Shown here: positions 1 to 64,000 of the stretch, piece after piece
How the letters are laid out: each line of letters starts with the position of its first letter
Position numbering within the stretch: position 1 is the first letter of the stretch
The notes under the pieces: generated by a model
The model's input: the letters and a program-made list of their open reading frames with translations, nothing else
Database searches by the model: none
Told to the model about the DNA's origin: nothing
Program-made: the position numbers and the translations under genes
Origin: an uncultured Anaerolineaceae bacterium
GTDB lineage: Bacteria > Chloroflexota > Anaerolineae > Aggregatilineales > Phototrophicaceae
NCBI GenBank assembly: GCA_964639225.1
Contig: CAZXCK010000002.1
Coordinates: 5,507-69,506 of the forward strand
Direction: 5' to 3'
Length of the DNA stretch: 64,000 bases

Positions 1-273
1 GTGGGCGATTCGGGAATCGTTTTTGCGCCAAATGGTAACGACTACATCATCTCGGTCTTCCTGTGGGAAGACACCGATGAACGCGATTTCGAATTACTGT
101 GGCCAATTCTGGAAGACATCTCGCGCGCAGCGTGGAATTATTTCGTGCCAGATCAGCCGCTGCTTGAACGCCGCGAGCTGCCCTTTGCTGCCCAGGAGTG
201 TGAGGGGAATTATCTACCACCTCAGGGGCAGGTCAATCTGGATGATATGGATGCCTGGCGCACATCAGGATAA
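1..273 (+). CDS. C-terminal fragment of a serine hydrolase / class A beta-lactamase-like protein (5' end outside the window)
   Basis: The ORF runs off the left edge. GDSGIVFAPNGNDYIISVFL resembles the strand that follows the KTG motif in class A beta-lactamase-like proteins. Only 90 aa are visible. Confidence 0.4.
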   Translation: MGDSGIVFAPNGNDYIISVFLWEDTDERDFELLWPILEDISRAAWNYFVPDQPLLERRELPFAAQECEGNYLPPQGQVNLDDMDAWRTSG

Positions 274-279
274 GCCGAC

Positions 280-696
280 TTACAATCGCTTGCTGATGAT
301 AAGACAGTTGCGCTGCTGGCAATAGCGATATTCGATCCGGTCCATAAACTTCTTGACAAAGTAAATGCCCCACCCGCCACTTGGACGCTGCATAAGCGGC
401 GCTTTGGGGTCCGGGTCCTCCTGCTGCAGGGGATTAAAGGCGGGCGCATCGTCGATAACGATAATGGTAAACCACCGCTCATCACGGCGGCACACGATCT
501 CAATCGACCTGCCCTGCCCCTCAAAATGATAACCATGTTCAATGATGTTTGTGCATATCTCTTCGACCGACAAATAGCAGCGATAAATCGATTCGTCGTC
601 CATGCCAGCCTCACGCGCGTTGATGGAAACAAATGCACAGGCTCGTTCGATTTCATTCACAACAGCGTTGATTCGCAATCTGCTCTGCTGGGTCAT
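280..696 (-). CDS. Anti-sigma regulatory factor, RsbW/SpoIIAB-type serine kinase (HATPase_c-like)
   Basis: 138 aa. The N-box-like EEICTNIIEHGY motif, the size, and the position directly downstream of a STAS antagonist gene fit a partner-switching kinase. Confidence 0.7.
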   Translation of the reverse strand: MTQQSRLRINAVVNEIERACAFVSINAREAGMDDESIYRCYLSVEEICTNIIEHGYHFEGQGRSIEIVCRRDERWFTIIVIDDAPAFNPLQQEDPDPKAPLMQRPSGGWGIYFVKKFMDRIEYRYCQQRNCLIISKRL

Positions 697-740
697 GGCG
701 CGTTCAATCTCCAGGGATGGTGACGCCCGTTATTCATGGG

Positions 741-1079
741 TCAAAAACTGGCAATTGCTTCATCCGGCGTGGCGTAGATCCTGACAATCTGATGCAGACC
801 GGCCAGTTCCATAATCTCGCGAACCCGTTCTGTTGGGCGTGCGACGCGCAAATCACCCCCATCCTGCTGGCGAGCCACCTTGAGAGCTGTCACAAGCTCG
901 CGCAGGCCGGCACTGCTCATATACTCTACACCAGAAAGATCGATAACCAACTGACGCTGATCCCGGACCAGTTGTTCCTTCAAAACAATGCCAAGCTGTG
1001 GTGCCGTAATACCGTCAATCCGCCCATTGACCTCAACCAGCGTCACGTGATTTATGCGCGAGACATCAATATCAATCAT
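741..1079 (-). CDS. STAS-domain anti-sigma-factor antagonist (RsbV/SpoIIAA-like)
   Basis: LVIDLSGVEYMSSAGLRELV is the typical STAS phosphorylatable-serine region. I chose the internal ATG at 1079 (MIDIDV...); the ORF track extends to 1274. Confidence 0.8.
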   Translation of the reverse strand: MIDIDVSRINHVTLVEVNGRIDGITAPQLGIVLKEQLVRDQRQLVIDLSGVEYMSSAGLRELVTALKVARQQDGGDLRVARPTERVREIMELAGLHQIVRIYATPDEAIASF

Positions 1080-1197
1080 GGCGCTACCCCTTAAGGTGAA
1101 TCTCTGGTGAAAATCGCGCAACACACTTATTCTACTCCAAACATATCGGCTATAATACCGGCATCGTGACAAAGTATCATCAAGATTGCGCAAGTTT

Positions 1198-1476
1198 ATG
1201 AATATGGGATACCTCCTGGTCCTGGCTCTGATCGTCACAGCTATGCTATTGGCGGTACAGCGTGCCGAACCCAAAAAGCGATTGATCGTGTTTATTCTGC
1301 TGTTGATTCCTGCATATCTACTGCGGAATTTTGTGGTTTACCGGGAGATTGTCACTGAGGGTTGGGCCGCGCTGACGATTGCATTGGTGCTTAACTTCCT
1401 TTTCTGGGCGCTGATTGGCCGTTATAATCCGGTGCGCAGCAGTGATGAAATCCAGGTGCTGGGTATGGACGACTGA
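1198..1476 (+). CDS. Small integral membrane protein, function unknown
   Basis: About three hydrophobic helices (YLLVLALIVTAMLLAV, LIVFILLLIPAYLL, WAALTIALVLNFLFWALIG). The ATG at 1198 was chosen over the TTG at 1186. Confidence 0.5.
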   Translation: MNMGYLLVLALIVTAMLLAVQRAEPKKRLIVFILLLIPAYLLRNFVVYREIVTEGWAALTIALVLNFLFWALIGRYNPVRSSDEIQVLGMDD

Positions 1477-1488
1477 CCCACAAAACTA

Positions 1489-1517
1489 AAACGCCGTCCC
1501 TGACGGAGACGGCGTTT
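1489..1517. terminator. Hairpin between convergent genes, possible bidirectional terminator
   Basis: AAACGCCGTC (1489-1498) is the perfect reverse complement of GACGGCGTTT (1508-1517), with a 9-nt loop. A-run on one side and T-run on the other. Confidence 0.5.
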
Positions 1518-1545
1518 AATCATCCATTAGCGGATAATCACATAG

Positions 1546-2601
1546 CTATTCGATTACGTTCAGCGGGATAACATCACCGCTCTGTAACATCAGAACACTG
1601 ACACGAGCAGCGACATTCTCCGAAAGCGACTTAAACGCCTTTCCGGCTTCACTCTCCGGTTCGAGCGCAACCACTGGACGCCCGTAATCGCCACCTTCGC
1701 GTACAGAAGCGGTCATCGGCACACGCCCCAGAAATGGCACTTCACGCTCCTGTGCCAACTTCTCACCGCCCCCCGAACCGAAATACTCACCGGTCATATT
1801 TTCGACGATACCGATGATCGGTACGTTCAACTGCTCGAACATAGCGATACTGCGCAGCGCGTCGGAGACGGCCACATCCTGCGGCTGGGTAACCACAATA
1901 GCGCCAGCCAGCGGGAAAGACTGCGCCAGCGACAAGGGCGCATCACCTGTACCTGGCGGCAGGTCCACAATCATGTAATCCAGATCATCACCCCAGTCAA
2001 CATCGGTGAAAAACTGGCGAATGGCGCTGTGGAGCATTGGGCCACGCATAATCATCGGACGGTCCGGCTCAGTGAGAAAACCGGTGCTCATCACTTTGAC
2101 GTTATAGGACTCAATGGGCATCATCTTGTTATTGACAACTTTAGGACGTCCGGTAGAGAGGCCCATCATACCAGGAACATTGGGGTTCAGAATATCGGCA
2201 TCGATCAGGCCCACACGCGCACCAGCTTCTGCCAGTGAAATGGCCAGATTGACAGACACCGTACTCTTACCAACACCCCCCTTGCCGCTTCCCACCGCGA
2301 TGATGCTGCGCATAGGGGCATTCAGACGTCCATGTATACGACGGTCGGTCGGCACCTGGGAATCCCAGTTGATTTCCAGCCGCTTGATGCCATCCACTTT
2401 GCCGATTACCGCCTCGTTACAGCGGGTGATAAACACATCCTTCAACGGGCAGGCCGGCGTCGTCAGTACGATGGTGAATTTCGCCGTATCACCCTCAATC
2501 GAAAGATCACGGACCATATTCAGGGACACAATATCCTTGTGCAGTTCGGGTTCGATGACAGTACTCAGCGCCGCCATCACCTGTTCTTTGGTATCAACCA
2601 T
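1546..2601 (-). CDS. Mrp/ApbC/NBP35-family P-loop ATPase with N-terminal DUF59/MIP18 domain; the usual CxxC loop is absent
   Basis: Deviant Walker A GSGKGGVGKST and N-terminal DUF59-like TTPACPLKD. The region after IVENM reads TGEYFGSGGGEKL, with no cysteines where E. coli Mrp has ICSNCGHH. The ATG at 2601 (MVDTKEQ) was chosen. Confidence 0.85.
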   Translation of the reverse strand: MVDTKEQVMAALSTVIEPELHKDIVSLNMVRDLSIEGDTAKFTIVLTTPACPLKDVFITRCNEAVIGKVDGIKRLEINWDSQVPTDRRIHGRLNAPMRSIIAVGSGKGGVGKSTVSVNLAISLAEAGARVGLIDADILNPNVPGMMGLSTGRPKVVNNKMMPIESYNVKVMSTGFLTEPDRPMIMRGPMLHSAIRQFFTDVDWGDDLDYMIVDLPPGTGDAPLSLAQSFPLAGAIVVTQPQDVAVSDALRSIAMFEQLNVPIIGIVENMTGEYFGSGGGEKLAQEREVPFLGRVPMTASVREGGDYGRPVVALEPESEAGKAFKSLSENVAARVSVLMLQSGDVIPLNVIE

Positions 2602-2804
2602 GATGTACTCCCAACTTATTCGTCGTGTTGAATGCGTCACTGTAAATTATTATAACGCACATCTTAAAAAATTATGCGTCAGAAGTTCCAGTTTCACCTT
2701 TTGAATTCAAGGCGCCGCTTCATTATGGCGCAAAACGGCCCGTTTGTGCAGTCCGTTCGTCGAATTATCAGACCAACCCGACAGGTCTACCAACCAAAGA
2801 AACA

Positions 2805-2829
2805 CCCCGGACGAAGTCTTCATCCGGGG
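2805..2829 (-). terminator. Putative rho-independent terminator after nuoI
   Basis: On the minus strand, CCCCGGA...TCCGGGG forms a 7-9 bp stem followed by TGTTTCTTTGG. Confidence 0.45.
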
Positions 2830-2861
2830 CGGGGAATGAATTTGCGATACGACTTAAGCGA

Positions 2862-3680
2862 TCAGCCCTCGCCTTTGTCTTTCTTCTCGGCAGCCTCACG
2901 CTCTCGTTTGCGCGCCAGCGCAGCCTCGCGCTTGGCCATGCGTTCAGCTTTTGCCGCTTCAGCATCAGTCTCGGACCTGGATTCTTTTTTGTCAGCGTCC
3001 TTCTTTCCAGCCGAACCTTTGGCGGCAGCTCCTTTCGCGCCAGCGTCTTTGGCTGCCGCTCGCTCGGCCTTCTTGCGCTCTTTGAGCACGTCTGTATGTT
3101 CCCAGCCACCACGCGCCTGCATTTCCTCGTAGGCGGTTGTCGGGGCGATGCTGCGCCAGTATTTGAACTCTTTCGACAGGCGCTGCTTATCGTGAATATG
3201 GCTCGACGTGCGATCGTAACTCGCCATCTCATAATCGTGATCCATTTTGATGGCGTCAAACGGGCAGAATTCGGCGCAGTAGCCACAATTCATACAGATG
3301 TCGATATCGATGTAAAATGCTTCCGGCTCCGGTATGGGACGCCCGGTATTCGGGTCCTCGCCACGAACAATCCAGATGCACTGCGGCGGACAAACCTTAG
3401 CACAGATGCCACAACTGGTACACCAGTCATGGCCGGGGCGATCCGGGTGGTCATGATCCTCGACAACAAGAAATGGCACAAAACGAAAGCGCTCCGGTAC
3501 GGCCAGCTTTTCATCTGGATACTGAACCGTAAACGCGCCCTGCGCTTTAGGCCCCTGCCGCGTGTTAAAATTATCCTGCGTGGTGTACTTCCGCATTCCG
3601 TAACGTAAATCATCGATATACGTATCGAAGAAGTGCTTTAAGGTGACACCCAGACCTTTCAGAATACCTCTTCCGTACAT
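2862..3680 (-). CDS. nuoI: NADH-quinone oxidoreductase subunit I (2x[4Fe-4S] ferredoxin-type) with a ~70-aa Lys/Ala/Glu-rich C-terminal extension
   Basis: Two ferredoxin motifs, CTSCGICAKVCPP and CMNCGYCAEFCP. The N-terminus MYGRGILKGLGVTLKHFF is typical of NuoI. The tail KERKKAERAAAKDAGAKG...REAALARKREREAAEKKDKGEG has no counterpart in canonical NuoI. Confidence 0.9.
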   Translation of the reverse strand: MYGRGILKGLGVTLKHFFDTYIDDLRYGMRKYTTQDNFNTRQGPKAQGAFTVQYPDEKLAVPERFRFVPFLVVEDHDHPDRPGHDWCTSCGICAKVCPPQCIWIVRGEDPNTGRPIPEPEAFYIDIDICMNCGYCAEFCPFDAIKMDHDYEMASYDRTSSHIHDKQRLSKEFKYWRSIAPTTAYEEMQARGGWEHTDVLKERKKAERAAAKDAGAKGAAAKGSAGKKDADKKESRSETDAEAAKAERMAKREAALARKREREAAEKKDKGEG

Positions 3681-3750
3681 TGTCTCTCCCTTACATCGGC
3701 GGTCAGGTCACAACCCGACCTGCTCCGCCGGATTATCTCATCTCGATGCT

Positions 3751-5622
3751 TTAACGGTCTGTTTCGCCCAGCACGATATCGATGCTGCCCAGCACAGTCA
3801 CAACATCAGCAACTTTGTGGCCCCGCGACATCTCCCCCAGCGCAGTCAGGTTGATGAAGCTTGGAGCCCGCACATGATACCGCCAGGGATTCTGAGTGCC
3901 CTTGCCTTCACCGGCTGAAACTACATAGAAACCCAGCTCGCCCTTTGGATTCTCGACACGGCCATAGGATTCGCCCAGCGGCACTCGCGGCGTATGCACT
4001 GGATTGCCCGCCAGGATCGCTTCGCCCTTCGTGGCTTCCAGTCGTGGGAGAATCTGCCGCAGAATACGCAGGCTCTCGCGCATTTCCAGCATGCGCACCA
4101 TAAAGCGGTCGTAAATGTCGCCATTCACACCAATAGGAATATCAAAATCCAGCTCGGGATAGATGCTATAGGGGTCAGCTCGGCGGACATCGTAAGGGAC
4201 GCCACTTGCGCGCAGCAGCGGTCCGGCAGCGCTGTAAGCCACAGCCATTTCTGGTGGCAGCACACCGACGCCAATGCAGCGAGTCTGAACAATCTCATTG
4301 TCGTTCAGGTATCGCTCGTACTCGTCAAGAAAACGTGGCAACCGTTCGTTGATGATGTCCGTCAGAAATTCCATGGTATCGAAATCGCGGACGCGATCAT
4401 TTACCAGGTTAGCGACGCTGTGAAGGCGCTCTGGAATATCCTTAAACACACCGCCGAAGCGCATGTAATTGCACATCAGGCGCGAACCAGCAGTAGCCTC
4501 AAAGAAGTCCAGGATTTTCTCACGCTCGTTATTGGCATACAGCATCGGCGTGAAGAACGCACCCAGGTCATTAAGCAGAAAACCGATTGACCACAGATGA
4601 TTGACGATACGGGTCAGTTCAGCCATCAGCACGCGAATGACTTCTGCGCGATAGGTGGGCGGGTTGTAGCGTGCGCCCAGGCTCAGAAGCTGCTCAATGG
4701 CCAGCGCATACCCGAGATTATTGCCCATGCTGGAGATGTAGTCCAGACGGTCAGTAAACGGCATATTGTGCAGATATGTATTCCGTTCGCCGATCTTCTC
4801 ATGGTTACGGTGGAGGTAGCCCATCACCGGTTCCAGGGTTTCGATCGTTTCACCGTCCAGCGTGATGACCATCCGAAACACACCATGTGTGCTGGGATGA
4901 TGCGGCCCCATATTCACCACAAGTCGGTCGGTATGGATGGAATGGTCCAGTTCCTGAACATCCACTCCCAGGCCCAGACCGGAGTAGATACTCTCTTCAG
5001 AGACATCGCTGAGCCGTGACAGGTCCAGGTCCGCGGGGTAGCGCACGTTTTTCCCGTAGGGATTGCGCTCCTCAGCACGGAAAACATGCCCACCAGGCCA
5101 GCGACTCGAGAACGGTTTGTGATCCTCTTCGTAGTAGGCTTCTTTCCAGTCCTTACGCAGTGGGTATCCGTCGAAGCCCTCCCACAGCAGAATACGCTTG
5201 AGGTTGGGGTGGCCTGGAAAGCGAATACCCATCAGGTCATAAGCTTCGCGCTCCTGGAAATCGGCACCGGGCCACACATCAACCAGCGATGGAATCTCCG
5301 GGTTATCACGCGGGGTCTGTGCTTTCAACACCAGCGCCGAACCACCACTGATGCGATAAGCGTGATACACCATCTCCATATCGGAATCGGGTTCGCCAAT
5401 GCCCATGTAATCGACAGCAGTCGCGCTGGAGAGATAGTCAAAACCCAGTTCGTCGCGCACCGTCAGCGCGACGTCAACCAGATGTCGAGGGTCAACAATG
5501 ACCCCGCCGTAACCCTCGCGCGTATCATCAGATACAGCGTCGGGGTATTTCTCCTTCAGATAGCTGATAGCGCCCTCGATGCTGTTGACGTCAACGCCTT
5601 CAGGGACGATTTGATCGGTCAT
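3751..5622 (-). CDS. nuoCD: Fused NADH-quinone oxidoreductase subunits C and D
   Basis: 623 aa. The N-terminal NuoC-like part contains [22 protein letters not shown]. The NuoD part contains [16 protein letters not shown] and ends in DIVLGETDR. Confidence 0.9.
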
Positions 5623-5638
5623 ACGTTACTATCCTTCT

Positions 5639-6475
5639 TTACTCTGCTTTGCCCTGTGCGGCTTCACGGGCGCGTTTACGAGCCAGCGCTTCTTCGCGTT
5701 TCTTGCGCCGGGCAGCCTTCTCCGGATCCTCATCAGCTTCGGCGGCGGCAGGCGCGGCAGACGCTTTAGCTGTGGCCTTCTTCGGCGCAGATCTGGCGAC
5801 GGCGGGCAGCTCACGGAATTCCTGCGGTTTGCCCAGTGCGGCCAGTTCCGCCTGACGACGAATGATATCCATTTGGCGAGGGTCGATCACATCCGGCCCC
5901 AGAATGGGAATGGGCGTCGGTTCAGACGGGCCAACACCATACCAGGGCACATCGTCCATTACCGCCAGCGACTGCCCATCAATCTTCTTTTGCAGCGCGA
6001 TCAAACCATAGAGCAGCGCCTGCGGGGTTGGCGGGCAGCCAGGCACGTACACGTCCACTGGCAAATACTTGTCCACACCAGAAACAACGTTGTATCCCTC
6101 TTTGAAGGGACCGCCGCCACTGGCACAGGCACCCATCGCCATTACATATTTTGGTTCCGGCATCTGATTATATAGACGCACGATTGGCACGATCATCTTC
6201 TTGGTGACCGTTCCGCTGACAATCATCAGATCAGACTGTCGCGGACTCGCCCGCATAACCTCCATACCGAAACGAGAGAAGTCGTAGCGCGATGCGGCAG
6301 TGCCGATCATTTCAATCGCGCAGCAAGCCAGACCGAACAGCAGCGGCCACATCGAACTGCGCCGGCCCCAGTTATAAAGCTTGCTCAGGCTGGTGACAGC
6401 GACATTCCCCTGCATCTCGGCTGGCAGCGGAAATTCGGTGTCGTGTAAACCTTGCAGGTCCAGCTCCTTACTCAT
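5639..6475 (-). CDS. nuoB: NADH-quinone oxidoreductase subunit B with an extended basic C-terminal tail
   Basis: N2-cluster ligand motifs [16 protein letters not shown] and PGCPP. The tail is [12 protein letters not shown]...[23 protein letters not shown]. The start ATG at 6475 overlaps the iscX stop; an alternative ATG lies at 6499. Confidence 0.9.
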
Positions 6476-6717
6476 AGGTTGTGAGTCTCCTCGTACCATT
6501 CTCGCAAAATACTGTTCAAGATATCCTCGTTTGCCAGCGCGGGATCATCGGCAAAACCGGGCAGTTGAATCACCCACTGGAATAACTGCTCAATGCCGAC
6601 ATCGTCCAGATTGGCATCGGGGTAGCGCTCTATGAGGGCCAACACGATTTCATACGTCGATTCCCAGTCCAATGATCGCGGTACGTTTTCCTCATTCATG
6701 CCCAGAGCATAACGCAT
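6472..6717 (-). CDS. iscX: IscX (YfhJ)-family Fe-S assembly accessory protein
   Basis: 81 aa. [62 protein letters not shown] aligns by eye with E. coli IscX ([22 protein letters not shown]...[32 protein letters not shown]). Confidence 0.75.
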
Positions 6718-6772
6718 TTCACAGCGATTATCGACAGAATAGTTGATGAGCTTCTTTGAAATTCATCACACA

Positions 6773-8266
6773 CTAATCCTGATCCAGCGCGTCCCCGGTG
6801 TCGATCTGGGCGCGTTGCAAACGACCGCTGAAATCGACATATACCGACTTCCACTCTGTGTATGTATCCAGTCCGGCCTGACCAGCCTCACGCATACCGT
6901 TGCCCGTTCCACGTGTGCCACCAAACGGGAATTGAATCTCCGCGCCAGTCGTTCCATGATTGATGTACACGATGCCGGTCGTCAGATCGCGCATCGCACG
7001 GAAAGCCGCGTTCACATTCTCAGTGAAGATGCTGCTGGAAAGTCCATACGGAACACTGTTGCTGACCTGGATCGCCTCATCCAGGCTGTCCACTTCCACA
7101 ATAGACAGCACCGGACCGAAGATCTCTTCCTGCTCCACGCGCATACCGGCAAGTACACCATCAAACAGCGTCGGTTCGAAGAAGAAACCCTTGTCCATAT
7201 TTGCCGGGCGACCACCACCAACCAGAATACGAACGCCCTCATCCCTGGCGACATCCATATAGCCAGCGACTTTGTCCAATGCGCGCTGGTTTACCAGTGG
7301 GCCGACCTCGACATCCGGTTCCAGACCATAACCCAGCTTCAACGAACGCGCTTTTTCAACCAATGCTTCGACCAGACGTGGTTTGATTCCACGCTGAACG
7401 ATTAAACGGCTGCAAGCGGTACAGCGCTGGCCGGTCGTACCGAATGCGCTCCAATTGATAGCATCCACAGCCAGTGACAGATTGGCATCGTCCATCACGA
7501 TGATCGCGTTCTTGCCGCCCATCTCAAGCGTGACTTTCTTGCCCAGTTTGGCTGCCCGGGTATACACCCCCAGGCCGGTTGTTGTCGAACCCGTGAACGA
7601 AATCACGCGCACCCCCGGATGATCGACCAGGGCCGCGCCAGTGTCGCCAGCGCCAGTGACCAGATTCAGCACGCCCGCTGGCAAACCAGCATCCTCGAAC
7701 ACCTTAACAAACGCTGCCGCCGTCGCCGGTACGTCCTCACCGGGCTTCCAGATAACCGTGTTGCCAGCGATCAACGCTGGCAGCATCTTCCAGCTCGGTA
7801 CAGCAATGGGGAAATTCCAGGGTGTAATCAACCCCACTACCCCAACCGAGTCACGCAGCGCCATACCGAATTTATTGGGCATTTCCACTGGTGCCGTGTA
7901 TCCCATGAGGCGACGCCCCTCACCAGCCATATAGTAAGCCATGTCAATGGCTTCCTGGACATCGCCCTGCGCTTCGGTCAGAACTTTGCCCATCTCGCTG
8001 GTCATCAGGCGAGAGATTTCCTGTTTACGTTCGGTGAGCAAATGTGCCACCTGGAATAAAATCTCGCCACGGCGCGGCGCTGGCATCAGCCGCCAGGATT
8101 TGTAAGCCGCCTGAGCCGCCAGTACAGCCGCATCCACATCCTGTGCGTCGCTGTTCCAGGCATGCGCCAGCAATTCCTCCGTGGCCGGATTCACACTCGG
8201 CAGTGGCGAACGGCTCCGAGATGGAATCCATTGGCCACCAATGAAGTTATTGATCTGTTGAGGCAT
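6773..8266 (-). CDS. NAD(P)-dependent aldehyde dehydrogenase family protein
   Basis: 497 aa. Contains [16 protein letters not shown] and the catalytic-cysteine region GQRCTACSR. Confidence 0.85.
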
Positions 8267-8393
8267 AATAAATCTCTTTCCTTATGTGCTGCATTTTGTG
8301 GGGTGTTGAACAGACCAGCACGGCAAGTATAGAAAGCCAGTAGCAGATTGTCAACAATTTCACAAAGACCATCAAAAGCGAGTTTAGACGTGG

Positions 8394-9365
8394 TTAAAAC
8401 ACGTCTGCACCAATGTTAACATCGTTCAGTTGTGTCACCCGTGCGCCCTGTTCGTCAATGCAGGTGTGCCGGCTCTGTGCGCCGATACCGGCGTCGTCAT
8501 ACAGTGCCTGAAGCGCGGTTGCTGTGTTCTGGGCGGCCAGTGAACTATCGCACACTGCGCACAGCGTTGGCCCGGCACCGCTGATAACCAGCCCCAACGC
8601 ACCAGCATTCTTGGCCCGATGGCGCGCTTCACCGAGCAGCGGAATCAGATGCGCCCGCGCCGCTTCGATCACTGCGTCGGACTCCATCGCCGCTGCGATC
8701 TCTGCCACATCACCACGATAAAGCGCATCAACCAGACGAGCAACGGCACCCGTCTGCGCTACCATCGTGCGCAAAGAAACTGACTGCGGCAGTACCGCAC
8801 GGGCCTCAGCGGTAGGAACAGCCACAGCCGGTGTCACCAGCGCAAGGTGCAGATTGGCAGGCACCGGCAGGCAGCGAATATCAGCCGGTGAGTTATGCGT
8901 GATTAATGTGATTCCTCCCAACAGGCACGGCCCGACATTATCGGCATGGTAACCGCTGACGATCGCTTCTCCCTCGAGGCAGGCCGGCAGGAGTGCTTCA
9001 CGGCCCAAAGGTTCGCCGAACAAAGCGTTTACCGCCATCACCGCCGCGACAGCGCTCGCCGCGCTGCTACCCAGTCCGCTGGCCAGCGGCAGCCCTTTCC
9101 TGACTGTCATGCTAATGCCGTCGTCAATGCCCATCATATCCAGCAGCGCCTGGGCTGCCACGCCCGCCGTATTGCGACCGGCTTCCAAGGGCAGTGCCCC
9201 CCCATCACCCTCAATCGCACTGATGACAACACCCGGTGAGTCGCGTCGTTCAACACGCACAACATCCCCTGGTTCACGGAACGCCAACCCCATGATGTCG
9301 AACCCAACGCCAACATTCCCCATGCTGGCCGGTGCAAAGGCTTCTGCGCTGGTATTTGAGGCCAA
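8394..9365 (-). CDS. thrB: Homoserine kinase
   Basis: GHMP-kinase motif PLASGLGSSAASAVAAV and N-terminal ASMGNVGVGFDIMG. Divergent from thrC. Confidence 0.9.
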   Translation of the reverse strand: MASNTSAEAFAPASMGNVGVGFDIMGLAFREPGDVVRVERRDSPGVVISAIEGDGGALPLEAGRNTAGVAAQALLDMMGIDDGISMTVRKGLPLASGLGSSAASAVAAVMAVNALFGEPLGREALLPACLEGEAIVSGYHADNVGPCLLGGITLITHNSPADIRCLPVPANLHLALVTPAVAVPTAEARAVLPQSVSLRTMVAQTGAVARLVDALYRGDVAEIAAAMESDAVIEAARAHLIPLLGEARHRAKNAGALGLVISGAGPTLCAVCDSSLAAQNTATALQALYDDAGIGAQSRHTCIDEQGARVTQLNDVNIGADVF

Positions 9366-9416
9366 AGATGTTATCCTTTAATGGGCTGGTGGCGATCACG
9401 CGATGAGGTTACATCA

Positions 9417-10733
9417 ATGACGAGCATCCTGCAATGTATGGATTGTGCTGCCGAGTACCCAATTGACACAGTCATTTACACTTGTCCATCTTGTGGCGGT
9501 CTGCTGGACATTCGCCACGACATCGATGCCATATATGGCAAGGTCACCCGCCAGACCTTTGATGGCCGCTTGGGTGCGCTGGATGCGCCGCAGAACAGCG
9601 GCGTCTGGCGTTACAAAGAACTGGTCTACCCCGGTGTCGATGATGCCCTCATCGCCTCTAAACCGGAGGGCAACACCAACCTCTATGACGTGCCGCGGCT
9701 GGCCGAATGGGCAGGTGTCAATCGTCTGTATCTCAAGCACGAGGGCGAAAACCCCACCGGATCATTTAAGGATCGTGGCATGACTGGCGGTGTGACACAG
9801 GCACGCGCCCTGGGTATGGATCGCGTCGCCTGTGCCAGCACTGGCAATACATCGGCTTCTCTGGCTGCCTATGCCGCCCTGGCCGGGATACAGTGTATTA
9901 TCTTCTTCGAGAACAAGAATATCGCTCTCGGTAAGTTGTCACAGGCAGTGGCTTATGGCGCGACCGGCATCCGCATCAACGCAGATTTCGACCGTAACCT
10001 GGAACTGGTACGCGAGATATCGGAGTCCCTGGGCATTTATGTCCTCAATTCGGTGAATCCGTTCCGTCTTGAGGGGCAAAAAACCATCATCTTCGAAATA
10101 ATCCAGCAGTTGAAATGGCAAGTACCGGACTGGATCGTTGTGCCGGGCGGCAATCTGGGTAACTCGTCAGCATTTGGCAAGGCGCTCTCCGAACTGCACT
10201 GTCTGGGACTAATTGACCGGGTGCCACGCCTCGCGATCATCCAGGCCGAAGGCGCCGCCCCCCTGTATCGCAGTTACCGGCCAGACGCCAGCGTCAATGG
10301 TTACCAGCGCAGCGTGGATGAACTCGAGCCGGTGCAGGCCAAAACACTGGCAACCGCCATCAAGATTGGCAATCCGGTCAATTTCCCCAAAGCGGTTCGC
10401 GCTCTGCGCCATACAGGCGGCGTCGTCGAGGTTGTCAGCGATCAGGAAATCATGGACGCCAAGGCCCTCATCGACCGCCAGGGGATCGGCTGCGAGCCGG
10501 CATCGGCCTGTTCACTGGCCGGAACGCGCAAACTGGCGCAGATGGGCGTTATCCAGCCGGGCGAAACCGTGGTCGGTGTGCTCACCGGCCATCTGCTCAA
10601 AGACCCGGACGCCACCATTGGCTATCATAATCAGCAGCTTGAGAATATAAGCGCGACCTATCCGAATCGCCTGCACGACGCGGAGCCGAGCGTGCAGGCG
10701 ATTACTCGCATTCTTCAAAAAACGGAGGTCTGA
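9417..10733 (+). CDS. thrC: Threonine synthase
   Basis: PLP-lysine motif PTGSFKDRG and an N-terminal zinc-ribbon-like CMDC...CPSCGG. The ATG at 9417 was chosen; the ORF track start is 9381. Confidence 0.9.
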   Translation: MTSILQCMDCAAEYPIDTVIYTCPSCGGLLDIRHDIDAIYGKVTRQTFDGRLGALDAPQNSGVWRYKELVYPGVDDALIASKPEGNTNLYDVPRLAEWAGVNRLYLKHEGENPTGSFKDRGMTGGVTQARALGMDRVACASTGNTSASLAAYAALAGIQCIIFFENKNIALGKLSQAVAYGATGIRINADFDRNLELVREISESLGIYVLNSVNPFRLEGQKTIIFEIIQQLKWQVPDWIVVPGGNLGNSSAFGKALSELHCLGLIDRVPRLAIIQAEGAAPLYRSYRPDASVNGYQRSVDELEPVQAKTLATAIKIGNPVNFPKAVRALRHTGGVVEVVSDQEIMDAKALIDRQGIGCEPASACSLAGTRKLAQMGVIQPGETVVGVLTGHLLKDPDATIGYHNQQLENISATYPNRLHDAEPSVQAITRILQKTEV

Positions 10734-10737
10734 GATT

Positions 10738-11301
10738 ATGACCATGATTGGTGCTAACGTCGCCATTATTGTTGATGGGCGAGTTTTGCTGGCCAAGCGC
10801 GAGGACTTCGAAGTATGGTGTTTGCCCGGTGGCATGGCCGAACCAGGCGAATCGCTGGCGCAGACGGCAATCCGAGAGGCACGCGAGGAAACCGGCCTGG
10901 AAGTCGAGTTGACGCGCCTGGTTGGCATCTATTCGCGAGTTGGCGGATATACCGATATTCACGGTGCCCTCTTCACCGCCATCCCGACAGGTGGCACACT
11001 CAAACCACAGATCGAAGAGGTGCTGGACCTGCATTATTTTACGGTCAACGATTTACCGGCTGATATGTTCTGGTGGCATCGGTCGCAGATACACGACGCC
11101 ATGAACTACACAGGCAGCGGTGTAGCTCGTCGCACTCATCTGCCCGACCACGAGCTGAAAGTCAGCTCGCGGCAGGAACTTTACGCGCTGCGCGATCGCT
11201 CCGGCATGTCGCGCGTCCAGTTCTATCACTACTTTTTCGAGCAGGGTGACATACAGGATGTAATCGAAGTCCAGCCGTCCCATGTCGATGGTGCCATCTG
11301 A
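10738..11301 (+). CDS. NUDIX hydrolase
   Basis: Nudix box GGMAEPGESLAQTAIREAREETGL. It starts 4 nt after the thrC stop. Confidence 0.85.
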   Translation: MTMIGANVAIIVDGRVLLAKREDFEVWCLPGGMAEPGESLAQTAIREAREETGLEVELTRLVGIYSRVGGYTDIHGALFTAIPTGGTLKPQIEEVLDLHYFTVNDLPADMFWWHRSQIHDAMNYTGSGVARRTHLPDHELKVSSRQELYALRDRSGMSRVQFYHYFFEQGDIQDVIEVQPSHVDGAI

Positions 11302-11361
11302 AATCCGAACAAACACAAGACAGGAAGAAATGGGTTCTTATGTTTTTACGGGAGATGTCAG

Positions 11362-11736
11362 GTGCAGAGCCAAACTAATCAGCAGATTATGCTCAACGTG
11401 ATGGTGATGAGTGGTGTTGATGATGGCACACTACTGGCCTGCCACAGTGACAGTGATGGCAGCCAGACAGTTGATAAGTGGACGATCACCATCGGCAGGC
11501 GCGATGAAAATGATATCTGCCTGCGTAATGATACTTATGTGTCCCGCCAGCACGCGAAAATCCACTACAAGAACGCGGCCTGGTGGCTGGAAGACTGCGA
11601 AAGCACCAATGGCACATTCATCGAAAATGCCGAGGACTTCTTCGATGACCAGCCGGTAAAAGGTATCATTCAGATCGACGAGGGACAGCTATTCCGTGTG
11701 GGCCGGACATGGCTGCGTATCCAACCAGCAGAGTAA
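11362..11736 (+). CDS. FHA-domain protein
   Basis: TIGRRDENDICLRNDTYVSRQHAKI...STNGTFIEN is a canonical FHA core. GTG start with a GGGAGA RBS 6 nt upstream. Confidence 0.85.
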   Translation: MQSQTNQQIMLNVMVMSGVDDGTLLACHSDSDGSQTVDKWTITIGRRDENDICLRNDTYVSRQHAKIHYKNAAWWLEDCESTNGTFIENAEDFFDDQPVKGIIQIDEGQLFRVGRTWLRIQPAE

Positions 11737-11740
11737 ACAG

Positions 11741-13705
11741 ATGATGTCAAGAATTGCGCTGAAAGACATATTAATTGGTGCCCGGCAGGAAGCCTATCGG
11801 ATGCGCCACTTCTATCTCGGTGCAGAGCATCTTTTTATTGCGCTGCTGGAGATTCAGGGCAGTATTGCCAGCAACATCATCAAAGAATATGGCCTGACGC
11901 CCGAATATGTTATCAATGCCATCCGGCGTAAGACTGGTAAAGGCAGCAAGCACCGCCTGTGGGCAGGGGTCCCGAACACGCCCCGCATGGAAGTCATCCT
12001 GGACATTGCCGGCGACCTGGCCCTGGACCACAATCGTGAGGAAATCGACGAGCGCGATTTGCTGATGGCTATATTCATGGAAGCTGACAGCGTGCCCGTG
12101 CGGGTGCTGCGCGCCCTGGGGCTGGATAAGATCGAGCACCTGACGCAACTGGCCGCCGAGTACACCATCGCAGACGATTCGCACCGACCTTATGTCGATG
12201 TGATCTTTGGGCCGGACTTTGACCCTGTCGCTGCGCTCTCGGTCGAGCAGATGCTGGTGCTGCGCCGCATGTTCTATGGTTACCAACAGATTCGCGTAGA
12301 ACGCCGGCTGATTGGCGGCTACAGCGATGCGCTGCTGCTGATTGTTACGCCATTGCACGCTGATGGGCGTGAGGACGCGGCAGTTGTTGCCAAAATTAAC
12401 CACGTAGACGCCATTCTCGACGAAGCTCGCCGCTATGAAGTGCGTGTGCGTAACAGCCTGCCCCCCCTAACGGCCCGGCTGGAGGACAAACCCGCTACGC
12501 AAGAAGGAACCAACCTCGCAGGTCTGAAATATACCCTGGTTACCAGCGGCAACAACCGGCAGCCAATGGACCTGCGCGCTATTCTACACGACTGGGGACC
12601 CGCACGGCTGGGAATCTGGCTCAAACGCGAGTTATACCCGACATTCGGTCAGTTGTGGTGGCAGCAGAGCCGTCCCTATCGTTTCCAGGCATGGCGTGAA
12701 TACGACTGGCTGCTGCCGCCCATTCTTACTCTTGAACTCGCGAAGGAAAAACAACTGCCGCCACAGGGTTTTACTGTCCGCATGCCACTCAAGCGTTCCA
12801 GGCTGCGCCAGCTTGAATACGGCGATCTGGTGGCGGTGGAAAACTTCATCGTGCAGAAAATCTACCCGGAACGTAAGGCCATTCAACTTGCCGCCGGGCA
12901 TGGCACAGAATCCGCCCACGCATACAAGATCGAAATACGTGGCATTGACCTTGAAGCCAACACTTACTATCGCGGCGAAATCATTGAGCACATCATCGGT
13001 TCAGTGTGGAAGACACGCAACGAACAATTGATGCACGCGGTCCGCAGCCTGGAACCAGACTTTGACCCAACCGGCGAACGTATACCCGGAATCGACGACC
13101 GGGACGACCGCCTGCCCAATCCAATCGTTGCATTCGACGGCCTGCTTGACAGCTATGTCGATGGCACCCTGAGCACCATTCACGGTGATCTGCATCTGGG
13201 CAATATCATGCTCGGCCCCAACAACAGCAGCTTTCTGATCGACTTTGCACATACACGCGATGGTCACACCCTGTTCGACTGGGCCGTGCTGGAGGTCAAT
13301 CTATTATGCGATGTGGTGATGCCAGCAGCCGGTAGCACCTGGGACGATGCACGCGCTGTTGCACAGCAGTTGATGGCGCTTAACGGCGGCCTGCCGCCCC
13401 ATGACCCTGACTCACCAATCACACAGGCGCTGGCGGCAATCGCCAACATCCGAGAGATTGTTCAGGAGTGCCTGGCTGTCGAAAACAAGTGGTCAGAGTA
13501 TTACATCGCAGTCGCGTTCTGTGCGCTGCGAGCGATGATGTGGGACACACTGCCGCACAGCAGCCGCCGACTGATGCTGCTGGTTGCAGCACTGTCTATC
13601 AACGAGCTGCGCACGCGCTTCCGCCCTGGCAGCGACTCCAACCCACACTCACCAGAAGTAACCGACATCAACATGAGCTTTTGGTCGGGCGAGTTAGGCG
13701 GCTGA
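11741..13705 (+). CDS. Clp_N (Clp R-domain) repeat protein fused to an atypical APH/protein-kinase-like domain
   Basis: Two Clp_N-type repeats at the N-terminus (ARQEAYRMRHFYLGAEHLFIALLE; MEVILDIAGDLALDHNREEIDERDLLMAI). The C-terminal part has kinase-fold motifs: GGYSDALLLIV (Gly-rich loop-like), VVAKI (Lys), HGDLHLGNIM (catalytic loop, ~13181) and LIDFAHT (DFG-equivalent). It starts 4 nt after the FHA gene stop. Confidence 0.7.
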   Translation: MMSRIALKDILIGARQEAYRMRHFYLGAEHLFIALLEIQGSIASNIIKEYGLTPEYVINAIRRKTGKGSKHRLWAGVPNTPRMEVILDIAGDLALDHNREEIDERDLLMAIFMEADSVPVRVLRALGLDKIEHLTQLAAEYTIADDSHRPYVDVIFGPDFDPVAALSVEQMLVLRRMFYGYQQIRVERRLIGGYSDALLLIVTPLHADGREDAAVVAKINHVDAILDEARRYEVRVRNSLPPLTARLEDKPATQEGTNLAGLKYTLVTSGNNRQPMDLRAILHDWGPARLGIWLKRELYPTFGQLWWQQSRPYRFQAWREYDWLLPPILTLELAKEKQLPPQGFTVRMPLKRSRLRQLEYGDLVAVENFIVQKIYPERKAIQLAAGHGTESAHAYKIEIRGIDLEANTYYRGEIIEHIIGSVWKTRNEQLMHAVRSLEPDFDPTGERIPGIDDRDDRLPNPIVAFDGLLDSYVDGTLSTIHGDLHLGNIMLGPNNSSFLIDFAHTRDGHTLFDWAVLEVNLLCDVVMPAAGSTWDDARAVAQQLMALNGGLPPHDPDSPITQALAAIANIREIVQECLAVENKWSEYYIAVAFCALRAMMWDTLPHSSRRLMLLVAALSINELRTRFRPGSDSNPHSPEVTDINMSFWSGELGG

Positions 13706-13778
13706 ATAATCCAGGGCAAAACCGACAAAGGTTGTTATAATCCAATAACATAACAGCTCACTCTGATGGTATCAGGGA

Positions 13779-16700
13779 ATGGCCTTGCACATGGAAGACC
13801 TAACCGGGCAGGTAATCAAAAGCTACGAGCTACGGGAGCGAATCGGTGAGGGAGGGTTTGGCGCCGTCTATCGTGCCCACCAGCAGATCATAAACCGCGA
13901 AGTAGCGATCAAGGTAATCCTGCCGCGTCACGCCAATCATCCGGATTTTATCCGTCGTTTTGAAACCGAAGCGCAGCTTGTCGCCAGGCTGGAACATCCA
14001 CATATCGTCCCCCTGTATGATTACTGGCGCGAACCAGGCGGCGCTTATCTGGTCATGCGCTGGTTACGCGGTGGCAGCGTCCAGCACTCTGTCAGGCAGA
14101 ATGGCCCCTGGGAACCACGTGCCGTCAGCCATATGCTGAACCAGATCGGCGAGGCGCTGGCGGTCGCCCATCGCCAGGGCATTATTCACCGCGACCTGAA
14201 ACCAGAAAACATCCTGCTGGATGAAAACGAAAACGCCTATCTTTCGGATTTTGGTATCGCCAAGCAGTTGAGCGCCTCCACCGGCATCACACAGAGCAAT
14301 TCAATTGTTGGCTCACCGGCTTACCTGTCACCCGAACAGATCAAAGGTGAGGCCTTATCGCCACAGACCGATATTTACGCCCTCGGCCTGGTATTGTTTG
14401 AGATACTCACTGGCAGCAAACCTTACGACGGCGACTCTGCTGCTACACTGATGTACAAACATCTCAGCGAGCCTGTTCCCGACCTGCACGAGGTGCGTTC
14501 GGATATACCCGACGGACTGAACGCTGTCATCCAGCGGGCCACTGCTAAATCGCCGCAAGATCGTTATCCTGATGTGGTCGAGCTGGCACGCGAATTTCGC
14601 CGCGCAGTCCGCGCGATGGTCAACGAAGACACCATTTATGATACGGCGATCATCACCACTGGCAGCCTGGAAATGCCAGAGCCGGAAAATCCTTATAAAG
14701 GCCTGCGAGCCTTTCAACAGGCGGACTCGCTTGACTTCTTCGGGCGCGATGAACTCGTCCGTTTGATTGTAGCTCGCATGTCTGAGCCTGATCCAATCGC
14801 GCGCTTTCTGGCAGTCGTTGGCCCTAGTGGCAGCGGCAAATCCAGCGTCGTAAAAGCCGGCGTTATACCTGCCCTGCGCCAGAACGCCCTGTCCGGCTCC
14901 GATGACTGGTTCATCGTGGAGATGGTGCCCGGCATCGATCCAATGGAAGAGCTGGAAGCCGCACTGCTGCGCATCGCCGTCAATCCGCCAGACAGCCTGC
15001 TCAACCAGCTTAACGAGGACAGTCGCGGACTGGTACGGGCAGTCAAGCGCGTGCTGCCTGACGACACCGAACTGCTATTGGTCATCGATCAGTTCGAAGA
15101 GCTGTTTACGCTCGTCGATGACGAAGCTCAACGCATTCACTTCATGGACAGTCTGGCCTTGGCAATCACGGAAGTGCGCAGCCGAATACGGGTTATCATC
15201 ACTTTGCGCGCCGATTTCTACGACCGCCCGCTGAACTACAAGCGATTCGGCGATCTCATGCGCTATCGGACGGAGATCGTTCTGCCGCTCCACACCGAAG
15301 AACTGGAACGCGCTATCACCGGACCGGCTGCGCGTGTGGGCCTCTCGCTGGAACCCGGCCTGGTGACAACCATTGTAGCCGACGTTAACGAGCAACCGGG
15401 CGCACTTCCCCTGCTCCAGTATGCACTGACCGAGTTGTTCGAGCGTCGTGAAGGTCACACGCTCACAATGGAGGCCTACAACGAAATTGGCGGCACGATG
15501 GGCGCTCTGGCCCGGCGCGCTGACGAACTCTACGCTGGTCTGGGGCATGATGGCCAGGAAGCCGCCCGCCAGATATTCCTGAGACTGGTTACGCTGGGCG
15601 AAGGTACTGAAGACACCAGACGGCGCGTGCTGCAATCCGAGCTTTTGTCACTTGGCGACGACCCGGACCTGATGGAGATGATACTCGACGCTTTCGGTCG
15701 CTATCGCCTGCTGACGTTCGACCACGACATGACCACCCGTACTGCTACCATCGAAGTAGCGCACGAGGCGCTGATTCGCCAGTGGCAGCAGCTGCGCAAC
15801 TGGCTCGATGACAGCCGAGAAAACCTGCGCACCCAGCGTCGCCTGAATACAGCAGCCGAGGAATGGCTATTATCAGGGTGTGACCCCAGCTTCCTGGCGA
15901 GAGGCGCACGCCTGGAACAGTTCGAAAACTGGCAGCAGACATCCGGCCTGGCGCTCAACGAACACGAAACCGATTTTTTACAGGCGAGCATCGAAGAGCG
16001 TGAGGCACGTATCGCCGAAGAAACTGCTCGGCAGCAGCGCGAAGCTGCACTCGAAAAACGCTCGCAGGATCGGCTGAGGGCACTGGTGGCAGTTATGAGT
16101 GTGGCAACGGTTATCGCGGTGATCCTGGCCGTAATCGCGGTCACGCAGAGCCAGGAAGCCGAGACCGCCCGCACCGAAGCTGAGAGCAGCGCCGAAATTG
16201 CCCAGGCCAACGCCGCCGAGGCGAACGGTCTGGCGCTGGCCGCCAACGCTCGCAACGCATTGATCGAGTACAACCCTGTCCTTGGCCTGACACTGGCACA
16301 GGAAGCCGCCAGCATGATCCAGCCACCACCTCTGGAAGTCATGCGCGTGCTGGCCAGCGCGGCCTATGGCCCGAACGTCCGCGCCCGCTACAGCGATCAC
16401 AATGCCAGTGTAACCGGAGTCACCTTCAACGACGATGGCAACCTTATCGCATCGACTTCGATTGATGGCTCAATTCGCGTATGGGATACGACAACTCACA
16501 CCAGTACGCTGATCATTGAACAACCAGCATTAATCTTTACCCACGCCGAATTCAGTCCGGATAGCACGACACTGCTGGCTGCTGCTGATGATGGTGTCAT
16601 CTACCTGTTCGACACGCAATCCGGGGAGGAAATCCGACGGTATATCGGTCACACTGATCTGGTCACGCAGGTAGCTTTCGCGCCGGATGGTAACACCTTT

Positions 16701-18362
16701 CTGTCAGGGTCGCTGGACCGCACGCTGCGCTACTGGGACATAAATGCGGGGGCGGAAATCCAGCGCTTCGACGATCACAGCGGAGTCATACTCGATGTCG
16801 CCATCAGCCCGGATGGCCGGTTGGCTGCGTCCAGTTCCGGAGACGAGACCATCCTGGACACCAATGATGACATCATCGATCGAACTGTGCGCGTATGGGA
16901 CATCGAAACCGGCGACATCATCCAGACAATCGAACTGGGTGGGGGGTTTGTACGGGCAGTCGATTTCAGCCCGGATAGCAGCCAGATCGTCAGCGGGGCA
17001 TGGACCTCACAAACGGGTGGGCTGGTGCGTCTGTGGGATATTGAAACCGGCACGGAGTTACAGCGCTTTTTCGGCCACACCGACATCATCACCGGTCTGC
17101 GCTTTATGCCAGATGGCCAACAGATCGTTTCGGCCTCGTGGGACCAAACAGTACGCCTGTGGGATATCGATACGGGTATTGAGGTCACGAGATTCGAACA
17201 TTTTGAGGATCGTGTACTGACATTAGCTGTCAGCACGAACGGTGAGCATATTGTCGTCGGCACCGGCGACTACGGCGGCAACGAGATTAATCGCGATGTG
17301 GAAAACGCGACTGACCCAAGTGTCTGGTTAATCGACTTGAGAAACCGTACTCAGGTACGTGAATTTATCGGCAGCGAGGATTGGCTTTGGTCGCTCGACA
17401 TCAGCCCGGATGGTGTCTATGCAGTCACTGGCTCTGGCGCACTGCGCGCCCCATTTGTCGATACTGATGTGCGTGTGTGGCACATCTCTACCGGCGAAAT
17501 CCGCCACCGTCTGCGCGCTCACAGCGAAACGGTCGAGAGCGTTGCTTACAGTCCAGACGGTCAGTGGATTGCTTCTGCTGGTTGGGACGGTCTGGTAATT
17601 CTGTGGGATGCCAACAACGGTATGGAGATTCGGCGTTTTGGCAGCGAGGGTCGCGCCCATGCCGGGCAGGCGAGCGCCGTTGCATTCAGCCCGGACGGAC
17701 GGCTTATCGCATCCGGCGACAGCAACGGCGAAATTATTATCTGGGAAACGGAAACGGGCACTGATATCCACAACATGCAGGGCCACGCTGGACTGATCGA
17801 AGGACTCGTGTTCACACCAGATGGCCAGAGCCTCATATCTGCCTCACGCGATTCTACCATCCGCATGTGGGATGTGGCCACTGGTGCCGAGATTCAGCGT
17901 TTTGCCGGGCATGGTAATCGAGTGAGCGATGTCGCCGTATCGCCAGACGGGACGCAGATATTGTCTGGCGGCTGGGACCTGCGCGTCATCCTGTGGGATT
18001 CTGCCAGTGGTGACATTATCCGCGAATTTGTTGGCCACAGCGGACAGGTGCAGGCAGTCGCCTTCGACGCTACCGGCGCACTGGCGATCAGTGGCGCGGC
18101 AGATACCAGCGTGCGCGTGTGGGATGTGACCACTGGCCAGGAATTGCACCGTCTGGATGGTCACACCAACTGGATTTCGGGAGTACGCTTTACTCCCGAC
18201 GGCGAGTTTGCGCTATCCAGCGGACAGGACAACATCATGCGTCTCTGGCGCGTCCCGCGCTCTGATTCGGAAATCATCGCCTGGGCACAGCAAAACCGCT
18301 ACCTGCGCGACCTTACCTGTGCCGAACGCGAGAAATTTCGCACACCAGACCAATGCGCCTGA
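13779..18362 (+). CDS. Ser/Thr protein kinase - STAND-type P-loop NTPase - TM helix - 14x WD40 multidomain protein
   Basis: 1527 aa. The Hanks kinase motifs are intact (GEGGFGAVY, VAIKV, HRDLKPENIL, DFGIAK, SPEQ). The NTPase has the lead-in NPYKGLRAFQQADSLDFFGRDE, Walker A GPSGSGKSS (~14820-14846) and Walker B LLLVIDQFEE. A hydrophobic helix LRALVAVMSVATVIAVILAVIAV lies at ~16075-16146. Fourteen WD repeats (VRVWD, VRLWD, VILWD...) span ~16390-18250. Alternative ATG at 13791. Confidence 0.9.
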   Translation: MALHMEDLTGQVIKSYELRERIGEGGFGAVYRAHQQIINREVAIKVILPRHANHPDFIRRFETEAQLVARLEHPHIVPLYDYWREPGGAYLVMRWLRGGSVQHSVRQNGPWEPRAVSHMLNQIGEALAVAHRQGIIHRDLKPENILLDENENAYLSDFGIAKQLSASTGITQSNSIVGSPAYLSPEQIKGEALSPQTDIYALGLVLFEILTGSKPYDGDSAATLMYKHLSEPVPDLHEVRSDIPDGLNAVIQRATAKSPQDRYPDVVELAREFRRAVRAMVNEDTIYDTAIITTGSLEMPEPENPYKGLRAFQQADSLDFFGRDELVRLIVARMSEPDPIARFLAVVGPSGSGKSSVVKAGVIPALRQNALSGSDDWFIVEMVPGIDPMEELEAALLRIAVNPPDSLLNQLNEDSRGLVRAVKRVLPDDTELLLVIDQFEELFTLVDDEAQRIHFMDSLALAITEVRSRIRVIITLRADFYDRPLNYKRFGDLMRYRTEIVLPLHTEELERAITGPAARVGLSLEPGLVTTIVADVNEQPGALPLLQYALTELFERREGHTLTMEAYNEIGGTMGALARRADELYAGLGHDGQEAARQIFLRLVTLGEGTEDTRRRVLQSELLSLGDDPDLMEMILDAFGRYRLLTFDHDMTTRTATIEVAHEALIRQWQQLRNWLDDSRENLRTQRRLNTAAEEWLLSGCDPSFLARGARLEQFENWQQTSGLALNEHETDFLQASIEEREARIAEETARQQREAALEKRSQDRLRALVAVMSVATVIAVILAVIAVTQSQEAETARTEAESSAEIAQANAAEANGLALAANARNALIEYNPVLGLTLAQEAASMIQPPPLEVMRVLASAAYGPNVRARYSDHNASVTGVTFNDDGNLIASTSIDGSIRVWDTTTHTSTLIIEQPALIFTHAEFSPDSTTLLAAADDGVIYLFDTQSGEEIRRYIGHTDLVTQVAFAPDGNTFLSGSLDRTLRYWDINAGAEIQRFDDHSGVILDVAISPDGRLAASSSGDETILDTNDDIIDRTVRVWDIETGDIIQTIELGGGFVRAVDFSPDSSQIVSGAWTSQTGGLVRLWDIETGTELQRFFGHTDIITGLRFMPDGQQIVSASWDQTVRLWDIDTGIEVTRFEHFEDRVLTLAVSTNGEHIVVGTGDYGGNEINRDVENATDPSVWLIDLRNRTQVREFIGSEDWLWSLDISPDGVYAVTGSGALRAPFVDTDVRVWHISTGEIRHRLRAHSETVESVAYSPDGQWIASAGWDGLVILWDANNGMEIRRFGSEGRAHAGQASAVAFSPDGRLIASGDSNGEIIIWETETGTDIHNMQGHAGLIEGLVFTPDGQSLISASRDSTIRMWDVATGAEIQRFAGHGNRVSDVAVSPDGTQILSGGWDLRVILWDSASGDIIREFVGHSGQVQAVAFDATGALAISGAADTSVRVWDVTTGQELHRLDGHTNWISGVRFTPDGEFALSSGQDNIMRLWRVPRSDSEIIAWAQQNRYLRDLTCAEREKFRTPDQCA

Positions 18363-18438
18363 TCTGAGCCGGTATCGGCATGATGCCCGGCAATTTTCGT
18401 CATAGATAGTCGTGGCAGACTTGATGTACAGTTAGCTT

Positions 18439-18508
18439 ACGCATTATTCGACGGGCATATTCGACGCTTTCTATATGTTTTGTTCATCGAATATGCTGAA
18501 TTATGCGT
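18439..18508. repeat. Imperfect inverted repeat upstream of the S41 peptidase gene
   Basis: The left arm ACGCATTATTCGACGGGCATATTCGA (18439-18464) matches the reverse complement of the right arm TCGAATATGCTGAATTATGCGT (18487-18508). The motif ATATTCGA/TCGAATAT occurs three times. Confidence 0.6.
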
Positions 18509-18553
18509 TATAGTTTTCAACTCAAGCAACCTGACGACCAAGGAAACTCAACA

Positions 18554-20908
18554 ATGCGAGATATTATTCTGACTTTGTTCGCATTCGCAATAACTTTAAG
18601 CATCCTTATTCTGCCAGTGCCAGCCAAAGCACAGGAATCGCCAGAATGGCCGGACGCCGAGATTATCAACGATGAAGGTGGGCCAGTGGTCATCCGTGGT
18701 GAGGTCACCTACACCAACCCCTTCTTTACATCAGGTGTTGCCGCCCCCATCATCATACTTGAAGATCAGGCCGGATTTGTCGACCGTAATGAGTATTTCA
18801 TTTTCCCCCTCGAATCCCAGACGCTCGGCCAGATTACCTCGGACTTCTATACCTCGCCGTTCACATATAGCCTGGCGCTGCCCATCCAGCCGCAGGGGAC
18901 CCTGCGCGATGTAAGCCAGAGTGAAACCGGATCAACCGGTGTGATGGTGTTTGCTGTCGCTTACTGGACCAACACCTGGGGAGACCCTTTCCTTGAGGAG
19001 CGCGATATGTACGGTGGTGGCTGGTCCACTGCTTATGCTTCGACGCGAGTCTCATCGGACCCTGAGCGTCTGCGCGAAATCGTTGGTGGCAAGCTTGTCG
19101 TATATGCTCCTGACAATGAGCAGGGTTTTCCAGCCGGATTTGGTGAAGATGGCCTGCTTTTCACCGAGGACGATCCAATAGTGAGGGTACCGCGAGGCTG
19201 GACCGTTGTGGACCTGGAGACCACCCCATTCTCCTTTGATCGCAGCCGCGAACAACAGATTGACCTGCTCGAACCGGACGAATCCGCGCTGGTTGACTAC
19301 AGCGACCTGAGCTTTACTGAAGCCTTCGACAACATGGTGGATAAATTCAGCAAAGAATACGCCTTTACTGAATACTACGACATCGACTGGCAGGCGCTTA
19401 GCGACGAGTTCCGCCCCCGCTTTGAAGAAGCCCAGGCTCAGGGAAACAACAATGCATATCTCAATGCGCTGCGCGAATTTCTGTGGCGCATACCTGATGG
19501 TCATGTCGCGTTATCGCCGTTCACGCCTTTTGTTGACCAGTTCCGCAATGACATAGCGTTAGGTATTGGCCTGTCCATCCGTACCATCGATGACGGTCGC
19601 GTTCTGGTCAGCTATCTGCTGCCAGGTGGACCTGCTCAACAAGCTGGCGTTGAGCTGGGGGCCGAGATCGTCGCCCTCGCTGGCCAACCCATTGAAAATG
19701 CCATCGTCGAAACCGAACCCTGGACTCAGCCATTCAGCACGCCACACAATCGACGGCTGGAGCAGGAACGCTTTGTCACACGATTCCCGGCAGCAACCAG
19801 CTCGGTTAACCTCACGTTTCTAAACCCCGGTGACGATGAACCACAAAAGATTGCGTTGACACCAACTGCTGAGTTCGAAAGTTTCCAGAACGGTCTGCTG
19901 GTACAACCGACTGACGGTTTCGAACTCCCGGTTGAATTCCGTGTGCTGGACGGCGGCCAGGGTTATGTGACAATCAACAGCTTTTTCGACAACACGCTGC
20001 TCAGTATTCAGCTCTGGGAACGCATGATTCGTCAGATGATCGACGCCAATGTACCGGGTATTATCGTTGATCTGCGTCAGAATGGAGGCGGCAACGGCTT
20101 CCTGGCCGATCAGATGTCGGCCTATTTCTTCGAAGAAGCGATCGAACTTGGGCAAAGCGGTGCCTATAACCGCGAACTTGACGCTTTCTTCTTCGATCCG
20201 CGTGGTGTGCGCCGGCTGTATCTACCAGAAGAGAATCTACGCTACCTGGGGCCGGTTGCCGTACTGGTCGGGCCGAGCTGCGCCAGCGCCTGCGAGCGAT
20301 TCGCTTATAACATGTCGCTGAGGGATGGGGCTGAAATCGTGGGCATGTATCCAACGGCGGGCCTCGGAGGCAGTGTATCTGACTTCCGCATGCCCCTGGA
20401 TATGACAATTCGATTCACCACCGGACGCTCGGTTGATATGAGTGGCGAGATTCACATTGAGGGCATCGGCATCGCCCCTACTATTCCCGTTCCGGTCAAT
20501 GAGACGACATTGTTTGCCGACAACGATGTTGAACTGGAATATGGTATCGCTGCGCTCAGCGGTCGTACGCTGGTTCCGTCAATTGATGGCGGTCACCTTG
20601 CGCTGGGTGATGTGGTAAGCGGCACGCTTACGCCTGGCACCCGTGTTCGTTATCGCTATTCACTTGAAGGTGGTGTTAACTTCGACCTGTTCATCGAACC
20701 AGACGACGACATCACGACTATCGTCCGATTTTACGACACAGACGGCAATCTGCTGTTAAGCGATGAAGATCAGCAGCAAGCCAACAGTGGTGGCTCCGCC
20801 TTTTTCAGTATGGGAGCACCAACAGACATGGAATTGATTATAGAAATCGCCAGCTTCGCGGATGATGCCAACGCCAACTTCACATTACGCCTGCTGCCTG
20901 CCGAATGA
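18554..20908 (+). CDS. Secreted S41-family (tail-specific/C-terminal processing) peptidase with PDZ domain and a C-terminal beta-rich domain
   Basis: Signal/anchor ILTLFAFAITLSILILPVPAKA, PDZ-like GIGLSIRTIDDGRVLVSYLLPGGPAQQAGVELGAEIVAL, and S41 core IIVDLRQNGGGNG with VLVGPSCASACE. The ATG at 18554 was chosen; the ORF track start is 18503. Confidence 0.8.
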   Translation: MRDIILTLFAFAITLSILILPVPAKAQESPEWPDAEIINDEGGPVVIRGEVTYTNPFFTSGVAAPIIILEDQAGFVDRNEYFIFPLESQTLGQITSDFYTSPFTYSLALPIQPQGTLRDVSQSETGSTGVMVFAVAYWTNTWGDPFLEERDMYGGGWSTAYASTRVSSDPERLREIVGGKLVVYAPDNEQGFPAGFGEDGLLFTEDDPIVRVPRGWTVVDLETTPFSFDRSREQQIDLLEPDESALVDYSDLSFTEAFDNMVDKFSKEYAFTEYYDIDWQALSDEFRPRFEEAQAQGNNNAYLNALREFLWRIPDGHVALSPFTPFVDQFRNDIALGIGLSIRTIDDGRVLVSYLLPGGPAQQAGVELGAEIVALAGQPIENAIVETEPWTQPFSTPHNRRLEQERFVTRFPAATSSVNLTFLNPGDDEPQKIALTPTAEFESFQNGLLVQPTDGFELPVEFRVLDGGQGYVTINSFFDNTLLSIQLWERMIRQMIDANVPGIIVDLRQNGGGNGFLADQMSAYFFEEAIELGQSGAYNRELDAFFFDPRGVRRLYLPEENLRYLGPVAVLVGPSCASACERFAYNMSLRDGAEIVGMYPTAGLGGSVSDFRMPLDMTIRFTTGRSVDMSGEIHIEGIGIAPTIPVPVNETTLFADNDVELEYGIAALSGRTLVPSIDGGHLALGDVVSGTLTPGTRVRYRYSLEGGVNFDLFIEPDDDITTIVRFYDTDGNLLLSDEDQQQANSGGSAFFSMGAPTDMELIIEIASFADDANANFTLRLLPAE

Positions 20909-21005
20909 AAGAAACCGTAAAAATGGCGAAAAAACAGTAAATGCGGTATATACATGACTATACAACAGTTAGCTGCCTTTTTGCAGTTGTCGCTGTCGTA
21001 CAATC

Positions 21006-21365
21006 ATGGTTATGGAATCGAAAATGATACAGGTCAACATAGAAAATATGGGCGACGTCACAATTATTGAACTGGCCGGTGAACTCGACTCCACTTCTGC
21101 GCCGCAAATCCAGGAACAGATTTTGAGTGTCGCCGGGCATGGCGGGAAAATCCTGCTGGACATGTCAAAAGTGACTTATATGTCCAGTGCCGGCCTGCGT
21201 ATTCTGCTGCTCATGTATCGCAGGATCAACGAAAGTGAAAACGTAGGCGAGATCGTGCTGGCCGGACTGAACGACGAACTACAGGACATTATGGCAATAA
21301 CCGGATTTCTCGACTTTTTCATTACTGTCGAGGATCGCAGTGCGGCGTTACGAGTCTGGAACTGA
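21006..21365 (+). CDS. STAS-domain anti-sigma-factor antagonist
   Basis: ILLDMSKVTYMSSAGLRILL and LQDIMAITGFLDFF are typical of SpoIIAA/RsbV-like proteins. Confidence 0.8.
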   Translation: MVMESKMIQVNIENMGDVTIIELAGELDSTSAPQIQEQILSVAGHGGKILLDMSKVTYMSSAGLRILLLMYRRINESENVGEIVLAGLNDELQDIMAITGFLDFFITVEDRSAALRVWN

Positions 21366-21368
21366 TTC

Positions 21369-23489
21369 TTGACGATGCAGCGCCGTATCGATACCGAACC
21401 GACCCATTCTTATGGTAATTATCGCATGCGTATCGGTCGCCCGATTCCGCTGGGCGCGACCATTACCCCGGAAGGCATCAATTTCGCCATTTTTTCGCGG
21501 TATGCTTACGACTGCACCCTGGTTTTGTATGAGGTCGGCGCGCCCTACCCCATAGCCGAAATTCCATTCCCAAAAGAGTTCCGCGTCGGCCATGTATTTA
21601 CCATGATTGTATTCGGTCTGAACCACGAGCAGATCGAATATGGCTTTCGTATGAACGGCCCGTATATTCCGCACGAAGGTCATCGCTTCGACGCCAGCAA
21701 AGTGCTACTTGACCCTTACGCTAAAGTCATAAACGGGCGCAATATCTGGGGACAGCCCACCGCTGGCACCGACGATTACCCGTTTCGAGGATGGTCCATT
21801 CTCGACGATTATGACTGGGGCACCGATCGTCCGCCACAAATCCCCATCGAAGACCTGGTCATCTATGAGATGCATGTGCGTGGTTTTACGCAGCATCCAT
21901 CTGCGGAAGTCAAGTACCCGGGCACGTTTGCCGCTATCCGAGAGAAAATACCCTATCTCAAATCGTTGGGTATCAACGCCATTGAGTTGCTGCCAGTTTT
22001 TGAATTTGATGAACTCGAAAACGACCGCCGCAATCCCCTGACCGGTGAGCCGTTGCTTAATTACTGGGGCTACAGCACGATTGGCTTTTTCGCACCCAAA
22101 GCGGGGTATGCGGCAACTGGCCGTTACGGCATGCAGGTCGATGAGTTCAAAACACTCATCAAAGAGCTGCATCGCAATGGCATCGAGGTCATCCTCGATG
22201 TGGTCTTTAACCATACAGCAGAAGGCAACGAAAAAGGCCGTACGCTGTCTTTCCGGGGTATCGACAACAAGACCTATTACATGCTGGGACCAGATGGCCG
22301 CTATCTGAATTTCAGCGGGACTGGCAACACGATGAACTGCAACAATCCAGTGGTGCGCAGCATGGTCCTGGATTGCCTGCGCTACTGGGTAGCAGAGTAT
22401 CATATCGATGGTTTCCGCTTCGACCTCGCCTCCATCCTGGGCCGCGATCAGAATGGTTTTCCACTGGCAAATCCACCCCTGCTTGAAGCGCTGGCTCACG
22501 ATCCGGTACTGGCAAACTGTAAACTGATCGCCGAAGCCTGGGACGCCGGCGGCATGTACCAGGTTGGCAGTTTCCCAGCATATGGTCGCTGGGCCGAGTG
22601 GAACGGTCGCTACCGCGATAGCATGCGGCGCTTTCTCAAAGGCGACCCTGGCCTGACGTGGGAAGCCGCTGAACGCATCCAGGGTTCACCCGATCTGTAT
22701 GGCGAGCGCGGCGCTGCCGCCTCCATCAACTTTATTACATCCCATGATGGATTCACACTCGCAGACCTGTACACCTACAACAACAAGCACAACACGGCCA
22801 ACGGCGAGGACAACCGCGACGGGGATAACAACAACAATAGCTGGAACTGTGGTGTTGAGGGGCCAACGAATGACCAGGCGGTGACCGCGCTGCGCCGCCG
22901 AATGATCCAGAACGCCATCGCTGTACTGATGGTCAGTCGGGGTATTCCCATGCTGCTGATGGGCGACGAGATGGGTCGCAGCCAACAAGGCAACAACAAT
23001 GCCTACTGCCACGACAGCGAGCTAACCTGGCTGGACTGGTCTCTACTCAGGCAGAACGCTGACATGGTCGAGTTCACCCGCAATTGTATCGCCTTTCGTC
23101 ACGCCCATCCTGTTCTGCGCAGCCCACGACATTTCGTCCACCGGGACATCGCCGGCAGTGGTTACGCAGATATCACCTGGCATGGCACCCGCGCCTGGCA
23201 CGCCGACTGGGCCGACTATGTGCGCACGCTGGCCTTTATGCTATGCGGTGAGCATGTACCCGACGATCAGCAGCCCGACGATTACATCTACGTTGCTCTG
23301 AATATGCACTGGGAGCACCACGTCTTCGAGCTGCCCAACCTGCCAGAAGGCATGTACTGGCATCGATTCGTTAACACCAGCGAACATGAACCACTCAAAA
23401 CCTGCCCCCCAGGAAACGAACCATACCTGGACGATCAGCACTATCATTTGCTGGGCGCGCGGTCGGTTGCTATTCTGGTAGGCAGGTAA
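21369..23489 (+). CDS. glgX: Glycogen debranching enzyme (isoamylase, GH13)
   Basis: GH13 conserved regions DVVFNHT, GFRFDLASIL, AEAWD and FITSHDGFTL. TTG at 21369 or ATG at 21375, 3-9 nt after the STAS gene stop. Confidence 0.9.
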   Translation: MTMQRRIDTEPTHSYGNYRMRIGRPIPLGATITPEGINFAIFSRYAYDCTLVLYEVGAPYPIAEIPFPKEFRVGHVFTMIVFGLNHEQIEYGFRMNGPYIPHEGHRFDASKVLLDPYAKVINGRNIWGQPTAGTDDYPFRGWSILDDYDWGTDRPPQIPIEDLVIYEMHVRGFTQHPSAEVKYPGTFAAIREKIPYLKSLGINAIELLPVFEFDELENDRRNPLTGEPLLNYWGYSTIGFFAPKAGYAATGRYGMQVDEFKTLIKELHRNGIEVILDVVFNHTAEGNEKGRTLSFRGIDNKTYYMLGPDGRYLNFSGTGNTMNCNNPVVRSMVLDCLRYWVAEYHIDGFRFDLASILGRDQNGFPLANPPLLEALAHDPVLANCKLIAEAWDAGGMYQVGSFPAYGRWAEWNGRYRDSMRRFLKGDPGLTWEAAERIQGSPDLYGERGAAASINFITSHDGFTLADLYTYNNKHNTANGEDNRDGDNNNNSWNCGVEGPTNDQAVTALRRRMIQNAIAVLMVSRGIPMLLMGDEMGRSQQGNNNAYCHDSELTWLDWSLLRQNADMVEFTRNCIAFRHAHPVLRSPRHFVHRDIAGSGYADITWHGTRAWHADWADYVRTLAFMLCGEHVPDDQQPDDYIYVALNMHWEHHVFELPNLPEGMYWHRFVNTSEHEPLKTCPPGNEPYLDDQHYHLLGARSVAILVGR

Positions 23490-23511
23490 AGGTCGCAACC
23501 TGTCAAAAAAA

Positions 23512-23546
23512 CAGGGATGTGCCAAGACTGGCACATCCCTGTTTTT
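23512..23546. terminator. Bidirectional rho-independent terminator between convergent glgX and gpmI
   Basis: Perfect 13-bp stem CAGGGATGTGCCA / TGGCACATCCCTG with loop AGAC. Flanked by an A7 run upstream and T5 downstream. Confidence 0.75.
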
Positions 23547-23566
23547 GTATTGATATACCGGGACGA

Positions 23567-25102
23567 TCAGGCACCTGTATGATCGAGCAGACTCTTACCA
23601 GTCATCTCGGACGGTTGCTCCAATCCCAGGAGTTCAAGCACTGTTGGCGCTACATCAGCCAGCTTGCCACGTGTAACCAGGCCGTGATACTCGTGGCCAA
23701 CAATGAAAAGATTGACCGGCCCCACCGTATGGTAAGTATGTGAATCCCCGGTGATCTCGTTAATCATACGCTCGCAGTTGCCGTGATCGGCGGTGACAAC
23801 TGCTACACCACCTTTTTCGAGAACTTTTTCAACCAGTCTGCCGCAGCATTCATCGACAGCTTCAACCGCTTTGATGGCCGCTTCCAATACGCCAGTGTGT
23901 CCCACCATATCAGGATTGGCGAAGTTAATCAGCAAGAAGTCATCGTCATGCTCGTTAAGGCGGTTGAGCGTAGCGTCGGTGAGTTCGTATGCGCTCATCT
24001 CTGGTTTGAGATCGTATGTAGCGACCTTGGGTGACGGAACAATCTTTCGATCTTCTCCGGGGAACACTTCCTCACGACGTCCATTGAAGAAGAATGTCAC
24101 GTGGGGGTATTTTTCCGTCTCGGCAGAGTGATACTGCTTCAAACCTGCGCTGCTGATAACCTCAGCAAGTGTGTTGACCAGGTATTCTGGCGGGAACAAC
24201 ACCGTCACCGGCAAACCGTCGATATAGTTGGTGAATGTGACGATATTCAACCCGTCGATAAACTCGAACTGGTCAGCACCGTCAAACTCCTGCAGGGCGA
24301 ATGCCTGCACGATCTGCCGCATACGGTCTGCCCGAAAGTTGTAGAACACCAGCGTATCACCGGACTTAACGCGCAGGCTGTCGTCATCGCCAATCACCAC
24401 TGGCACGATGAATTCATCTGTCACACCATTTTCATAGGAATTACGGATCGCCTCTCTGGCAGTAGCGGCCCTGTCACCTTCCCGCTGGACCATCGCATCC
24501 CAGGCCTTGCGTGTGCGCTCCCATCGCTTATCGCGGTCCATCGCATAGTAGCGCCCGCTGACCGTCGCAATCTGGCCGACGCCAATTTCCTCAATTTTGT
24601 CCTCGAGTGTTTTGAGAAAGCCTATACCGCTGTTAGTGGCCGTATCACGACCATCGGTAATGACATGCACAACCGGATTAACACCCTGCTCTCTGGCGAT
24701 TTCCAGAAGCGCGAACAGATGCTTTTCGTGACTATGCACACCACCCGGACCCAACAGGCCAACCAGATGCACGTCACCGTTGCTGGCTTTCGCCTTGTTG
24801 ATAGCATCCAGCAATCCGTCATGCTCGGCCAGAGACCCGTCTTCAATCGCCATGTCGATACGGGCAATATCCTGATAGACAACACGTCCGGCACCGAGAT
24901 TCAGATGCCCCACCTCAGAATTACCCATCTGACCGGGCACCAATCCAACGTGCTCACCAAACGTATCAATGATGGACTTCTCACAAGTCCGCAGCCAGCG
25001 ATCGTAATTGGGTGTATTTGCCAGCACAACCGCGTTGCCGTGTTCCATATCACGGATACCCCAACCGTCCAGAATGACCAGCATAACCGGCTTGTTAGCC
25101 AT
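23567..25102 (-). CDS. gpmI: 2,3-bisphosphoglycerate-independent phosphoglycerate mutase
   Basis: MLVILDGWG, the catalytic-Ser region GNSEVGHLNLGAGR, and ADHGN near the C-terminus. The ATG at 25102 was chosen. Confidence 0.9.
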   Translation of the reverse strand: MANKPVMLVILDGWGIRDMEHGNAVVLANTPNYDRWLRTCEKSIIDTFGEHVGLVPGQMGNSEVGHLNLGAGRVVYQDIARIDMAIEDGSLAEHDGLLDAINKAKASNGDVHLVGLLGPGGVHSHEKHLFALLEIAREQGVNPVVHVITDGRDTATNSGIGFLKTLEDKIEEIGVGQIATVSGRYYAMDRDKRWERTRKAWDAMVQREGDRAATAREAIRNSYENGVTDEFIVPVVIGDDDSLRVKSGDTLVFYNFRADRMRQIVQAFALQEFDGADQFEFIDGLNIVTFTNYIDGLPVTVLFPPEYLVNTLAEVISSAGLKQYHSAETEKYPHVTFFFNGRREEVFPGEDRKIVPSPKVATYDLKPEMSAYELTDATLNRLNEHDDDFLLINFANPDMVGHTGVLEAAIKAVEAVDECCGRLVEKVLEKGGVAVVTADHGNCERMINEITGDSHTYHTVGPVNLFIVGHEYHGLVTRGKLADVAPTVLELLGLEQPSEMTGKSLLDHTGA

Positions 25103-25178
25103 AAACATGCTCCTTAAGCATATGCGTTGATCCAGGTCGAATACAGAGGAGTCACCCCTGCTCAATTAGTAACACCGG

Positions 25179-26477
25179 ATGGCCACGCTTACAAGGGAGT
25201 CTGCATTGACCCGCACCCAAATCTCTGACATACTTCAGGTCATGGCAAACCAGCACGCATCCCAACCCCTTGCAGACCGTCTGCGCCCGGGAACCCTGGA
25301 CGAGTTCATCGGTCAGCGCCATCTGGTCGCGCCGGGTAAGCCCATCTACCAGGCTATTCATCAGGGCAGCCTGCACTCAATGATCTTCTGGGGACCGCCT
25401 GGTGTGGGTAAAACGACTCTGGCCCGGCTCATCGCCCAGCAAACCGGGATGCGGTTTGTTGCCCTGTCGGCAGTTTCTGCCAGCAAAGATGATATTCGCC
25501 GGATCGTTAACGCCGGTGACAATACCACCCCGATGGAACGTCTGCTCGACAAGCAATCCGGCCAGCAACAAGCTGGTACACTGCTTTTTCTGGACGAGAT
25601 TCACCGTTTCAACAAAGCCCAGCAGGACTTTCTGCTGCCTTACGTCGAAGATGGTACCATCACGCTCATCGGCGCGACCACCGAGAATCCCAGTTTTGAG
25701 GTTATCGCGGCACTGCTGTCACGCTCGCGTGTATACGTACTGGAATCCCTCAGCGAAGATGACATCCGGCAGATCGTCATGCGAGGGGCACAGGTGCTTG
25801 ACATCCGTATCGATGATGAGGCATTGGACTTTCTAACCGCATTTGCCAATGGCGATGGCCGGCAGGCGCTCAACCTGCTGGAGACGACCAGCAAACTGTA
25901 CACTTCAGCCGATCAGCGAACCATTATGCTGGAACATGTCCGCGATGCGCTGCAATCCAAACACCTTCGCTACGACAAAGCCCAGGAAGAACACTACGAC
26001 ACCATCAGCGCCTATATCAAAAGTATGCGCGCCAGCGACATCGACGCCGCGCTTTACTACCTGGCGCGCATGGTCGCCAGCGGAGAAGACCCCAAATTCA
26101 TCGCGCGGCGCATGGTTATCTTCGCCAGCGAAGATATCGGTATGGCTCAACCCACCGCGCTGGTTGTCGCCAATGAAGTCTTTCGTGCAGTCGAGACCAT
26201 CGGCTACCCCGAATGCCAGATTAACCTGGCGCATGGGACCGTCTATATGGCTCAGGCCCCTAAAGATCGTTCTGCCTGTGACTCGTTCTTCAAAGCGCTG
26301 GAAGATGTCAATCGGCACGGCAATCTACCAATCCCGCTTCAGCTTCGCAACGCGCCCACTGGTCTGATGCGCGACATGGGCTATGGCAAAGGCTACGACG
26401 CCTATACCGAAGACAGCCTGCTGCCGGAGAAAATCCGGGGGCGCTCATATTACCCGAAAGCCACTCCAAGAAGCTGA
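25179..26477 (+). CDS. rarA: Replication-associated recombination protein A (AAA+ ATPase)
   Basis: Walker A GPPGVGKTTLA, Walker B LFLDEIHRFNK, and the C-terminal MgsA region YDTISAYIKSMRASD. Alternative start at 25242. Confidence 0.9.
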   Translation: MATLTRESALTRTQISDILQVMANQHASQPLADRLRPGTLDEFIGQRHLVAPGKPIYQAIHQGSLHSMIFWGPPGVGKTTLARLIAQQTGMRFVALSAVSASKDDIRRIVNAGDNTTPMERLLDKQSGQQQAGTLLFLDEIHRFNKAQQDFLLPYVEDGTITLIGATTENPSFEVIAALLSRSRVYVLESLSEDDIRQIVMRGAQVLDIRIDDEALDFLTAFANGDGRQALNLLETTSKLYTSADQRTIMLEHVRDALQSKHLRYDKAQEEHYDTISAYIKSMRASDIDAALYYLARMVASGEDPKFIARRMVIFASEDIGMAQPTALVVANEVFRAVETIGYPECQINLAHGTVYMAQAPKDRSACDSFFKALEDVNRHGNLPIPLQLRNAPTGLMRDMGYGKGYDAYTEDSLLPEKIRGRSYYPKATPRS

Positions 26478-26484
26478 ACACGAT

Positions 26485-27177
26485 ATGGCTGACTTGTCTG
26501 ATACGCTTCAGGCCCCCCCACCCTGGCAGCTCACCGGCTCAGGGACCATTCTGCTGTTCCGATTCCCACGCGATTTTGTCATTCAACATGGATGTATACC
26601 TTCGTTTCTGACCGGTCGTTACCGGGGCGGTCTGGGTGCGGTTATGCTGGTTGATTATTTCACATCACCAGTTGGGCCTTATCGAGAAGCATTACTCATT
26701 CCCGGTACATTTCGCCACGCAAAGAAGAATTACTACTCGATCACCCAGATAGCCGTCTCCACACTGGCGAGCGTGGTCAATGGCCGCCAGAACTGGGGCA
26801 TTCCCAAAACACTGGCCAACTTTGATGTCGAAACGCTGCCCAACGGCACTCAGCATTTCGCTATGCACGTCGATAACCAGCCAGCACTGGACATCGCAAC
26901 CCGCACACGCGGGCCGCAGCTACCGTTTAACACGCGCTGGTTGCCATTTCGTCCCACCATCATCCAGCAGCGCGATGATGGTCAACTGCTGACCACTGCA
27001 CCATTTGGTAAGGGGCGCGTCCAACTGGCACAACTGGACCATATAACCGTAAACCCCGACCAGTTCCCGGATTTCAGCGAACTGCGGCCTGTCGGCGTGG
27101 TACGGGCGACACAATTCGAGTTGACGTTTCCCCTACCGGCAACAATTCCCAATGGAGCGGAAGATGCAGATCGGTAA
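26485..27177 (+). CDS. Hypothetical protein, possibly acetoacetate decarboxylase (ADC)-like fold
   Basis: The N-terminal PPPWQLTGSGTILLFRF pattern and the ~230 aa size are reminiscent of ADC-family proteins. The assignment is weak. ATG at 26485 lies 7 nt after the rarA stop. Confidence 0.4.
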   Translation: MADLSDTLQAPPPWQLTGSGTILLFRFPRDFVIQHGCIPSFLTGRYRGGLGAVMLVDYFTSPVGPYREALLIPGTFRHAKKNYYSITQIAVSTLASVVNGRQNWGIPKTLANFDVETLPNGTQHFAMHVDNQPALDIATRTRGPQLPFNTRWLPFRPTIIQQRDDGQLLTTAPFGKGRVQLAQLDHITVNPDQFPDFSELRPVGVVRATQFELTFPLPATIPNGAEDADR

Positions 27178-27931
27178 CCGGCGCAGTGTCATTACCGGTG
27201 CAGCGTCAGGCATTGGCTGGGCGCTGCTTGAGCAACTCGCCAGTCAGCCCGGTCAAATCATCGCTGTAGATCGCGCCAATATCGACCTGAGCGTGCTCAA
27301 ACGGTCGGTCGCCAATATCCATACATTCAAAGCTGATCTCAGTCAGCCACAGGAAATCGACACCGTATTCGCCTTTGCTCAGGAAGTGATGGGCGGGCTG
27401 AACACATTCTTCGCCAATGCTGGTTTCGCCTACTACGAGACCGTAAAACCGGACTGGCAGCGTGTACGCGACCTGTACGAAGTCAACGTGTTTTCACCGC
27501 TTTACACGCTGGCAAAAATGGCGCAGATCAACCACCAACAACCCTACGCAGTGATCATCACAGCTTCAGCGATGGCCCATACCGCTCTGCCCGGTTATGC
27601 GCATTATGCCGCAACCAAAGCGGCCCTGCATCGCTTCGCTGAAGCTTATCGCTACGAAATGCCAGAAAATGGCCATCTGATGCTGGTGTATCCTATCGCA
27701 ACCCGCACACGCTTTTTTGCCAGTGCTGCCAACAGCGCACCTGTGGTTTACCCGATACAGACACCCGATTATGTCGCCGGACGGATAATTGCAGGCCTGC
27801 AAAAGGGTAAGAAGCGCGTCTATCCATCGACACTATACCGGGCCATGTACACGCTGCCACTGATGGAAAGACTTTACCAGATTTATGCAAACTGGCAGTT
27901 CCGTCAATGGATTAAGCATCAGAAAGCCTGA
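27164..27931 (+). CDS. Short-chain dehydrogenase/reductase (SDR) family oxidoreductase
   Basis: TGAASGIGWA (TGxxxGxG) and YAATKAAL (YxxxK). It overlaps the preceding gene by 14 nt (26 nt if the start is 27152). Confidence 0.8.
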   Translation: MQIGNRRSVITGAASGIGWALLEQLASQPGQIIAVDRANIDLSVLKRSVANIHTFKADLSQPQEIDTVFAFAQEVMGGLNTFFANAGFAYYETVKPDWQRVRDLYEVNVFSPLYTLAKMAQINHQQPYAVIITASAMAHTALPGYAHYAATKAALHRFAEAYRYEMPENGHLMLVYPIATRTRFFASAANSAPVVYPIQTPDYVAGRIIAGLQKGKKRVYPSTLYRAMYTLPLMERLYQIYANWQFRQWIKHQKA

Positions 27932-27962
27932 ATTGATGATAAACTCTTAGCAGTCGGGGCAT

Positions 27963-28268
27963 GTGAGCTGCAAGAAGTCATCCGACTGCCATCATAGATT
28001 ATTGCAATCAACAACATCAGGAGCGTATTCATTGCACATCTGGCGTCTGGCATGGAGCCGATTCAATCTGATTGCATCCGTTATTGGCGATGTCCAGGGG
28101 CGGGGTCTGGTGATGCTGTTCTACTTCACCATCCTCGTGCCCTTCGCTCTGATCTCCCGTTTCACCAGCGATCATCTGCGCCTTCGGTCATTTCACACCG
28201 ATCAACCCAAATGGCTGGACCGCCCACCGACCGATGACAATCTCGACTCGGCCCGAGAGCAAGGTTGA
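27963..28268 (+). CDS. Small membrane protein, SxtJ-family-like
   Basis: WSRFNLIASVIGDVQGRGLVMLFYFTILVPFALISRF resembles, from memory, the C-terminal part of SxtJ-family proteins that accompany this carbamoyltransferase type. The GTG start is uncertain. Confidence 0.4.
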   Translation: MSCKKSSDCHHRLLQSTTSGAYSLHIWRLAWSRFNLIASVIGDVQGRGLVMLFYFTILVPFALISRFTSDHLRLRSFHTDQPKWLDRPPTDDNLDSAREQG

Positions 28269-28277
28269 CGAAGCCTC

Positions 28278-30065
28278 ATGTATATTCTGGGAATATCCTG
28301 TTTTTATCATGACTCCGCCGCCGCGCTCATCCACAATGGCGACATCGTCGCTGCGGCGATGGAAGAACGGTTCACACGCAAGAAACACGACAACGGCTTC
28401 CCGACAAAGGCCGTTGAATTCTGCCTGAAGCAGGCCGGGATCACCGGCCCCGATCTGGATTATGTCGTATTCTATGAGAAACCGCTGGTCAAGCTGGAGC
28501 GCATTCTGCTGACCACGCTCAACACATTTCCGCATTCATCGGACGTATGGCGCGAGGCCATGCTGAGTTGGCTCAAAGAGAAACTGTGGATCAAGAACAT
28601 TATCCAGAAAGAAGTCGGTATGCCCTATGACCGGCTGCTCTTCTGCGACCACCACATGAGCCATGCCGCCAGTGCCTTCTTCGCCAGCCCGTTCAAAGAG
28701 GCGGCAGTCCTCACGGTCGATGGCGTCGGCGAATGGACGACAACAACGCTCGGCAAAGCGACCAGCCTGTGGGAAGGAGAAGCCAGCGGCAAGAACGAGA
28801 TTAATCTGTTCAGCGAGCAGCGATTCCCGCATTCGCTGGGCCTGTTGTACTCAGCCTTTACGGCTTTCCTGGGCTTCCGCGTCAACAACGGCGAATATAA
28901 AGTCATGGGCATGTCCCCGTATGGTGAGCCGCGCTACCTGGATAGAATGGAGCGCGTTTTCCGGATGAACCCACAGGACGGCAGTTTCGACCTGAATATG
29001 GACTATTTCAGCTTTCACCATTCGGCAACCAGCAGCTTCAATGGCCGCTTTGTCGAGCTGTTCGGCCAACCGCGCCCACCTGATGAAGAATTCTTTACGA
29101 TGATGACCAACCCCGAACGTTCAGCGGAACAGGGGGCCATCAAGCGCAACCAGCACTATGCTGATGTCGCTGCCAGTGTACAGCGTGTGACCGAGGATAC
29201 GCTCATCGCTATCGCCAACTATCTGCACCGCGAAACCGGACTGGACAAACTGGTGATGGCTGGTGGCGTCGCGCTCAATACCAAAGCCAACTATCGAGTA
29301 CTGTCGGAGACACCATTCGACGAAATCTACATCCAACCAGCCGCCGGCGACGACGGCGGTGCATTAGGGGCCGCGCTGTGGGCCTATCATGTTGTGCTGG
29401 GCCAGCCAAGGCGAGCTGCCATGCCTCATGCCTATTGGGGCCAGGCCTACAGTGACGCCGAATGCCGGGACTTCCTGGACAGCGCGGGTGTCCCTTACGA
29501 GTCCTTTACCGACCGCGACGACGAACTGCTGGACATCCTGGCCGAAGAACTCACGCGAGAGCAGGTTATCGGATTTCATCAGGGCCGCTTTGAGTGGGGG
29601 CCGCGCGCCCTGGGCAATCGCAGTATCCTGGCGGACCCACGCCGCGAAGAGATGAAAGAAGTTGTCAACACCAAAATCAAGTTCCGTGAGCCGTTCCGTC
29701 CCTTCGCGCCAGTCATTCTCAAAGAACGCGCCCCGGAATATTTCGACTACCCCAATGTCGACAAACATGAGGCCCCGCGCTACATGCTGATGGTCAGTCC
29801 GGTCAACCCGGATAAACAGGACCAGATCGCTGCTGTCTCTCACATGGGTACCGGACGACTTCAGCTCATCGACCGTGAAACCAACCCGCGCTATTATGGG
29901 CTGGTCGAGCGCTTCGGCCAGATCACTGGCGTGCCAGTCGTGCTGAATACGTCGTTCAATCTGCGCGGCGAGCCTATCGTCAACACGCCCCGCGAGGCGT
30001 ATAATACCTTCAGAAACAGTGATATTGATCTACTTGTACTGGGATCATTGTTAGTCCGCAAATAA
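28278..30065 (+). CDS. Carbamoyltransferase (NodU/CmcH family)
   Basis: 595 aa. The N-terminus MYILGISCFYHDSAAALIHNGDIVAAAMEERFTRKKHD and the C-terminal VVLNTSFNLRGEPIV are hallmark regions. Confidence 0.9.
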   Translation: MYILGISCFYHDSAAALIHNGDIVAAAMEERFTRKKHDNGFPTKAVEFCLKQAGITGPDLDYVVFYEKPLVKLERILLTTLNTFPHSSDVWREAMLSWLKEKLWIKNIIQKEVGMPYDRLLFCDHHMSHAASAFFASPFKEAAVLTVDGVGEWTTTTLGKATSLWEGEASGKNEINLFSEQRFPHSLGLLYSAFTAFLGFRVNNGEYKVMGMSPYGEPRYLDRMERVFRMNPQDGSFDLNMDYFSFHHSATSSFNGRFVELFGQPRPPDEEFFTMMTNPERSAEQGAIKRNQHYADVAASVQRVTEDTLIAIANYLHRETGLDKLVMAGGVALNTKANYRVLSETPFDEIYIQPAAGDDGGALGAALWAYHVVLGQPRRAAMPHAYWGQAYSDAECRDFLDSAGVPYESFTDRDDELLDILAEELTREQVIGFHQGRFEWGPRALGNRSILADPRREEMKEVVNTKIKFREPFRPFAPVILKERAPEYFDYPNVDKHEAPRYMLMVSPVNPDKQDQIAAVSHMGTGRLQLIDRETNPRYYGLVERFGQITGVPVVLNTSFNLRGEPIVNTPREAYNTFRNSDIDLLVLGSLLVRK

Positions 30066-30092
30066 TCCACCACAGGGGGCAAATGTAAGGCT

Positions 30093-30263
30093 ATGCAGGA
30101 TTTTCTGGTTAGGCTGGGAGTGATGGGCGAGTTGCTGCGTTTTCTCTGGAAACGCAAACTCTACTGGCTCATTCCAATGGTGATGACCCTGTTCGTCTTC
30201 GCCATCATAATCGTCCTGGGCAATACCAGCGGTATCGCGCCGTTTGTGTATACCCTGTTCTAA
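30093..30263 (+). CDS. 56-aa membrane microprotein, DUF5989-like (absent from the ORF track because it is under 60 aa)
   Basis: My translation is MQDFLVRLGVMGELLRFLWKRKLYWLIPMVMTLFVFAIIIVLGNTSGIAPFVYTLF*. The pattern (LxxFLxxRKKYWLxP...APFIYTLF) matches the small protein usually encoded next to this carbamoyltransferase family. Confidence 0.65.
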   Translation: MQDFLVRLGVMGELLRFLWKRKLYWLIPMVMTLFVFAIIIVLGNTSGIAPFVYTLF

Positions 30264-30353
30264 AGAACCGGTTGCCACAAACTCACCACAACCGCGACAT
30301 CAGAAGGCGCTCCCCCTGAGCCGGGAGCGCCCCGAACGATCAGGGTGAATCAT

Positions 30354-30719
30354 ATGGAACGACCTTTGCTGGACGCCGTTATCGTCTGTATCATCTTTGC
30401 TGTTATCTTTGGTCCGCTAACCGCTCGTAGTTCGCTGCGCAGAGAGCCTGTTCACGGTGGTCTGCTGCCGGTACTGTTCAATCTCCTCGGCGCTAGCGCA
30501 CTGGTGGCCGTGCTTCCAGGCGTCATCGCTGCGCTGGTGCTAGGCGGCGGATTTCGTCTCGCGTTTCCGTTGGCGCTGGCGTGTGTGGCCATAAGTCTTG
30601 GCGCACTGATGATCTTCGCCGCGCTGGAATATCCGGCCCGCAGCCGATTCGAGGCCGAACAGCAGCGCAAAACAGAACAGGGCTGGACCGAAGAGGATGC
30701 CAGACGCTCTGGCCTGTAA
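30354..30719 (+). CDS. Integral membrane protein, function unknown
   Basis: Four hydrophobic segments. The charged C-terminus is RFEAEQQRKTEQGWTEEDARRSGL. ATG at 30354, or GTG at 30345. Confidence 0.5.
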   Translation: MERPLLDAVIVCIIFAVIFGPLTARSSLRREPVHGGLLPVLFNLLGASALVAVLPGVIAALVLGGGFRLAFPLALACVAISLGALMIFAALEYPARSRFEAEQQRKTEQGWTEEDARRSGL

Positions 30720-30779
30720 CAACTACACAGAACCTAAACCGACAATCACTTTGCCGCATTTCTGCCAACAGAAAGATAG

Positions 30780-32327
30780 ATGTTCATGCCTCGCGCCTTA
30801 CTAAGCGTTTATGACAAAACGGCCATTGAATCGTTTGCGACCAGTCTCGTCAACATGGGCTGGGAACTCATCGCCAGTGGTGGCACCCGGCAGGCACTGA
30901 TTGACGTGGGCCTACCGGTGCAGTCCGTTGATGAAGAAACGGGCGTTCCGGCCATGCTAGGCGGACGAGTCAAAACGCTGCACCCAGCCATTTTCGCTGG
31001 CATTCTGGCACGCGACAACGAATCCGACCGCGATGATCTCGACCGTATGGGTTACAGCCGAATTGATATGGTGGTCTGCAATCTGTACCCGTTCCAGGAA
31101 ACAATCAGCCGGGCCGGTACCACACTTCAGGATGCGATTGAAGAAATCGACATCGGCGGTGTCTCACTGCTGCGTGCAGCCGCAAAGAACTTCCTGTACA
31201 CGACCGTCATCTGTGACCCTGCCGATTACGAAGCCGTGACCGCCGAAATTCAGGCCAACAACGCCGTCGATCTGGCGCTGAGGCGGTCGCTCGCCATCAA
31301 AGCGTTTGCCCATACCCGCGACTACGACACCGCCATTCACGCTTTTCTGTCACGCGGGACAGCCAGCAACACAGAAACCGCAGTCGAGCTTCCAGCCAAG
31401 TTATCGATTGGCATGCAGAAGGTAGAGGACCTGCGCTATGGAGAGAATCCGCACCAGGCCGCTGCCTATTACAGCCAGTCATCAACCGATGGACCACTGG
31501 GCGGCAAACTGCTGGGCGGCAAGCAGCTTTCATACAACAACATTCTTGACCTCGATGCCGCCTGGCGCGCTGTGAGCAGCTTCAGCGATCCTTCCGTAGT
31601 GATCGTCAAGCATCTAAATCCCTGCGGCATCGCCAGCGCCATCAGCATCGCCCAGGCCTACTCACCCGCCCTTGAAAGCGATCCGGTGTCTGCCTTTGGC
31701 GGCGTAATCGCCGTCAACCGCATGGTTGACCTGGACTTTGTGGAAACACTCGGTTCGTTGTTCGTCGAGGCAATCGCAGCGCCGTCATTCAGCGACGAGG
31801 CTGCGGAACTGCTCAACGAAAAACGCAAAAACTGCCGTCTGCTTCAGATTCCATTCCCATTCAGCGGCGCTGAGTTTGAACTACGCAGAGTTCAGCACGG
31901 TATGCTGGTCCAGCATGCGGACATGGGCGATCCTGAAGGCACACTGCTGCGTACAGTCACCGAGCGCGCCCCCACAACTGAAGAAATGAGCGCGCTGCAA
32001 TTCGCCTGGAAGTGCGTCACGCACGTCAAATCAAACGCAATCGTGCTGGCCGTACCTGGCGCTACAGTAGGAATCGGCGGCGGCCTGCCCAGCCGTGTGG
32101 ACGCCGCTCAGATCGCCGTTGCCAAAGCCGGCGAAAGGGCCAGAGGCGCGGTTATGGCGTCGGATGCGTTTTTCCCCTTCGCCGATGGCGTCAAAGCGGC
32201 CATTGACGCTGGTGTGACCGCTATCATCCAGCCGGGCGGGTCTATCCGCGATGCGGAAGTCATCGAAGCGGCCAACCGCGCCGATATCGCCATGGTGATG
32301 ACCGGAATACGCCATTTCCGCCATTAA
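30780..32327 (+). CDS. purH: Bifunctional AICAR transformylase / IMP cyclohydrolase
   Basis: ALLSVYDKT, SGGTRQAL, KTLHPAIFAGILAR, IVKHLNPCG and the terminal TGIRHFRH. Confidence 0.95.
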   Translation: MFMPRALLSVYDKTAIESFATSLVNMGWELIASGGTRQALIDVGLPVQSVDEETGVPAMLGGRVKTLHPAIFAGILARDNESDRDDLDRMGYSRIDMVVCNLYPFQETISRAGTTLQDAIEEIDIGGVSLLRAAAKNFLYTTVICDPADYEAVTAEIQANNAVDLALRRSLAIKAFAHTRDYDTAIHAFLSRGTASNTETAVELPAKLSIGMQKVEDLRYGENPHQAAAYYSQSSTDGPLGGKLLGGKQLSYNNILDLDAAWRAVSSFSDPSVVIVKHLNPCGIASAISIAQAYSPALESDPVSAFGGVIAVNRMVDLDFVETLGSLFVEAIAAPSFSDEAAELLNEKRKNCRLLQIPFPFSGAEFELRRVQHGMLVQHADMGDPEGTLLRTVTERAPTTEEMSALQFAWKCVTHVKSNAIVLAVPGATVGIGGGLPSRVDAAQIAVAKAGERARGAVMASDAFFPFADGVKAAIDAGVTAIIQPGGSIRDAEVIEAANRADIAMVMTGIRHFRH

Positions 32328-32356
32328 ATGCGCTGGCAAAGTGGTCAATTCTGACC

Positions 32357-32385
32357 TTGCTTGCGCCTGCGGCAGTTGCTATAAT
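32357..32385 (+). promoter_or_regulatory. Candidate sigma70-type promoter for tRNA-Thr
   Basis: TTGCTT (32357-32362), 17-nt spacer, TATAAT (32380-32385). The tRNA 5' end lies 17 nt downstream. Confidence 0.4.
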
Positions 32386-32402
32386 GCCGGCATAAGCGAA
32401 CC

Positions 32403-32474
32403 GCCACCGTAGCTCAACGGCAGAGCATACGCTTCGTAAGCGTGAGGTTATGGGTTCAAATCCCATCGGTGGCT
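32403..32474 (+). tRNA. tRNA-Thr (anticodon CGU)
   Basis: Hand-folded cloverleaf. Acceptor stem GCCACCG/CGGTGGC, D arm GCTC-AACGGCA-GAGC, anticodon arm TACGC-TTCGTAA-GCGTG, variable loop AGGTT, T arm ATGGG-TTCAAAT-CCCAT, discriminator T. CCA is not encoded. Confidence 0.9.
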
Positions 32475-32533
32475 TTTCTCCAAATGCCCGCACAGATGCT
32501 GCTGCGGGCGTTCTTGTGTCAGGACAGGAAACT

Positions 32534-33208
32534 ATGGACACCGACGCACATTCTACGGACCGGCACCCTGTCACAATCGCCGTCGCGGGTGGCACCGGTT
32601 CTGGCAAAACCACCGTCTCCAACGCCCTGCTGGATCGGGTTGGCCATCGTCATATCGCCTATATCCCCCACGACGCCTATTATAAAGACCTGCGCCACCT
32701 GCCGCCTCAGCAACTTTACACCTTCAATTTCGACCATCCTGATGCGCTCGACACGCATCTTATGATCGAACATATCAAACAGTTGCAGGCCGGCCAACCG
32801 GTCGAAATCCCCATCTATGATTTTACGGTTCACCAGCGCACCGAACGCACGCAGACCGTTGGGCCGCAGCCCATTATTCTGGTCGAGGGTATTCTGATTT
32901 TTGGCGACGCCGCCCTGCGCGAACTATTCGACGTCAAAATCTATGTCGATACTGACGCTGATCTACGTTTCATCCGTCGTCTTCAGCGCGACATCGTCGA
33001 ACGTGGTCGCACAATGGAGTCGGTAATCGAACAGTACCTGAATACTGTACGCCCGATGCATCTCAAGTTTGTGGAACCAAGTAAACGCTACGCGGATGTC
33101 ATCATACCTGAAGGTGGCTTCAATATGGTCGCCATCGACATGGTCGCCGCTCGCATTCGCAACATGCTCGAAACCGGCCATTCTCAAGCGACCGACGCCA
33201 GGGATTGA
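32534..33208 (+). CDS. udk: Uridine kinase
   Basis: P-loop IAVAGGTGSGKTT, plus IPIYDFTVHQR and DADLRFIRRLQRD. The ATG at 32534 was chosen because the longer ORF (32450) would overlap the tRNA. Confidence 0.9.
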   Translation: MDTDAHSTDRHPVTIAVAGGTGSGKTTVSNALLDRVGHRHIAYIPHDAYYKDLRHLPPQQLYTFNFDHPDALDTHLMIEHIKQLQAGQPVEIPIYDFTVHQRTERTQTVGPQPIILVEGILIFGDAALRELFDVKIYVDTDADLRFIRRLQRDIVERGRTMESVIEQYLNTVRPMHLKFVEPSKRYADVIIPEGGFNMVAIDMVAARIRNMLETGHSQATDARD

Positions 33209-33234
33209 CACTCAAAGTGGGCGCATGCTATACT
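33205..33234 (+). promoter_or_regulatory. Candidate sigma70-type promoter for the T-box leader
   Basis: TTGACA (33205-33210), 18-nt spacer, TATACT (33229-33234). It overlaps the udk stop codon. Confidence 0.5.
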
Positions 33235-33265
33235 CCGCCTCAAGAAAATACGCTCATCAAAGACT

Positions 33266-33521
33266 TTGATCGGGAAGAGTAGATAATTCTCCTTACGCCA
33301 GAGAGTGCAGGTCAAAGGCTGAAAGCCTGCTCGTAACGACTTATCGAACGTCACCCGTGAGTCGCTGGTCCGAAGAGCACTATGTTTCATATCAGCTCAC
33401 TAAGATCAGCCGGCAGCGCCCGTTATCGCGCCAACAAGTGCGGCAGTTCATCTGCCGAAACAAGGTGGTACCGCGAGAGCCTACCCTCCCGTCCTTGTAT
33501 TGCAGGATGAGAGGGTTTTTT
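33266..33521 (+). promoter_or_regulatory. T-box leader (tRNA-sensing riboswitch), specifier GUC (Val), with intrinsic terminator
   Basis: Stem I base UGAUCGGG...CCCGUGAGUC is K-turn-like. The upper helix is GAUAA/UUAUC. The specifier loop 3' side is GAAC-GUC-A, with GUC at 33350-33352. Also present: AGAGA box (33300s), F-box-like CCGUUA (~33418), T-box sequence AAACAAGGUGGUACCGCG (33458-33475), and the terminator stem CCCTCCCGTCCT/AGGATGAGAGGG (33484-33515) followed by T6. Confidence 0.85.
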
Positions 33522-33540
33522 GTTGCATCGGGAGGAAATC

Positions 33541-34344
33541 ATGGCAAAAAATGCGGCATCAAACAGAATCAGTAACAACACCACTGATTTCTACGATGCG
33601 ATTGCCGAATATTATCCCTACTTCTACCGGGACTGGGAAACGCAGCTCCAACGCGAGGGGCTGAGCCTGCGCGCAATCTTCCGCAATAAAGGTGTGGAAC
33701 GCGTTCTGGATGCCTCGTGCGGGGCCGGGACGCAGGCAGTATCGCTGGCCCAGTTGGGCTTCAGCGTCGTCGCCGCTGACCCCAGCCCCGGCATGTTGCG
33801 CCAGGCGAACCAGATTGCTGAACAGTACGGCGTTACGGACAAAGTCGAGTTTCACCGCTCCGGCTTCCTTGACCTGCCCGATGTCGTCGAGGGGCCATTC
33901 GATGCCATTATCAGCAAGGGCAACGCCCTGCCACATCTACTGCTCGACGACGAGATCGAGACCACCCTGCTGATCTTCTTCGATCTACTGCGGCCTGGCG
34001 GTCTGCTCGTCATCGGCATGCGCGACTTCGGCCCGTTTATGGAAGACCGTCCGCGCTTCATACCTGGATTCATTAGTACCGACGACGATGACGCCGAGTT
34101 CATAACCTTTGACGTATGGGAATGGCAGGAAGGCCCGCCGGTAATCGCCACCCAGAATCTCTACATTGTCAAAGGCAAAGGCAGCAACTACCAGGCGATC
34201 AAACAGCAGGTTACGTTCAGGCCACTGTCGACAGACGAGGTAAAGGTCGTACTGCTAGAGGTCGGTTTTGAGGACATTATCGACCAGCCAGACCGTGCCG
34301 AGCGGGTGCTCGTGGCGCGCAAACCCTTGACAACCAGTTCATAA
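33541..34344 (+). CDS. Class I SAM-dependent methyltransferase
   Basis: Motif I VLDASCGAGTQAVSLAQLG with post-I VVAADPSPGM. A GGAGG RBS lies at 33531-33535. The TTG at 33520 in the ORF track lies inside the terminator U-tract. Confidence 0.8.
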   Translation: MAKNAASNRISNNTTDFYDAIAEYYPYFYRDWETQLQREGLSLRAIFRNKGVERVLDASCGAGTQAVSLAQLGFSVVAADPSPGMLRQANQIAEQYGVTDKVEFHRSGFLDLPDVVEGPFDAIISKGNALPHLLLDDEIETTLLIFFDLLRPGGLLVIGMRDFGPFMEDRPRFIPGFISTDDDDAEFITFDVWEWQEGPPVIATQNLYIVKGKGSNYQAIKQQVTFRPLSTDEVKVVLLEVGFEDIIDQPDRAERVLVARKPLTTSS

Positions 34345-34366
34345 TTCGCACACAGGATTACATAGC

Positions 34367-37003
34367 ATGGCTACCGAAATCAAGCGCCAGATGCCCAAGA
34401 ATTTTGATTTTGCTGAGGCGGAAAGCCGCCTATATGACTGGTGGGAGCAGAACGGTTGGTTCAGGCCAGAATGTGCCGCGCCAGACGCGGAGCCGTTCAC
34501 TATCAGCATGCCCCCGCCCAATGTAACCGGCGCACTGCACATTGGCCACGCGCTGTTTTCCACACTTGAAGACCTCATGATCCGCTATGAGCGCATGCGC
34601 GGCAAAGCGGCCCTGTGGGTGCCTGGAACCGACCACGCCGGCATTGCCACCCAGCTTCAGGTGGAGAAGATGCTGGAAAAACAGGGAACCAATCGAGAGG
34701 CGCTCGGTCGAGAGGAATTTCTGCGCCGCACCTGGGCATGGAAAGCAGAATACGGCGGCACCATCATCCGCCAGCTTCGCCGCCTGGGCGCAAGCTGCGA
34801 CTGGTCGCGAGAACGCTTCACGCTGGACGAAGGGCTTTCCAACGCCGTGCAGGAAGTCTTTATCCGCCTGTACGAAGAAGGGCTGATCTATCGCGGACCG
34901 CGCCTGGTGAACTGGTCCCCGGGTTTGCAGACCGCCGTCTCCGACCTGGAAGTGGAACGCTCTGAGGAAACCAGTAAGCTGTATTATTTCAAGTATCCGG
35001 TGGAGGGCGGCGAATTCCTGCCGGTGGCTACTACCCGCCCGGAGACGATCCTGGGCGATACGGCGGTCTGCGTCCATCCTGATGACGACCGCTACCGGCA
35101 TTTCATTGGCAAGAATGCCTACGTGCCCATGCTCAACCGCGAGATTCCGATCATCGCCGACGAATACGTTGATCGCGAGTTCGGCACTGGCGCGCTCAAA
35201 ATCACACCTGCACACGACTTCAACGACTACAAGCTCGGAGAGCAGCACAGTCTGCCTGTGGTCAACGTCCTGACACAGAAGGCCACCATGAACGAAAACG
35301 CCGGCCCCTACGAAGGGCTGGACCGTTTCGAGTGCCGCAAGCGCCTGTGGGCCGATATGGAAACCGCCGGACTGACCATCAAAACTGAAGACCACACGAT
35401 GGTCGTACCACGCAGCCAGCGCGGCGGAGAAGTCATCGAGCCACTCATCAGCACACAGTGGTTCCTGAAGATTCAGCCACTGGCCGAACGAGCACTGGAA
35501 GCCGTCCGCGAGGGCGAAATCAAGATCGTGCCGGAACGCTTCGAGCGTGTCTATTATCACTGGCTGGAAAACATCGAGGACTGGTGCATCAGCCGCCAGC
35601 TCTGGTGGGGTCATCGTATCCCGGCCTGGTACCATGAGGATGGGCGCATCTATGTGGGCCGTACCGCGCCGAAAGAAGACGGTTGGACACCGGAAGAGGA
35701 CGTGCTGGACACCTGGTTCAGCAGCGGACTGTGGCCCTTCAGCACACTTGGCTGGCCACAGGACACACCAGACCTGCGCCGCTACTATCCCACCGACATT
35801 ATGGAGACAGGCTACGACATTCTGTTCTTCTGGGTGGCGCGCATGATTATGATGGGCCTGTGGTTCACGGATAAACCACCGTTCCACACGGTGTATCTGC
35901 ACGGACTTGTCAGAGATGCCAAGGGCCGTAAGATCAGCAAAACGCTGGGCAACACCATTGATCCGCTGGAACTGATCGACAAGTACGGCGCGGACCCGCT
36001 GCGCTTCACCCTGGTGACCAGCGGCACGCCCGGCAACGATGTCAACCTGGACCCCAACCGCATTGAAGGCGAATGGCGCTTTGTCAATAAAATCTGGCAG
36101 ATGGCGAACTTCATCACCGCCAACCTGGGTGAAGAGTCAATCCCTGTCGGGCTGCCAGTCGCAAATGAACTGGACCTGCCCTCGCGCTGGATTCTGAGCC
36201 GTCTGAACCAGCTCATCGGTACTGTGCAGCGGTTGTTCGACACCTATCAATACGGCGAGGCTGGGCGTCAAGTTCGATCATTCCTGTGGGATGAATTCGC
36301 CGACTGGTACATCGAAATGAGCAAGAACGCGCTCTACAGCGACGATGCCACAGCACGGACTCACACCTTGCAGATGCTGGTCCATGTGATGGACACCAGC
36401 CTGCGCCTTCTGCATCCGTTTATGCCTTTCGCCACCGAGGAAATCTGGCGCTACCTGCCCCACTCCGGCAAAGCGCTCATCATCGCTGACTGGCCGCAGG
36501 CCCATTCGGAACTAATTGACCATGACGCCGAGAACCGGATGAGCATTCTCATGGATATGGTCCGGGGAATTCGCGCTACCCGCATCGAATACAATGTGGA
36601 CCCTGGTCGCAAGGTCACCGCGCAGGCCACGCCCGGCAGCTTCCGCGACATCATTGAAGCGCACACTTATCTGTTTGCGCGGCTGTGTAACGTCGCCAAC
36701 ATGGAAATACTGGCCAACGGCACACAGGCTCCAGAAGACGCCGCTTCGATTGTCGTCAGCGATGTGACAGTGTATCTGCCCTTGGCTGGCATGATCGACA
36801 TCGAGGCCGAAGTTGAACGGTTGAGCAAAGAGCTTGAGCGCCTCGATCAGCAGATCAGCAAGACGCAGGGCATGCTCGCTAACGAGCAGTTTGTCAGTCG
36901 GGCCAAGCCCGAAGTCGTCCAGCGCGAGCGCGACCGGCTCATCGAACTGGAAGCCAGCAGCACCAGCATCCGCGACCGACTGGCACAACTGAGCAGCAAA
37001 TAA
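34367..37003 (+). CDS. valS: Valine--tRNA ligase
   Basis: 878 aa. HIGH motif PPPNVTGALHIGHA, KMSKS motif KISKTLGN, and a C-terminal coiled coil. Confidence 0.95.
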   Translation: MATEIKRQMPKNFDFAEAESRLYDWWEQNGWFRPECAAPDAEPFTISMPPPNVTGALHIGHALFSTLEDLMIRYERMRGKAALWVPGTDHAGIATQLQVEKMLEKQGTNREALGREEFLRRTWAWKAEYGGTIIRQLRRLGASCDWSRERFTLDEGLSNAVQEVFIRLYEEGLIYRGPRLVNWSPGLQTAVSDLEVERSEETSKLYYFKYPVEGGEFLPVATTRPETILGDTAVCVHPDDDRYRHFIGKNAYVPMLNREIPIIADEYVDREFGTGALKITPAHDFNDYKLGEQHSLPVVNVLTQKATMNENAGPYEGLDRFECRKRLWADMETAGLTIKTEDHTMVVPRSQRGGEVIEPLISTQWFLKIQPLAERALEAVREGEIKIVPERFERVYYHWLENIEDWCISRQLWWGHRIPAWYHEDGRIYVGRTAPKEDGWTPEEDVLDTWFSSGLWPFSTLGWPQDTPDLRRYYPTDIMETGYDILFFWVARMIMMGLWFTDKPPFHTVYLHGLVRDAKGRKISKTLGNTIDPLELIDKYGADPLRFTLVTSGTPGNDVNLDPNRIEGEWRFVNKIWQMANFITANLGEESIPVGLPVANELDLPSRWILSRLNQLIGTVQRLFDTYQYGEAGRQVRSFLWDEFADWYIEMSKNALYSDDATARTHTLQMLVHVMDTSLRLLHPFMPFATEEIWRYLPHSGKALIIADWPQAHSELIDHDAENRMSILMDMVRGIRATRIEYNVDPGRKVTAQATPGSFRDIIEAHTYLFARLCNVANMEILANGTQAPEDAASIVVSDVTVYLPLAGMIDIEAEVERLSKELERLDQQISKTQGMLANEQFVSRAKPEVVQRERDRLIELEASSTSIRDRLAQLSSK

Positions 37004-37032
37004 TCAACGAATCCCAACAGACGATACAAGCA

Positions 37033-37060
37033 AGTCCCCGGCTGAAAAACACCGGGGACT
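37033..37060. terminator. Hairpin between convergent valS and the HEAT-repeat gene
   Basis: AGTCCCCGG (37033-37041) pairs with CCGGGGACT (37052-37060) across a 10-nt loop. The U-tract is weak. Confidence 0.4.
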
Positions 37061-37086
37061 TATCATTTAAGTCTAGCATCCGCCCG

Positions 37087-37308
37087 TCAGGACTGATTGT
37101 TGTTTTTGAGGAAAATCTTACGGCCTGCTTCCTGCGCAGCCCGCCGAATATCGGCGTTGGGGTCCTGCCTGAAAACCTGCTGCAACGGTTCGAGCGCATC
37201 AGGGTCGGACAAAAGCTCCAACTCCCGAATAGCCTTCAGCCGCGCTTCAGGATTTTTGTCTTTCAATCGCGCAATGTGGTAAGCGACCACCCGCTTAACC
37301 AACGACAT
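37087..37308 (-). CDS. Small HEAT-repeat protein
   Basis: 73 aa. DKNPEARLKAIRELELLSDPDALEPLQQVFRQDPNADIRRAAQEA is a PBS-lyase/HEAT-like repeat pattern. Confidence 0.55.
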   Translation of the reverse strand: MSLVKRVVAYHIARLKDKNPEARLKAIRELELLSDPDALEPLQQVFRQDPNADIRRAAQEAGRKIFLKNNNQS

Positions 37309-37521
37309 GAATAACCCTTCCCAGAGGTCATGAAACAGATTGCAGGTTCATAATTTAAACCCGTTGGGTTCTGTAACTGCCATTATATATCAAAACAGCA
37401 TGCCCGTGCGATTATTCGACACGGGCCGTTTATGGTCGTCTTTTGCCCTCGCAGCAAGGCGCTAACCTGCGTATAATTGGCCTCTGTTAGCTGTTTGTTC
37501 TGATGATGCAGAGAACCGATC

Positions 37522-38880
37522 TTGGCCGCACCGCACAAGATTTGCCCAATTTGCCAGACACCCAACCACCGCAACGCATCAATATGTTCCACCTGCGGCA
37601 AAACGCTCGGCAATGTCAGCGCTGCTGGTAACCAGCCTCAAACGCCGCGCGCGGTGGAGACGCTATCATACGACTATCGACACGGTGAAACCGACCTGTT
37701 CGAAGGTGATCTTCACCGCACAGGACAGGCCTACCTGCGTGGACTGCTGGTGCTGCTGGTCTTAGTCATGTTGGGCGGGCTGGTGCTGGCAATAGGGCCA
37801 ACATTGCTGGATTCAGTTTCTTCATCCGATACCAACAACGGCAGCAACAATAACGCGGCAGACAGCAGCGGCGGGCGCGCACCGGTTAACCTGCCGACCG
37901 TTACGCCAGCGCCACCCAGCGCCACCGCGCCACCCACCATCGAGCCAACCGAAGTTCCGCAGCCTACCGCCACACCGGAACCGTGCATGCAGGAAGTTCT
38001 CACCACCGATACCGGCCTGTATGATGTGGTGCTGCGCTGCGGTCACGTTAGCATGAATGTCATCCCGCTGGTGGCTGAAATCAACAATCTGGACAATATC
38101 AATCTCATTCGTCCCGGTCAGGTACTGGAAATACCCTGGCCGACATCCACGCCAGGCCCTGACGCGCCAGCAGAAGCGCCTGCCGAAGCAGATGATGAGG
38201 CCAGTGCCGACGACAGTGACGCTGTTGCTGCCAGCCAACCGGGAGCCTTTGACGAAGACTTCGATCCACTTTTTGTACCCACCGCCACGCTGCCACCAGG
38301 GATTATGTTCCATACCGTGCAGCGCGACGAGAACATCATCGTTATTGGGATGCAATACGATGCCAGTGTTGAGGTACTGTCACAACTGAACCCGGAGATT
38401 ACGTTTTCTCAGTGCGAGTTCGGCCAGCGTTTTGGTGGACCGCGCTGCACCGTCCAGCTACGCGAAAATCAGCTTATTCGGGTGCCAGCGCCAACCGCTG
38501 TGCCCACCCTGTCGCCCACACCGTCAGGCAGCGAGACGCCCACACTCACACCGACTGCTACATTCAACGCGCCGGTCCAGCAAAGCCCTAGTGATCGCGC
38601 CTTTTTTGATCGTGACGATCTGATAACACTGCGCTGGGTGCCAACCGGAACCCTGGGTGCCGATCAGGTATACCGGCTGCGCGTGGAAGACACGACAGCA
38701 GGCGTGGTCTACACGACAACCACACGCGACACCTCTTTCGTTGTCCCCGAGGACTGGCAGGGAGAAGGCGAATCTAATCGTCACAATTATGCCTGGTCCG
38801 TAAGTGTCATTAATCTGACTGATCCGGATAACCCCCAGTACACGACAGAGACTTTGACGTTTACGTGGGAAAGCCGTTAG
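37522..38880 (+). CDS. Zinc-ribbon / TM / double-LysM protein with a conserved C-terminal domain
   Basis: N-terminal CPICQ...CSTCG, TM helix LLVLLVLVMLGGLVLAI, Pro/Thr-rich linkers, and two LysM-like segments (DVVLRCGHVSMNVIPLVAEINNL...PGQVLEIP; HTVQRDENIIVIGMQYDASVEVLSQLNP). TTG start per the ORF track. Confidence 0.7.
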   Translation: MAAPHKICPICQTPNHRNASICSTCGKTLGNVSAAGNQPQTPRAVETLSYDYRHGETDLFEGDLHRTGQAYLRGLLVLLVLVMLGGLVLAIGPTLLDSVSSSDTNNGSNNNAADSSGGRAPVNLPTVTPAPPSATAPPTIEPTEVPQPTATPEPCMQEVLTTDTGLYDVVLRCGHVSMNVIPLVAEINNLDNINLIRPGQVLEIPWPTSTPGPDAPAEAPAEADDEASADDSDAVAASQPGAFDEDFDPLFVPTATLPPGIMFHTVQRDENIIVIGMQYDASVEVLSQLNPEITFSQCEFGQRFGGPRCTVQLRENQLIRVPAPTAVPTLSPTPSGSETPTLTPTATFNAPVQQSPSDRAFFDRDDLITLRWVPTGTLGADQVYRLRVEDTTAGVVYTTTTRDTSFVVPEDWQGEGESNRHNYAWSVSVINLTDPDNPQYTTETLTFTWESR

Positions 38881-38892
38881 TTGAGGCTCATT

Positions 38893-39999
38893 ATGCAGAA
38901 ATTCATCGTTTTCAGCGCACTCTCTGTTCTGATGATTATGCTGGCTGGGTGTAACTTCGATGTACAGGACGCCACGCCGACAGTCGAAAGTATCGTCGAA
39001 GAACCCATTGACCCGCTGCCTGACACCGCCGGCACCGCGACGCCAACACCTTCAGCATCACCCACCCCGATCCAGCAGGTGCGGATTTCCACACCGTCGC
39101 TGGTGCCTACCCTGCGACCCACCGAGACTCTCCTACCAACAGAGACGCCCGGTCCCTGGGAATATGAAATCCAGCAGGGTGACGTACTCACCCTGCTGAT
39201 CCAGCGACCACCCTTTAACTACCGCACAATGGATGTCATCTCCGAAATCGTGAGACTGAACGACAATGTCCCCAATGCGGACTCGCTGCCCGGTCCGGGT
39301 AATGTCATCCTGATTCCCCGCCCCACAGCCACGCCCATACCAGAAGGCATTGAACTCACGCAGGAGATTGCAGCGACGCGCCGGGTTGATGTGCGCGGCC
39401 TGCCAGAAAACACCGAATTTGACTGTCACATTGTCCAGCCGGGCGAGGTGACGGTCGGCATTGTCGAACAGTACGGTGGTCTGACCCTGGAACTGATGAG
39501 CCAGCTCAACGCGGACATCAATTTCTCTGGCTGCAATTTTGAAGAACCCGGCGGCGGCCCCGATTGCAATCCGGTCATTCGTGAAGGTCAGTGCGTATTG
39601 GTGCCCATGCCAACGCCCACGCCAACGCTATCGCCAACACCGTCCGGCAGCGAGACGCCAACGTCCACGCCGACCTATCCACCTGCACGCCTCATTTCAC
39701 CGCCAGAGGGCGCGCTGGTGCCCCCTGGCATTCTTACCCTTCAATGGACCAGTGTGGGTGTTCTTCAAGCTGGAGAATACTATCTGGTAGAAGTAATAGA
39801 TACGACCGCAGAAACTATCTGGAACGATGCCACGCGCAGTACCAACATTCGCCTGCCAGAATCGCTGATACCATCCAGCGGCGAACTTCATCAGTTCACA
39901 TGGAATGTCTCTATTGCGACTATCAATGATGATGGAACCTTCACCCGCGTTCAGGGAGTTCCACTGCGAGAAGGTCGATTCACCTGGCAGAGTCGTTAA
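38893..39999 (+). CDS. Lipoprotein paralogue of the preceding gene (double LysM-like plus the same C-terminal domain)
   Basis: Lipobox MIMLAGC. Shares the linker LSPTPSGSETPT and a C-terminal ~110-aa domain (LQWTSVGVLQAGEYYLVEVIDTT... versus LRWVPTGTLGADQVYRLRVEDTT...) with the upstream gene. Confidence 0.7.
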   Translation: MQKFIVFSALSVLMIMLAGCNFDVQDATPTVESIVEEPIDPLPDTAGTATPTPSASPTPIQQVRISTPSLVPTLRPTETLLPTETPGPWEYEIQQGDVLTLLIQRPPFNYRTMDVISEIVRLNDNVPNADSLPGPGNVILIPRPTATPIPEGIELTQEIAATRRVDVRGLPENTEFDCHIVQPGEVTVGIVEQYGGLTLELMSQLNADINFSGCNFEEPGGGPDCNPVIREGQCVLVPMPTPTPTLSPTPSGSETPTSTPTYPPARLISPPEGALVPPGILTLQWTSVGVLQAGEYYLVEVIDTTAETIWNDATRSTNIRLPESLIPSSGELHQFTWNVSIATINDDGTFTRVQGVPLREGRFTWQSR

Positions 40000-41780
40000 A
40001 CGCGGCGGCTGAATTCGCGGGCAAGCTGGTCGCCGCTCATGTGAACGATCGTCGTTGCCCCTTCAGGGCTGACCATAGGGGACTGACAACGTTCCAACCG
40101 GCGTACCAGAGCCTGCATGTCATCCGGGCTGAGAATTTGCCCGGCTTTATAGGCTGCGCAGCCACAAATGTAGGTTATCAGCCGGTCTTCCAGGCCACCC
40201 GTATCAGACCGTTTACTGGCCAGTATTTCGGCCATACCGCGTAGCACAGCGTCCGGTTCGGCCTGTTTAAGTATCACAGGCACGGCCCGTATAGCGAAAG
40301 TCGTTGGGCCAAATGGTTCGACGTTAAAACCCAGCGCGGCCAGCAGGTCCAGATGCTGTTCCACTGTCTGCGCCTCAGAAGCGCTCATATCAACAGTATA
40401 AGGCACGGTTACACCCTGCTGCGGAACCCCTGCCCCCAACGCATAAGCCTCCATGAGTTCTTCATACAATACACGCTGATGTGCGCTGTGCTGATCGACC
40501 AGGTACATACCGGCTGGCCCTTCGGTGACAATATACATAGCTCCCACCTGCCCGACGACACGCAGTACCGGCAGGGTACGCGGCCTGGCCGGTCCGCCTG
40601 GCCCTTCCGGGAAATGTGTCAGGTCGTCCTCATCGGCTCGCTGACGGCGTTTTGTGACTCGGTCATCTTTGTTGCTATCTATGCCGAAGGCCGGTGTGTG
40701 TGGCTGCGATTCCCAATAACTTTTCTGGACCGGTGCTTCAAAACTGTGTGATGGTGATCCGTGCAGGTCGGGGCGCTGACTATCGACCAGCACCCGGCGT
40801 ACAGCTCGCTGAACAGCGGCGAAAACCGCACCGGGATTTCGGAACCGGACCTCGGCTTTTGTCGGATGTACGTTGACGTCCACATCCTGCGGCGACATGC
40901 CGATCATGAGTACCGCGACCGGATAGCGTCCCGGTTTAAGCAATCCCTGATATGACTGCACGACAGCGTATGTCAGATTGCTGTCGAGTATCCAGCGACC
41001 ATTGATAAACAAAGCGATATGCGACCGCTCCGAGCGTGACAGGCTCGGCGTGGACGTGAATCCACTCACGTTGACAGCCGGTGCCACATCGGTGGCAGCC
41101 GCTGCCAGTTCAACCGGCAGCAGATCACGCACACCATCCAGCCCCAGCACATGCGCCAGCACATCGATAAGCTGGCCGCTGCCACTAGATCGAAAAGCCT
41201 CGCGCCCATCCTGCTCCAGAGAAAACCGGACCTGTGGATATGCCATCGCATAGCGCATGACGAGCGTGACAATATGACGTTTTTCTGTCGACTCTTTCTT
41301 CAGGAATTTGAGGCGGGCCGGGGTGTTGTAAAACAGATTCTCAACACTGATAATCGTACCAGCCGGCGATCCTGCCGGTTCATGTTTAACAAGGTTTCCA
41401 CCCTCAACCCGTATCGTCGTACCAGCCGGCTCACCACGATAGCGCGTCGTCATAGAGATGCGACTCACCGAGGCAATGCTCGCCAATGCTTCGCCACGAA
41501 AACCAAGTGTCATAATCGCCTGCAGGTCATCCACTGTCTGAAGTTTGCTGGTCGCATGTCGCGCAAACGCCAGCTTGACCTCTGCCGCTGGTATACCAGT
41601 GCCGTCATCGCTGACACGAATCAGCTTACGGCCACCGCGATCGATTGTCACATGAATATGTGAAGCGCCCGCATCCAGTGCGTTTTCCAGAAGCTCTTTG
41701 ACGACCGATGCTGGTCGTTCCACAACCTCGCCGGCTGCAATCTGAGATACGAGCGGATCAGGCAATACTTGGATGGGCAT
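39996..41780 (-). CDS. mutL: DNA mismatch repair protein MutL
   Basis: IAAGEVVERPASVVKELLENALDAGA and FRGEALASIA. The ATG at 41780 (MPIQVLPD) was chosen. Confidence 0.9.
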   Translation of the reverse strand: MPIQVLPDPLVSQIAAGEVVERPASVVKELLENALDAGASHIHVTIDRGGRKLIRVSDDGTGIPAAEVKLAFARHATSKLQTVDDLQAIMTLGFRGEALASIASVSRISMTTRYRGEPAGTTIRVEGGNLVKHEPAGSPAGTIISVENLFYNTPARLKFLKKESTEKRHIVTLVMRYAMAYPQVRFSLEQDGREAFRSSGSGQLIDVLAHVLGLDGVRDLLPVELAAAATDVAPAVNVSGFTSTPSLSRSERSHIALFINGRWILDSNLTYAVVQSYQGLLKPGRYPVAVLMIGMSPQDVDVNVHPTKAEVRFRNPGAVFAAVQRAVRRVLVDSQRPDLHGSPSHSFEAPVQKSYWESQPHTPAFGIDSNKDDRVTKRRQRADEDDLTHFPEGPGGPARPRTLPVLRVVGQVGAMYIVTEGPAGMYLVDQHSAHQRVLYEELMEAYALGAGVPQQGVTVPYTVDMSASEAQTVEQHLDLLAALGFNVEPFGPTTFAIRAVPVILKQAEPDAVLRGMAEILASKRSDTGGLEDRLITYICGCAAYKAGQILSPDDMQALVRRLERCQSPMVSPEGATTIVHMSGDQLAREFSRRV

Positions 41781-41903
41781 GATATCATTCCGGAATCTGA
41801 ACGGGCAGGCAAATAGACAGCCACTTTGGAACAAGCATATCTGAACGATGGCGAATGCGTATCTGGAGATGTGTCAACAACAAAACGAGGAAATTCAAGC
41901 GCA

Positions 41904-43172
41904 TCAGGCATCCGGCTGAACTGCCGGAAAAAGGTTATCACCAGCCAGAGGGATACTGATATAGAATGTGCTGCCCTCACCCTCTACACTTTCGACCCAG
42001 GCATCACCACCATGACGGCGCGCAACACTCCGTACGATGAACAATCCCAGCCCGGTGCCCTTGATACGTTTATGCTCTTTACGGAGGAGCCGCACATGAC
42101 GCTGAAACAGCCGTCCTTTCTGTTCGTCGCTGATGCCCAATCCGTCATCACGAACGCTGAACAGGATCATGTCGTCATGGCGCTGCAAATCGACCACAAT
42201 ATGGCCGCCATTAGGCGTATATTTGATCGCATTGTCGATCAGATTGGTGATTGCCCGTTCCAGCATCGTGAAGTCCACATTGACGATAGGCACCTCTCCG
42301 GTGACCTGATGGACAATCGTCAGTTCCTGCTTCTCCGCTGGCATCAGATGATTCTGGACGATCTGTTCTGTCAACTCCGCCAGGTTACATGGCCCGCGCT
42401 CCATCTCATAAAACCCTGTCTGCGGATCAAATCGTCCAGCGTCCTGAATTCGGTCCACCAGCGAAGTCATCTGTTCGACACCCGACAGGATCTTTTCGAC
42501 GTAGTACATCTGTTGATCGTCGAGTTGGCCCACCATGCCCGACTCCAACATGCTGGCGAACCCTTTGATCGATGTCAGCGGCGACCGTAAATCGTGGGAC
42601 ACCAGATGGATGAATTCCCCTTGATTCCTGCAGAGCTTATCCTGAGTGGCTTGCAGCAGAACACCGCGCCCTACCACCATTAAGGCATCGATGAGTGACA
42701 ATAGCGTATCGTGCTGCTGCTGGTTAAGGTCTGGCGCATCACTGAAGACCAGCCACAGCATACCGCATAGTTCTTCGTCCACATAAACTGGCGCAGCCAG
42801 CCAGGGTATGCCCTTATCGACAAACGCTGCAGACGATGGTGGATCTACCTGATACGGTCTTGACAGCGAACCAGCCATTTGTCGTACCTTGCTTTGAGTC
42901 AGGTCGGGTGGCGCATCCAACTGTGAGGTGATAATCAGGCATTGCTCATTGCAGATCACCAGCCCCGCACCAGCAGCAGCGGTGGCCTGTATCATATATT
43001 CCAGAAGTTTGGAGAGGCTGGCCGCTGATGATGGTGTGCTGGCGATCATATGCATAACCTTCTCCAGGACAGTATTGTCGGTATGGCTACTGGCCTGCAA
43101 TAAAGACATGGCATTCCCTACCTGTAACTGCACATTCGTGCCTGGATCACACCAAGCCGATTCGCAGTGCAA
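41904..43172 (-). CDS. Sensor histidine kinase with an N-terminal GAF-like domain
   Basis: H-box HDLRSPLTSIKGF, N-box NLIDNAIKYTP, G-box GTGLGLFIV. No TM segments seen. Alternative start at 43109. Confidence 0.85.
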   Translation of the reverse strand: MHCESAWCDPGTNVQLQVGNAMSLLQASSHTDNTVLEKVMHMIASTPSSAASLSKLLEYMIQATAAAGAGLVICNEQCLIITSQLDAPPDLTQSKVRQMAGSLSRPYQVDPPSSAAFVDKGIPWLAAPVYVDEELCGMLWLVFSDAPDLNQQQHDTLLSLIDALMVVGRGVLLQATQDKLCRNQGEFIHLVSHDLRSPLTSIKGFASMLESGMVGQLDDQQMYYVEKILSGVEQMTSLVDRIQDAGRFDPQTGFYEMERGPCNLAELTEQIVQNHLMPAEKQELTIVHQVTGEVPIVNVDFTMLERAITNLIDNAIKYTPNGGHIVVDLQRHDDMILFSVRDDGLGISDEQKGRLFQRHVRLLRKEHKRIKGTGLGLFIVRSVARRHGGDAWVESVEGEGSTFYISIPLAGDNLFPAVQPDA

Positions 43173-43305
43173 ATGAAAAACTCAAGAGTTAAGTTCACCA
43201 GGGTTGATAATTAATTCTCACCAGAATCGCTTTTAAGGATTATAATATATTCAGGATTCAGTGGGCAAGTGAGTGGTGTCATGATTAATCGGTGGGCTAC
43301 ATTCC

Positions 43306-43334
43306 TTGCACCGCTATTTCTTTCATGCTAGACT
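43306..43334 (+). promoter_or_regulatory. Candidate promoter for the REC-ParA-like gene
   Basis: TTGCAC, 17-nt spacer, TAGACT, inside an AT-rich 195-nt divergent intergenic region. Confidence 0.35.
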
Positions 43335-43367
43335 TTGTTATCGCTCTATTACAAAGTAGAATTCAAA

Positions 43368-44525
43368 ATGGCAGACAAAATTCTCATCACCGACGATGAC
43401 GTTGATAGCTTACGCCTGATCGGTATCATGCTGCAACGACAGGGTTATCAGGTTGTCGTTGCCAGTACGGGCAACCAGGCACTTGCCAAAGCAACCAGCG
43501 AACTACCTGACCTCATCATACTTGACATTATGATGCCAGATATGAATGGTTATGAGGTCTGCCGCCGCTTACGGGCAAATCCGGTAACCAAAAACATCCC
43601 CATCATCATGTTTACCGCCAAGACGATGATCGATGACAAAGTAGCTGGCTTCGAAGCCGGAGCTGATGACTACCTGACCAAACCCACCCACCCCGCAGAA
43701 CTGGCGTCAAGAGTCAAGGCTATACTGACACGTACCCCCACCCCACAGGGAACATCTGTGCCGGCCCCGAACGAGCCACCCGCCGGTTATTCGGTTGGTA
43801 TTATCGGCACCAAAGGTGGCCTGGGCGTATCAACACTGGCGCTCAATCTGGCGGCTGCGCTCAGAAAAATGGGAGAAACCCCCTTCCTGGCGGATTTTTG
43901 CCTGGGCAAAAGCAGTTTGAATCTCTATATGGGCGCGGAATCTTCTGGGATGGGCATTGTCGCCAGTCGTTCAGCCGCACAGATAAGCGCCGCCCTCATC
44001 GAAGAGCATATGGTCACCAGTTCGAGCGGCGTGCGCGCGCTGCTGGCTTCCTGCAAGCCTCAGGAAGCGCTGATCAATGTCAAACCAGACGTCGCCAACG
44101 CCATCGCCCATACGCTGCGCAAATTGGGCCGCCCGGTGATTTATGACCTGGGTGCAGGCTATTCGTCGCTTATTCACAATATACATCGAGACATGGAACG
44201 CCTGATTATCACCGTAGAGCCAGCCGGCGTCTCACTCAAGATGGCGCGCGATCTGCTAAAAGAGCTGGCTAAAAACGGCAAGCATCGCATTGATATTGTG
44301 GTGTTCACCCGCACGCAGATACCCCTGCAACTGTCCTGGCACGATGTCGAACACGAACTCAACCACCAGGTACGTGCGGTCATCTCGCCAGCGCCAGAAC
44401 TGGCTTTCCGCGCGGTGGAAGCAGGCGTGCCCATTGTTTTGCACGAACCTAATGCAATTGTCTCCAGCCAGATTATCAAACTCGCAGAGACAATCAAATC
44501 GGCGCTGCCTCAGAAAACGCGCTAA
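43368..44525 (+). CDS. Response-regulator receiver domain fused to a ParA/MinD/CpaE-like domain with a degenerate Walker A
   Basis: REC motifs ITDDD, ILDIMMPDMNG and FTAK. The ATPase-like part reads IIGTKGGLGVSTLALNLA, whereas the deviant Walker A normally reads KGGxGK[ST]; the P-loop lysine is Val here. Confidence 0.8.
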   Translation: MADKILITDDDVDSLRLIGIMLQRQGYQVVVASTGNQALAKATSELPDLIILDIMMPDMNGYEVCRRLRANPVTKNIPIIMFTAKTMIDDKVAGFEAGADDYLTKPTHPAELASRVKAILTRTPTPQGTSVPAPNEPPAGYSVGIIGTKGGLGVSTLALNLAAALRKMGETPFLADFCLGKSSLNLYMGAESSGMGIVASRSAAQISAALIEEHMVTSSSGVRALLASCKPQEALINVKPDVANAIAHTLRKLGRPVIYDLGAGYSSLIHNIHRDMERLIITVEPAGVSLKMARDLLKELAKNGKHRIDIVVFTRTQIPLQLSWHDVEHELNHQVRAVISPAPELAFRAVEAGVPIVLHEPNAIVSSQIIKLAETIKSALPQKTR

Positions 44526-44638
44526 ACTGGATCGGGCGCAAACTGATCTTGCCATGCGCGACCAGTACCGACCCTGTGCTCCACTGACCGCAAGTGGGGC
44601 AATCTGTACGTCGTTTAACGAAAGCCATGCCCTAACCG

Positions 44639-45412
44639 ATGTTCCCGGAAACCCGACTTGAGTTAATCCAGCGCGCGGCTCGCCTGTTCAAAGAGTCAAA
44701 ATTCGGCGTTGTCTTTACCGGAGCCGGGGTCAGTACAGACTCCGGTATACCCGACTTCCGCAGCCCGGATTCCGGATTATGGCGCAACGTAGACCCGATG
44801 GCGGTCGCGAGTATCTACGGTTTCCGTCATAACCCTGAGGGCTTCTACAATTGGGTGCGTCCACTGGCCCTCAAGACCATCAATGCACAACCCAATGCCG
44901 CCCACCACGCTATCGCCGCGCTGGAACGCATGGGATACGTTCAGGCGGTCATCACACAGAACATCGACATGCTGCATTCGCGTGCGGGTAGCAGCCATAT
45001 CTATGAACTGCACGGACATATGCGCCAGGCCACCTGCATTCATTGCTTTGCCATCTATGATGGCGAAGATATCATGCGAACGTTTTTGGAGGATAATCGG
45101 GTACCCCACTGCCCCAAATGCAGAGGTGTCATCAAACCCAATGTCATCCTGTTTGGAGAGCAGCTCCCGATCCGCGAGCTGCAAGGCGCGCAGGATGTCA
45201 CCCGCAGAAGTGATGTTATGCTCATCGTCGGTTCGTCACTGGAAGTAGCGCCCGCCAGTGACATCCCTGTTCTTGCCAGCCGCACCGGAGCCAGGCTCAT
45301 CATCATCAACCTGGACCCGACTCCGGCAGACCACATGGCGGATGTGGTCATCCACGCGCGTGCGGCAGAAGTTTTGCCCGAAATCGTGCATCAACTGGAG
45401 CGCATGACATGA
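44639..45412 (+). CDS. cobB: NAD-dependent protein deacylase (Sir2/CobB family)
   Basis: GAGVSTDSGIPDFRS, QNIDMLH, catalytic ELHGH, and the Zn-ribbon cysteines CIHC...CPKC. Confidence 0.85.
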   Translation: MFPETRLELIQRAARLFKESKFGVVFTGAGVSTDSGIPDFRSPDSGLWRNVDPMAVASIYGFRHNPEGFYNWVRPLALKTINAQPNAAHHAIAALERMGYVQAVITQNIDMLHSRAGSSHIYELHGHMRQATCIHCFAIYDGEDIMRTFLEDNRVPHCPKCRGVIKPNVILFGEQLPIRELQGAQDVTRRSDVMLIVGSSLEVAPASDIPVLASRTGARLIIINLDPTPADHMADVVIHARAAEVLPEIVHQLERMT

Positions 45413-46626
45413 GTCCAGACTCGCCCCCCGAACGCGAAGCGAGTTTACTCTCTCACTACGAACGTATAATCGAAATCAGCCGCCAGCTTAACTCAACCTA
45501 CGACCACGTTGCCCTACTGCAGCAGATTGTCGCAGCGGCTGCCGAGCTGGTCAACTGTGAGGCAGCCTCTATTCTGCTCATCGACCCGATCACCGGCGAA
45601 CTTCGCTTCGAAATCGCAACCAACATGAACCCCAACGAAGCGCAGCACATCATTATCCCTATGGAAGGCAGCATCGCCGGCTGGATTGCAAGGCACGGCG
45701 AACCGCGTGTCATCCAGGACACAACACGGGAGCCGGGTCACTTTCAGGAAATCGATCAGCTTATCGACTTCCATACGACAAACCTGCTGGGCGTGCCCAT
45801 GAGCACGCACGTAAAAGTGATCGGCGTACTGGAAGTCGTCAACAAGCGAGACAGACAGCGCTTCAACGATGTTGACATCAACACGCTGACGACACTCGCC
45901 AGCCAGGCCGCTGTCGCCATCGAAAACGCGCGCCTCTTTCGCCAGAGCGACTTCATCGCCGAGATGGTCCACGAGCTGCGCACACCGCTGCGAGCGCTGC
46001 GCGCCAGTACTGGCATTCTGCTGCACAACACGGTCGATGATAGCCAGCGCGATGAGATGCTGCTCACCATGCAGGCAGAAACCGACCGTCTGTTGAGACT
46101 GACAACGGACTTTCTCGAACTGGCGCAGATGGAATCGGGACGCGTGCGACTCCAGACCGAGGCGCTGAGCCTGCAGCAGTGCGTCCATGACAGCGTGGAA
46201 GTGGTGGCGGCCCAGGCCCAGGAAAAGAACTTATCTATTCTGATCGATGTGGAGCCGATCACCATTAAGGCCGATGCAGCTAAGTTCAAGCAAATGATGC
46301 TCAACCTGCTGACCAACGCTATCAAATATAACCACCCACACGGCGAAATTCGCATAACCGGTGTGTCCACACGCAGCGACAGCGGCAGCGCTGCCCAGAT
46401 CAGCGTCAGCGATACCGGGCCGGGAATGTCACGCCCGCACTTATCGCAGATATTCCAGAAGTTCTTCAGGGTGGAGGCAACCGCTGGTGATAACACAGGC
46501 ACCGGCCTGGGTCTGGCAATCACCAAACACATCGTCGAAGCGCATGGCGGCGAGATATGGGTCGAGAGCGAACCAGGCAGCGGCACCACTTTTCATGTGA
46601 TACTGCCGGTGGTTGTCACAGACTGA
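45409..46626 (+). CDS. GAF-domain sensor histidine kinase
   Basis: GAF-like N-terminus (AASILLIDPITGELRFEIA...GIAGWIARHGEP), H-box HELRTPLRALR, N-box LLTNAIKYN, G-box GTGLGLAITK. The ATG overlaps the cobB stop (ATGA). Confidence 0.85.
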   Translation: MSPDSPPEREASLLSHYERIIEISRQLNSTYDHVALLQQIVAAAAELVNCEAASILLIDPITGELRFEIATNMNPNEAQHIIIPMEGSIAGWIARHGEPRVIQDTTREPGHFQEIDQLIDFHTTNLLGVPMSTHVKVIGVLEVVNKRDRQRFNDVDINTLTTLASQAAVAIENARLFRQSDFIAEMVHELRTPLRALRASTGILLHNTVDDSQRDEMLLTMQAETDRLLRLTTDFLELAQMESGRVRLQTEALSLQQCVHDSVEVVAAQAQEKNLSILIDVEPITIKADAAKFKQMMLNLLTNAIKYNHPHGEIRITGVSTRSDSGSAAQISVSDTGPGMSRPHLSQIFQKFFRVEATAGDNTGTGLGLAITKHIVEAHGGEIWVESEPGSGTTFHVILPVVVTD

Positions 46627-46628
46627 GT

Positions 46629-47588
46629 TCAGACGCCATCAACTTCCAGCATGATCTTAAGTGCACCAGCTTGAGAAGCTGCCTCAAACGCCGCCAGACC
46701 GTCAGCCAGCGAATAGCGTTTATCAATCATAGATTCACAGTCGATCAGGCCGTCTGCGAGCAGGCGCAGCGCCGCCGGAAACGGCCCGCAGCGACTGCCG
46801 ACAACTCGAACCTCGTCGACGGCGATGCGCGTGAGGTTTGCCTGTGGCAGACCGGCATATGTACTCTTGAGGACCAGTACACCACGAGGTTTAATCAGGT
46901 CCAGCGCCGACGCAAAACCACTCTCAGTGCCGGTGCAGTCAATTACGACATCCGCACAACGGGGCGCTAGACCATCAGGGGACTCATGAGCTATACCCCA
47001 GCGATCAAGCAACTGCGCCGGGCGTTCGCGGCGAACAATCACGGTCAGGTCAACCCCCAGCAGACGTATCACCTGGGCACACAGCAGGCCCAGCTTACCC
47101 GCGCCAATCAGCACGACCCGATCTCGTGGAGAGATATGCACTGCTTCCAGAATCTGTAAGGCCGCCGCCAGCGGCTCCACAAAAACCGCCTGGTCATCGG
47201 TTACGGAATCTGGCACAACGAGCAGATTGCGTGTCGCCAATGCCAGATAATCAGCAAACGCACCCGGATGGCGATCAATGCCAACAGTCGTCCGGTGATA
47301 GCACTGGCTGGGAACACCCTGCCGGCACTGCTCACAGGCCTGGCAGGCGACGTTGATCTCTCCTACGACGCGACGCCCAACCAGCTCATCCGGGCCGGTC
47401 AGCACCTGGGCGACAAACTCATGGCCGAGTACACCGGTAAAACCCATATAGCCCTTAACGATTTCCAGATCCGTGTTGCAGATACCCGCCCGGCGCATCT
47501 GCAACAATGACTGATCGCTCTCTACAGATGGGAAGGGCAGCTCTGACTCCATCCGCAGATGCTGCCCATCAAATACAATTCCTCGCAT
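46629..47588 (-). CDS. Zinc-dependent medium-chain alcohol dehydrogenase family protein
   Basis: GICNTDLE, GHEF, structural-Zn CQACEQCRQG, and the Rossmann motif LIGAGKLG. Confidence 0.8.
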   Translation of the reverse strand: MRGIVFDGQHLRMESELPFPSVESDQSLLQMRRAGICNTDLEIVKGYMGFTGVLGHEFVAQVLTGPDELVGRRVVGEINVACQACEQCRQGVPSQCYHRTTVGIDRHPGAFADYLALATRNLLVVPDSVTDDQAVFVEPLAAALQILEAVHISPRDRVVLIGAGKLGLLCAQVIRLLGVDLTVIVRRERPAQLLDRWGIAHESPDGLAPRCADVVIDCTGTESGFASALDLIKPRGVLVLKSTYAGLPQANLTRIAVDEVRVVGSRCGPFPAALRLLADGLIDCESMIDKRYSLADGLAAFEAASQAGALKIMLEVDGV

Positions 47589-47611
47589 ACTGGTATTGTC
47601 CTTGACCTGGG

Positions 47612-48571
47612 CTAGGCCCTGGCATCGGCCACTATCAGATCCGTGTCACCTTTCAAAAGCGGAATTTCGCCTTTTTCCCACGAGACCAGCAGCGGCACGG
47701 CTGTAAAAATCGACGAAAACTGACCGGATAGTAGCCCCACGAGCAAAACTGCGATAAACTGTCTAAGGGTTTCGCCGCCAAACAGGAGAATCGCAACCAG
47801 GACGAAATTCACGTTAAGCTGCGTCGCCAGCGAACGATGGATCGTCTCCCACAGGCTGCGGTTGACAATTGCCTCATAGGGTTCGCCAATGTGTTTGGGG
47901 ATGTTTTCCCGGATGCGGTCGAACACAATGATTGAATCCTGCACCGAAAAGCCGACGATAGTCAGGATCGCCGTCAGGAACAACGCGTCGATCTCCCAAC
48001 CAAACAACAACCCCATCAACGAAGCAAAAGTCATCACAACCAGTAAGTCGTGGGCCATCGCCACAATCGCACACACGCCATAGCGCACCGCTTTAGGCAC
48101 CTGACGAAATGCCAGGACGATAAACCCTGTGATAATAACAGCCGCCACCATGGTTGCCAGCAGCGCCGCACGGGTAACTTCCTCACCCACAGTCTCAGAC
48201 ACACGCTCAATGCGCAGGCTGTCGGTATCTACAGGTGCCAGTGTGTCCAACTCCCGGATGATCGCTTCGACCGCCTGCTGATCTTCCAGAAAACGACCAC
48301 GTACTGACCATCGGTAATCATCCGGTTCGCCCAGACGCTGGATAATGACGCCGTCATCGCCCTGTTCTGCAAAGACCTGCCGAATACCTTCTTCGGTCGC
48401 GCCAGGTTCAGTGAAACGCAGATCGTAAATGCTGCCACCCATGAAGTCGATGCTCAAACGGAATGCGCTGCCTGTCGAAATGGCGGAGTACAGCATAATC
48501 AGCAGGCCTGTACTGATAATCACACCCGACACCATGAAATACCAGCGCCGCTTTTGTACAAGATTAAACAT
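47612..48571 (-). CDS. secF: Protein translocase subunit SecF
   Basis: About six TM segments, DSIIVFDRIREN, and a position downstream of secD. Confidence 0.9.
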   Translation of the reverse strand: MFNLVQKRRWYFMVSGVIISTGLLIMLYSAISTGSAFRLSIDFMGGSIYDLRFTEPGATEEGIRQVFAEQGDDGVIIQRLGEPDDYRWSVRGRFLEDQQAVEAIIRELDTLAPVDTDSLRIERVSETVGEEVTRAALLATMVAAVIITGFIVLAFRQVPKAVRYGVCAIVAMAHDLLVVMTFASLMGLLFGWEIDALFLTAILTIVGFSVQDSIIVFDRIRENIPKHIGEPYEAIVNRSLWETIHRSLATQLNVNFVLVAILLFGGETLRQFIAVLLVGLLSGQFSSIFTAVPLLVSWEKGEIPLLKGDTDLIVADARA

Positions 48572-48591
48572 GGTCGCATGTACCCTTCAGA

Positions 48592-50094
48592 CTAAACGCC
48601 CAACAGCCACTTCCGCTGCTCGACTTTCTGATAATTGCCCAGGATAAAGATATACAGAAATGTGCGTGTGACCAGTACCGCCGTAAACAGGTTGAGTATC
48701 AACCCCACTGCCAGCGTCAGCGCAAAGCCGCTGACAATGCTGGCACCCGGCGTCTGCCCAAACAGAAACAGAATACCGCAAATCAGAATGGTCGAGATAT
48801 TCGAGTCTCGAATCGATGACCAGGCACGTTCAAAGCCAGCATCCAGCGAATCTGAGATCGATCTTCCAGCGCGTAGTTCTTCTTTGAAACGCTCGAAAAT
48901 CAGGATGTTACCGTCCACAGCCGAACCGATAGAAATCAGAAAACCCGTGATCGCCGGGAGCGTCAACGTGATTGGTATCAACTTGAACAACGCCAGATTA
49001 AGCAGAATGAACACCGCCAGCGCAAAACCTGCCATCAAACCTGGCAAACGATAATAGATCAGCATAAACGAGAAAACCACCAGCACCCCGACAAAGCCCG
49101 CCCGCAGGCTGAGTTCCACCGACTCCTGGCCCAGTGTAGCCCCCACCTGCTCAGCGGTCTCCACGCGCAGCGGGATAGCCAGCGACCCCGAACGAAGTTG
49201 CAGCGCGAGCTGCTTGGCTTCTTCCTCGGAAAACTGTCCGGTGATCACACCACCGGTATCCAGACGGGCTTCGATTGTCGGGGCTGACAAGACTTCACCA
49301 TCCAGCACAATCGCCAGCGGTTCGCCAATACGCGCCCCTGTGAACGGCCCGAAAATCTCCCCACCCTCACTGGTCAGGTCAAAGCGAATCAGCCAGTTGC
49401 GCCCGTCAAACTCAGCCACCGCCGCCTGCAGACCAGCACCTGTCATGACAGTCTGGAACGGCTGACCGTCAACCGGATTGCGCAGCCGATCGGCTTCCAG
49501 CGCAGCGATTTCAGCCTCGGCGCGGGCTGCCGCTTCTTCGCCCTGTTCTGCCGCGGTTACCAGTCGCTGCTGATTGATCTCCGCCTGCTGCGAGGTGAGA
49601 ATCTGACGGCCAACATACTCACCGCCGCGACCAGCCAGCCCGCCAAAATCGACGAACTCCAGCAGTGCTGTCTGCTGAATGGTGGCAATCGCCTGTTCGG
49701 GATCGGTCACACCGGGCAGTTCAACCAGAATACGACTGTCTCCCTGTACCTGCACCGTCGCCTCAGACAAGCCCAGCGCGTTTACGCGGCGATCCACACT
49801 GTTAGCGGTCTCACTCAACTCTTCGACTGTAAAAGCGTCGGACGGCAGTTCGGCCTGCAGCAGCACGCGAAGACCGCCAACAATATCCAACCCCTGACTG
49901 AATTCAAACGATGGCTCAAAACCAGAGCAATCGATCTCAGGGTTGAGCCGCTGTTCTTCCAGACATTGAACCAGCCGATTTTCGTCACCGCCACGCAGCA
50001 AAAAATCGGGTTTAGGGGTATTCGGTAAAGCAATCCAGATCGCGCCAATTGCAAGCATTAACACGATAGCAAACCAGCGATAATGGGTACTCAT
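48592..50094 (-). CDS. secD: Protein translocase subunit SecD
   Basis: GLDIVGGLRVLLQ, a periplasmic domain, and a C-terminal six-TM bundle with DGNILIFERFKEE. The ATG at 50094 was chosen. Confidence 0.9.
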   Translation of the reverse strand: MSTHYRWFAIVLMLAIGAIWIALPNTPKPDFLLRGGDENRLVQCLEEQRLNPEIDCSGFEPSFEFSQGLDIVGGLRVLLQAELPSDAFTVEELSETANSVDRRVNALGLSEATVQVQGDSRILVELPGVTDPEQAIATIQQTALLEFVDFGGLAGRGGEYVGRQILTSQQAEINQQRLVTAAEQGEEAAARAEAEIAALEADRLRNPVDGQPFQTVMTGAGLQAAVAEFDGRNWLIRFDLTSEGGEIFGPFTGARIGEPLAIVLDGEVLSAPTIEARLDTGGVITGQFSEEEAKQLALQLRSGSLAIPLRVETAEQVGATLGQESVELSLRAGFVGVLVVFSFMLIYYRLPGLMAGFALAVFILLNLALFKLIPITLTLPAITGFLISIGSAVDGNILIFERFKEELRAGRSISDSLDAGFERAWSSIRDSNISTILICGILFLFGQTPGASIVSGFALTLAVGLILNLFTAVLVTRTFLYIFILGNYQKVEQRKWLLGV

Positions 50095-50169
50095 GGGCGA
50101 AAAGCACCTTCCCTGACAACGATCAAATGATGTCCTCAACAAATGTGCCCCATCCTGGAAGGGGCACAA

Positions 50170-50499
50170 TTACTGCTGTGTCTCTGTTACGTTTTCTTCA
50201 AGGCCCATACGGGCGTTGCGGGCGATCTCCTCAGCATCATAAGGCTGCATCAACGCCGCTGTAATGAGGCGGATAACCACGCCATCAGCGATTTCAACGA
50301 ATGCAATCCCCTGCTCGGCATCAATATCGATAACCTTGCCAATAACACCGCCATAGGTAATGACTTCATCACCGCGCATCAACGAACGAGCAAACCGTTG
50401 GCGTTTCTGAAAATCTCGCTGCTTGGGAAAAACAACCAGTGACCACCACGCCCCCAGTGCCAGCAGCAGAATAAACGCCAACAAGGCAAATTCCTGCAT
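50170..50499 (-). CDS. yajC: Preprotein translocase subunit YajC
   Basis: A single TM followed by GDEVITYGGVIGKVIDID, the YajC signature. ATG at 50499. Confidence 0.8.
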   Translation of the reverse strand: MQEFALLAFILLLALGAWWSLVVFPKQRDFQKRQRFARSLMRGDEVITYGGVIGKVIDIDAEQGIAFVEIADGVVIRLITAALMQPYDAEEIARNARMGLEENVTETQQ

Positions 50500-50561
50500 A
50501 CAGTAAACCTCCGGGTCCATCAAACTGACAACCGAAAAAGCAACCGCTGCCACGACTCTGC

Positions 50562-50590
50562 TTGACCAGCCGACCGATTGCTCCTAAAAT
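50562..50590 (+). promoter_or_regulatory. Candidate promoter for the secreted-protein gene
   Basis: TTGACC (50562-50567), 17-nt spacer, TAAAAT (50585-50590). Confidence 0.35.
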
Positions 50591-50667
50591 ATGAGGCGCA
50601 TTATACATGATTGGCGGCTCCAATAGGATAGTCGCTTGTGTATTTGATCGCAGACAGGAAACAGGCA

Positions 50668-51795
50668 ATGTCAATTCATCTTAAACGAATGTTGGTTATC
50701 AGTATGGCATTGCTGCTTCTGGCAGTGCCGGTCTGGGCACAGGACACCGAAGACACCACCGAGATTACCCTGAGCAATAACAGTGGCACAGGCACGAGTA
50801 CCTGGTTCATCACCGGAGAACCTTCTCTGATTATGAACGGCTTCGATCTCAGCCCGCTAAACGTCAACCTGCCGGTTTCTATCAGCAGTGTGAGCATCGA
50901 CGTCGAGCGTGCGACACCTGGCCAGCCTGTCCAGTTGGTCATCTACCAGGACCCGGGCGGGGGTTCACCGGTTGATGCGACCCTGGTGCAGCAGACACAG
51001 GTAGACATCCAACAGTCGGGGCTTTTTACATATACGTTCCCCGAACCGGTGGAGATCACGGCACCAGTGGTCTGGGTCGGTTTCTACATGCCGGTAGACT
51101 TTGAATTCCGGGCCGACACATCAGGCTCGTCAGTACTCACTTACTGGGCCTGGCAGCCCGGTGGCACATTCGACCTGAGCAATCTGGAATCGGCGGCTGT
51201 TTTCGGTCCGGCAGATGGAAGCGCGCCCGTGAATCTGGATATGGACGGCATCGCCCGCATCACAGCACAGATCATCACCGATGGCAGCGGCGACGTGCCA
51301 TCGACAACTGGCCCCACCACAGGTAGTGTCCCATCAATTGACGACGGCGTGCCACGTGATGACCAGGGGCGTCCGATCCGACCGCTGGTTGGAGACCCGT
51401 CCAGCGTCAACATCGGTGTAATGGTTGGTTACTCGCCAGTCTGCACCGATCTCTATTATGATCGAGAAGATGTCATCGTCACCTATCGCAGCAATCTGGC
51501 CATGCACTGTAACCTGGACCGGCCAGAGTTCCAGCCACCCAGCCCAGACGGGTTCTCACGGCGTGGCGTGGTCTATAACATATACACCTTCGGCGCCACG
51601 CAACAGGAAGCCCTCCCCGACGCCGTGACTCACTGCCTGCGTCCGCCGTCGTCCGATATTGACCGGGCGCTGGTCGGTGTGGCTTACGGTGTTCCGCGCC
51701 AGTGGGAGATTCTGCCAACCGTTCGTTTCGGTGAGCTGATCTGCGCGGAAATCGAGTATGCCGGGGTGATTTCGTATTTTGTGCCCCAGAGTTAA
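50668..51795 (+). CDS. Secreted hypothetical protein
   Basis: Signal peptide MSIHLKRMLVISMALLLLAVPVWAQD. I recognise no motif in the remainder. Confidence 0.6.
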   Translation: MSIHLKRMLVISMALLLLAVPVWAQDTEDTTEITLSNNSGTGTSTWFITGEPSLIMNGFDLSPLNVNLPVSISSVSIDVERATPGQPVQLVIYQDPGGGSPVDATLVQQTQVDIQQSGLFTYTFPEPVEITAPVVWVGFYMPVDFEFRADTSGSSVLTYWAWQPGGTFDLSNLESAAVFGPADGSAPVNLDMDGIARITAQIITDGSGDVPSTTGPTTGSVPSIDDGVPRDDQGRPIRPLVGDPSSVNIGVMVGYSPVCTDLYYDREDVIVTYRSNLAMHCNLDRPEFQPPSPDGFSRRGVVYNIYTFGATQQEALPDAVTHCLRPPSSDIDRALVGVAYGVPRQWEILPTVRFGELICAEIEYAGVISYFVPQS

Positions 51796-51867
51796 CGCTG
51801 TTGGTTTGAAGCGTTATAATGAACTGATCTGCAAACCGGCCCGGCGAAGGCTGTTTCGCCGGGTTAT

Positions 51868-52689
51868 ATGACCAATAATCGAGAATCGGAAATCAGAGCA
51901 AACACAATGCGGATTGTCACCAACGAAACCCTTGTCAAACGGAATCGCAGAACTGCGACCTATCTCTTTTTCGCCAGCCTCACTATTCTGGGTGTGGGCT
52001 TCTTCGTCGCCAACGGACAGATTCTGGGCCTGATGGACCCGGAAGAAATGGACCCGCTGCTTTACTCACTGATTATGCCAGCCGTGCTCCTGCTCGGCTT
52101 TCTGGCAACGATCATCTCAGTCCGCATGACCAACCTGTGGATTCGTATGCCACGCCCGGAGAAAGCGATACAGGAAGGGCTGAAAGGTCTCAGCGGCAAA
52201 AGCGCCCTGTACAACTACTATCACTTTCCGGCGCGCCACGTGCTGATTGCGCCGCAGGGAGTGTTTGCCATCATCACCCGCTATCAGGATGGCCGGTTCA
52301 CCGTCAAGGGCGACAAGTGGAAGCAGCATCGCTCCCCCATTGGACGCATCTTCTCGATCTTCCGTATGGACGGTATTGGCAACCCTACTCAGGAAGCCAT
52401 AGACGCGGCCCGTTACATTCGTTATATCACCGAGGATTATGACCCTAATCTGGAGATCCAGCCGCTAATCGTGTTTGTGGACCCACGCGCCCAGATCGAA
52501 ATCGAAGACCCGACCGTGCCGGTGCTCCACACCGACCCCAAGAAGGAACCCAATCTGAAGAACTTCCTGCGTGATCGCAAAAAAGCCGAAGATATGCGCG
52601 GTCCCGATAACATCGAGGAGTTCATTCAGGAGTTCGAACTCGCCACTCTTGAGTTCGACAGCAATGCAGCCCAACAACAGCAGGCCTGA
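51868..52689 (+). CDS. Membrane protein with a NERD-like (nuclease-related) domain
   Basis: Two N-terminal TM helices, then ALYNYYHFPARHVLIAPQGVFAIITRYQDGRFTVKGDKW, which resembles the NERD core. The assignment is tentative. Confidence 0.5.
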   Translation: MTNNRESEIRANTMRIVTNETLVKRNRRTATYLFFASLTILGVGFFVANGQILGLMDPEEMDPLLYSLIMPAVLLLGFLATIISVRMTNLWIRMPRPEKAIQEGLKGLSGKSALYNYYHFPARHVLIAPQGVFAIITRYQDGRFTVKGDKWKQHRSPIGRIFSIFRMDGIGNPTQEAIDAARYIRYITEDYDPNLEIQPLIVFVDPRAQIEIEDPTVPVLHTDPKKEPNLKNFLRDRKKAEDMRGPDNIEEFIQEFELATLEFDSNAAQQQQA

Positions 52690-52694
52690 TAAAA

Positions 52695-52734
52695 AAGAGA
52701 GCGCAGCCCACGATTATCCCTGCTGTGCTCTCTT
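52695..52734. terminator. Bidirectional terminator between convergent genes
   Basis: AAGAGAGCGCAGC (52695-52707) pairs with GCTGTGCTCTCTT (52722-52734) with one G-U pair. A-run upstream and T-rich downstream. Confidence 0.55.
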
Positions 52735-52760
52735 TTCTCTAGCTCCCACCGGCTCTGCGA

Positions 52761-53858
52761 TCAACCAAGTTGAGACAGGCGCTCCTGCCATTTCTTGACC
52801 AGTTGGTTATAAACATTTTCAGAGATTTGCCCCATCGCCAGTTTCATATCCAGCCCATCGATCAAAGCCTGGATGTCCTCTTTGGTCTGCGGGTTAGTGG
52901 GCGCCGCTGCCGGTGCAGGCGCTGGCGGCTGGTTTTGCTGCATCATCTGCTGCATCATTTGTTGCATCATCTGCTGCTGCTGCATCATCTGCTGCTGCAA
53001 CGCGGATACATCGGCACTCTGCTGCTGGCCCAGTGCAGCGCCGACCTGCTGGCCAACACCCAGACCTACACCTGCCGCAGCCAGTCCACCGCCCAGACCT
53101 TCATTCTGGGCCGCCGCCATACCAATATCCAGGCGTTTCTGGCGCTCCAGAACCTCAAGCCACACTTCCAGCGGAACAATATCACGCAGTTCCTCAATGG
53201 GCACATTGACCGTATCAAATGGGTTCGCTTCAAAAGCGTTAATCCGCAGGCCGAGTTGAAGGAACTTATCGTTGACCTGTACCAGCATCGCCCCTTCGAT
53301 CTCGTCCAGAACGGCATTGGCTTCCATGATGTCCTGCGCGCCAGACTTCAGCATCAGGTTGTTGATTTCACCCAATAGCATCGTCTGAATACGATTTTTG
53401 ATATCACTCAACCGGGTGACATCGCGATTCATCGCGTAATGCATCACAAACATCATCGGGTCGGCGACCTGCATACCCAGCACGCCATGCGTGCGCAGCA
53501 GCATCACCCCCAGGCCGGCGCTTGTACGCAGATATATGGGCTTGGATGTCCCCCACCCAACCTGCGGCATCATACGCAGATTGACGAAATACAGGTCGGC
53601 AGTAAACGGTGTACGACCACCAGTCACCAACCCCACCAGCGAAGCCAGCCCCGGAATATTCGCCACAGACAGCGTATGCCGCCCCGGACCCAGCACATCC
53701 AGGGCCTTACCCCCGCGAACAAACACCGCCGCCTGTGCTTCGTTGACGATGACCTGCGACCCCATACGCCAGTCACCGTTGCCGCCTGGCGGCGCTCGAT
53801 AAGCCAGTTCTTCTTCGGCAACCTGGGTATGGCTGATAACATCAATAATGCGCGCCAT
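52761..53858 (-). CDS. SPFH/Band-7 protein of the YdjI (COG4260) type with a Gln/Met-rich linker and a SHOCT-like C-terminus
   Basis: The N-terminal pattern GSQVIVNEAQAAVFVRGGKALDVLGPGRHTL...TPFTADLYFVNL is like YdjI-type SPFH proteins. The low-complexity stretch is QQQMMQQQQMMQQMMQQMMQQNQ. The C-terminal segment is LIDGLDMKLAMGQISENVYNQLVKKWQERL. Confidence 0.7.
   Translation of the reverse strand: MARIIDVISHTQVAEEELAYRAPPGGNGDWRMGSQVIVNEAQAAVFVRGGKALDVLGPGRHTLSVANIPGLASLVGLVTGGRTPFTADLYFVNLRMMPQVGWGTSKPIYLRTSAGLGVMLLRTHGVLGMQVADPMMFVMHYAMNRDVTRLSDIKNRIQTMLLGEINNLMLKSGAQDIMEANAVLDEIEGAMLVQVNDKFLQLGLRINAFEANPFDTVNVPIEELRDIVPLEVWLEVLERQKRLDIGMAAAQNEGLGGGLAAAGVGLGVGQQVGAALGQQQSADVSALQQQMMQQQQMMQQMMQQMMQQNQPPAPAPAAAPTNPQTKEDIQALIDGLDMKLAMGQISENVYNQLVKKWQERLSQLG
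52938..53000. repeat. Imperfect tandem ~12-nt repeat (CTGCTGCATCAT-like) encoding the Q/M-rich linker
   Basis: ctgcatcat ctgctgcatcat ttgttgcatcat ctgctgctgctgcatcat ctgctgctgcaa, read directly from the sequence. Confidence 0.7.
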
Positions 53859-53892
53859 GAAATTCGCTCCTTTTACAAAAATCGTAGAATGG

Positions 53893-54426
53893 CTAAATGC
53901 GGCTGCTCAGGTCTGTTAACACATCTTGGCGCAGGTCATAAGCGGCGATTGCCTCCGCCACCACTTCGTTCAGGTTGAAGATTGCAGCTTCTACACCTTC
54001 CCGGTTTATCACCGCCTCCTGCAGACGATCCAGCGCCAGATCGATTTTATCCACATACACGATCTGCGCCTCGTCGAAAGCATAGAGCTTATCCAGTTCC
54101 TCCGGGCCGATTTTCATCTGCGCCCACATGCCCGTGTAACCCGGTGCGGCAGTCTTGATCTTGTCATGGAAAAGCTGAATGTTCGCTTTCACATCGCGCG
54201 TCTGGGACAAATTAGCCGTCCCCAGTGTATCGAGAATCAGTTTCTCAATGCGCACCAGACGATCGATCCGCTGCTGAATCTGGGCGGCAATATAATCGCG
54301 CAGCATTGAGTCCGCAGTGCGGCGCGCTGTTTTATCCTGGTAGCCTCTGAAACCAGGAATACGAGCGACGAGACGTTCCAGCGATCCACGCTGGCTGACA
54401 ATTTGATTGTACAGATCAGATGCCAT
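53893..54426 (-). CDS. Hypothetical 177-aa, probably all-helical, protein
   Basis: No TM segment and no motif I recognise. It lies between the Zn-ribbon membrane protein gene and the SPFH gene on the same strand. Confidence 0.55.
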   Translation of the reverse strand: MASDLYNQIVSQRGSLERLVARIPGFRGYQDKTARRTADSMLRDYIAAQIQQRIDRLVRIEKLILDTLGTANLSQTRDVKANIQLFHDKIKTAAPGYTGMWAQMKIGPEELDKLYAFDEAQIVYVDKIDLALDRLQEAVINREGVEAAIFNLNEVVAEAIAAYDLRQDVLTDLSSRI

Positions 54427-54508
54427 CGGCTTATCCTCACTATTGGGTGCATTACTGCGCCTATACTAAATTCGCATGCTCATTCAGATCGCCCCAAACA
54501 TCGGGGGA

Positions 54509-55030
54509 TCAGGTCAGGAAATACTCTGTACCACAATAGGGGCATACAACCACCCCCTTGCCCGCCAGTTCAATATCGCCACCACAGCGTTTACACCGGT
54601 CCAGGTCACGCAGTTGTCCGGCATCCGATGAGTAGAGTACACCATCATTCCAGTTTACATAGCCGCTGAAGACCTGCAAACCAACCAGTTGATGCACCAT
54701 CTCTTTCACGCTGTCCACGCTGACATTCATCTCCAGCGCGACCTCATGGACTCCAACCTGCCCACGACTGCTCACAATGTCCAGCAGACGCCGCTGATTG
54801 CGCATCACTGTTTCTTCCTGAGCTTCCTGTCCAGCCTTAGCAATCAGCAGCAGGCCAAACACAACCATGATCGCCACCGGGACAAACACAAAAAACGCAC
54901 CCAGCACAGCCCCACCAACACTGAACTCATCATCGGCTCCCGCCTGAATCGCCAGAAATAGGCCGGCAATTGCGGCAATGCCCAGGCCGACAACGATCAG
55001 ACTGATGCCAATCAAGCGTCCCCGATCCAT
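54509..55030 (-). CDS. Membrane protein: 2 TM + winged-helix-like segment + C-terminal zinc ribbon
   Basis: TM helices LIGISLIVVGLGIAAIAGLFLAI and AVLGAFFVFVPVAIMVVFGLLLIA. wHTH-like LLDIVSSRGQVGVHEVALEMNVSVDSVKEMVHQLVGLQVFSGYV. Zn ribbon CKRCGG...CPYCG. Confidence 0.6.
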   Translation of the reverse strand: MDRGRLIGISLIVVGLGIAAIAGLFLAIQAGADDEFSVGGAVLGAFFVFVPVAIMVVFGLLLIAKAGQEAQEETVMRNQRRLLDIVSSRGQVGVHEVALEMNVSVDSVKEMVHQLVGLQVFSGYVNWNDGVLYSSDAGQLRDLDRCKRCGGDIELAGKGVVVCPYCGTEYFLT

Positions 55031-55081
55031 TATGCTTTCATCTCCTTATGTGCCTTCCACACTGGCCAGAGCAGCGCCTGT

Positions 55082-57052
55082 TTATCTGAATCCACGACTG
55101 CCGCCACCGCTGCTGCCACCACCAAAACTACCGCCACCGCTAAAGCTGCGGCCACCACCGCCCCAGCTCCCACTGGAACCCGATGATTGTGGGCGGCTGG
55201 TTAGTGTGCGCGAAGCAGATTCCAGCATCTTAGTCATACCACTCGAGAGCGACTCCAGCCCGCCGGTGATGCCGCCTGCCATATTCTCCAGCGACAGGCC
55301 GCCCCCGCCAGCACGTGCCACATCACCCACGCCACCCCCCGACGATGGCAGCCCCATGCGCGTAGGTGGCGGCGAACCTGCCCGAAAGCTGCGGCCATAA
55401 CGATGCGTCGGATAATACCATACCGGCGCCGGCGTGGTGGGAATCTGAGCGAAGCGCCGTATCCACGAACGTTCAATACCAAAAGCCACAGCATACGGCA
55501 GGTAATCCTCGAAACGCTGCGTAACATCGTGCGCGATTGCATCGGCCTGCGTATACTTGTCGATATTGCGCAGGTACTCGCGGAAGGCGTTCCATTTGGC
55601 CGCCTCTTCGGCTCCAGCGCGGGTTTTGGCCGGCATGTGTGTCCCCACCGCCAGCAGTGCCAGACCGACGACACCCAGCGACATGGGCACACACACCAGC
55701 GCGCCGGTGAAGTCCTCAGCAATCCCCATTGCCCAGAAGCCAACGAAGATAGCCCCAACTCCCAGAACCGTACCAAAGCCCCGGTATTGATTGCGTGTCT
55801 TCTCTGGATGCTGTTTGATCAGTTGGCGCTTGACCAGCTCATCGTACAGATTGTTCTGAAGCTCCGGGATATGCCGGTAGAACTTGTTCTTGAGCGCGTC
55901 CATACTGCGCTCCTGACCGCCGCCAAACAGCCGGTCGATCAGTCGCTTCTCAAATGGCAGCAGATCGCTGGTCGCTTTATCGGTGCGTTTGAAAGTAAAC
56001 GAGTTGCTGGTCGTGCCAAACAGTCCTTTTTCCTGCTCTTCCTCGATGACCAGATATCCTCGCCTGCCGAGATCAATCACCGTAGATAGAATATCGCGCA
56101 TATCGGCGGTTTCATCGACCAGCGTACCGACCAGCGCCGGCGGCAGATCGTTTGGTGGTTCGCTCAGGTACTCCGGCACTGGCCCTACCTTCGGATCGCG
56201 CCCGCGTGTATACCACAGCCAGTAAACCCCCAGCGGACCGCCAATCGCCAGCACCAGCGACAGCAAAATCAACCCCACGTCGATGAGCGGTTTGACATTT
56301 TCTTCAAAGTCGCGGCGGGAGTCGAAATCCGCCTGCCAGCCCGTTACGCGCGCGTTCGGGTCGTGAGGATACTGAACGCGAATCTCCAATGATTGGTCGC
56401 CGACGATCCCACGCTGCGTTGTCGCTTTGACCGTTGTTCCATTGACCGTCACATCCGTTGGGGTGCCATATGTCATTACTGGGTCAATTCCCTCGCGCGG
56501 CGCGAAACCTGGAGGCAGTTCCACAGTAACCGTACTGCTATCCACCTGAAAACCAAATCTTTCGCCCGGAACCGCTGTCCACCACAGTTGATCACCACCC
56601 TCGTAGACTCGCAGCGCCCCGATGACTGTGTAAGCCAGTTCGAACGTCTGCCGGGCATTGGTCAATGGTTCGCGGAAGTTATACTCAAGCAGGATTTCCT
56701 CACCCTGACGCTCGGTGCAGAACGTACCGGCTGCGCTGGGGCACGACGACGCCCGTTGCAGAGCCTGCCCCCCCTCAAAAACCTGGATGTTTTCGATACG
56801 CTCCAGACGCACCAACTCAATAGTCGCTACGCCGGTGCGGAAGGTACCCTCAAACTGGATATCGTAAATCTCTCGTACATCAAAACGGTTTTCGACAGTG
56901 TCGATATTATCAATCACAACATCCCATTGCAGCCATCTCAGAGAACGAGTCTGAGCCTCGGCGGTATATCCCCAAAGCAGCGAAAACACCCCCAGCAACA
57001 ATACAATAACAGAGGCAATCCGTCGCATTTTTCGCCTTTCATCCACAGCCAC
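55082..57052 (-). CDS. DUF2207-like membrane protein with a Gly/Ser-rich C-terminal tail
   Basis: Signal/anchor, a ~230-aa extracytoplasmic N-domain, several TM helices, and the tail SGSSGSWGGGGRSFSGGGSFGGGSSGGGSRGFR typical of DUF2207 proteins. Confidence 0.65.
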   Translation of the reverse strand: MAVDERRKMRRIASVIVLLLGVFSLLWGYTAEAQTRSLRWLQWDVVIDNIDTVENRFDVREIYDIQFEGTFRTGVATIELVRLERIENIQVFEGGQALQRASSCPSAAGTFCTERQGEEILLEYNFREPLTNARQTFELAYTVIGALRVYEGGDQLWWTAVPGERFGFQVDSSTVTVELPPGFAPREGIDPVMTYGTPTDVTVNGTTVKATTQRGIVGDQSLEIRVQYPHDPNARVTGWQADFDSRRDFEENVKPLIDVGLILLSLVLAIGGPLGVYWLWYTRGRDPKVGPVPEYLSEPPNDLPPALVGTLVDETADMRDILSTVIDLGRRGYLVIEEEQEKGLFGTTSNSFTFKRTDKATSDLLPFEKRLIDRLFGGGQERSMDALKNKFYRHIPELQNNLYDELVKRQLIKQHPEKTRNQYRGFGTVLGVGAIFVGFWAMGIAEDFTGALVCVPMSLGVVGLALLAVGTHMPAKTRAGAEEAAKWNAFREYLRNIDKYTQADAIAHDVTQRFEDYLPYAVAFGIERSWIRRFAQIPTTPAPVWYYPTHRYGRSFRAGSPPPTRMGLPSSGGGVGDVARAGGGGLSLENMAGGITGGLESLSSGMTKMLESASRTLTSRPQSSGSSGSWGGGGRSFSGGGSFGGGSSGGGSRGFR

Positions 57053-57230
57053 ACCAATAGCAGCATGATTATATCACGTCACACAGCGTATCGACCTAAT
57101 TGCCAGCGTAAATTCCGACTAACTGTCGGTGATTATGTTCGCTTGAAACCCGAGGCGGCATAATTGCAGCATAACCAGTACAATACACGCATAGAGATTG
57201 TCGGCTATTTTTCAAAAAGGGGGCTTTTTC

Positions 57231-58397
57231 ATGTCGCCAGCCTATGTGACACGCCAGCAACTGGAAGAACATGAAACGCAAATACTGGCTCCTTATGGGT
57301 TGCTCAGCCGGAACAGCCGGGGGCGGTTCCACCCGGAGAACGAACCCAAATACCGTACCGCCTTCCAGCGTGACCGGGATCGGGTTGTCCATTCCGCCGC
57401 GTTTCGCCGCCTGGAATACAAAACCCAGGTATTCGTCAACGATGCCGGCGACTATTATCGCACGCGCTTGACTCACACGCTTGAAGTCGCACAGATCGGG
57501 CGCACGCTGGCACGCGCCCTGGGTGTTAACGAAGACCTAGTCGAGGTGATTTGCCTGGCCCACGACCTGGGCCATCCCCCCTTCGGTCACGCTGGCGAAT
57601 CGACCCTTAATGCGTTGATGAGCGACCACGGTGGCTTCAACCACAACTACCAGAGCTACCGTGTCGTCAGCGAACTGGAGCAGCGTTACCCCAACTGGAA
57701 AGGTCTCAATCTCACCCGCGAGACACTGGAAGGCATTGCCAAACACGAAACTGAATATGACATCAGCGATGTGGCAGGCTTTGATGTTGACATCCGAGGC
57801 AGCATCGAGGCGCAGATAGCTAATGTCGCCGACGAACTGGCCTACAACGCTCACGATCTGGATGACGGCCTGCAGGCCGCTCTCATCGCGCCAGATGACC
57901 TCAACGAACTCGAAATCTGGCGCGAACTCTGCGACCGGTTGGCCTGGCGTAACGGCAAAATCGACGAAATCACACGCCACCGGCTGATCCGCGAGCAGAT
58001 CGGCATGCAGGTCGATGATGTGTTGCAGCAGTCACTGGAAAACCTGGAAGCTCTGAACCCGCAGTCACCGGCAGATGTACAGCGACACACACAGAATGTC
58101 GTCGCACACAGCCCTCGATTCATCGAACTCAATCGCGCCCTCAAACGATTCCTGTACAACAATATGTACAATCACTATACGGTCCTGCGCATGGCAAAAC
58201 GCGCCGAGCGTTTCATCCACGAAGTGTTCACCAGTTACATACAGGAACCGCGCCTGCTGCCAGATTACTACCAGAAGCTGCTGGAAGATGACGACAACTC
58301 CGTGTATCGGGTCGTGGCCGACTATATCTCCAGCCTGACCGACCGCAGCGCCATGCTGGAATACCAGCGCCTGTTTGACCCATTGACGCGCCCGTGA
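57231..58397 (+). CDS. dGTPase-family HD-domain triphosphohydrolase
   Basis: RTRLTHTLEVAQI and LAHDLGHPPFGH (HD motif), plus the N-terminal FQRDRDRVVHSAAFRRL. ATG at 57231. Confidence 0.85.
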   Translation: MSPAYVTRQQLEEHETQILAPYGLLSRNSRGRFHPENEPKYRTAFQRDRDRVVHSAAFRRLEYKTQVFVNDAGDYYRTRLTHTLEVAQIGRTLARALGVNEDLVEVICLAHDLGHPPFGHAGESTLNALMSDHGGFNHNYQSYRVVSELEQRYPNWKGLNLTRETLEGIAKHETEYDISDVAGFDVDIRGSIEAQIANVADELAYNAHDLDDGLQAALIAPDDLNELEIWRELCDRLAWRNGKIDEITRHRLIREQIGMQVDDVLQQSLENLEALNPQSPADVQRHTQNVVAHSPRFIELNRALKRFLYNNMYNHYTVLRMAKRAERFIHEVFTSYIQEPRLLPDYYQKLLEDDDNSVYRVVADYISSLTDRSAMLEYQRLFDPLTRP

Positions 58398-58449
58398 TGC
58401 GCAGTACAATATTCGATTAAGTGTGGGCAGCTTGGGAGTACAAGACGAT

Positions 58450-59826
58450 ATGTCTGGCGAAACCCTGTTAAATGGACGCTATCGACTCATCTCGCAGCAG
58501 GGATCGGGCGGCATGGCGGTCGTCTACCGCGCCGTTGACGAGCTGCTGGGGCGTAACGTCGCCGTCAAGGTACTCCGGCCCAGCCTGACTGCTGATCCCA
58601 CCTTTATTGTGCGCTTTCAGAACGAGGCACGCAGCATCGCCAACCTCTCCCACCCCAACATTGTCACCGTGCACGATGTCGGCAGCGACGGCCCCACCCA
58701 TTACATGGTCATGGAAATGGTAGACGGTCAGGATCTCAAAAAAATCATCCGTTCACACGGTGCGCTGGGGATCAACCGCGCATTGAGCCTGGCGATTGGT
58801 ATCTGCGGCGGCATCGGCTACGCACATCGTAACGGCATCGTCCATGCCGACATTAAACCACAGAACATTCTGATTACCCGCGATGATATCGTCAAAATCA
58901 CCGACTTTGGTATTGCCCAGGCGTTAAGCGACACCCAACCAGTGCAGCGTCAGTCTGTGGTCTGGGGCAGCCCACATTACTTTGCGCCGGAACAGGCACA
59001 GGGTGAAAAACCATCGACGGCATCGGATGTGTACTCCATCGGCATTGTGCTGTTCGAAATGCTCACCGGACGACTGCCTTACACTGGTAGCAACCAGCAG
59101 GAACTCGCCCTGGCTCACATTCGCACACCAGTTCCAATGGCCAGCGAATTCAATCCGAATATACCCGAAAACCTGGCACAGATTGTGCACCAGGCCATGA
59201 GTAAAGAGCGCAACAGCCGCTTCCGTATGGCCGATCAGTTGGGGCGCGTGCTGGTCGATTATCGAGATCAGGGCCGTAACAACACCGTGGCCGGTGCGCC
59301 GGTCAATGCCCGTCCAGTGTCCAAGCCACAAAACCCGTCAGAAAGCGTCGCACCGCCATCCACACCGCCACCTGAGTCGAAAAGCGAGCGCCCGTCGACG
59401 CCGCCATCTCAGCCACCACAGGCGCCGCCACCACCCGCACAGCAGCAGCAACGTCCTGGTACACCGCCCTATCCTCAGCATCCAGTAACGCCGCCGCCGC
59501 GCCCCCAGGCGCCGCCACCAATCGGACCCCCAACCCAGCGCTACAACCCTGCACCCGAAGCCCCGGCCCCAATCAACTACAACCGGAGCGGAACGCCTGC
59601 CGCGCCTTACGGCAACACAAGAAGCCGTCCGATGGCCCCGCAGAATGTCCATGACAGCCGTCCGTTTCCAGCACAGACGCCTTACAATCGCATCGCCGAT
59701 GATCTGGATCAGGAAAACGGCTTCCAACTGGATGGTGTGACCATCGCTCTGGGTATTCTGGCGTTTCTGTCGGTCGCCTGTCTGATTCCGTTATATATCG
59801 CTGTACTCCAGGCCCGGCTGGGATAA
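58450..59826 (+). CDS. Ser/Thr protein kinase (non-RD), Pro-rich linker, C-terminal TM anchor
   Basis: GSGGMAVVY, VAVKVL, HADIKPQNIL (HAD rather than HRD), DFGIAQ, APEQ. A ~130-aa Pro-rich region follows. The TM helix IALGILAFLSVACLIPLYIAVL lies 6 residues before the stop. Confidence 0.85.
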   Translation: MSGETLLNGRYRLISQQGSGGMAVVYRAVDELLGRNVAVKVLRPSLTADPTFIVRFQNEARSIANLSHPNIVTVHDVGSDGPTHYMVMEMVDGQDLKKIIRSHGALGINRALSLAIGICGGIGYAHRNGIVHADIKPQNILITRDDIVKITDFGIAQALSDTQPVQRQSVVWGSPHYFAPEQAQGEKPSTASDVYSIGIVLFEMLTGRLPYTGSNQQELALAHIRTPVPMASEFNPNIPENLAQIVHQAMSKERNSRFRMADQLGRVLVDYRDQGRNNTVAGAPVNARPVSKPQNPSESVAPPSTPPPESKSERPSTPPSQPPQAPPPPAQQQQRPGTPPYPQHPVTPPPRPQAPPPIGPPTQRYNPAPEAPAPINYNRSGTPAAPYGNTRSRPMAPQNVHDSRPFPAQTPYNRIADDLDQENGFQLDGVTIALGILAFLSVACLIPLYIAVLQARLG

Positions 59827-59860
59827 TTACACGCCTCTTATACATTCGTGTCAACAAAAA

Positions 59861-59892
59861 AATCAGGCCACAGAGCAAGTGGCCTGATTTTT
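59861..59892. terminator. Bidirectional rho-independent terminator
   Basis: Perfect 11-bp stem AATCAGGCCAC / GTGGCCTGATT with a 7-nt loop. A-run upstream and T-run downstream. Confidence 0.7.
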
Positions 59893-59921
59893 GTCTGTCG
59901 GGTATCGGGTTCTGAACCTGA

Positions 59922-61622
59922 TTATCCCTGTGGCGTCAGTGACACCGGCTCGTCAGCCTCGGTCGGTTCGGCTGCGTCGTCCTCGTCATCCAGGGGCAAC
60001 GGAACAAATACCGGGGCCGGCTCATCATTCTCGGTAGATGACGGCGTTTGAACCGTCACCGACTTATCCATCTGCTGCACCGCATCATAGACCGGGCGCG
60101 GCGCGCCATCCGGCGAAATCAGACTGGTGTAACACAACTCTGCCAGAACCTGACTCTGCACGCTCTGGCAACCATTGAGATTGTCCAGGAACATTGGCCC
60201 CACATAGCCGAGTTCCTGGGCCAGCTCAAACGCACGCGGCACAAAGATCGCCTGCTGGTTGAGACTGGTGTACGTTACAAAGATGTTGATCTCACCTGGC
60301 GGGTCCGTATCCTCGCTGGTCCCCCAACCGAATTTGGTAATCCATATGGCGGTGTCCGCATCGCCAGCATTCACCATAATATCGCGGTAAACATTCAGAT
60401 TTTCGCGGAAGTAGAAAACGTCACTTTCGTAGTGCGTCTCGACGTTGCCTGTCGGCTCGCAGCACAGCGCATCCGGCGGATTAGCCCAGCCCCCCGGATG
60501 TACGCCAATGCCATCGGAAATGGCGCTTACGCCGTTGGCATACATCGTCTCCAGATACAGGCGGTCGTCAATGGCATTCAATCCATCATTGAAGCGCGTT
60601 GGAGCCAGCCCCGCCGTAATAACCTGAGCCAACGGGTCGGCAGTTTTGATGACGACGTAGGCCTGCTGCAACATTTCAACATAATCAGTATCACACATAC
60701 GCCGTTCGCAGTTCCAGTTGCGGCGCAGGTTTGGCTCTTCCCAGATCTGATAGGCATCGACCACACCGCTGTAACGCGCCGCAAGCGTACTCACAAAATC
60801 AGTATACAAACCGAGATCATCTGGCGGCCCGTTTTCGTCCGCACTGGTACGCGCCCAGGCTGGCGCATGAGTTACGGTCAGTAGAATTTGCAGACCGCTG
60901 GCATCAAGTTGCTCAACCACGCTGTCCAGCTCGTCCAGCACCAGCTCGCCCTGAACAGGCTCGATGTTTCGCCACTCCACCCGCAGTCGAACCCAACCCA
61001 GCCCCAGCTCGCTGACCCGCTGCACCAGCGCCGACACATCCTGTTCCTCGTAGAATGCCAACACACCAAAGCCGAAGTTCGTATCGGCAGGCGGCGGCAC
61101 AGGTTCAGGCGTCGGCGTGATGATCGGCGACGCATCTTCTTCCGGCTGCGGCGTCACTGCCACTGTCGGCAGCTCGACGGTTTCATCGGTAACCGGCAAC
61201 AGCAGAGTCTGCCCCGGTACAATGACATTCGGATTTGCCAGATTGTTCAGTCGAATGAGTTCCGCGACAGTGGTGTTATAGCGTGCGGCGATGCGCATCA
61301 GCGAGTCGCCACGTTGTACGACATAGGTTGTCGTCGGCGGCAGCGGCTCCTCATCTGGCACGGCTGTCCCCGGAATCTGTAACACCTGCCCCACATAAAT
61401 CAGGCTGGGATTGGTGATATTATTGGCAGCAGCCAGTTCGGTGGTCGTCAGATTAAAACGTGTGGCAATGCGAAAAAGCGTATCACCCGGCTGCACGATA
61501 TATGTCTCGCCGCTGAGGACCGGCGCCGGTTCTGCTGTGCTCTCCTGTGCCAGACTCAGCGGCAAAACAGCAAACAACAAAAACACCGCTACACCGACGA
61601 TGAATACACGCCTGAGTCCCAT
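59922..61622 (-). CDS. Secreted 2x LysM + clan GH-A (GH5-like) glycoside hydrolase
   Basis: Signal peptide; two LysM repeats (YIVQPGDTLFRIATRFNLTTTELAAANN; YVVQRGDSLMRIAARYNTTVAELIRLNN); a TIM-barrel-like part with the IWEEPN (NEP-type acid/base) motif; an acidic C-terminal tail. Confidence 0.75.
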   Translation of the reverse strand: MGLRRVFIVGVAVFLLFAVLPLSLAQESTAEPAPVLSGETYIVQPGDTLFRIATRFNLTTTELAAANNITNPSLIYVGQVLQIPGTAVPDEEPLPPTTTYVVQRGDSLMRIAARYNTTVAELIRLNNLANPNVIVPGQTLLLPVTDETVELPTVAVTPQPEEDASPIITPTPEPVPPPADTNFGFGVLAFYEEQDVSALVQRVSELGLGWVRLRVEWRNIEPVQGELVLDELDSVVEQLDASGLQILLTVTHAPAWARTSADENGPPDDLGLYTDFVSTLAARYSGVVDAYQIWEEPNLRRNWNCERRMCDTDYVEMLQQAYVVIKTADPLAQVITAGLAPTRFNDGLNAIDDRLYLETMYANGVSAISDGIGVHPGGWANPPDALCCEPTGNVETHYESDVFYFRENLNVYRDIMVNAGDADTAIWITKFGWGTSEDTDPPGEINIFVTYTSLNQQAIFVPRAFELAQELGYVGPMFLDNLNGCQSVQSQVLAELCYTSLISPDGAPRPVYDAVQQMDKSVTVQTPSSTENDEPAPVFVPLPLDDEDDAAEPTEADEPVSLTPQG

Positions 61623-61827
61623 AGCAACTCTCCTGATGATTGAAGCAGATCATTTAGCAGGCAATCGCTTGCCCTTACATCTTACATCGCTACACCAACC
61701 GGCGCCAACAGCAGGCGGCGATTGCCCCGGCAAAAGCGACACCACACATCCATAATCGGCGGCCAGTATGTTATAATGCAGCCAATCCGTCCATAAATAC
61801 AGAAACCTGTACGGAGGGTTAGCCAAC

Positions 61828-63039
61828 ATGGACATCAACCAGGTCGCCCGCATGATCGAGTGGCTCGACGAAGAGCGGCGGCGTGATAAGACCACCATCG
61901 CCACAATGGAAGAGCGCGTCGCCCAGCAACAGGATGTCATCGACGCCCTTCAGAAACGGCTTAACAGCGTCGAATCCGAGCAAACGGTAATGCAGAACCA
62001 GTTTGTTCCCACCACACGCGAAACGGACATCATTGAGCAGGTGCGCAAGGAAATGCACCAGCTCTTCGAGAATGCAGAAGCCAAACGTATCAGCGCCGAG
62101 CGTGAAGCCGAGCGCCGGGCCGAGGTTGAGCGCCAGCATATGAGCCGCCCCGTCATCGAACTCTCGGAGAAACTGAGTAAAATCGAACGGACCACGACGG
62201 AAGTTCCGGCCATGCAGCAGGACCGTGATCGGCTGGCCGCAACGCTCAACGCACTACAGCAGCGCCTCGAAGACCTGCAGAAAAAGCTCGAAGAACCGGA
62301 CCGCAGGCTGGCTTTCCTCGAAGAACAGCGCCGCCAGGATATCCGCCGTATCTCCGAATTGGAGACGGATTTGCCCGAAATCCAGAAGCAGATCGACAGC
62401 GTCAAGCCCAAGCTCACACTCATCGAGGATCTCGCGCTGCGCAACGAGCGTCGCGTGCAGGAAGTTCAGAACGGTGACCGCGAACGCCGTGAGCAGATTC
62501 AGCAGTTTATTGACCAGCAGACCCTGCAATTGCAGCAGCGCGATCAACAGATCGCCGAGATGATGAAACGCTTCGGCGACCACGATGAAACCATGCAGCA
62601 GAACCTGGAGCGCTTCGAGACCTGGGCCGAAGCCTATCGCAGCATGAAGCAGATTATCGACGACTTCCAGCGTATCAGCGACCGGCTCGAACGCCGCATC
62701 AACGAGGTCGCCGAGATGCAGCGCCTGAGCGAGGAGCGCTTTCGCCAGGAATGGAACGACTGGCGTGCCGACGACCAGAAACGCTGGAAGCAGTTTACAC
62801 TCTCTAATGATGAGGTCTGGCGCGGACACGACAAGGAATTCGAGCGTTTTGTCGAGCGCCTGGAAGAGATCGGCGCGCAGATTCGCCCCATCAACGACAG
62901 CATCGAACGCATGTGGAAGCTGGAACGCGACCGCGCACAGCTCTATCGCGAACGCTATCAGGCCCTGCTGCTCGAATACGACACAACCAGCCCGCCAGCG
63001 CCACCCAGCTCTGACGGCAGCAACGGCACGGCATCCTGA
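61828..63039 (+). CDS. Coiled-coil protein, function unknown
   Basis: 403 aa, strongly E/R/Q/L-rich with heptad-like periodicity throughout. GGAGGG RBS, and an extended -10 (TGTTATAAT, 61769-61777) upstream. Confidence 0.6.
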   Translation: MDINQVARMIEWLDEERRRDKTTIATMEERVAQQQDVIDALQKRLNSVESEQTVMQNQFVPTTRETDIIEQVRKEMHQLFENAEAKRISAEREAERRAEVERQHMSRPVIELSEKLSKIERTTTEVPAMQQDRDRLAATLNALQQRLEDLQKKLEEPDRRLAFLEEQRRQDIRRISELETDLPEIQKQIDSVKPKLTLIEDLALRNERRVQEVQNGDRERREQIQQFIDQQTLQLQQRDQQIAEMMKRFGDHDETMQQNLERFETWAEAYRSMKQIIDDFQRISDRLERRINEVAEMQRLSEERFRQEWNDWRADDQKRWKQFTLSNDEVWRGHDKEFERFVERLEEIGAQIRPINDSIERMWKLERDRAQLYRERYQALLLEYDTTSPPAPPSSDGSNGTAS

Positions 63040-63070
63040 TGCAATCCACACTCCGCAGAGGTTAACCTGA

Positions 63071-64000
63071 ATGCGCGTTATTGGTACAGCAGGTCACGTC
63101 GATCACGGCAAATCGACGCTGGTGCGTCGCCTCACGGGCATTGACCCCGACCGGCTAATTGAAGAGAAAGCCCGCGAGATGACCATTGACCTGGGCTTTG
63201 CCTGGCTGGAGCTGCCGCACAGCGGCACCATCGGCATCGTCGACGTACCCGGTCACCGAGATTTCATCGAAAATATGCTGGCTGGTGTGGGCGGCATCGA
63301 CGCCGTCCTACTCGTCATTGCTGCCGACGAAGGCGTGATGCCACAGACCCGCGAGCATCTCGCCATTCTCGACCTGCTTGGCGTCGAAAATGGCCTGGTC
63401 GTCATCACTAAAACCGACATGGCCAGCGACTCCGACTGGTTGGAACTTGTCGAAACTGATGTGCTTGGCGTGCTGGAAGGCACCGCGCTGGAACACGCCG
63501 AGGTTCTGCGTGTCTCCGCGCATACCGGAGACGGTATCCCCGAACTGGCCGAACACCTCGACACGCTGCTGACTGGCCTGCCCCAGCGACCGGACTACGA
63601 TCAGCCGCGCCTGCCCATCGACCGCGTATTTTCTATGAGCGGCTTCGGTACCGTCGTCACTGGCACGCTGCTAGGCGGTGCTCTGCGCGTGGGCGATGAG
63701 ATCGAAATCCAACCGACCGGCCTGCGTGGGCGTGTGCGTGGTCTGCAAAGCTACAAGCAGACGGTACCGGTCAGTTACCCCGGCAGCCGCACGGCGGTTA
63801 ACATTTCTGGTGTGGAAAAACGCGCCATCGAACGCGGGCACGTCCTGACGCATCCGGGCCTCATTCACCCCACCAGGTTAGTCGATGTGCAGTTTCGTCA
63901 CCTGCCGGACGCCGAACGTCCACTGCACCATAACACCGAAGTTAAAGTCTACTGCGGCGCAGCCGAGACGCTGGCACGTGCACGCCTGCTCGATCAGCAA
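63071..64000 (+). CDS. selB: Selenocysteine-specific translation elongation factor, N-terminal 310 codons (3' end outside the window)
   Basis: My own translation, open to the window end: [45 protein letters not shown]...[43 protein letters not shown]...TKTD...[20 protein letters not shown]. This closely parallels E. coli SelB. It is not in the ORF track. Confidence 0.85.

Follow-up and report, generated by a model that had tools for sequence, protein, structure and literature searches.

The analysed window is a stretch of 64,000 nt of Anaerolineae DNA that carries three co-directional ORFs on the plus strand (Table 1). They encode an FHA protein (gene 1), a ClpC-type N-terminal domain fused to a TCAD9 kinase domain (ClpN-TCAD9, gene 2), and a Hanks-type Ser/Thr kinase (STK) joined to an nSTAND1 NTPase, a transmembrane (TM) helix and a WD40 region (gene 3). 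Genes 2 and 3 are 73 nt apart, a distance that grows to 85 nt should the orthologues' MEDL be the true start. Housekeeping genes flank the trio: thrB, thrC and NUDIX upstream, and S41 peptidase, STAS, GlgX and iPGM downstream. A sequence-only reading of the same DNA had described three co-directional genes with gaps of 4 nt and 73-85 nt between housekeeping flanks, and we found all of this as claimed. The ORF annotation of the window shows no defence genes near the trio, and the context is not that of a defence island. Almost all PADLOC matches are generic and cover only the kinase domain of gene 3, and none corresponds to a known defence model; the exception, candidate model C3a189, covers aa 22-790 of the gene 3 protein. 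No DGR, EAD or partner effector gene for gene 3 was seen at the locus.

Table 1. Genes, domains and sites of the three-gene locus (positions in the window).
Feature	Position	Strand	Details
FHA gene (gene 1)	11362-11736	+	124 aa; GTG start, GGGAGA 7 nt upstream
ClpN-TCAD9 gene (gene 2)	11741-13705	+	654 aa; ATG start 4 nt past FHA stop
ClpC-type N-terminal domain, both repeats	11762-12157	+	aa 8-139
TCAD9 kinase domain with beta-rich insert	12251-13705	+	aa 171-654
Catalytic loop HGDLHLGN and Mg-binding Asp501 of TCAD9	13181-13243	+	loop at aa 481-488 of gene 2
-10 hexamer TATAAT of gene 3 (candidate promoter)	13736-13741	+	TGT directly upstream (extended -10)
STK-nSTAND1-TM-WD40 gene (gene 3)	13779-18362	+	1527 aa
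Hanks-type Ser/Thr kinase domain	13824-14630	+	aa 16-284; PknB-type kinase E 1.7e-99
nSTAND1 NTPase	14691-15884	+	aa 305-702; Walker A GPSGSGKSS, Walker B LLLVIDQFEE
Single transmembrane helix	16071-16151	+	aa 765-791; mean Kyte-Doolittle 2.95
WD40 region	16359-18362	+	aa 861-1527; about 14 blades

The gene 1 product matches the FHA family (PF00498, 58.4 bits versus a cut-off of 20.7, E 1e-15). Among 61 FHA orthologues, conservation of the pThr-binding residues GR, SRxH and NGT is 90% or higher, and the window protein has them too, in agreement with the pThr-reader fold proposed earlier; the protein is a predicted stand-alone phospho-threonine reader. Its similarity to OdhI is sub-threshold (E 1e-7), and FhaB is also weakly similar. 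As a small FHA protein next to a kinase, and presumably controlled by it, gene 1 recalls the actinobacterial pairs PknB-FhaA/FhaB and PknG-GarA/OdhI (PMC8546545). However, the conserved partner kinase here is APH-like and not Hanks-type, the phosphorylatable N-terminal tail of the GarA/OdhI type is absent, and the locus showed no PP2C phosphatase.

Gene 2 matches Clp_N (PF02861, E 3e-12), TCAD9 (PF19974, E 1.6e-31) and APH (PF01636, E 4e-7). The TCAD9 match reaches 110.4 bits versus a cut-off of 40 and covers model positions 2-428 of 429. At E <= 1e-5, 443 clusters match the protein, and the Clp_N-TCAD9 architecture is present in all of the best 120. The Clp_N repeat of the sequence-only reading turned out to be a complete two-repeat ClpC-type N-domain, by profile comparison to ClpC NTD structures (E 4e-16) and by Foldseek (TM on the target 0.64-0.80). 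The equivalent of the pArg1 Glu (ClpC E32) is E29, which is invariant among gene 2 relatives; the pArg2 Glu (ClpC E106) is replaced by Arg105, and the equivalent of ClpC T7, Ser3, is not conserved. Gene 2 was also considered as a Clp ATPase, which we rejected since its 654 aa contain no AAA match: AAA+ D1/D2 modules are absent, and the ClpA/B/K/G NCBIfam models score 20-26 bits versus cut-offs above 990. With the phospho-arginine system of ClpC and McsB (PMC12583610, which cites Trentini et al. 2016), gene 2 has in common the pArg1 Glu and an NTD fold of two repeats (TM as high as 0.80); it differs in the lack of an AAA+ unfoldase body, in the Arg at pArg2 and in the fusion of the N-domain to a kinase. 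Neither a McsB-like arginine kinase nor an AAA+ module was seen in the locus.

The AF2 model of the TCAD9 domain (pLDDT 91.7, pTM 0.91) has as its nearest solved folds APH(3'), amicoumacin kinase (AmiN), MTR kinase, steroid kinase, TvaE and LicA, the best Foldseek matches having E about 1e-5 and probability 1.0. Judged by this model, the domain is with high confidence an APH-like kinase fold. What had been read as a 'divergent kinase-fold domain' is thus a kinase fold indeed, and belongs to a named family that the earlier reading did not recognise in it. In an alignment of gene 2 relatives, D483, H485, N488 and D501 are invariant and H481 and L484 at least 90% conserved; of 74 orthologues, 71 carry the motif HGD[LIVM]HxxN and all have the Mg-binding Asp. 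Conservation extends to 69 diverse members of the TCAD9 family: E228 does not vary among them, and K218, H481-D483, N488 and D501 each reach 90% or more. Because the nearest solved relatives are small-molecule and peptide kinases, TCAD9 may not write pThr at all.

Gene 3 has strong Pfam matches to Pkinase (1.5e-55, 188.9 bits), nSTAND1 (PF20703, 5.7e-123) and WD40 (7.5e-109). The Hanks kinase motifs GxGxxG, VAIK, HRDLKPEN, DFG and SPE are all intact in its translation. The nSTAND1 match scores 411.7 bits versus a cut-off of 27.1 and covers the full model (positions 1-377 of 379). We counted 14 blade-end W-D-type motifs in the WD40 region, which fits two 7-bladed propellers; no tandem repeats were found there at the DNA level. 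Matches and motifs together uphold the earlier description of a 1527-aa Hanks kinase with a STAND-like NTPase and two propellers. The motifs quoted for it (NPYKGLRAF...FFGRD, GPSGSGKSS and LLLVIDQFEELF) are all in the translation, and the domain calls of that reading, including the nSTAND-type NTPase and the 'TCAD families', proved essentially right.

The TM helix has basic residues on its N side and acidic residues on its C side, and full-length orthologues all have it at this position, as do 109 of 120 family matches. Since this conserved helix lies between nSTAND1 and WD40, the propellers are probably extracytoplasmic, on the outer side of the membrane. Gene 3 follows the effector-NTPase-repeat/sensor order (Pkinase, nSTAND1, WD40) with the helix added. 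The earlier picture of an N-terminal effector and a repeat sensor holds for the domain order but needs revision in that the repeats would not be cytosolic; the helix had been missed. The antiviral STAND (Avs)/NLR-like superfamily (PMC12803255), whose effector-STAND NTPase-repeat sensor logic gene 3 shares, has known examples of WD40 and FGE sensors. Unlike Avs/NLR-like proteins, it would have its sensor and its NTPase on opposite sides of the membrane, it lacks a defence-island context, and its PADLOC matches are generic ones to the kinase domain.

Kaur et al. (2021, PMC8195603) list S/T/Y kinase and FHA as modules at the N-terminus of nSTAND1-type proteins, which gene 3 resembles in its full-length nSTAND1 and N-terminal S/T kinase. 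Among gene 3 orthologues, identity is 70-75% for nSTAND1 (as conserved as ThrC) and 44-46% for WD40; by domain the values are 72% for nSTAND1, 63% for the STK and 45% for WD40, as would be expected if the switch is conserved while the sensor diversifies. The gene 3 family is very large and belongs to Chloroflexota (6960 matches at E <= 1e-20 among 8000 candidates), and some members have other C-termini, with periplasmic-binding or FGE/CLec domains. C-terminal repeats that evolve much faster than the NTPase, and FGE/CLec relatives, are also points of likeness to nSTAND1 and DGR-diversified STK/NTPase-CLec proteins (PMC10907252, PMC7517822). In contrast to these, the gene 3 sensor is a double WD40 behind a TM helix, probably outside the cell, and the gene lies in a housekeeping region.

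We surveyed the neighbourhoods of 80 related Anaerolineae loci in addition to the window. In 77 of the 80 loci FHA immediately precedes ClpN-TCAD9, and the distance from its stop to the ClpN-TCAD9 start is at most 9 nt in 56/60 loci (mode 3 nt). Typically the pair lies between two groups of opposite-strand housekeeping genes, thrB/thrC/metB-like and leuB/leuA/leuD/leuC, and both the linkage and the leu synteny are still seen at 30% identity. In one MAG the pair is co-duplicated (L069 and L033, each 66% identical), with FHA now downstream in the second copy. Rates within the pair are housekeeping-like (FHA 54, ClpN 54 and TCAD9 50 versus ThrB 61 and ThrC 70). FHA and ClpN-TCAD9 are clearly one functional unit.

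Kaur, Burroughs, Iyer and Aravind (2020, PMC7159879) treat TCAD9 as an APH-like kinase domain that belongs to vWA-MoxR ternary conflict systems. Gene 2 passes the family model and has active APH-type catalytic residues, as in those systems. However, neither the ORF annotation of the window nor the clusters of neighbours conserved across the 80 loci include a vWA, MoxR or VMAP/iSTAND gene; we therefore rejected such a ternary system as an explanation of the locus. Further differences are the fusion of TCAD9 to a ClpC N-domain, the stand-alone FHA partner and the conserved core-genome position. The FHA/ClpN-TCAD9 pairing was not found in the main text and one supplementary file of that work. Although the Aravind group has already catalogued the families of all domains in the trio, this pairing and its place in the core genome appear to be undescribed.

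Gene 3 shows a different distribution. It is next to the pair only in the window and in 8 of the 80 loci (L004-L010 and L030), all from one clade on a quick NJ tree, and the other 72 loci have the pair without it. On this tree, no more than one or two acquisitions are needed to account for the loci with gene 3. In the closest relative (L001), TCAD9 is followed directly by the S41 gene, 39 nt downstream, with no gene 3 between them, and gene 3 stands at a synteny breakpoint. A perfect TATAAT is present in all nine intergenic regions preceding gene 3 (background 0.0116 per 100 nt), at 43-58 nt before the gene 3 start in eight of them. This conserved -10 element suggests that gene 3 has its own promoter. 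A terminator-like site was not found in the gap after gene 2, and gene 3 could therefore also be co-transcribed by read-through. Three paralogues sampled from the huge gene 3 family all stand alone in unrelated contexts with no FHA or TCAD9 neighbour.

On balance, we favour with modest confidence a locus of two units: a conserved FHA/ClpN-TCAD9 cassette and a lineage-specific accessory receptor STAND kinase, which do not form an obligate trio. Unit 1 (11362-13705) would be a translationally coupled two-gene cassette, inherited vertically across Anaerolineae. Unit 2 (13736-18362) would stand on its own: a single-pass membrane receptor under a separate promoter, its Hanks kinase and nSTAND1 in the cytoplasm and its fast-evolving double WD40 propeller outside the cell. 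The propellers would bind an external ligand, nSTAND1 would switch and oligomerise in an NTP-dependent manner, and the Hanks kinase domains would trans-autophosphorylate to create pThr sites. The FHA protein might then dock on pThr of a Hanks kinase or of ClpN-TCAD9 itself and thereby control the TCAD9 phosphotransferase, for which the ClpC-like N-domain would pick a client protein or peptide. In sister lineages, the output would be a C-terminal TIR with its catalytic Glu on ClpN-TCAD9. Unit 2 is plausibly one pThr input in the window's lineage; in most genomes, the cassette would work without it. The domain identities, the intact catalytic residues, the close linkage and co-duplication of the pair, the TM helix and the -10 element separate from the pair are observations, whereas who phosphorylates whom, what TCAD9 acts on and any coupling of the units are inferred.

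A rival view, which extends the sequence-only reading, is that all three genes make up one obligate NTP-dependent conflict or apoptosis-like system in which the STAND protein senses through its repeats, the Hanks kinase writes pThr, FHA reads it and ClpN-TCAD9 acts downstream as effector or regulator. This we regard as unlikely. The genes are co-directional with no terminator between them, their adjacency is kept in nine loci, and S/T/Y kinase and FHA both occur as nSTAND1 N-terminal modules (PMC8195603). Moreover, one locus (L030) unites a TIR-fused ClpN-TCAD9 with a STAND kinase directly downstream, and TCAD9 elsewhere has Rosetta-stone-type fusions or neighbours with Pkinase, nSTAND1-like, AAA_16-TPR, ParA, AAA_35, TIR and FHA. 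Yet the adjacency itself weighs little because the window was chosen for it. Of the co-location expected for three genes, that of FHA with ClpN-TCAD9 is general (77/80) but that of gene 3 is confined to a single clade (8/80 loci and the window). Against an obligate trio also speak the 72 loci that lack gene 3, its one or two acquisitions at most, its own conserved -10 element, the solitary paralogues (3/3), and a housekeeping context without a defence island in which PADLOC gives generic kinase-domain matches.

One could instead take gene 3 for an unrelated neighbour and the pair for a metabolic regulator with a housekeeping role, akin to GarA/OdhI-PknG, in which a small FHA protein under kinase control would tune amino-acid biosynthesis, with an APH-like kinase that might sense or phosphorylate a small metabolite. 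The thrB-thrC-metB-like/leuB-leuA-leuD-leuC synteny is deep and stable in most loci down to 30% identity, substitution rates are housekeeping-like, FHA has its sub-threshold similarity to OdhI (E 1e-7) and FhaB, and the nearest TCAD9 folds are small-molecule kinases, including MTR kinase. However, the biosynthetic neighbours are on the opposite strand and the synteny may be vertical inheritance only; the GarA/OdhI tail is missing from FHA; TIR was gained in the same slot and TIR/ParA recruited by the duplicate, both atypical of such a regulator; and other TCAD9 members adjoin vWA/FGE proteins or lie inside STAND proteins. We consider this reading distinctly improbable. A proteostasis or stress module, in which the N-domain captures pArg-tagged or unfolded proteins or Clp adaptors, the kinase marks them, FHA bridges the phosphorylated client to other factors and the S41/PDZ peptidase close by might take part as well, is very unlikely: the complete ClpC-type NTD, the invariant pArg1 Glu (ClpC E32) and the S41/PDZ gene in the variable stretch right after the pair in the window's clade (39 nt from TCAD9 in L001) are offset by the Arg at pArg2 (E106), the unconserved T7 equivalent, the lack of an AAA+ module and McsB-like arginine kinase in the locus, and the absence of S41 from the majority context.

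Other contexts of TCAD9 bear on how the two units might be connected. TIR-fused ClpN-TCAD9 orthologues with an intact TIR catalytic Glu occupy the same syntenic slot, and the duplicated copy of the pair has gained a TIR and a ParA-type NTPase. In one case, a Pkinase-TCAD9-TPR fusion lies beside an nSTAND1-like gene (25 bits, below the cut-off of 27.1); in another, TCAD9-AAA_16-TPR, TCAD9 takes the effector position of a STAND protein. Two independent contexts are TIR, ParA-ClpN-TCAD9 and FHA beside cyclase-AAA_16-TPR, and TIR-AAA_35 with AAA_35-ClpN-TCAD9 beside a Pkinase. Some TCAD9 relatives adjoin vWA and FGE proteins. Given such company of STAND/P-loop NTPases, TIR and Hanks kinases, gene 3 may be more than a bystander, and functional cross-talk between the pair and gene 3 is plausible. 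The earlier conflict or apoptosis-like idea thus gains some support from TIR fusions and NTPase partners but not in the form of an obligate three-gene system.

A bolder reading, which we hold to be unlikely, is that FHA and ClpN-TCAD9, with or without TIR, form an undescribed immune or programmed-death-type module that has become part of the core genome in filamentous Anaerolineae and is partnered here by a membrane NLR-like WD40 receptor kinase. The ClpC-type N-domain could then be the client or phospho-degron reader of the APH-like kinase, and the NTPase partners could be interchangeable, with ParA or AAA_35 fused and nSTAND1 next door. If this were true, the locus would be a working three-part STAND signalling pathway from the surface to the cytoplasm, with WD40 sensing an extracellular cue.

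The span 11362–18362 holds three ORFs, all in the same direction, as the sequence-only reading had it. Pfam assigns gene 1 to FHA (E 1e-15), gene 2 to Clp_N (3e-12), TCAD9, the 'ternary complex associated domain 9' (1.6e-31; 110 bits, cut-off 40), and APH (4e-7), and gene 3 to Pkinase (1.5e-55), nSTAND1 (5.7e-123, entire model) and WD40 (7.5e-109). The families proposed in that reading were thus correct; in gene 3 it saw the kinase, NTPase and WD40 parts but missed a transmembrane helix. The Hanks kinase motifs and nSTAND1 Walker motifs of gene 3 are intact, and the number of blade-end motifs in its translation, fourteen, fits a pair of seven-bladed propellers. The gap before gene 3 would be 85 nt instead of 73 if the MEDL start of its orthologues is correct.

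Coordinates of genes and cassettes in the window and in TCAD9 loci of relatives (L numbers)
Feature	Location	Coordinates	Strand	Remarks
Gene 1, FHA	window	11362–11736	+	124 aa; GTG start 7 nt after GGGAGA Shine-Dalgarno-like motif
Gene 2, ClpN-TCAD9	window	from 11741	+	654 aa; ATG at 11741 most plausibly the start, 4 nt after gene 1 stop
Gene 3, STK-nSTAND1-WD40	window	13779–18362	+	1527 aa; after 73-nt gap
PDZ and S41 peptidase	window	18503–20908	+	801 aa; in variable stretch after the pair
STAS-domain protein (anti-sigma-antagonist type)	window	21006–21365	+	
GlgX (glycogen-debranching enzyme)	window	21369–23489	+	3 nt after STAS gene
Second Hanks-type Ser/Thr kinase	window	58423–59826	+	467 aa; Pkinase E 6e-54; directly after HD/HD_assoc phosphohydrolase (dGTPase-like); DUF2207 membrane protein close by
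Other parts of second-kinase group	window	57198–58397; 55082–57052	+; −	
LysM-LysM-GH5-like protein	window	59922–61622	−	
ORFs with no Pfam match at E ≤ 1e-4	window	38881–39999; 50638–51795; 61828–63039	+	370–400 aa
nSTAND1-like/Trans_reg_C, Pkinase-TCAD9-TPR	L086	3530–9359		then Polbeta nucleotidyltransferase/HepT-like toxin-antitoxin pair
TIR-AAA_35, AAA_35-HATPase_c_4-ClpN-TCAD9	L092	399–6990		first overlaps start of second (1410 aa); small 275-aa Hanks kinase convergent
TIR_2, then ParA-ClpN-TCAD9 (989 aa), then FHA	L091	1742–10079		non-syntenic paralogous cassette
Same cassette	L069	6274–10480		shares MAG with canonical pair of L033
TIR-type gene 2 orthologue	L030	10004–13045		

The other scanned window ORFs with a Pfam match are all housekeeping or ordinary signalling/envelope genes (among them NADH dehydrogenase subunits, aldehyde dehydrogenase, thrB, thrC, NUDIX, S41 peptidase, STAS, GlgX, iPGM, MgsA, PurH, ValRS and MutL), and composition is uniform along the window; the locus is not a defence island. 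In PADLOC, neither FHA nor ClpN-TCAD9 nor S41 had a match, and most matches of gene 3 were generic ones to its kinase domain. The candidate model PDLC01088 ('C3a189', with the label kinase) aligns to aa 22–790 of gene 3 (E 5e-50, model positions 5–652 of 840), a span that takes in the NTPase region as well as the kinase. Hence, a similar STK-NTPase architecture is already among the PADLOC-DB models of known and candidate defence systems.

A gene 2 profile, run against a single genome for each GTDB species, gave 130 relatives, of which we took the best 80 with 10-kb flanks; these are all Anaerolineae MAGs (e.g. Aggregatilineales, Phototrophicales). Searching them by tblastn with each window protein placed FHA directly upstream of ClpN-TCAD9 in 77 of the 80 loci. 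The distance from FHA stop to ClpN-TCAD9 start is ≤9 nt in 56/60 loci, with a mode of 3 nt. Clustering of all locus ORFs, called by a simple longest-ORF heuristic, yielded the typical order thrB(−), thrC(+), Cys/Met-metabolism PLP enzyme(−), FHA(+), ClpN-TCAD9(+), leuB(−), leuA(−), leuD(−), leuC(−), confirmed by precomputed Pfam labels. Linkage, tight spacing and stable flanking context argue that the pair is a vertically inherited two-gene operon between opposite-strand housekeeping genes. In a homologue with only 30% identity, FHA is still upstream (17-nt overlap) and leuB/leuA/leuD still downstream. Judged by median identities (FHA 54%, ClpN 54%, TCAD9 50%, ThrB 61%, ThrC 70%), the pair evolves about as fast as ThrB. 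A second copy in one MAG has another place and order (TIR gene, ParA-ClpN-TCAD9, FHA); its kinase and its FHA each share 66% identity with the canonical copy in that MAG, hence the genes were duplicated jointly. A conserved promoter element was sought 5′ of FHA in 57 loci, and an extended −10 was found in only one. The terminator scan detected no terminator-like sites in the gaps between genes 1 and 2 or 2 and 3.

Among the 80 loci, a gene 3 orthologue follows the pair only in L004–L010 and L030. In a kinase tree (neighbour joining only), these loci and the window fall into one clade, which also holds L001–L003 without gene 3, implying that the gene was either gained once and lost once or gained twice. 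Where the leu genes usually lie downstream, this clade has a variable stretch, made up of differing combinations of STAND kinase, FAD oxidoreductase and S41 peptidase and followed by STAS-GlgX; this places gene 3 at a synteny breakpoint. In L001, the S41 gene directly follows ClpN-TCAD9 with a 39-nt gap; it is absent from L004, L005 and the majority context, and may have a link to the ClpN theme. The STAS-GlgX adjacency is kept in L001, L003, L004, L005, L009 and L010. A perfect TATAAT precedes gene 3 in all nine intergenic regions, 43–58 nt from the start in 8/9, against a background of 0.0116 per 100 nt. It is accompanied by G at −14 in 9/9 and by TG at −15/−14 in four lineages, and the remainder of the spacer is not conserved. 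A generic sigma-70 scan missed this element because no −35 match lies beside it.

The gene 3 family is very large in Chloroflexota (6960 matches at E ≤ 1e-20 among 8000 candidates scored). Three sampled paralogues lie alone amid transposases, sugar-metabolism genes or two-component genes, and no FHA or TCAD9 was found near them in these three contexts; the samples of paralogue contexts and of alternative architectures are small. The three genes had been proposed to form a single phospho-signalling/STAND module. The domains and the linkage of the pair stand, but the trio is not conserved: orthologues of all three genes are co-located only in the loci of the one clade to which gene 3 is confined. 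An obligate three-gene system, suggested by the adjacency for which this very window was pre-selected, is therefore unlikely. With moderate confidence, we favour two units: a conserved FHA/ClpN-TCAD9 cassette, and a receptor-type STK-nSTAND1-TM-WD40 gene that has its own promoter and joined the cassette in one lineage.

Gene 1 is a bare FHA domain in which the pThr-binding residues are all conserved. The FHA/ClpN-TCAD9 pair might be a GarA/OdhI-like metabolic regulator with gene 3 as an unrelated neighbour, a reading we consider still more doubtful than the obligate trio. As its N-domain, gene 2 has an entire ClpC-type NTD (profile E 4e-16 to ClpC NTD structures; Foldseek TM ≤0.80). Two phospho-arginine pockets are described in ClpC, with residues E32, E106 and T7 (PMC12583610). 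In gene 2, the residue at the place of E32 is invariant, an arginine stands at that of E106, and conservation is lacking at that of T7; with this mixed pattern, the N-domain may or may not read phospho-arginine. A Clp-related proteostasis module, to which the ClpC-type domain might point, is the least probable of the readings.

AF2 modelling of the TCAD9 domain alone (kinase part, 69 diverse relatives aligned) gave pLDDT 91.7 and pTM 0.91. When all 654 aa were modelled on a shallow alignment of 25 sequences, pLDDT was 69, the active site came out disordered, and the ClpC NTD was the only Foldseek match of that model. The solved structures nearest to the TCAD9 model are all APH-superfamily kinases (Foldseek E ~1e-5, probability 1.0): APH(3′), amicoumacin kinase, methylthioribose kinase, a steroid kinase, Rv3168, peptide kinase TvaE and choline kinase LicA. 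A large beta-rich insert keeps the TM-scores low. A PDB sequence search with gene 2 gave only weak kinase matches, confined to the catalytic loop (E 0.03–0.8). Orthologues and the wider family alike retain the catalytic Lys and Glu, the HGDLHxxN loop and the Mg-binding Asp. Owing to the APH-type fold and these residues, TCAD9 is predicted to be a competent phosphotransferase; the modelled fold alone does not discriminate between a protein, peptide or small-molecule substrate.

The TCAD9 family numbers 975 representatives at E ≤ 1e-3 in a 50%-clustered library. Besides ClpN-TCAD9, the architectures sampled include Pkinase-TCAD9-TPR, TCAD9-TPR, ParA-ClpN-TCAD9, AAA_35-HATPase_c_4-ClpN-TCAD9 and TCAD9-AAA_16-TPR; in the last of these, TCAD9 occupies the effector position of a STAND protein. 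The Pkinase-TCAD9-TPR gene directly follows an nSTAND1-like gene fused to Trans_reg_C (nSTAND1 25.0 bits, below the 27.1 cut-off). A ParA-ClpN-TCAD9/FHA/TIR cassette and a nucleotide-cyclase-AAA_16-TPR STAND gene are transcribed towards each other. Another subgroup adjoins vWA and FGE proteins, like the original 'ternary system' description. Some gene 2 orthologues in the canonical thr/leu slot carry a C-terminal TIR_2 with a conserved catalytic-Glu motif, and at L030 such a fusion has the STAND kinase downstream. These TIR-type orthologues (L030 and proteins P0061, P0064, P0067, P0071, P0072, P0084, P0092 and P0101) are ~960–1010 aa long, with an extra middle domain of ~170 aa and the motif S-x-Y-V-x-x-E. 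That ClpN-TCAD9 recurs in the company of FHA, TIR, Hanks kinases and P-loop/STAND NTPases agrees with the 'NTP-dependent conflict or apoptosis-like' repertoire outlined by Kaur et al. (PMC7159879, PMC8195603). The link is suggestive rather than statistical, since the cases are few and partly chosen for extra domains, and STAND genes are very abundant in these genomes.

The transmembrane helix of gene 3 is a single, very hydrophobic 27-residue segment (aa 765–791, RLRALVAVMSVATVIAVILAVIAVTQS) between nSTAND1 and WD40, flanked by basic residues on the N side and acidic residues on the C side. Its position, not its sequence, is conserved in all full-length orthologues and in 109/120 family matches. 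A buried helix was rejected on length, hydrophobicity, charge asymmetry and the fixed position with variable sequence. Some family members have periplasmic-binding-protein or FGE-sulfatase domains as C-termini. On the simplest reading, gene 3 would encode a single-pass receptor with kinase and NTPase inside and propellers outside. Identity among orthologues is 72% for nSTAND1 (as conserved as ThrC), 63% for the kinase and 45% for WD40, the gradient to be expected if a conserved switch is coupled to a sensor that diversifies. Tandem Repeats Finder detected no DNA-level repeats in the WD40 region, hence there is no sign of concerted or hypervariable repeat evolution there. A search of the kinase-nSTAND1 linker for a Thr-x-x-hydrophobic FHA-docking motif was not discriminating, because Thr-rich hydrophobic linkers are common to orthologues and paralogues.

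The domain identities, the intact active sites, the linkage of the pair, the TM helix and the promoter element are what the analysis shows; beyond these, under the two-unit reading, we infer a signal flow from ligand through nSTAND1 and Hanks kinase to FHA and TCAD9. An external ligand would bind the WD40 propellers, upon which the nSTAND1 module would switch and oligomerise and the Hanks kinase autophosphorylate. FHA could then dock on the resulting pThr and so control the ClpN-targeted TCAD9 phosphotransferase, with a TIR output in some lineages. The second Hanks kinase of the window is another potential pThr source for FHA.

All domains here come from curated families, and proteins built as STK-nSTAND1-sensor are known from the literature. 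In the literature that we searched, we found neither the FHA/ClpN-TCAD9 pair described, with its obligate pairing and its core-genome placement across a bacterial class, nor a family-wide TM helix in STAND kinases; the supplementary text of Kaur et al. 2020 that was searched contains no mention of TCAD9, nSTAND1 or ClpN. No long-standing question is resolved, and testable partners are offered: FHA and pThr sites, TCAD9 substrates and a TIR NADase output. The conserved helix suggests that the very large Chloroflexota STAND kinase family is receptor-like, with its predicted sensor outside the cell, in contrast to the cytosolic NLR paradigm. If the model is true, the pair would be a class-wide orphan signalling system of Anaerolineae, represented by several hundred protein clusters and by 130 or more species-level genomes; in it, a ClpC N-domain is re-used to target an atypical kinase always paired with an FHA reader. 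Catalogued 'conflict-system' parts such as TCAD9, nSTAND1 and TIR could then be stable core-genome genes.

Follow-up and report, generated by a model that had tools for sequence, protein, structure and literature searches.

An APH-like kinase is mentioned among the effector domains of conflict systems, namely vWA-MoxR-VMAP, iSTAND2 and TERNS3, by Kaur, Burroughs, Iyer and Aravind (Kaur et al., eLife 2020, PMC7159879; eLife 2021, PMC8195603). We take the Pfam family PF19974, TCAD9 ('Ternary complex associated domain 9'), to be this kinase; the terms 'TCAD9', 'ClpN' and 'nSTAND1' are absent from the main text and the searched supplement of the 2020 paper (PMC7159879). No experimental study of any TCAD9 member was found in the papers searched, and a 2026 preprint on ParA immunity makes no mention of Clp domains or APH kinases. 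Other described systems are also related to the locus reported here. The double Clp_N fold of the ClpC N-domain is a docking platform for adaptors and ligands (MecA, McsB/phospho-arginine, MdfA/YjbA; PDB 2y1r, 5hbn, 8b3s). A kinase gene and a small FHA protein with an intact phosphothreonine (pThr) pocket occur together in PknG/PknB-GarA(OdhI) and in PpkA-Fha1-PppA of type VI secretion. Finally, the enzymes of the APH/choline-kinase fold include LxmK (9dk1) and TvaE (8jsu), which are class V lanthipeptide peptide kinases, and YihE/SrkA (1zyl).

We compared these systems with a locus in the window, that is, the whole stretch of 64,000 nucleotides of Anaerolineae DNA that was analysed. The genes and domains concerned are the following:

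11362..11736, + strand: FHA gene, partner of the kinase (124 aa; Pfam FHA, E 1e-15; TAA at 11734-11736)
11741..13705, + strand: Clp_N-TCAD9 gene (ATG at 11741, stop at 13703-13705; 654 aa plus stop)
11753..12175, + strand: ClpC-like N-domain with two Clp_N repeats (aa ~5-145; from profile, sequence alignment, fold and complex model)
12287..13537, + strand: TCAD9 (PF19974) kinase-like domain (aa 183-599)
12638..13105, + strand: family-specific insertion (aa ~300-455; from secondary structure, pLDDT and conservation)
13613..13702, + strand: disordered C-terminal tail of the Clp_N-TCAD9 protein (pLDDT <50 for aa 631-654)
13779..18362, + strand: STK-nSTAND1-WD40 gene, encoding a Ser/Thr kinase, nSTAND1 NTPase and WD40 protein (1527 aa; from Pfam and motifs)

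The spacing between the end of the FHA gene and the ATG of the Clp_N-TCAD9 gene is 4 nt, in agreement with the tight coupling described in an earlier note on this DNA, and the four motifs quoted there are all found in the protein (GGYSDALLLIV at aa 192-202, VVAKI at 215-219, HGDLHLGNIM at 481-490 and IDFAHT at 500-505). Overall, we would give roughly even chances to the explanation that fits best, in which the two genes form a translationally coupled, two-protein phospho-signalling unit consisting of a Clp_N-TCAD9 kinase with a docked FHA protein.

The head of the protein is related to the N-domain of ClpC. Only repeat 1 was scored by the Pfam Clp_N model (PF02861; aa 14-62, E 3e-12), and at the sequence level aa 6-131 align with ClpC N-domains over both repeats (E 1e-14). 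The predicted fold of the head also matches ClpC N-domains (Foldseek E 8e-8, target TM 0.78–0.82), at 22–25% identity, and holds two tandem Clp_N repeats in one pseudo-symmetric helical domain. No AAA family of Pfam matched the protein at E <= 0.01, and the NCBIfam matches to ClpA, ClpB and ClpK are confined to the N-domain, with scores well under the cut-offs of these models; the double Clp_N repeat is thus, as had been claimed, followed by no AAA+ module. In ClpC, E32 and E106 have roles in two phospho-arginine pockets (PMC12583610). Here, E29 is aligned with E32 (pocket 1) and is invariant among homologues, the position of E106 (pocket 2) is held by R105, with E104 one residue before in the sequence alignment, and the residue at the position of ClpC T7 varies among homologues, so that only one of the two pocket Glu residues of a ClpC-type phospho-arginine receptor is present. 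It should be noted that the Glu of the GxEH motif is common to Clp_N repeats generally and is therefore not diagnostic.

The TCAD9 profile is matched almost end to end (profile positions 2–428 of 429) with 110.4 bits for a cut-off of 40, and TCAD9 is listed among the kinase-like families. With the full-length model, the Foldseek matches were nearly all ClpC N-domains; the region of aa 150-632 was therefore folded alone to reveal the kinase (pLDDT 83, pTM 0.85). In an exhaustive search of the PDB, the best match of this model was 3csv (VIA-align Z 12.5, 269 residues aligned, rmsd 4.8), and every one of the first 34 matches is an APH, ChoK, homoserine kinase II, FN3K or lanthipeptide kinase. Foldseek likewise gave a probability of 0.99 for MTR kinase and APH, and the Pfam APH model (PF01636) scored 30.5 bits against a cut-off of 23.2. 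Structure prediction and PDB matches thus confirm the bilobal kinase fold of the C-terminal region, which had been read from motifs in the earlier note, and place it in the APH/ChoK branch. By sequence, a profile search of solved structures retrieved the catalytic-loop stretch only, with a best E of 0.0086, and aligned it to those of MAP kinase, APH and maltokinase. The alignment with ePKs is limited to this stretch, no Pkinase (PF00069) match was obtained at E <= 0.01, and neither an ePK-type activation segment nor an APE motif is evident; the domain is not of the Hanks Ser/Thr type.

The catalytic residues of the kinase fold are all in place:

12392..12394, + strand: K218 codon (in VVAKI), ATP-anchoring Lys of beta3 (from conservation)
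12422-12424, + strand: E228 codon, predicted alphaC partner of K218 (from conservation)
13181..13204, + strand: catalytic loop H481-G-D483-L-H-L-G-N488, Brenner motif HxDxxxxN (from conservation and alignment)
13238..13246, + strand: I500-D501-F502, equivalent of the DFG metal-binding Asp (from conservation)

K218 and E228 were found in all 121 close homologues, and in 128 of 131 and 132 of 132 distant TCAD9 representatives, respectively. Among close homologues, D483 is kept in 120/121 and N488 in 121/121; D501 is kept in 121/121 close and 138/144 distant ones. Overall, these five residues are conserved at 99–100% in the 121 close homologues and at 88–100% in ~145 distant TCAD9 representatives. 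Judging from these residues and from the model, the TCAD9 domain is apparently an active kinase, competent for catalysis and with the APH/choline-kinase (eukaryotic-like kinase) fold. It has in common with the enzymes of this fold, its best structural matches (Z 8.6–12.5), the catalytic constellation of Lys, Glu, HxDxxxxN and D-F, whereas identity is 7–17% among the matches listed, lanthipeptide or antibiotic context is lacking here, and TCAD9 has an extra subdomain of ~120–190 residues from the hinge region to the catalytic loop.

This insertion consists of helices and a predicted subdomain of ~7 beta-strands. The best structural match spans 462 residues of the model, ~190 of which are unaligned, and, going by the APH profile, the segment from the N-lobe to aa 435 is longer by ~120 residues. 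The large insert proposed between the N-lobe and the catalytic loop is thus real but smaller than the ~250 aa suggested, at about 120–190 residues. Its motifs F315, E320-Y321-D322, P326-P327 and R411-G412-E413 are invariant across homologues and the TCAD9 profile covers it, so that it is not peculiar to this protein. An Atlas feature search with aa 325-440 gave no usable match.

The FHA protein appears well equipped to bind phosphothreonine. In the alignment of 35 orthologues, the pocket residues G45-R46, S61-R62-x-H64 and N83 are invariant and G84 is kept in at least 90%; the Gly-Arg, Ser-x-x-His and Asn-Gly residues of the FHA domain (PF00498) are therefore all present, and by sequence the pThr pocket is intact. 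The motif M16-S17-G18-x-x-D21-G22 of the beta1-beta2 hairpin is also invariant in these orthologues. A GarA-like phospho-acceptor tail was looked for and found in none of the 35, and many of them start directly at beta1. The pair thus resembles PknG/PknB-GarA(OdhI) and PpkA-Fha1-PppA in joining a kinase gene to a small FHA protein with an intact pocket, but its kinase has the APH fold instead of the Hanks type, its FHA protein is without a GarA-like tail and no PP2C phosphatase gene is adjacent.

Moreover, the FHA gene accompanies the kinase gene with great regularity. It adjoins it in 53 of the 54 loci with a readable flank, which largely belong to one orthologous group and do not amount to 53 independent events, and the gap between the two genes is -11 to +11 nt in 48 of 52 pairs. 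At L054 and L067, where the order of the two genes is inverted, they are still adjacent. None of 14 TCAD9 genes without Clp_N had an FHA gene next to it, which indicates that the FHA gene tracks Clp_N.

The two partners are predicted to dock. Complex models of Clp_N and FHA scored 0.77, 0.75 and 0.78 in three runs, with at least 89% of contacts in common and a partner pLDDT of at least 84; the best control, in which FHA was kept and chain 1 was swapped for an unrelated protein, reached 0.34. Out of 80 solved complexes used as a benchmark, 58 reached that mark, as did 2 of 110 mismatched pairs; these counts are only rough here, own alignments having been used. The predicted interface joins aa 23-28, 60-85 and 116-125 of Clp_N with aa 14-23, 55-59, 93-94, 115 and 117 of FHA, stretches that contain residues invariant in both families. 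Since the FHA beta1-beta2 hairpin rests on the Clp_N domain in the model, Clp_N probably serves to dock the product of the upstream FHA gene, and the reader is most likely this separate FHA protein. We know of no solved precedent for an FHA beta-hairpin as a Clp_N ligand. The head would thus share with the ClpC N-domain both the fold and, by prediction, the role of docking platform for a small partner protein, but without AAA+ or ClpP-coupled machinery, with Arg for Glu in pocket 2 and with an FHA beta-hairpin as the predicted ligand. If the model is right, a Clp_N domain need not belong to an AAA+ unfoldase and can serve as a general socket for adaptors.

The fusion of Clp_N to a kinase-like domain, which the earlier note had called unusual, is real and conserved but not rare: all 120 homologue clusters listed (the best 120 of 444) carry Clp_N and TCAD9, the taxa named among them being Chloroflexota/Anaerolineae. 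Some homologues bear the JGI name 'Ternary complex associated domain 9/Clp amino terminal domain'. Clp_N with TCAD9 is the standard architecture of a well-populated, already catalogued family; the family is thus annotated, but not characterised by experiment in the papers searched. NCBIfam holds no model for Clp_N-TCAD9, and a published description of the FHA and Clp_N-TCAD9 operon was not found in the openly accessible literature. TCAD9 itself matched 2888 cluster representatives at E <= 0.001, and its fusions to Pkinase, TPR, SH3 and beta-propellers were also seen. A class-wide core gene was considered and rejected, since strong orthologues were obtained only within the GTDB family of the window, in 7 of its 8 other sampled genomes, and since no more than 17 genomes of the class (G000 included), out of 301 sampled, gave any match at E <= 1e-20. 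The pair is single-copy in the source genome.

Across this one Anaerolineae family, the pair holds a fixed core-genome site between thrB-thrC-metB and leuB-A-D-C. The genes within ~8 kb encode Aldedh, GHMP kinase, PALP, NUDIX, FHA, STK-nSTAND1-WD40, S41 peptidase and GlgX, and none encodes vWA, MoxR or VMAP; related loci are also without vWA and MoxR. The association with the vWA-MoxR-VMAP ternary system, from which the TCAD9 name comes and which the profile does not require, is therefore absent here. The flanks are amino-acid biosynthesis operons and form no recognisable defence island. In PADLOC-DB 2.0, no family matched the kinase or the FHA protein, and the only matches (the PD-T4-6 and Mad6 kinase models) were to the downstream STK domain. 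Compared with the TCAD9 family at large, our protein has the same full-length profile match and APH-type catalytic motifs, likewise co-occurs with TIR, S/T kinase, FHA and STAND (nSTAND1) and comes from filamentous, multicellular-type bacteria. The TCAD9 conflict systems differ in their neighbours; the core-genome site, the obligate FHA partner and the Clp_N head found here are a combination not described in the papers searched.

The accessory genes vary between loci. The STK-nSTAND1-WD40 protein has intact Hanks-kinase motifs and P-loop, and its gene follows directly after the pair in the window, L079 and L002-L006 alone. The gene was rejected as an obligate third component, since L080, whose gene order is otherwise that of the window, lacks it at exactly this junction. 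TIR-fused orthologues occupy the same syntenic site. At one locus, a TIR gene is followed by a ParA-Clp_N-TCAD9 gene with FHA downstream, and at another a TIR-AAA_35 gene adjoins an AAA_35-Clp_N-TCAD9 gene and a Pkinase gene; TIR or STAND partners are found at a minority of loci only. By association, the TIR, AAA_35/STAND and STK-nSTAND1-WD40 additions suggest that a pathway of conflict, stress or regulated cell death receives the output.

The phospho-signalling unit has to be weighed against other readings of the same data. It is rather unlikely, in our view, that TCAD9 is a small-molecule kinase acting on a metabolite, an antibiotic or a nucleotide-derived signal, with Clp_N and FHA only regulating or localising it. 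The nearest structures are mostly such kinases (aminoglycoside, choline, homoserine, MTR, fructosamine, sugar), the APH Pfam model passes its cut-off, neither an ePK-type activation segment nor an APE motif can be made out, and low-molecular-weight substrates were proposed by Kaur et al. for the APH-like kinases of conflict systems (PMC7159879). However, protein and peptide kinases (LxmK, TvaE, YihE, Rio1, FN3K) are also among the matches, Clp_N and FHA, both of them modules for protein-protein interaction, are obligate companions of the kinase, and direct fusion to Hanks kinases, TPR, SH3 and beta-propellers speaks for signalling at the level of proteins. Least probable of all, with very little chance of being right, is the version of the earlier note, a reader and a writer in one chain, in which Clp_N reads a phospho-mark (e.g., phospho-arginine, as ClpC does) and the fused kinase writes it. 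Even if ClpC N-domains, among them 5hbn with its bound phospho-arginine, are the closest matches of the head, and its pocket-1 Glu is invariant, that Glu is shared widely by Clp_N repeats, pocket 2 has Arg105, the T7 position is not conserved, and in the complex model the FHA hairpin fills the Clp_N surface.

A housekeeping role is a further alternative, which we judge to be quite improbable: as in PknG-GarA/OdhI, the kinase would control FHA, and FHA would regulate the amino-acid or central-metabolism enzymes encoded nearby. The absence of an N-terminal tail bearing a phospho-acceptor Thr argues against it, as do the TIR, STAND and AAA_35 additions, unexpected for a metabolic switch, and the lack of an orthologue in most of the class; the fixed position between the thrB-thrC-metB and leu operons, the single copy and the presence in nearly all sampled genomes of the family speak for it, although conserved synteny alone is no proof of a functional linkage. 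The FHA protein does match OdhI, but weakly, with 31.6 bits, far below the cut-off of 200.

In the phospho-signalling unit that we prefer, a Clp_N head severed from any AAA+ unfoldase is predicted to dock the small FHA protein much as the ClpC N-domain holds adaptors. FHA would then bring the kinase either to proteins on which Hanks kinases have already placed pThr or to the phosphorylated tail of the kinase itself. TCAD9 would next phosphorylate a site in the vicinity, on a protein or a peptide, and the output may enter the pathway suggested by the accessory genes. More tentatively, and with less confidence than in the unit as such, the pair could be a resident sensor or switch of regulated cell death or immunity in filamentous Chloroflexota, in which an unfoldase N-domain is reused as an FHA socket, FHA reads pThr from a Hanks kinase (e.g., the adjacent STK-nSTAND1-WD40) and the APH-fold kinase licenses an effector, which might here be the STAND protein and, in some lineages, a TIR NADase fused to the kinase or encoded beside it. 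TCAD9 kinases would thereby receive a first function, and Clp_N-FHA would be a new type of interaction.

The operon offers a compact, conserved two-protein entry point to the study of TCAD9 kinases. The model predicts that the kinase is active, that Clp_N binds the FHA hairpin via the residues named above and that the pThr pocket of FHA targets the kinase; natural TIR-fused orthologues could tie kinase activity to a measurable NADase output. As for the disordered tail, its motif [DE]x[TS][DE]-hydrophobic (here E-V-T-D-I) is a candidate phospho-acceptor, found in 83 of 115 homologues and retained in the linker of the TIR-fused forms.

The window gene at 11741–13705 and its upstream neighbour encode a kinase-like protein and a small FHA protein, with the following features:

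11362–11736, + strand: FHA gene (124 aa), stopping 4 nt before the kinase gene
11741–13705, + strand: Clp_N-TCAD9 kinase gene, an ORF of 654 aa (ATG at 11741, stop codon 13703–13705)
aa 14–62 of the kinase protein: Clp_N (Pfam, E 3e-12)
aa 183–599: TCAD9, 'Ternary complex associated domain 9' (PF19974; Pfam, 110 bits against a cut-off of 40, profile positions 2–428 of 429)
aa 435–518: APH, a short match (Pfam, 30.5 bits against a cut-off of 23.2)

These were the three Pfam families matched on the kinase protein; no match to any AAA+ family reached the search threshold (E <= 0.01). An alignment of the N-terminal 131 residues (E 1e-14, plant ClpC1) covers both ClpC N-domain repeats, and the N-terminus of the full-length AlphaFold model (pLDDT 79.9) superposes on ClpC N-domains (Foldseek E 8e-8, target TM ~0.8). 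The Clp_N double repeat lacking an AAA+ module, proposed in an earlier note, is thus borne out, as is the tight FHA coupling, and the four kinase motifs listed there were all located (aa 192–202, 215–219, 481–490 and 500–505).

We refolded aa 150–632 separately with 35 homologues (pLDDT 83, pTM 0.85) and compared the model exhaustively with 48,161 PDB representatives. All of the top 34 rows were aminoglycoside, choline, homoserine (type II), MTR, fructosamine, sugar or lanthipeptide kinases or YihE, the closest fold being 3csv (Z 12.5, 269 residues aligned, rmsd 4.8). The Foldseek result was consistent with this, indicating that the C-terminal region does adopt the suspected kinase fold. Of the 462 model residues that the 3csv match spans, about 190 lack a counterpart; this alignment and that of the APH profile together place a family-specific insertion of roughly 120–190 residues at aa ~300–455. 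The large insert is therefore present, although smaller than the 250 residues first estimated. It is predicted to consist of helices and a beta-rich subdomain (AlphaFold model), for which a search of fold features gave no assignment. The insert is covered by the TCAD9 profile, which extends over the entire C-terminal part, and is therefore a built-in trait of a defined family and not peculiar to this protein.

The catalytic residues K218 (beta3 Lys), E228 (alphaC Glu), N488 and D501 (DFG-like Asp) are kept in 121/121 close homologues, and D483 in 120/121; conservation at these five positions is 88–100% in a set of ~145 distant TCAD9 representatives. In the family at large, the motifs F315, E320-Y321-D322 and P326 of the insert are likewise mostly retained. 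Judged from sequence, the conservation pattern is that of an active enzyme.

To place the FHA partner, we used 62 loci from species-representative genomes, 55 of which encode long Clp_N-TCAD9 relatives (one without an upstream flank). The FHA gene adjoins the kinase gene in 53 of the 54 loci with an upstream flank, with a spacer between -11 and +11 nt in 48/52 pairs. At two loci it lies downstream of the kinase gene (L054, and L067, whose kinase protein has an extra ParA-like domain), showing that adjacency outlasts rearrangement. Moreover, it was absent from the fetched flanks of 14 TCAD9 loci without Clp_N, and also missing at L068, a divergent Clp_N-bearing locus. Taken together, the adjacency counts and the Clp_N-less loci indicate that FHA tracks Clp_N, not TCAD9, although the independent events are few, because most positive loci form one orthologous group. 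The FHA phosphopeptide-binding residues are kept (G45-R46, S61, H64 and N83 invariant, G84 in at least 90%), and the FHA proteins share an invariant M-S-G-x-x-D-G beta1-beta2 hairpin.

The Clp_N-FHA complex was modelled with alignments for both chains, in three runs and three controls. The runs scored 0.77, 0.75 and 0.78 against 0.34 for the best control, shared at least 89% of contacts and gave a partner pLDDT of at least 84; the score mark, met by 58/80 solved complexes and 2/110 mismatched pairs, is only a rough guide here, as our own alignments were used. No solved Clp_N-FHA complex is known to us, which makes it unlikely that the model merely reproduces a solved structure. The confident interface comprises aa 23–28, 60–85 and 116–125 of Clp_N and, in FHA, the hairpin aa 14–23 plus 55–59, 93–94, 115 and 117. 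The tightest modelled pairs join T80, P81 and R82 of Clp_N (a conserved P-N-T-P-R turn) to D20, D21 and G22 of FHA, and many interface residues are invariant in their own families. None of the confident contacts involves the phosphothreonine pocket of FHA, which is in itself no proof that the pocket is free.

Clp_N had been proposed as the reader domain of a single reader-writer chain. In ClpC, phospho-arginine binding involves two pockets and requires E32 and E106 (PMC12583610). The kinase protein has an invariant E29 aligned with E32; given that the E106 position is Arg105 and that the position aligned to ClpC T7 is not conserved among homologues, a ClpC-like two-pocket reader is not supported. 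The predicted complex suggests instead that the FHA protein, docked on Clp_N, is the likely reader. The disordered C-terminal tail of the kinase protein (pLDDT below 50) carries the motif [DE]x[TS][DE]-hydrophobic in 83/115 homologues, including the linker of TIR-fused forms; speculatively, this tail could be phosphorylated and then read by FHA.

Homologues in a set of 5.8 billion proteins fall into 444 clusters (E <= 0.001). Among the matches listed, 120/120 clusters combine Clp_N and TCAD9, and almost all of the few organism-named ones are Chloroflexota/Anaerolineae MAGs. Some homologues already bear JGI names built on the Clp_N and TCAD9 Pfam domains. The fusion, held to be unusual in the earlier note, is thus real but belongs to a catalogued, populous family. 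Screening 1.84 billion representatives with the TCAD9 profile yielded 2888 proteins with E <= 0.001, and 427 when the threshold was set at E <= 1e-30, with a range of architectures:

Pkinase-TCAD9, with or without AAA_35, SH3 or PD40 propellers
AAA_35-HATPase_c_4-Clp_N-TCAD9
ParA/CbiA-Clp_N-TCAD9
TCAD9-TPR
Clp_N-TCAD9-TIR

TCAD9 is entered among catalogued kinase-like families. Kaur et al. (PMC7159879, PMC8195603) mention an active APH-like kinase among 'ternary' conflict-system effectors and suggest small-molecule substrates; we take this kinase to be TCAD9, a name not used in those papers. The Clp_N-TCAD9 architecture is thus annotated, and in the literature searched we found no experimental characterisation of it.

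The FHA and Clp_N-TCAD9 pair is single-copy in the window's genome and in relatives occupies a fixed site, between genes for a thrB-like GHMP kinase, a thrC-like PALP enzyme and a Cys/Met PLP enzyme on one side and leuB, leuA, leuD and leuC on the other. Strong orthologues occur in 7/8 other sampled genomes of the GTDB family, and matches in only 17/301 sampled genomes of the class (the window's genome counted). No PADLOC model matches either protein. The locus is resident and vertically kept, not an obvious mobile defence island.

Additions vary between loci. Orthologues of ~965 aa with a C-terminal TIR_2 (P0102 at L063:8001–10907, P0072, P0062, P0065, P0068, P0073, P0085 and P0093) occupy the same thr/met–leu site, with the FHA gene upstream. 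At L067:1742–6332, the gene order is TIR, ParA/CbiA-Clp_N-TCAD9, FHA; the second of these genes encodes P0126, which shares 46% identity with the kinase protein of the window. P0126 has the catalytic loop HGNLH (Asp to Asn) and a degenerate Gly-rich loop, and may be a pseudokinase variant. At L068:399–6993, two genes overlap, one for a TIR-AAA_35 protein and one for an AAA_35-HATPase_c_4-Clp_N-TCAD9 protein (1410 aa), with a stand-alone, convergent Pkinase gene downstream.

In the window (13779–18362), its 87% identical relative L079 (10043–14620) and L002–L006, the kinase gene is directly followed by a Ser/Thr kinase-nSTAND1-WD40 gene; the window product (1527 aa) has intact GxGxxG, VAIK, HRDLKPEN and DFG motifs and the P-loop GPSGSGKS. 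In the window and L079 this gene precedes an S41 peptidase gene; L080 is collinear with the window from nuo to glgX except that exactly the STAND gene is missing (junction L080:9944–10016). It is thus a presence/absence polymorphism at one junction and, being found in only some loci, a recurrent accessory rather than a core part. Partners of the TIR, STAND, AAA_35 and Hanks-kinase kinds are typical of conflict systems (Kaur et al., PMC7159879, PMC8195603), which suggests, by association only, that the pair may act in a conflict, stress or regulated-cell-death pathway.

Downstream, the order S41 peptidase-PDZ, STAS protein, GlgX (18503–20908 and 21006–23489) is shared with L079 and L080; it seems to have no connection with the kinase pair, since the S41 query matched 0/62 genome loci. 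A NUDIX hydrolase gene (10738–11301) lies between the thrC-like and FHA genes, as in L079, L080, L003 and L005; in most other relatives this position is taken by a Cys/Met PLP-enzyme gene of opposite orientation. Finally, a contig labelled as a cyanobacterial Pleurocapsa minor MAG (L048, JAHHHY010000001.1) carries the full Anaerolineae-type arrangement of GHMP kinase, PALP, FHA and Clp_N-TCAD9 genes, which may reflect contamination during binning or a transfer.
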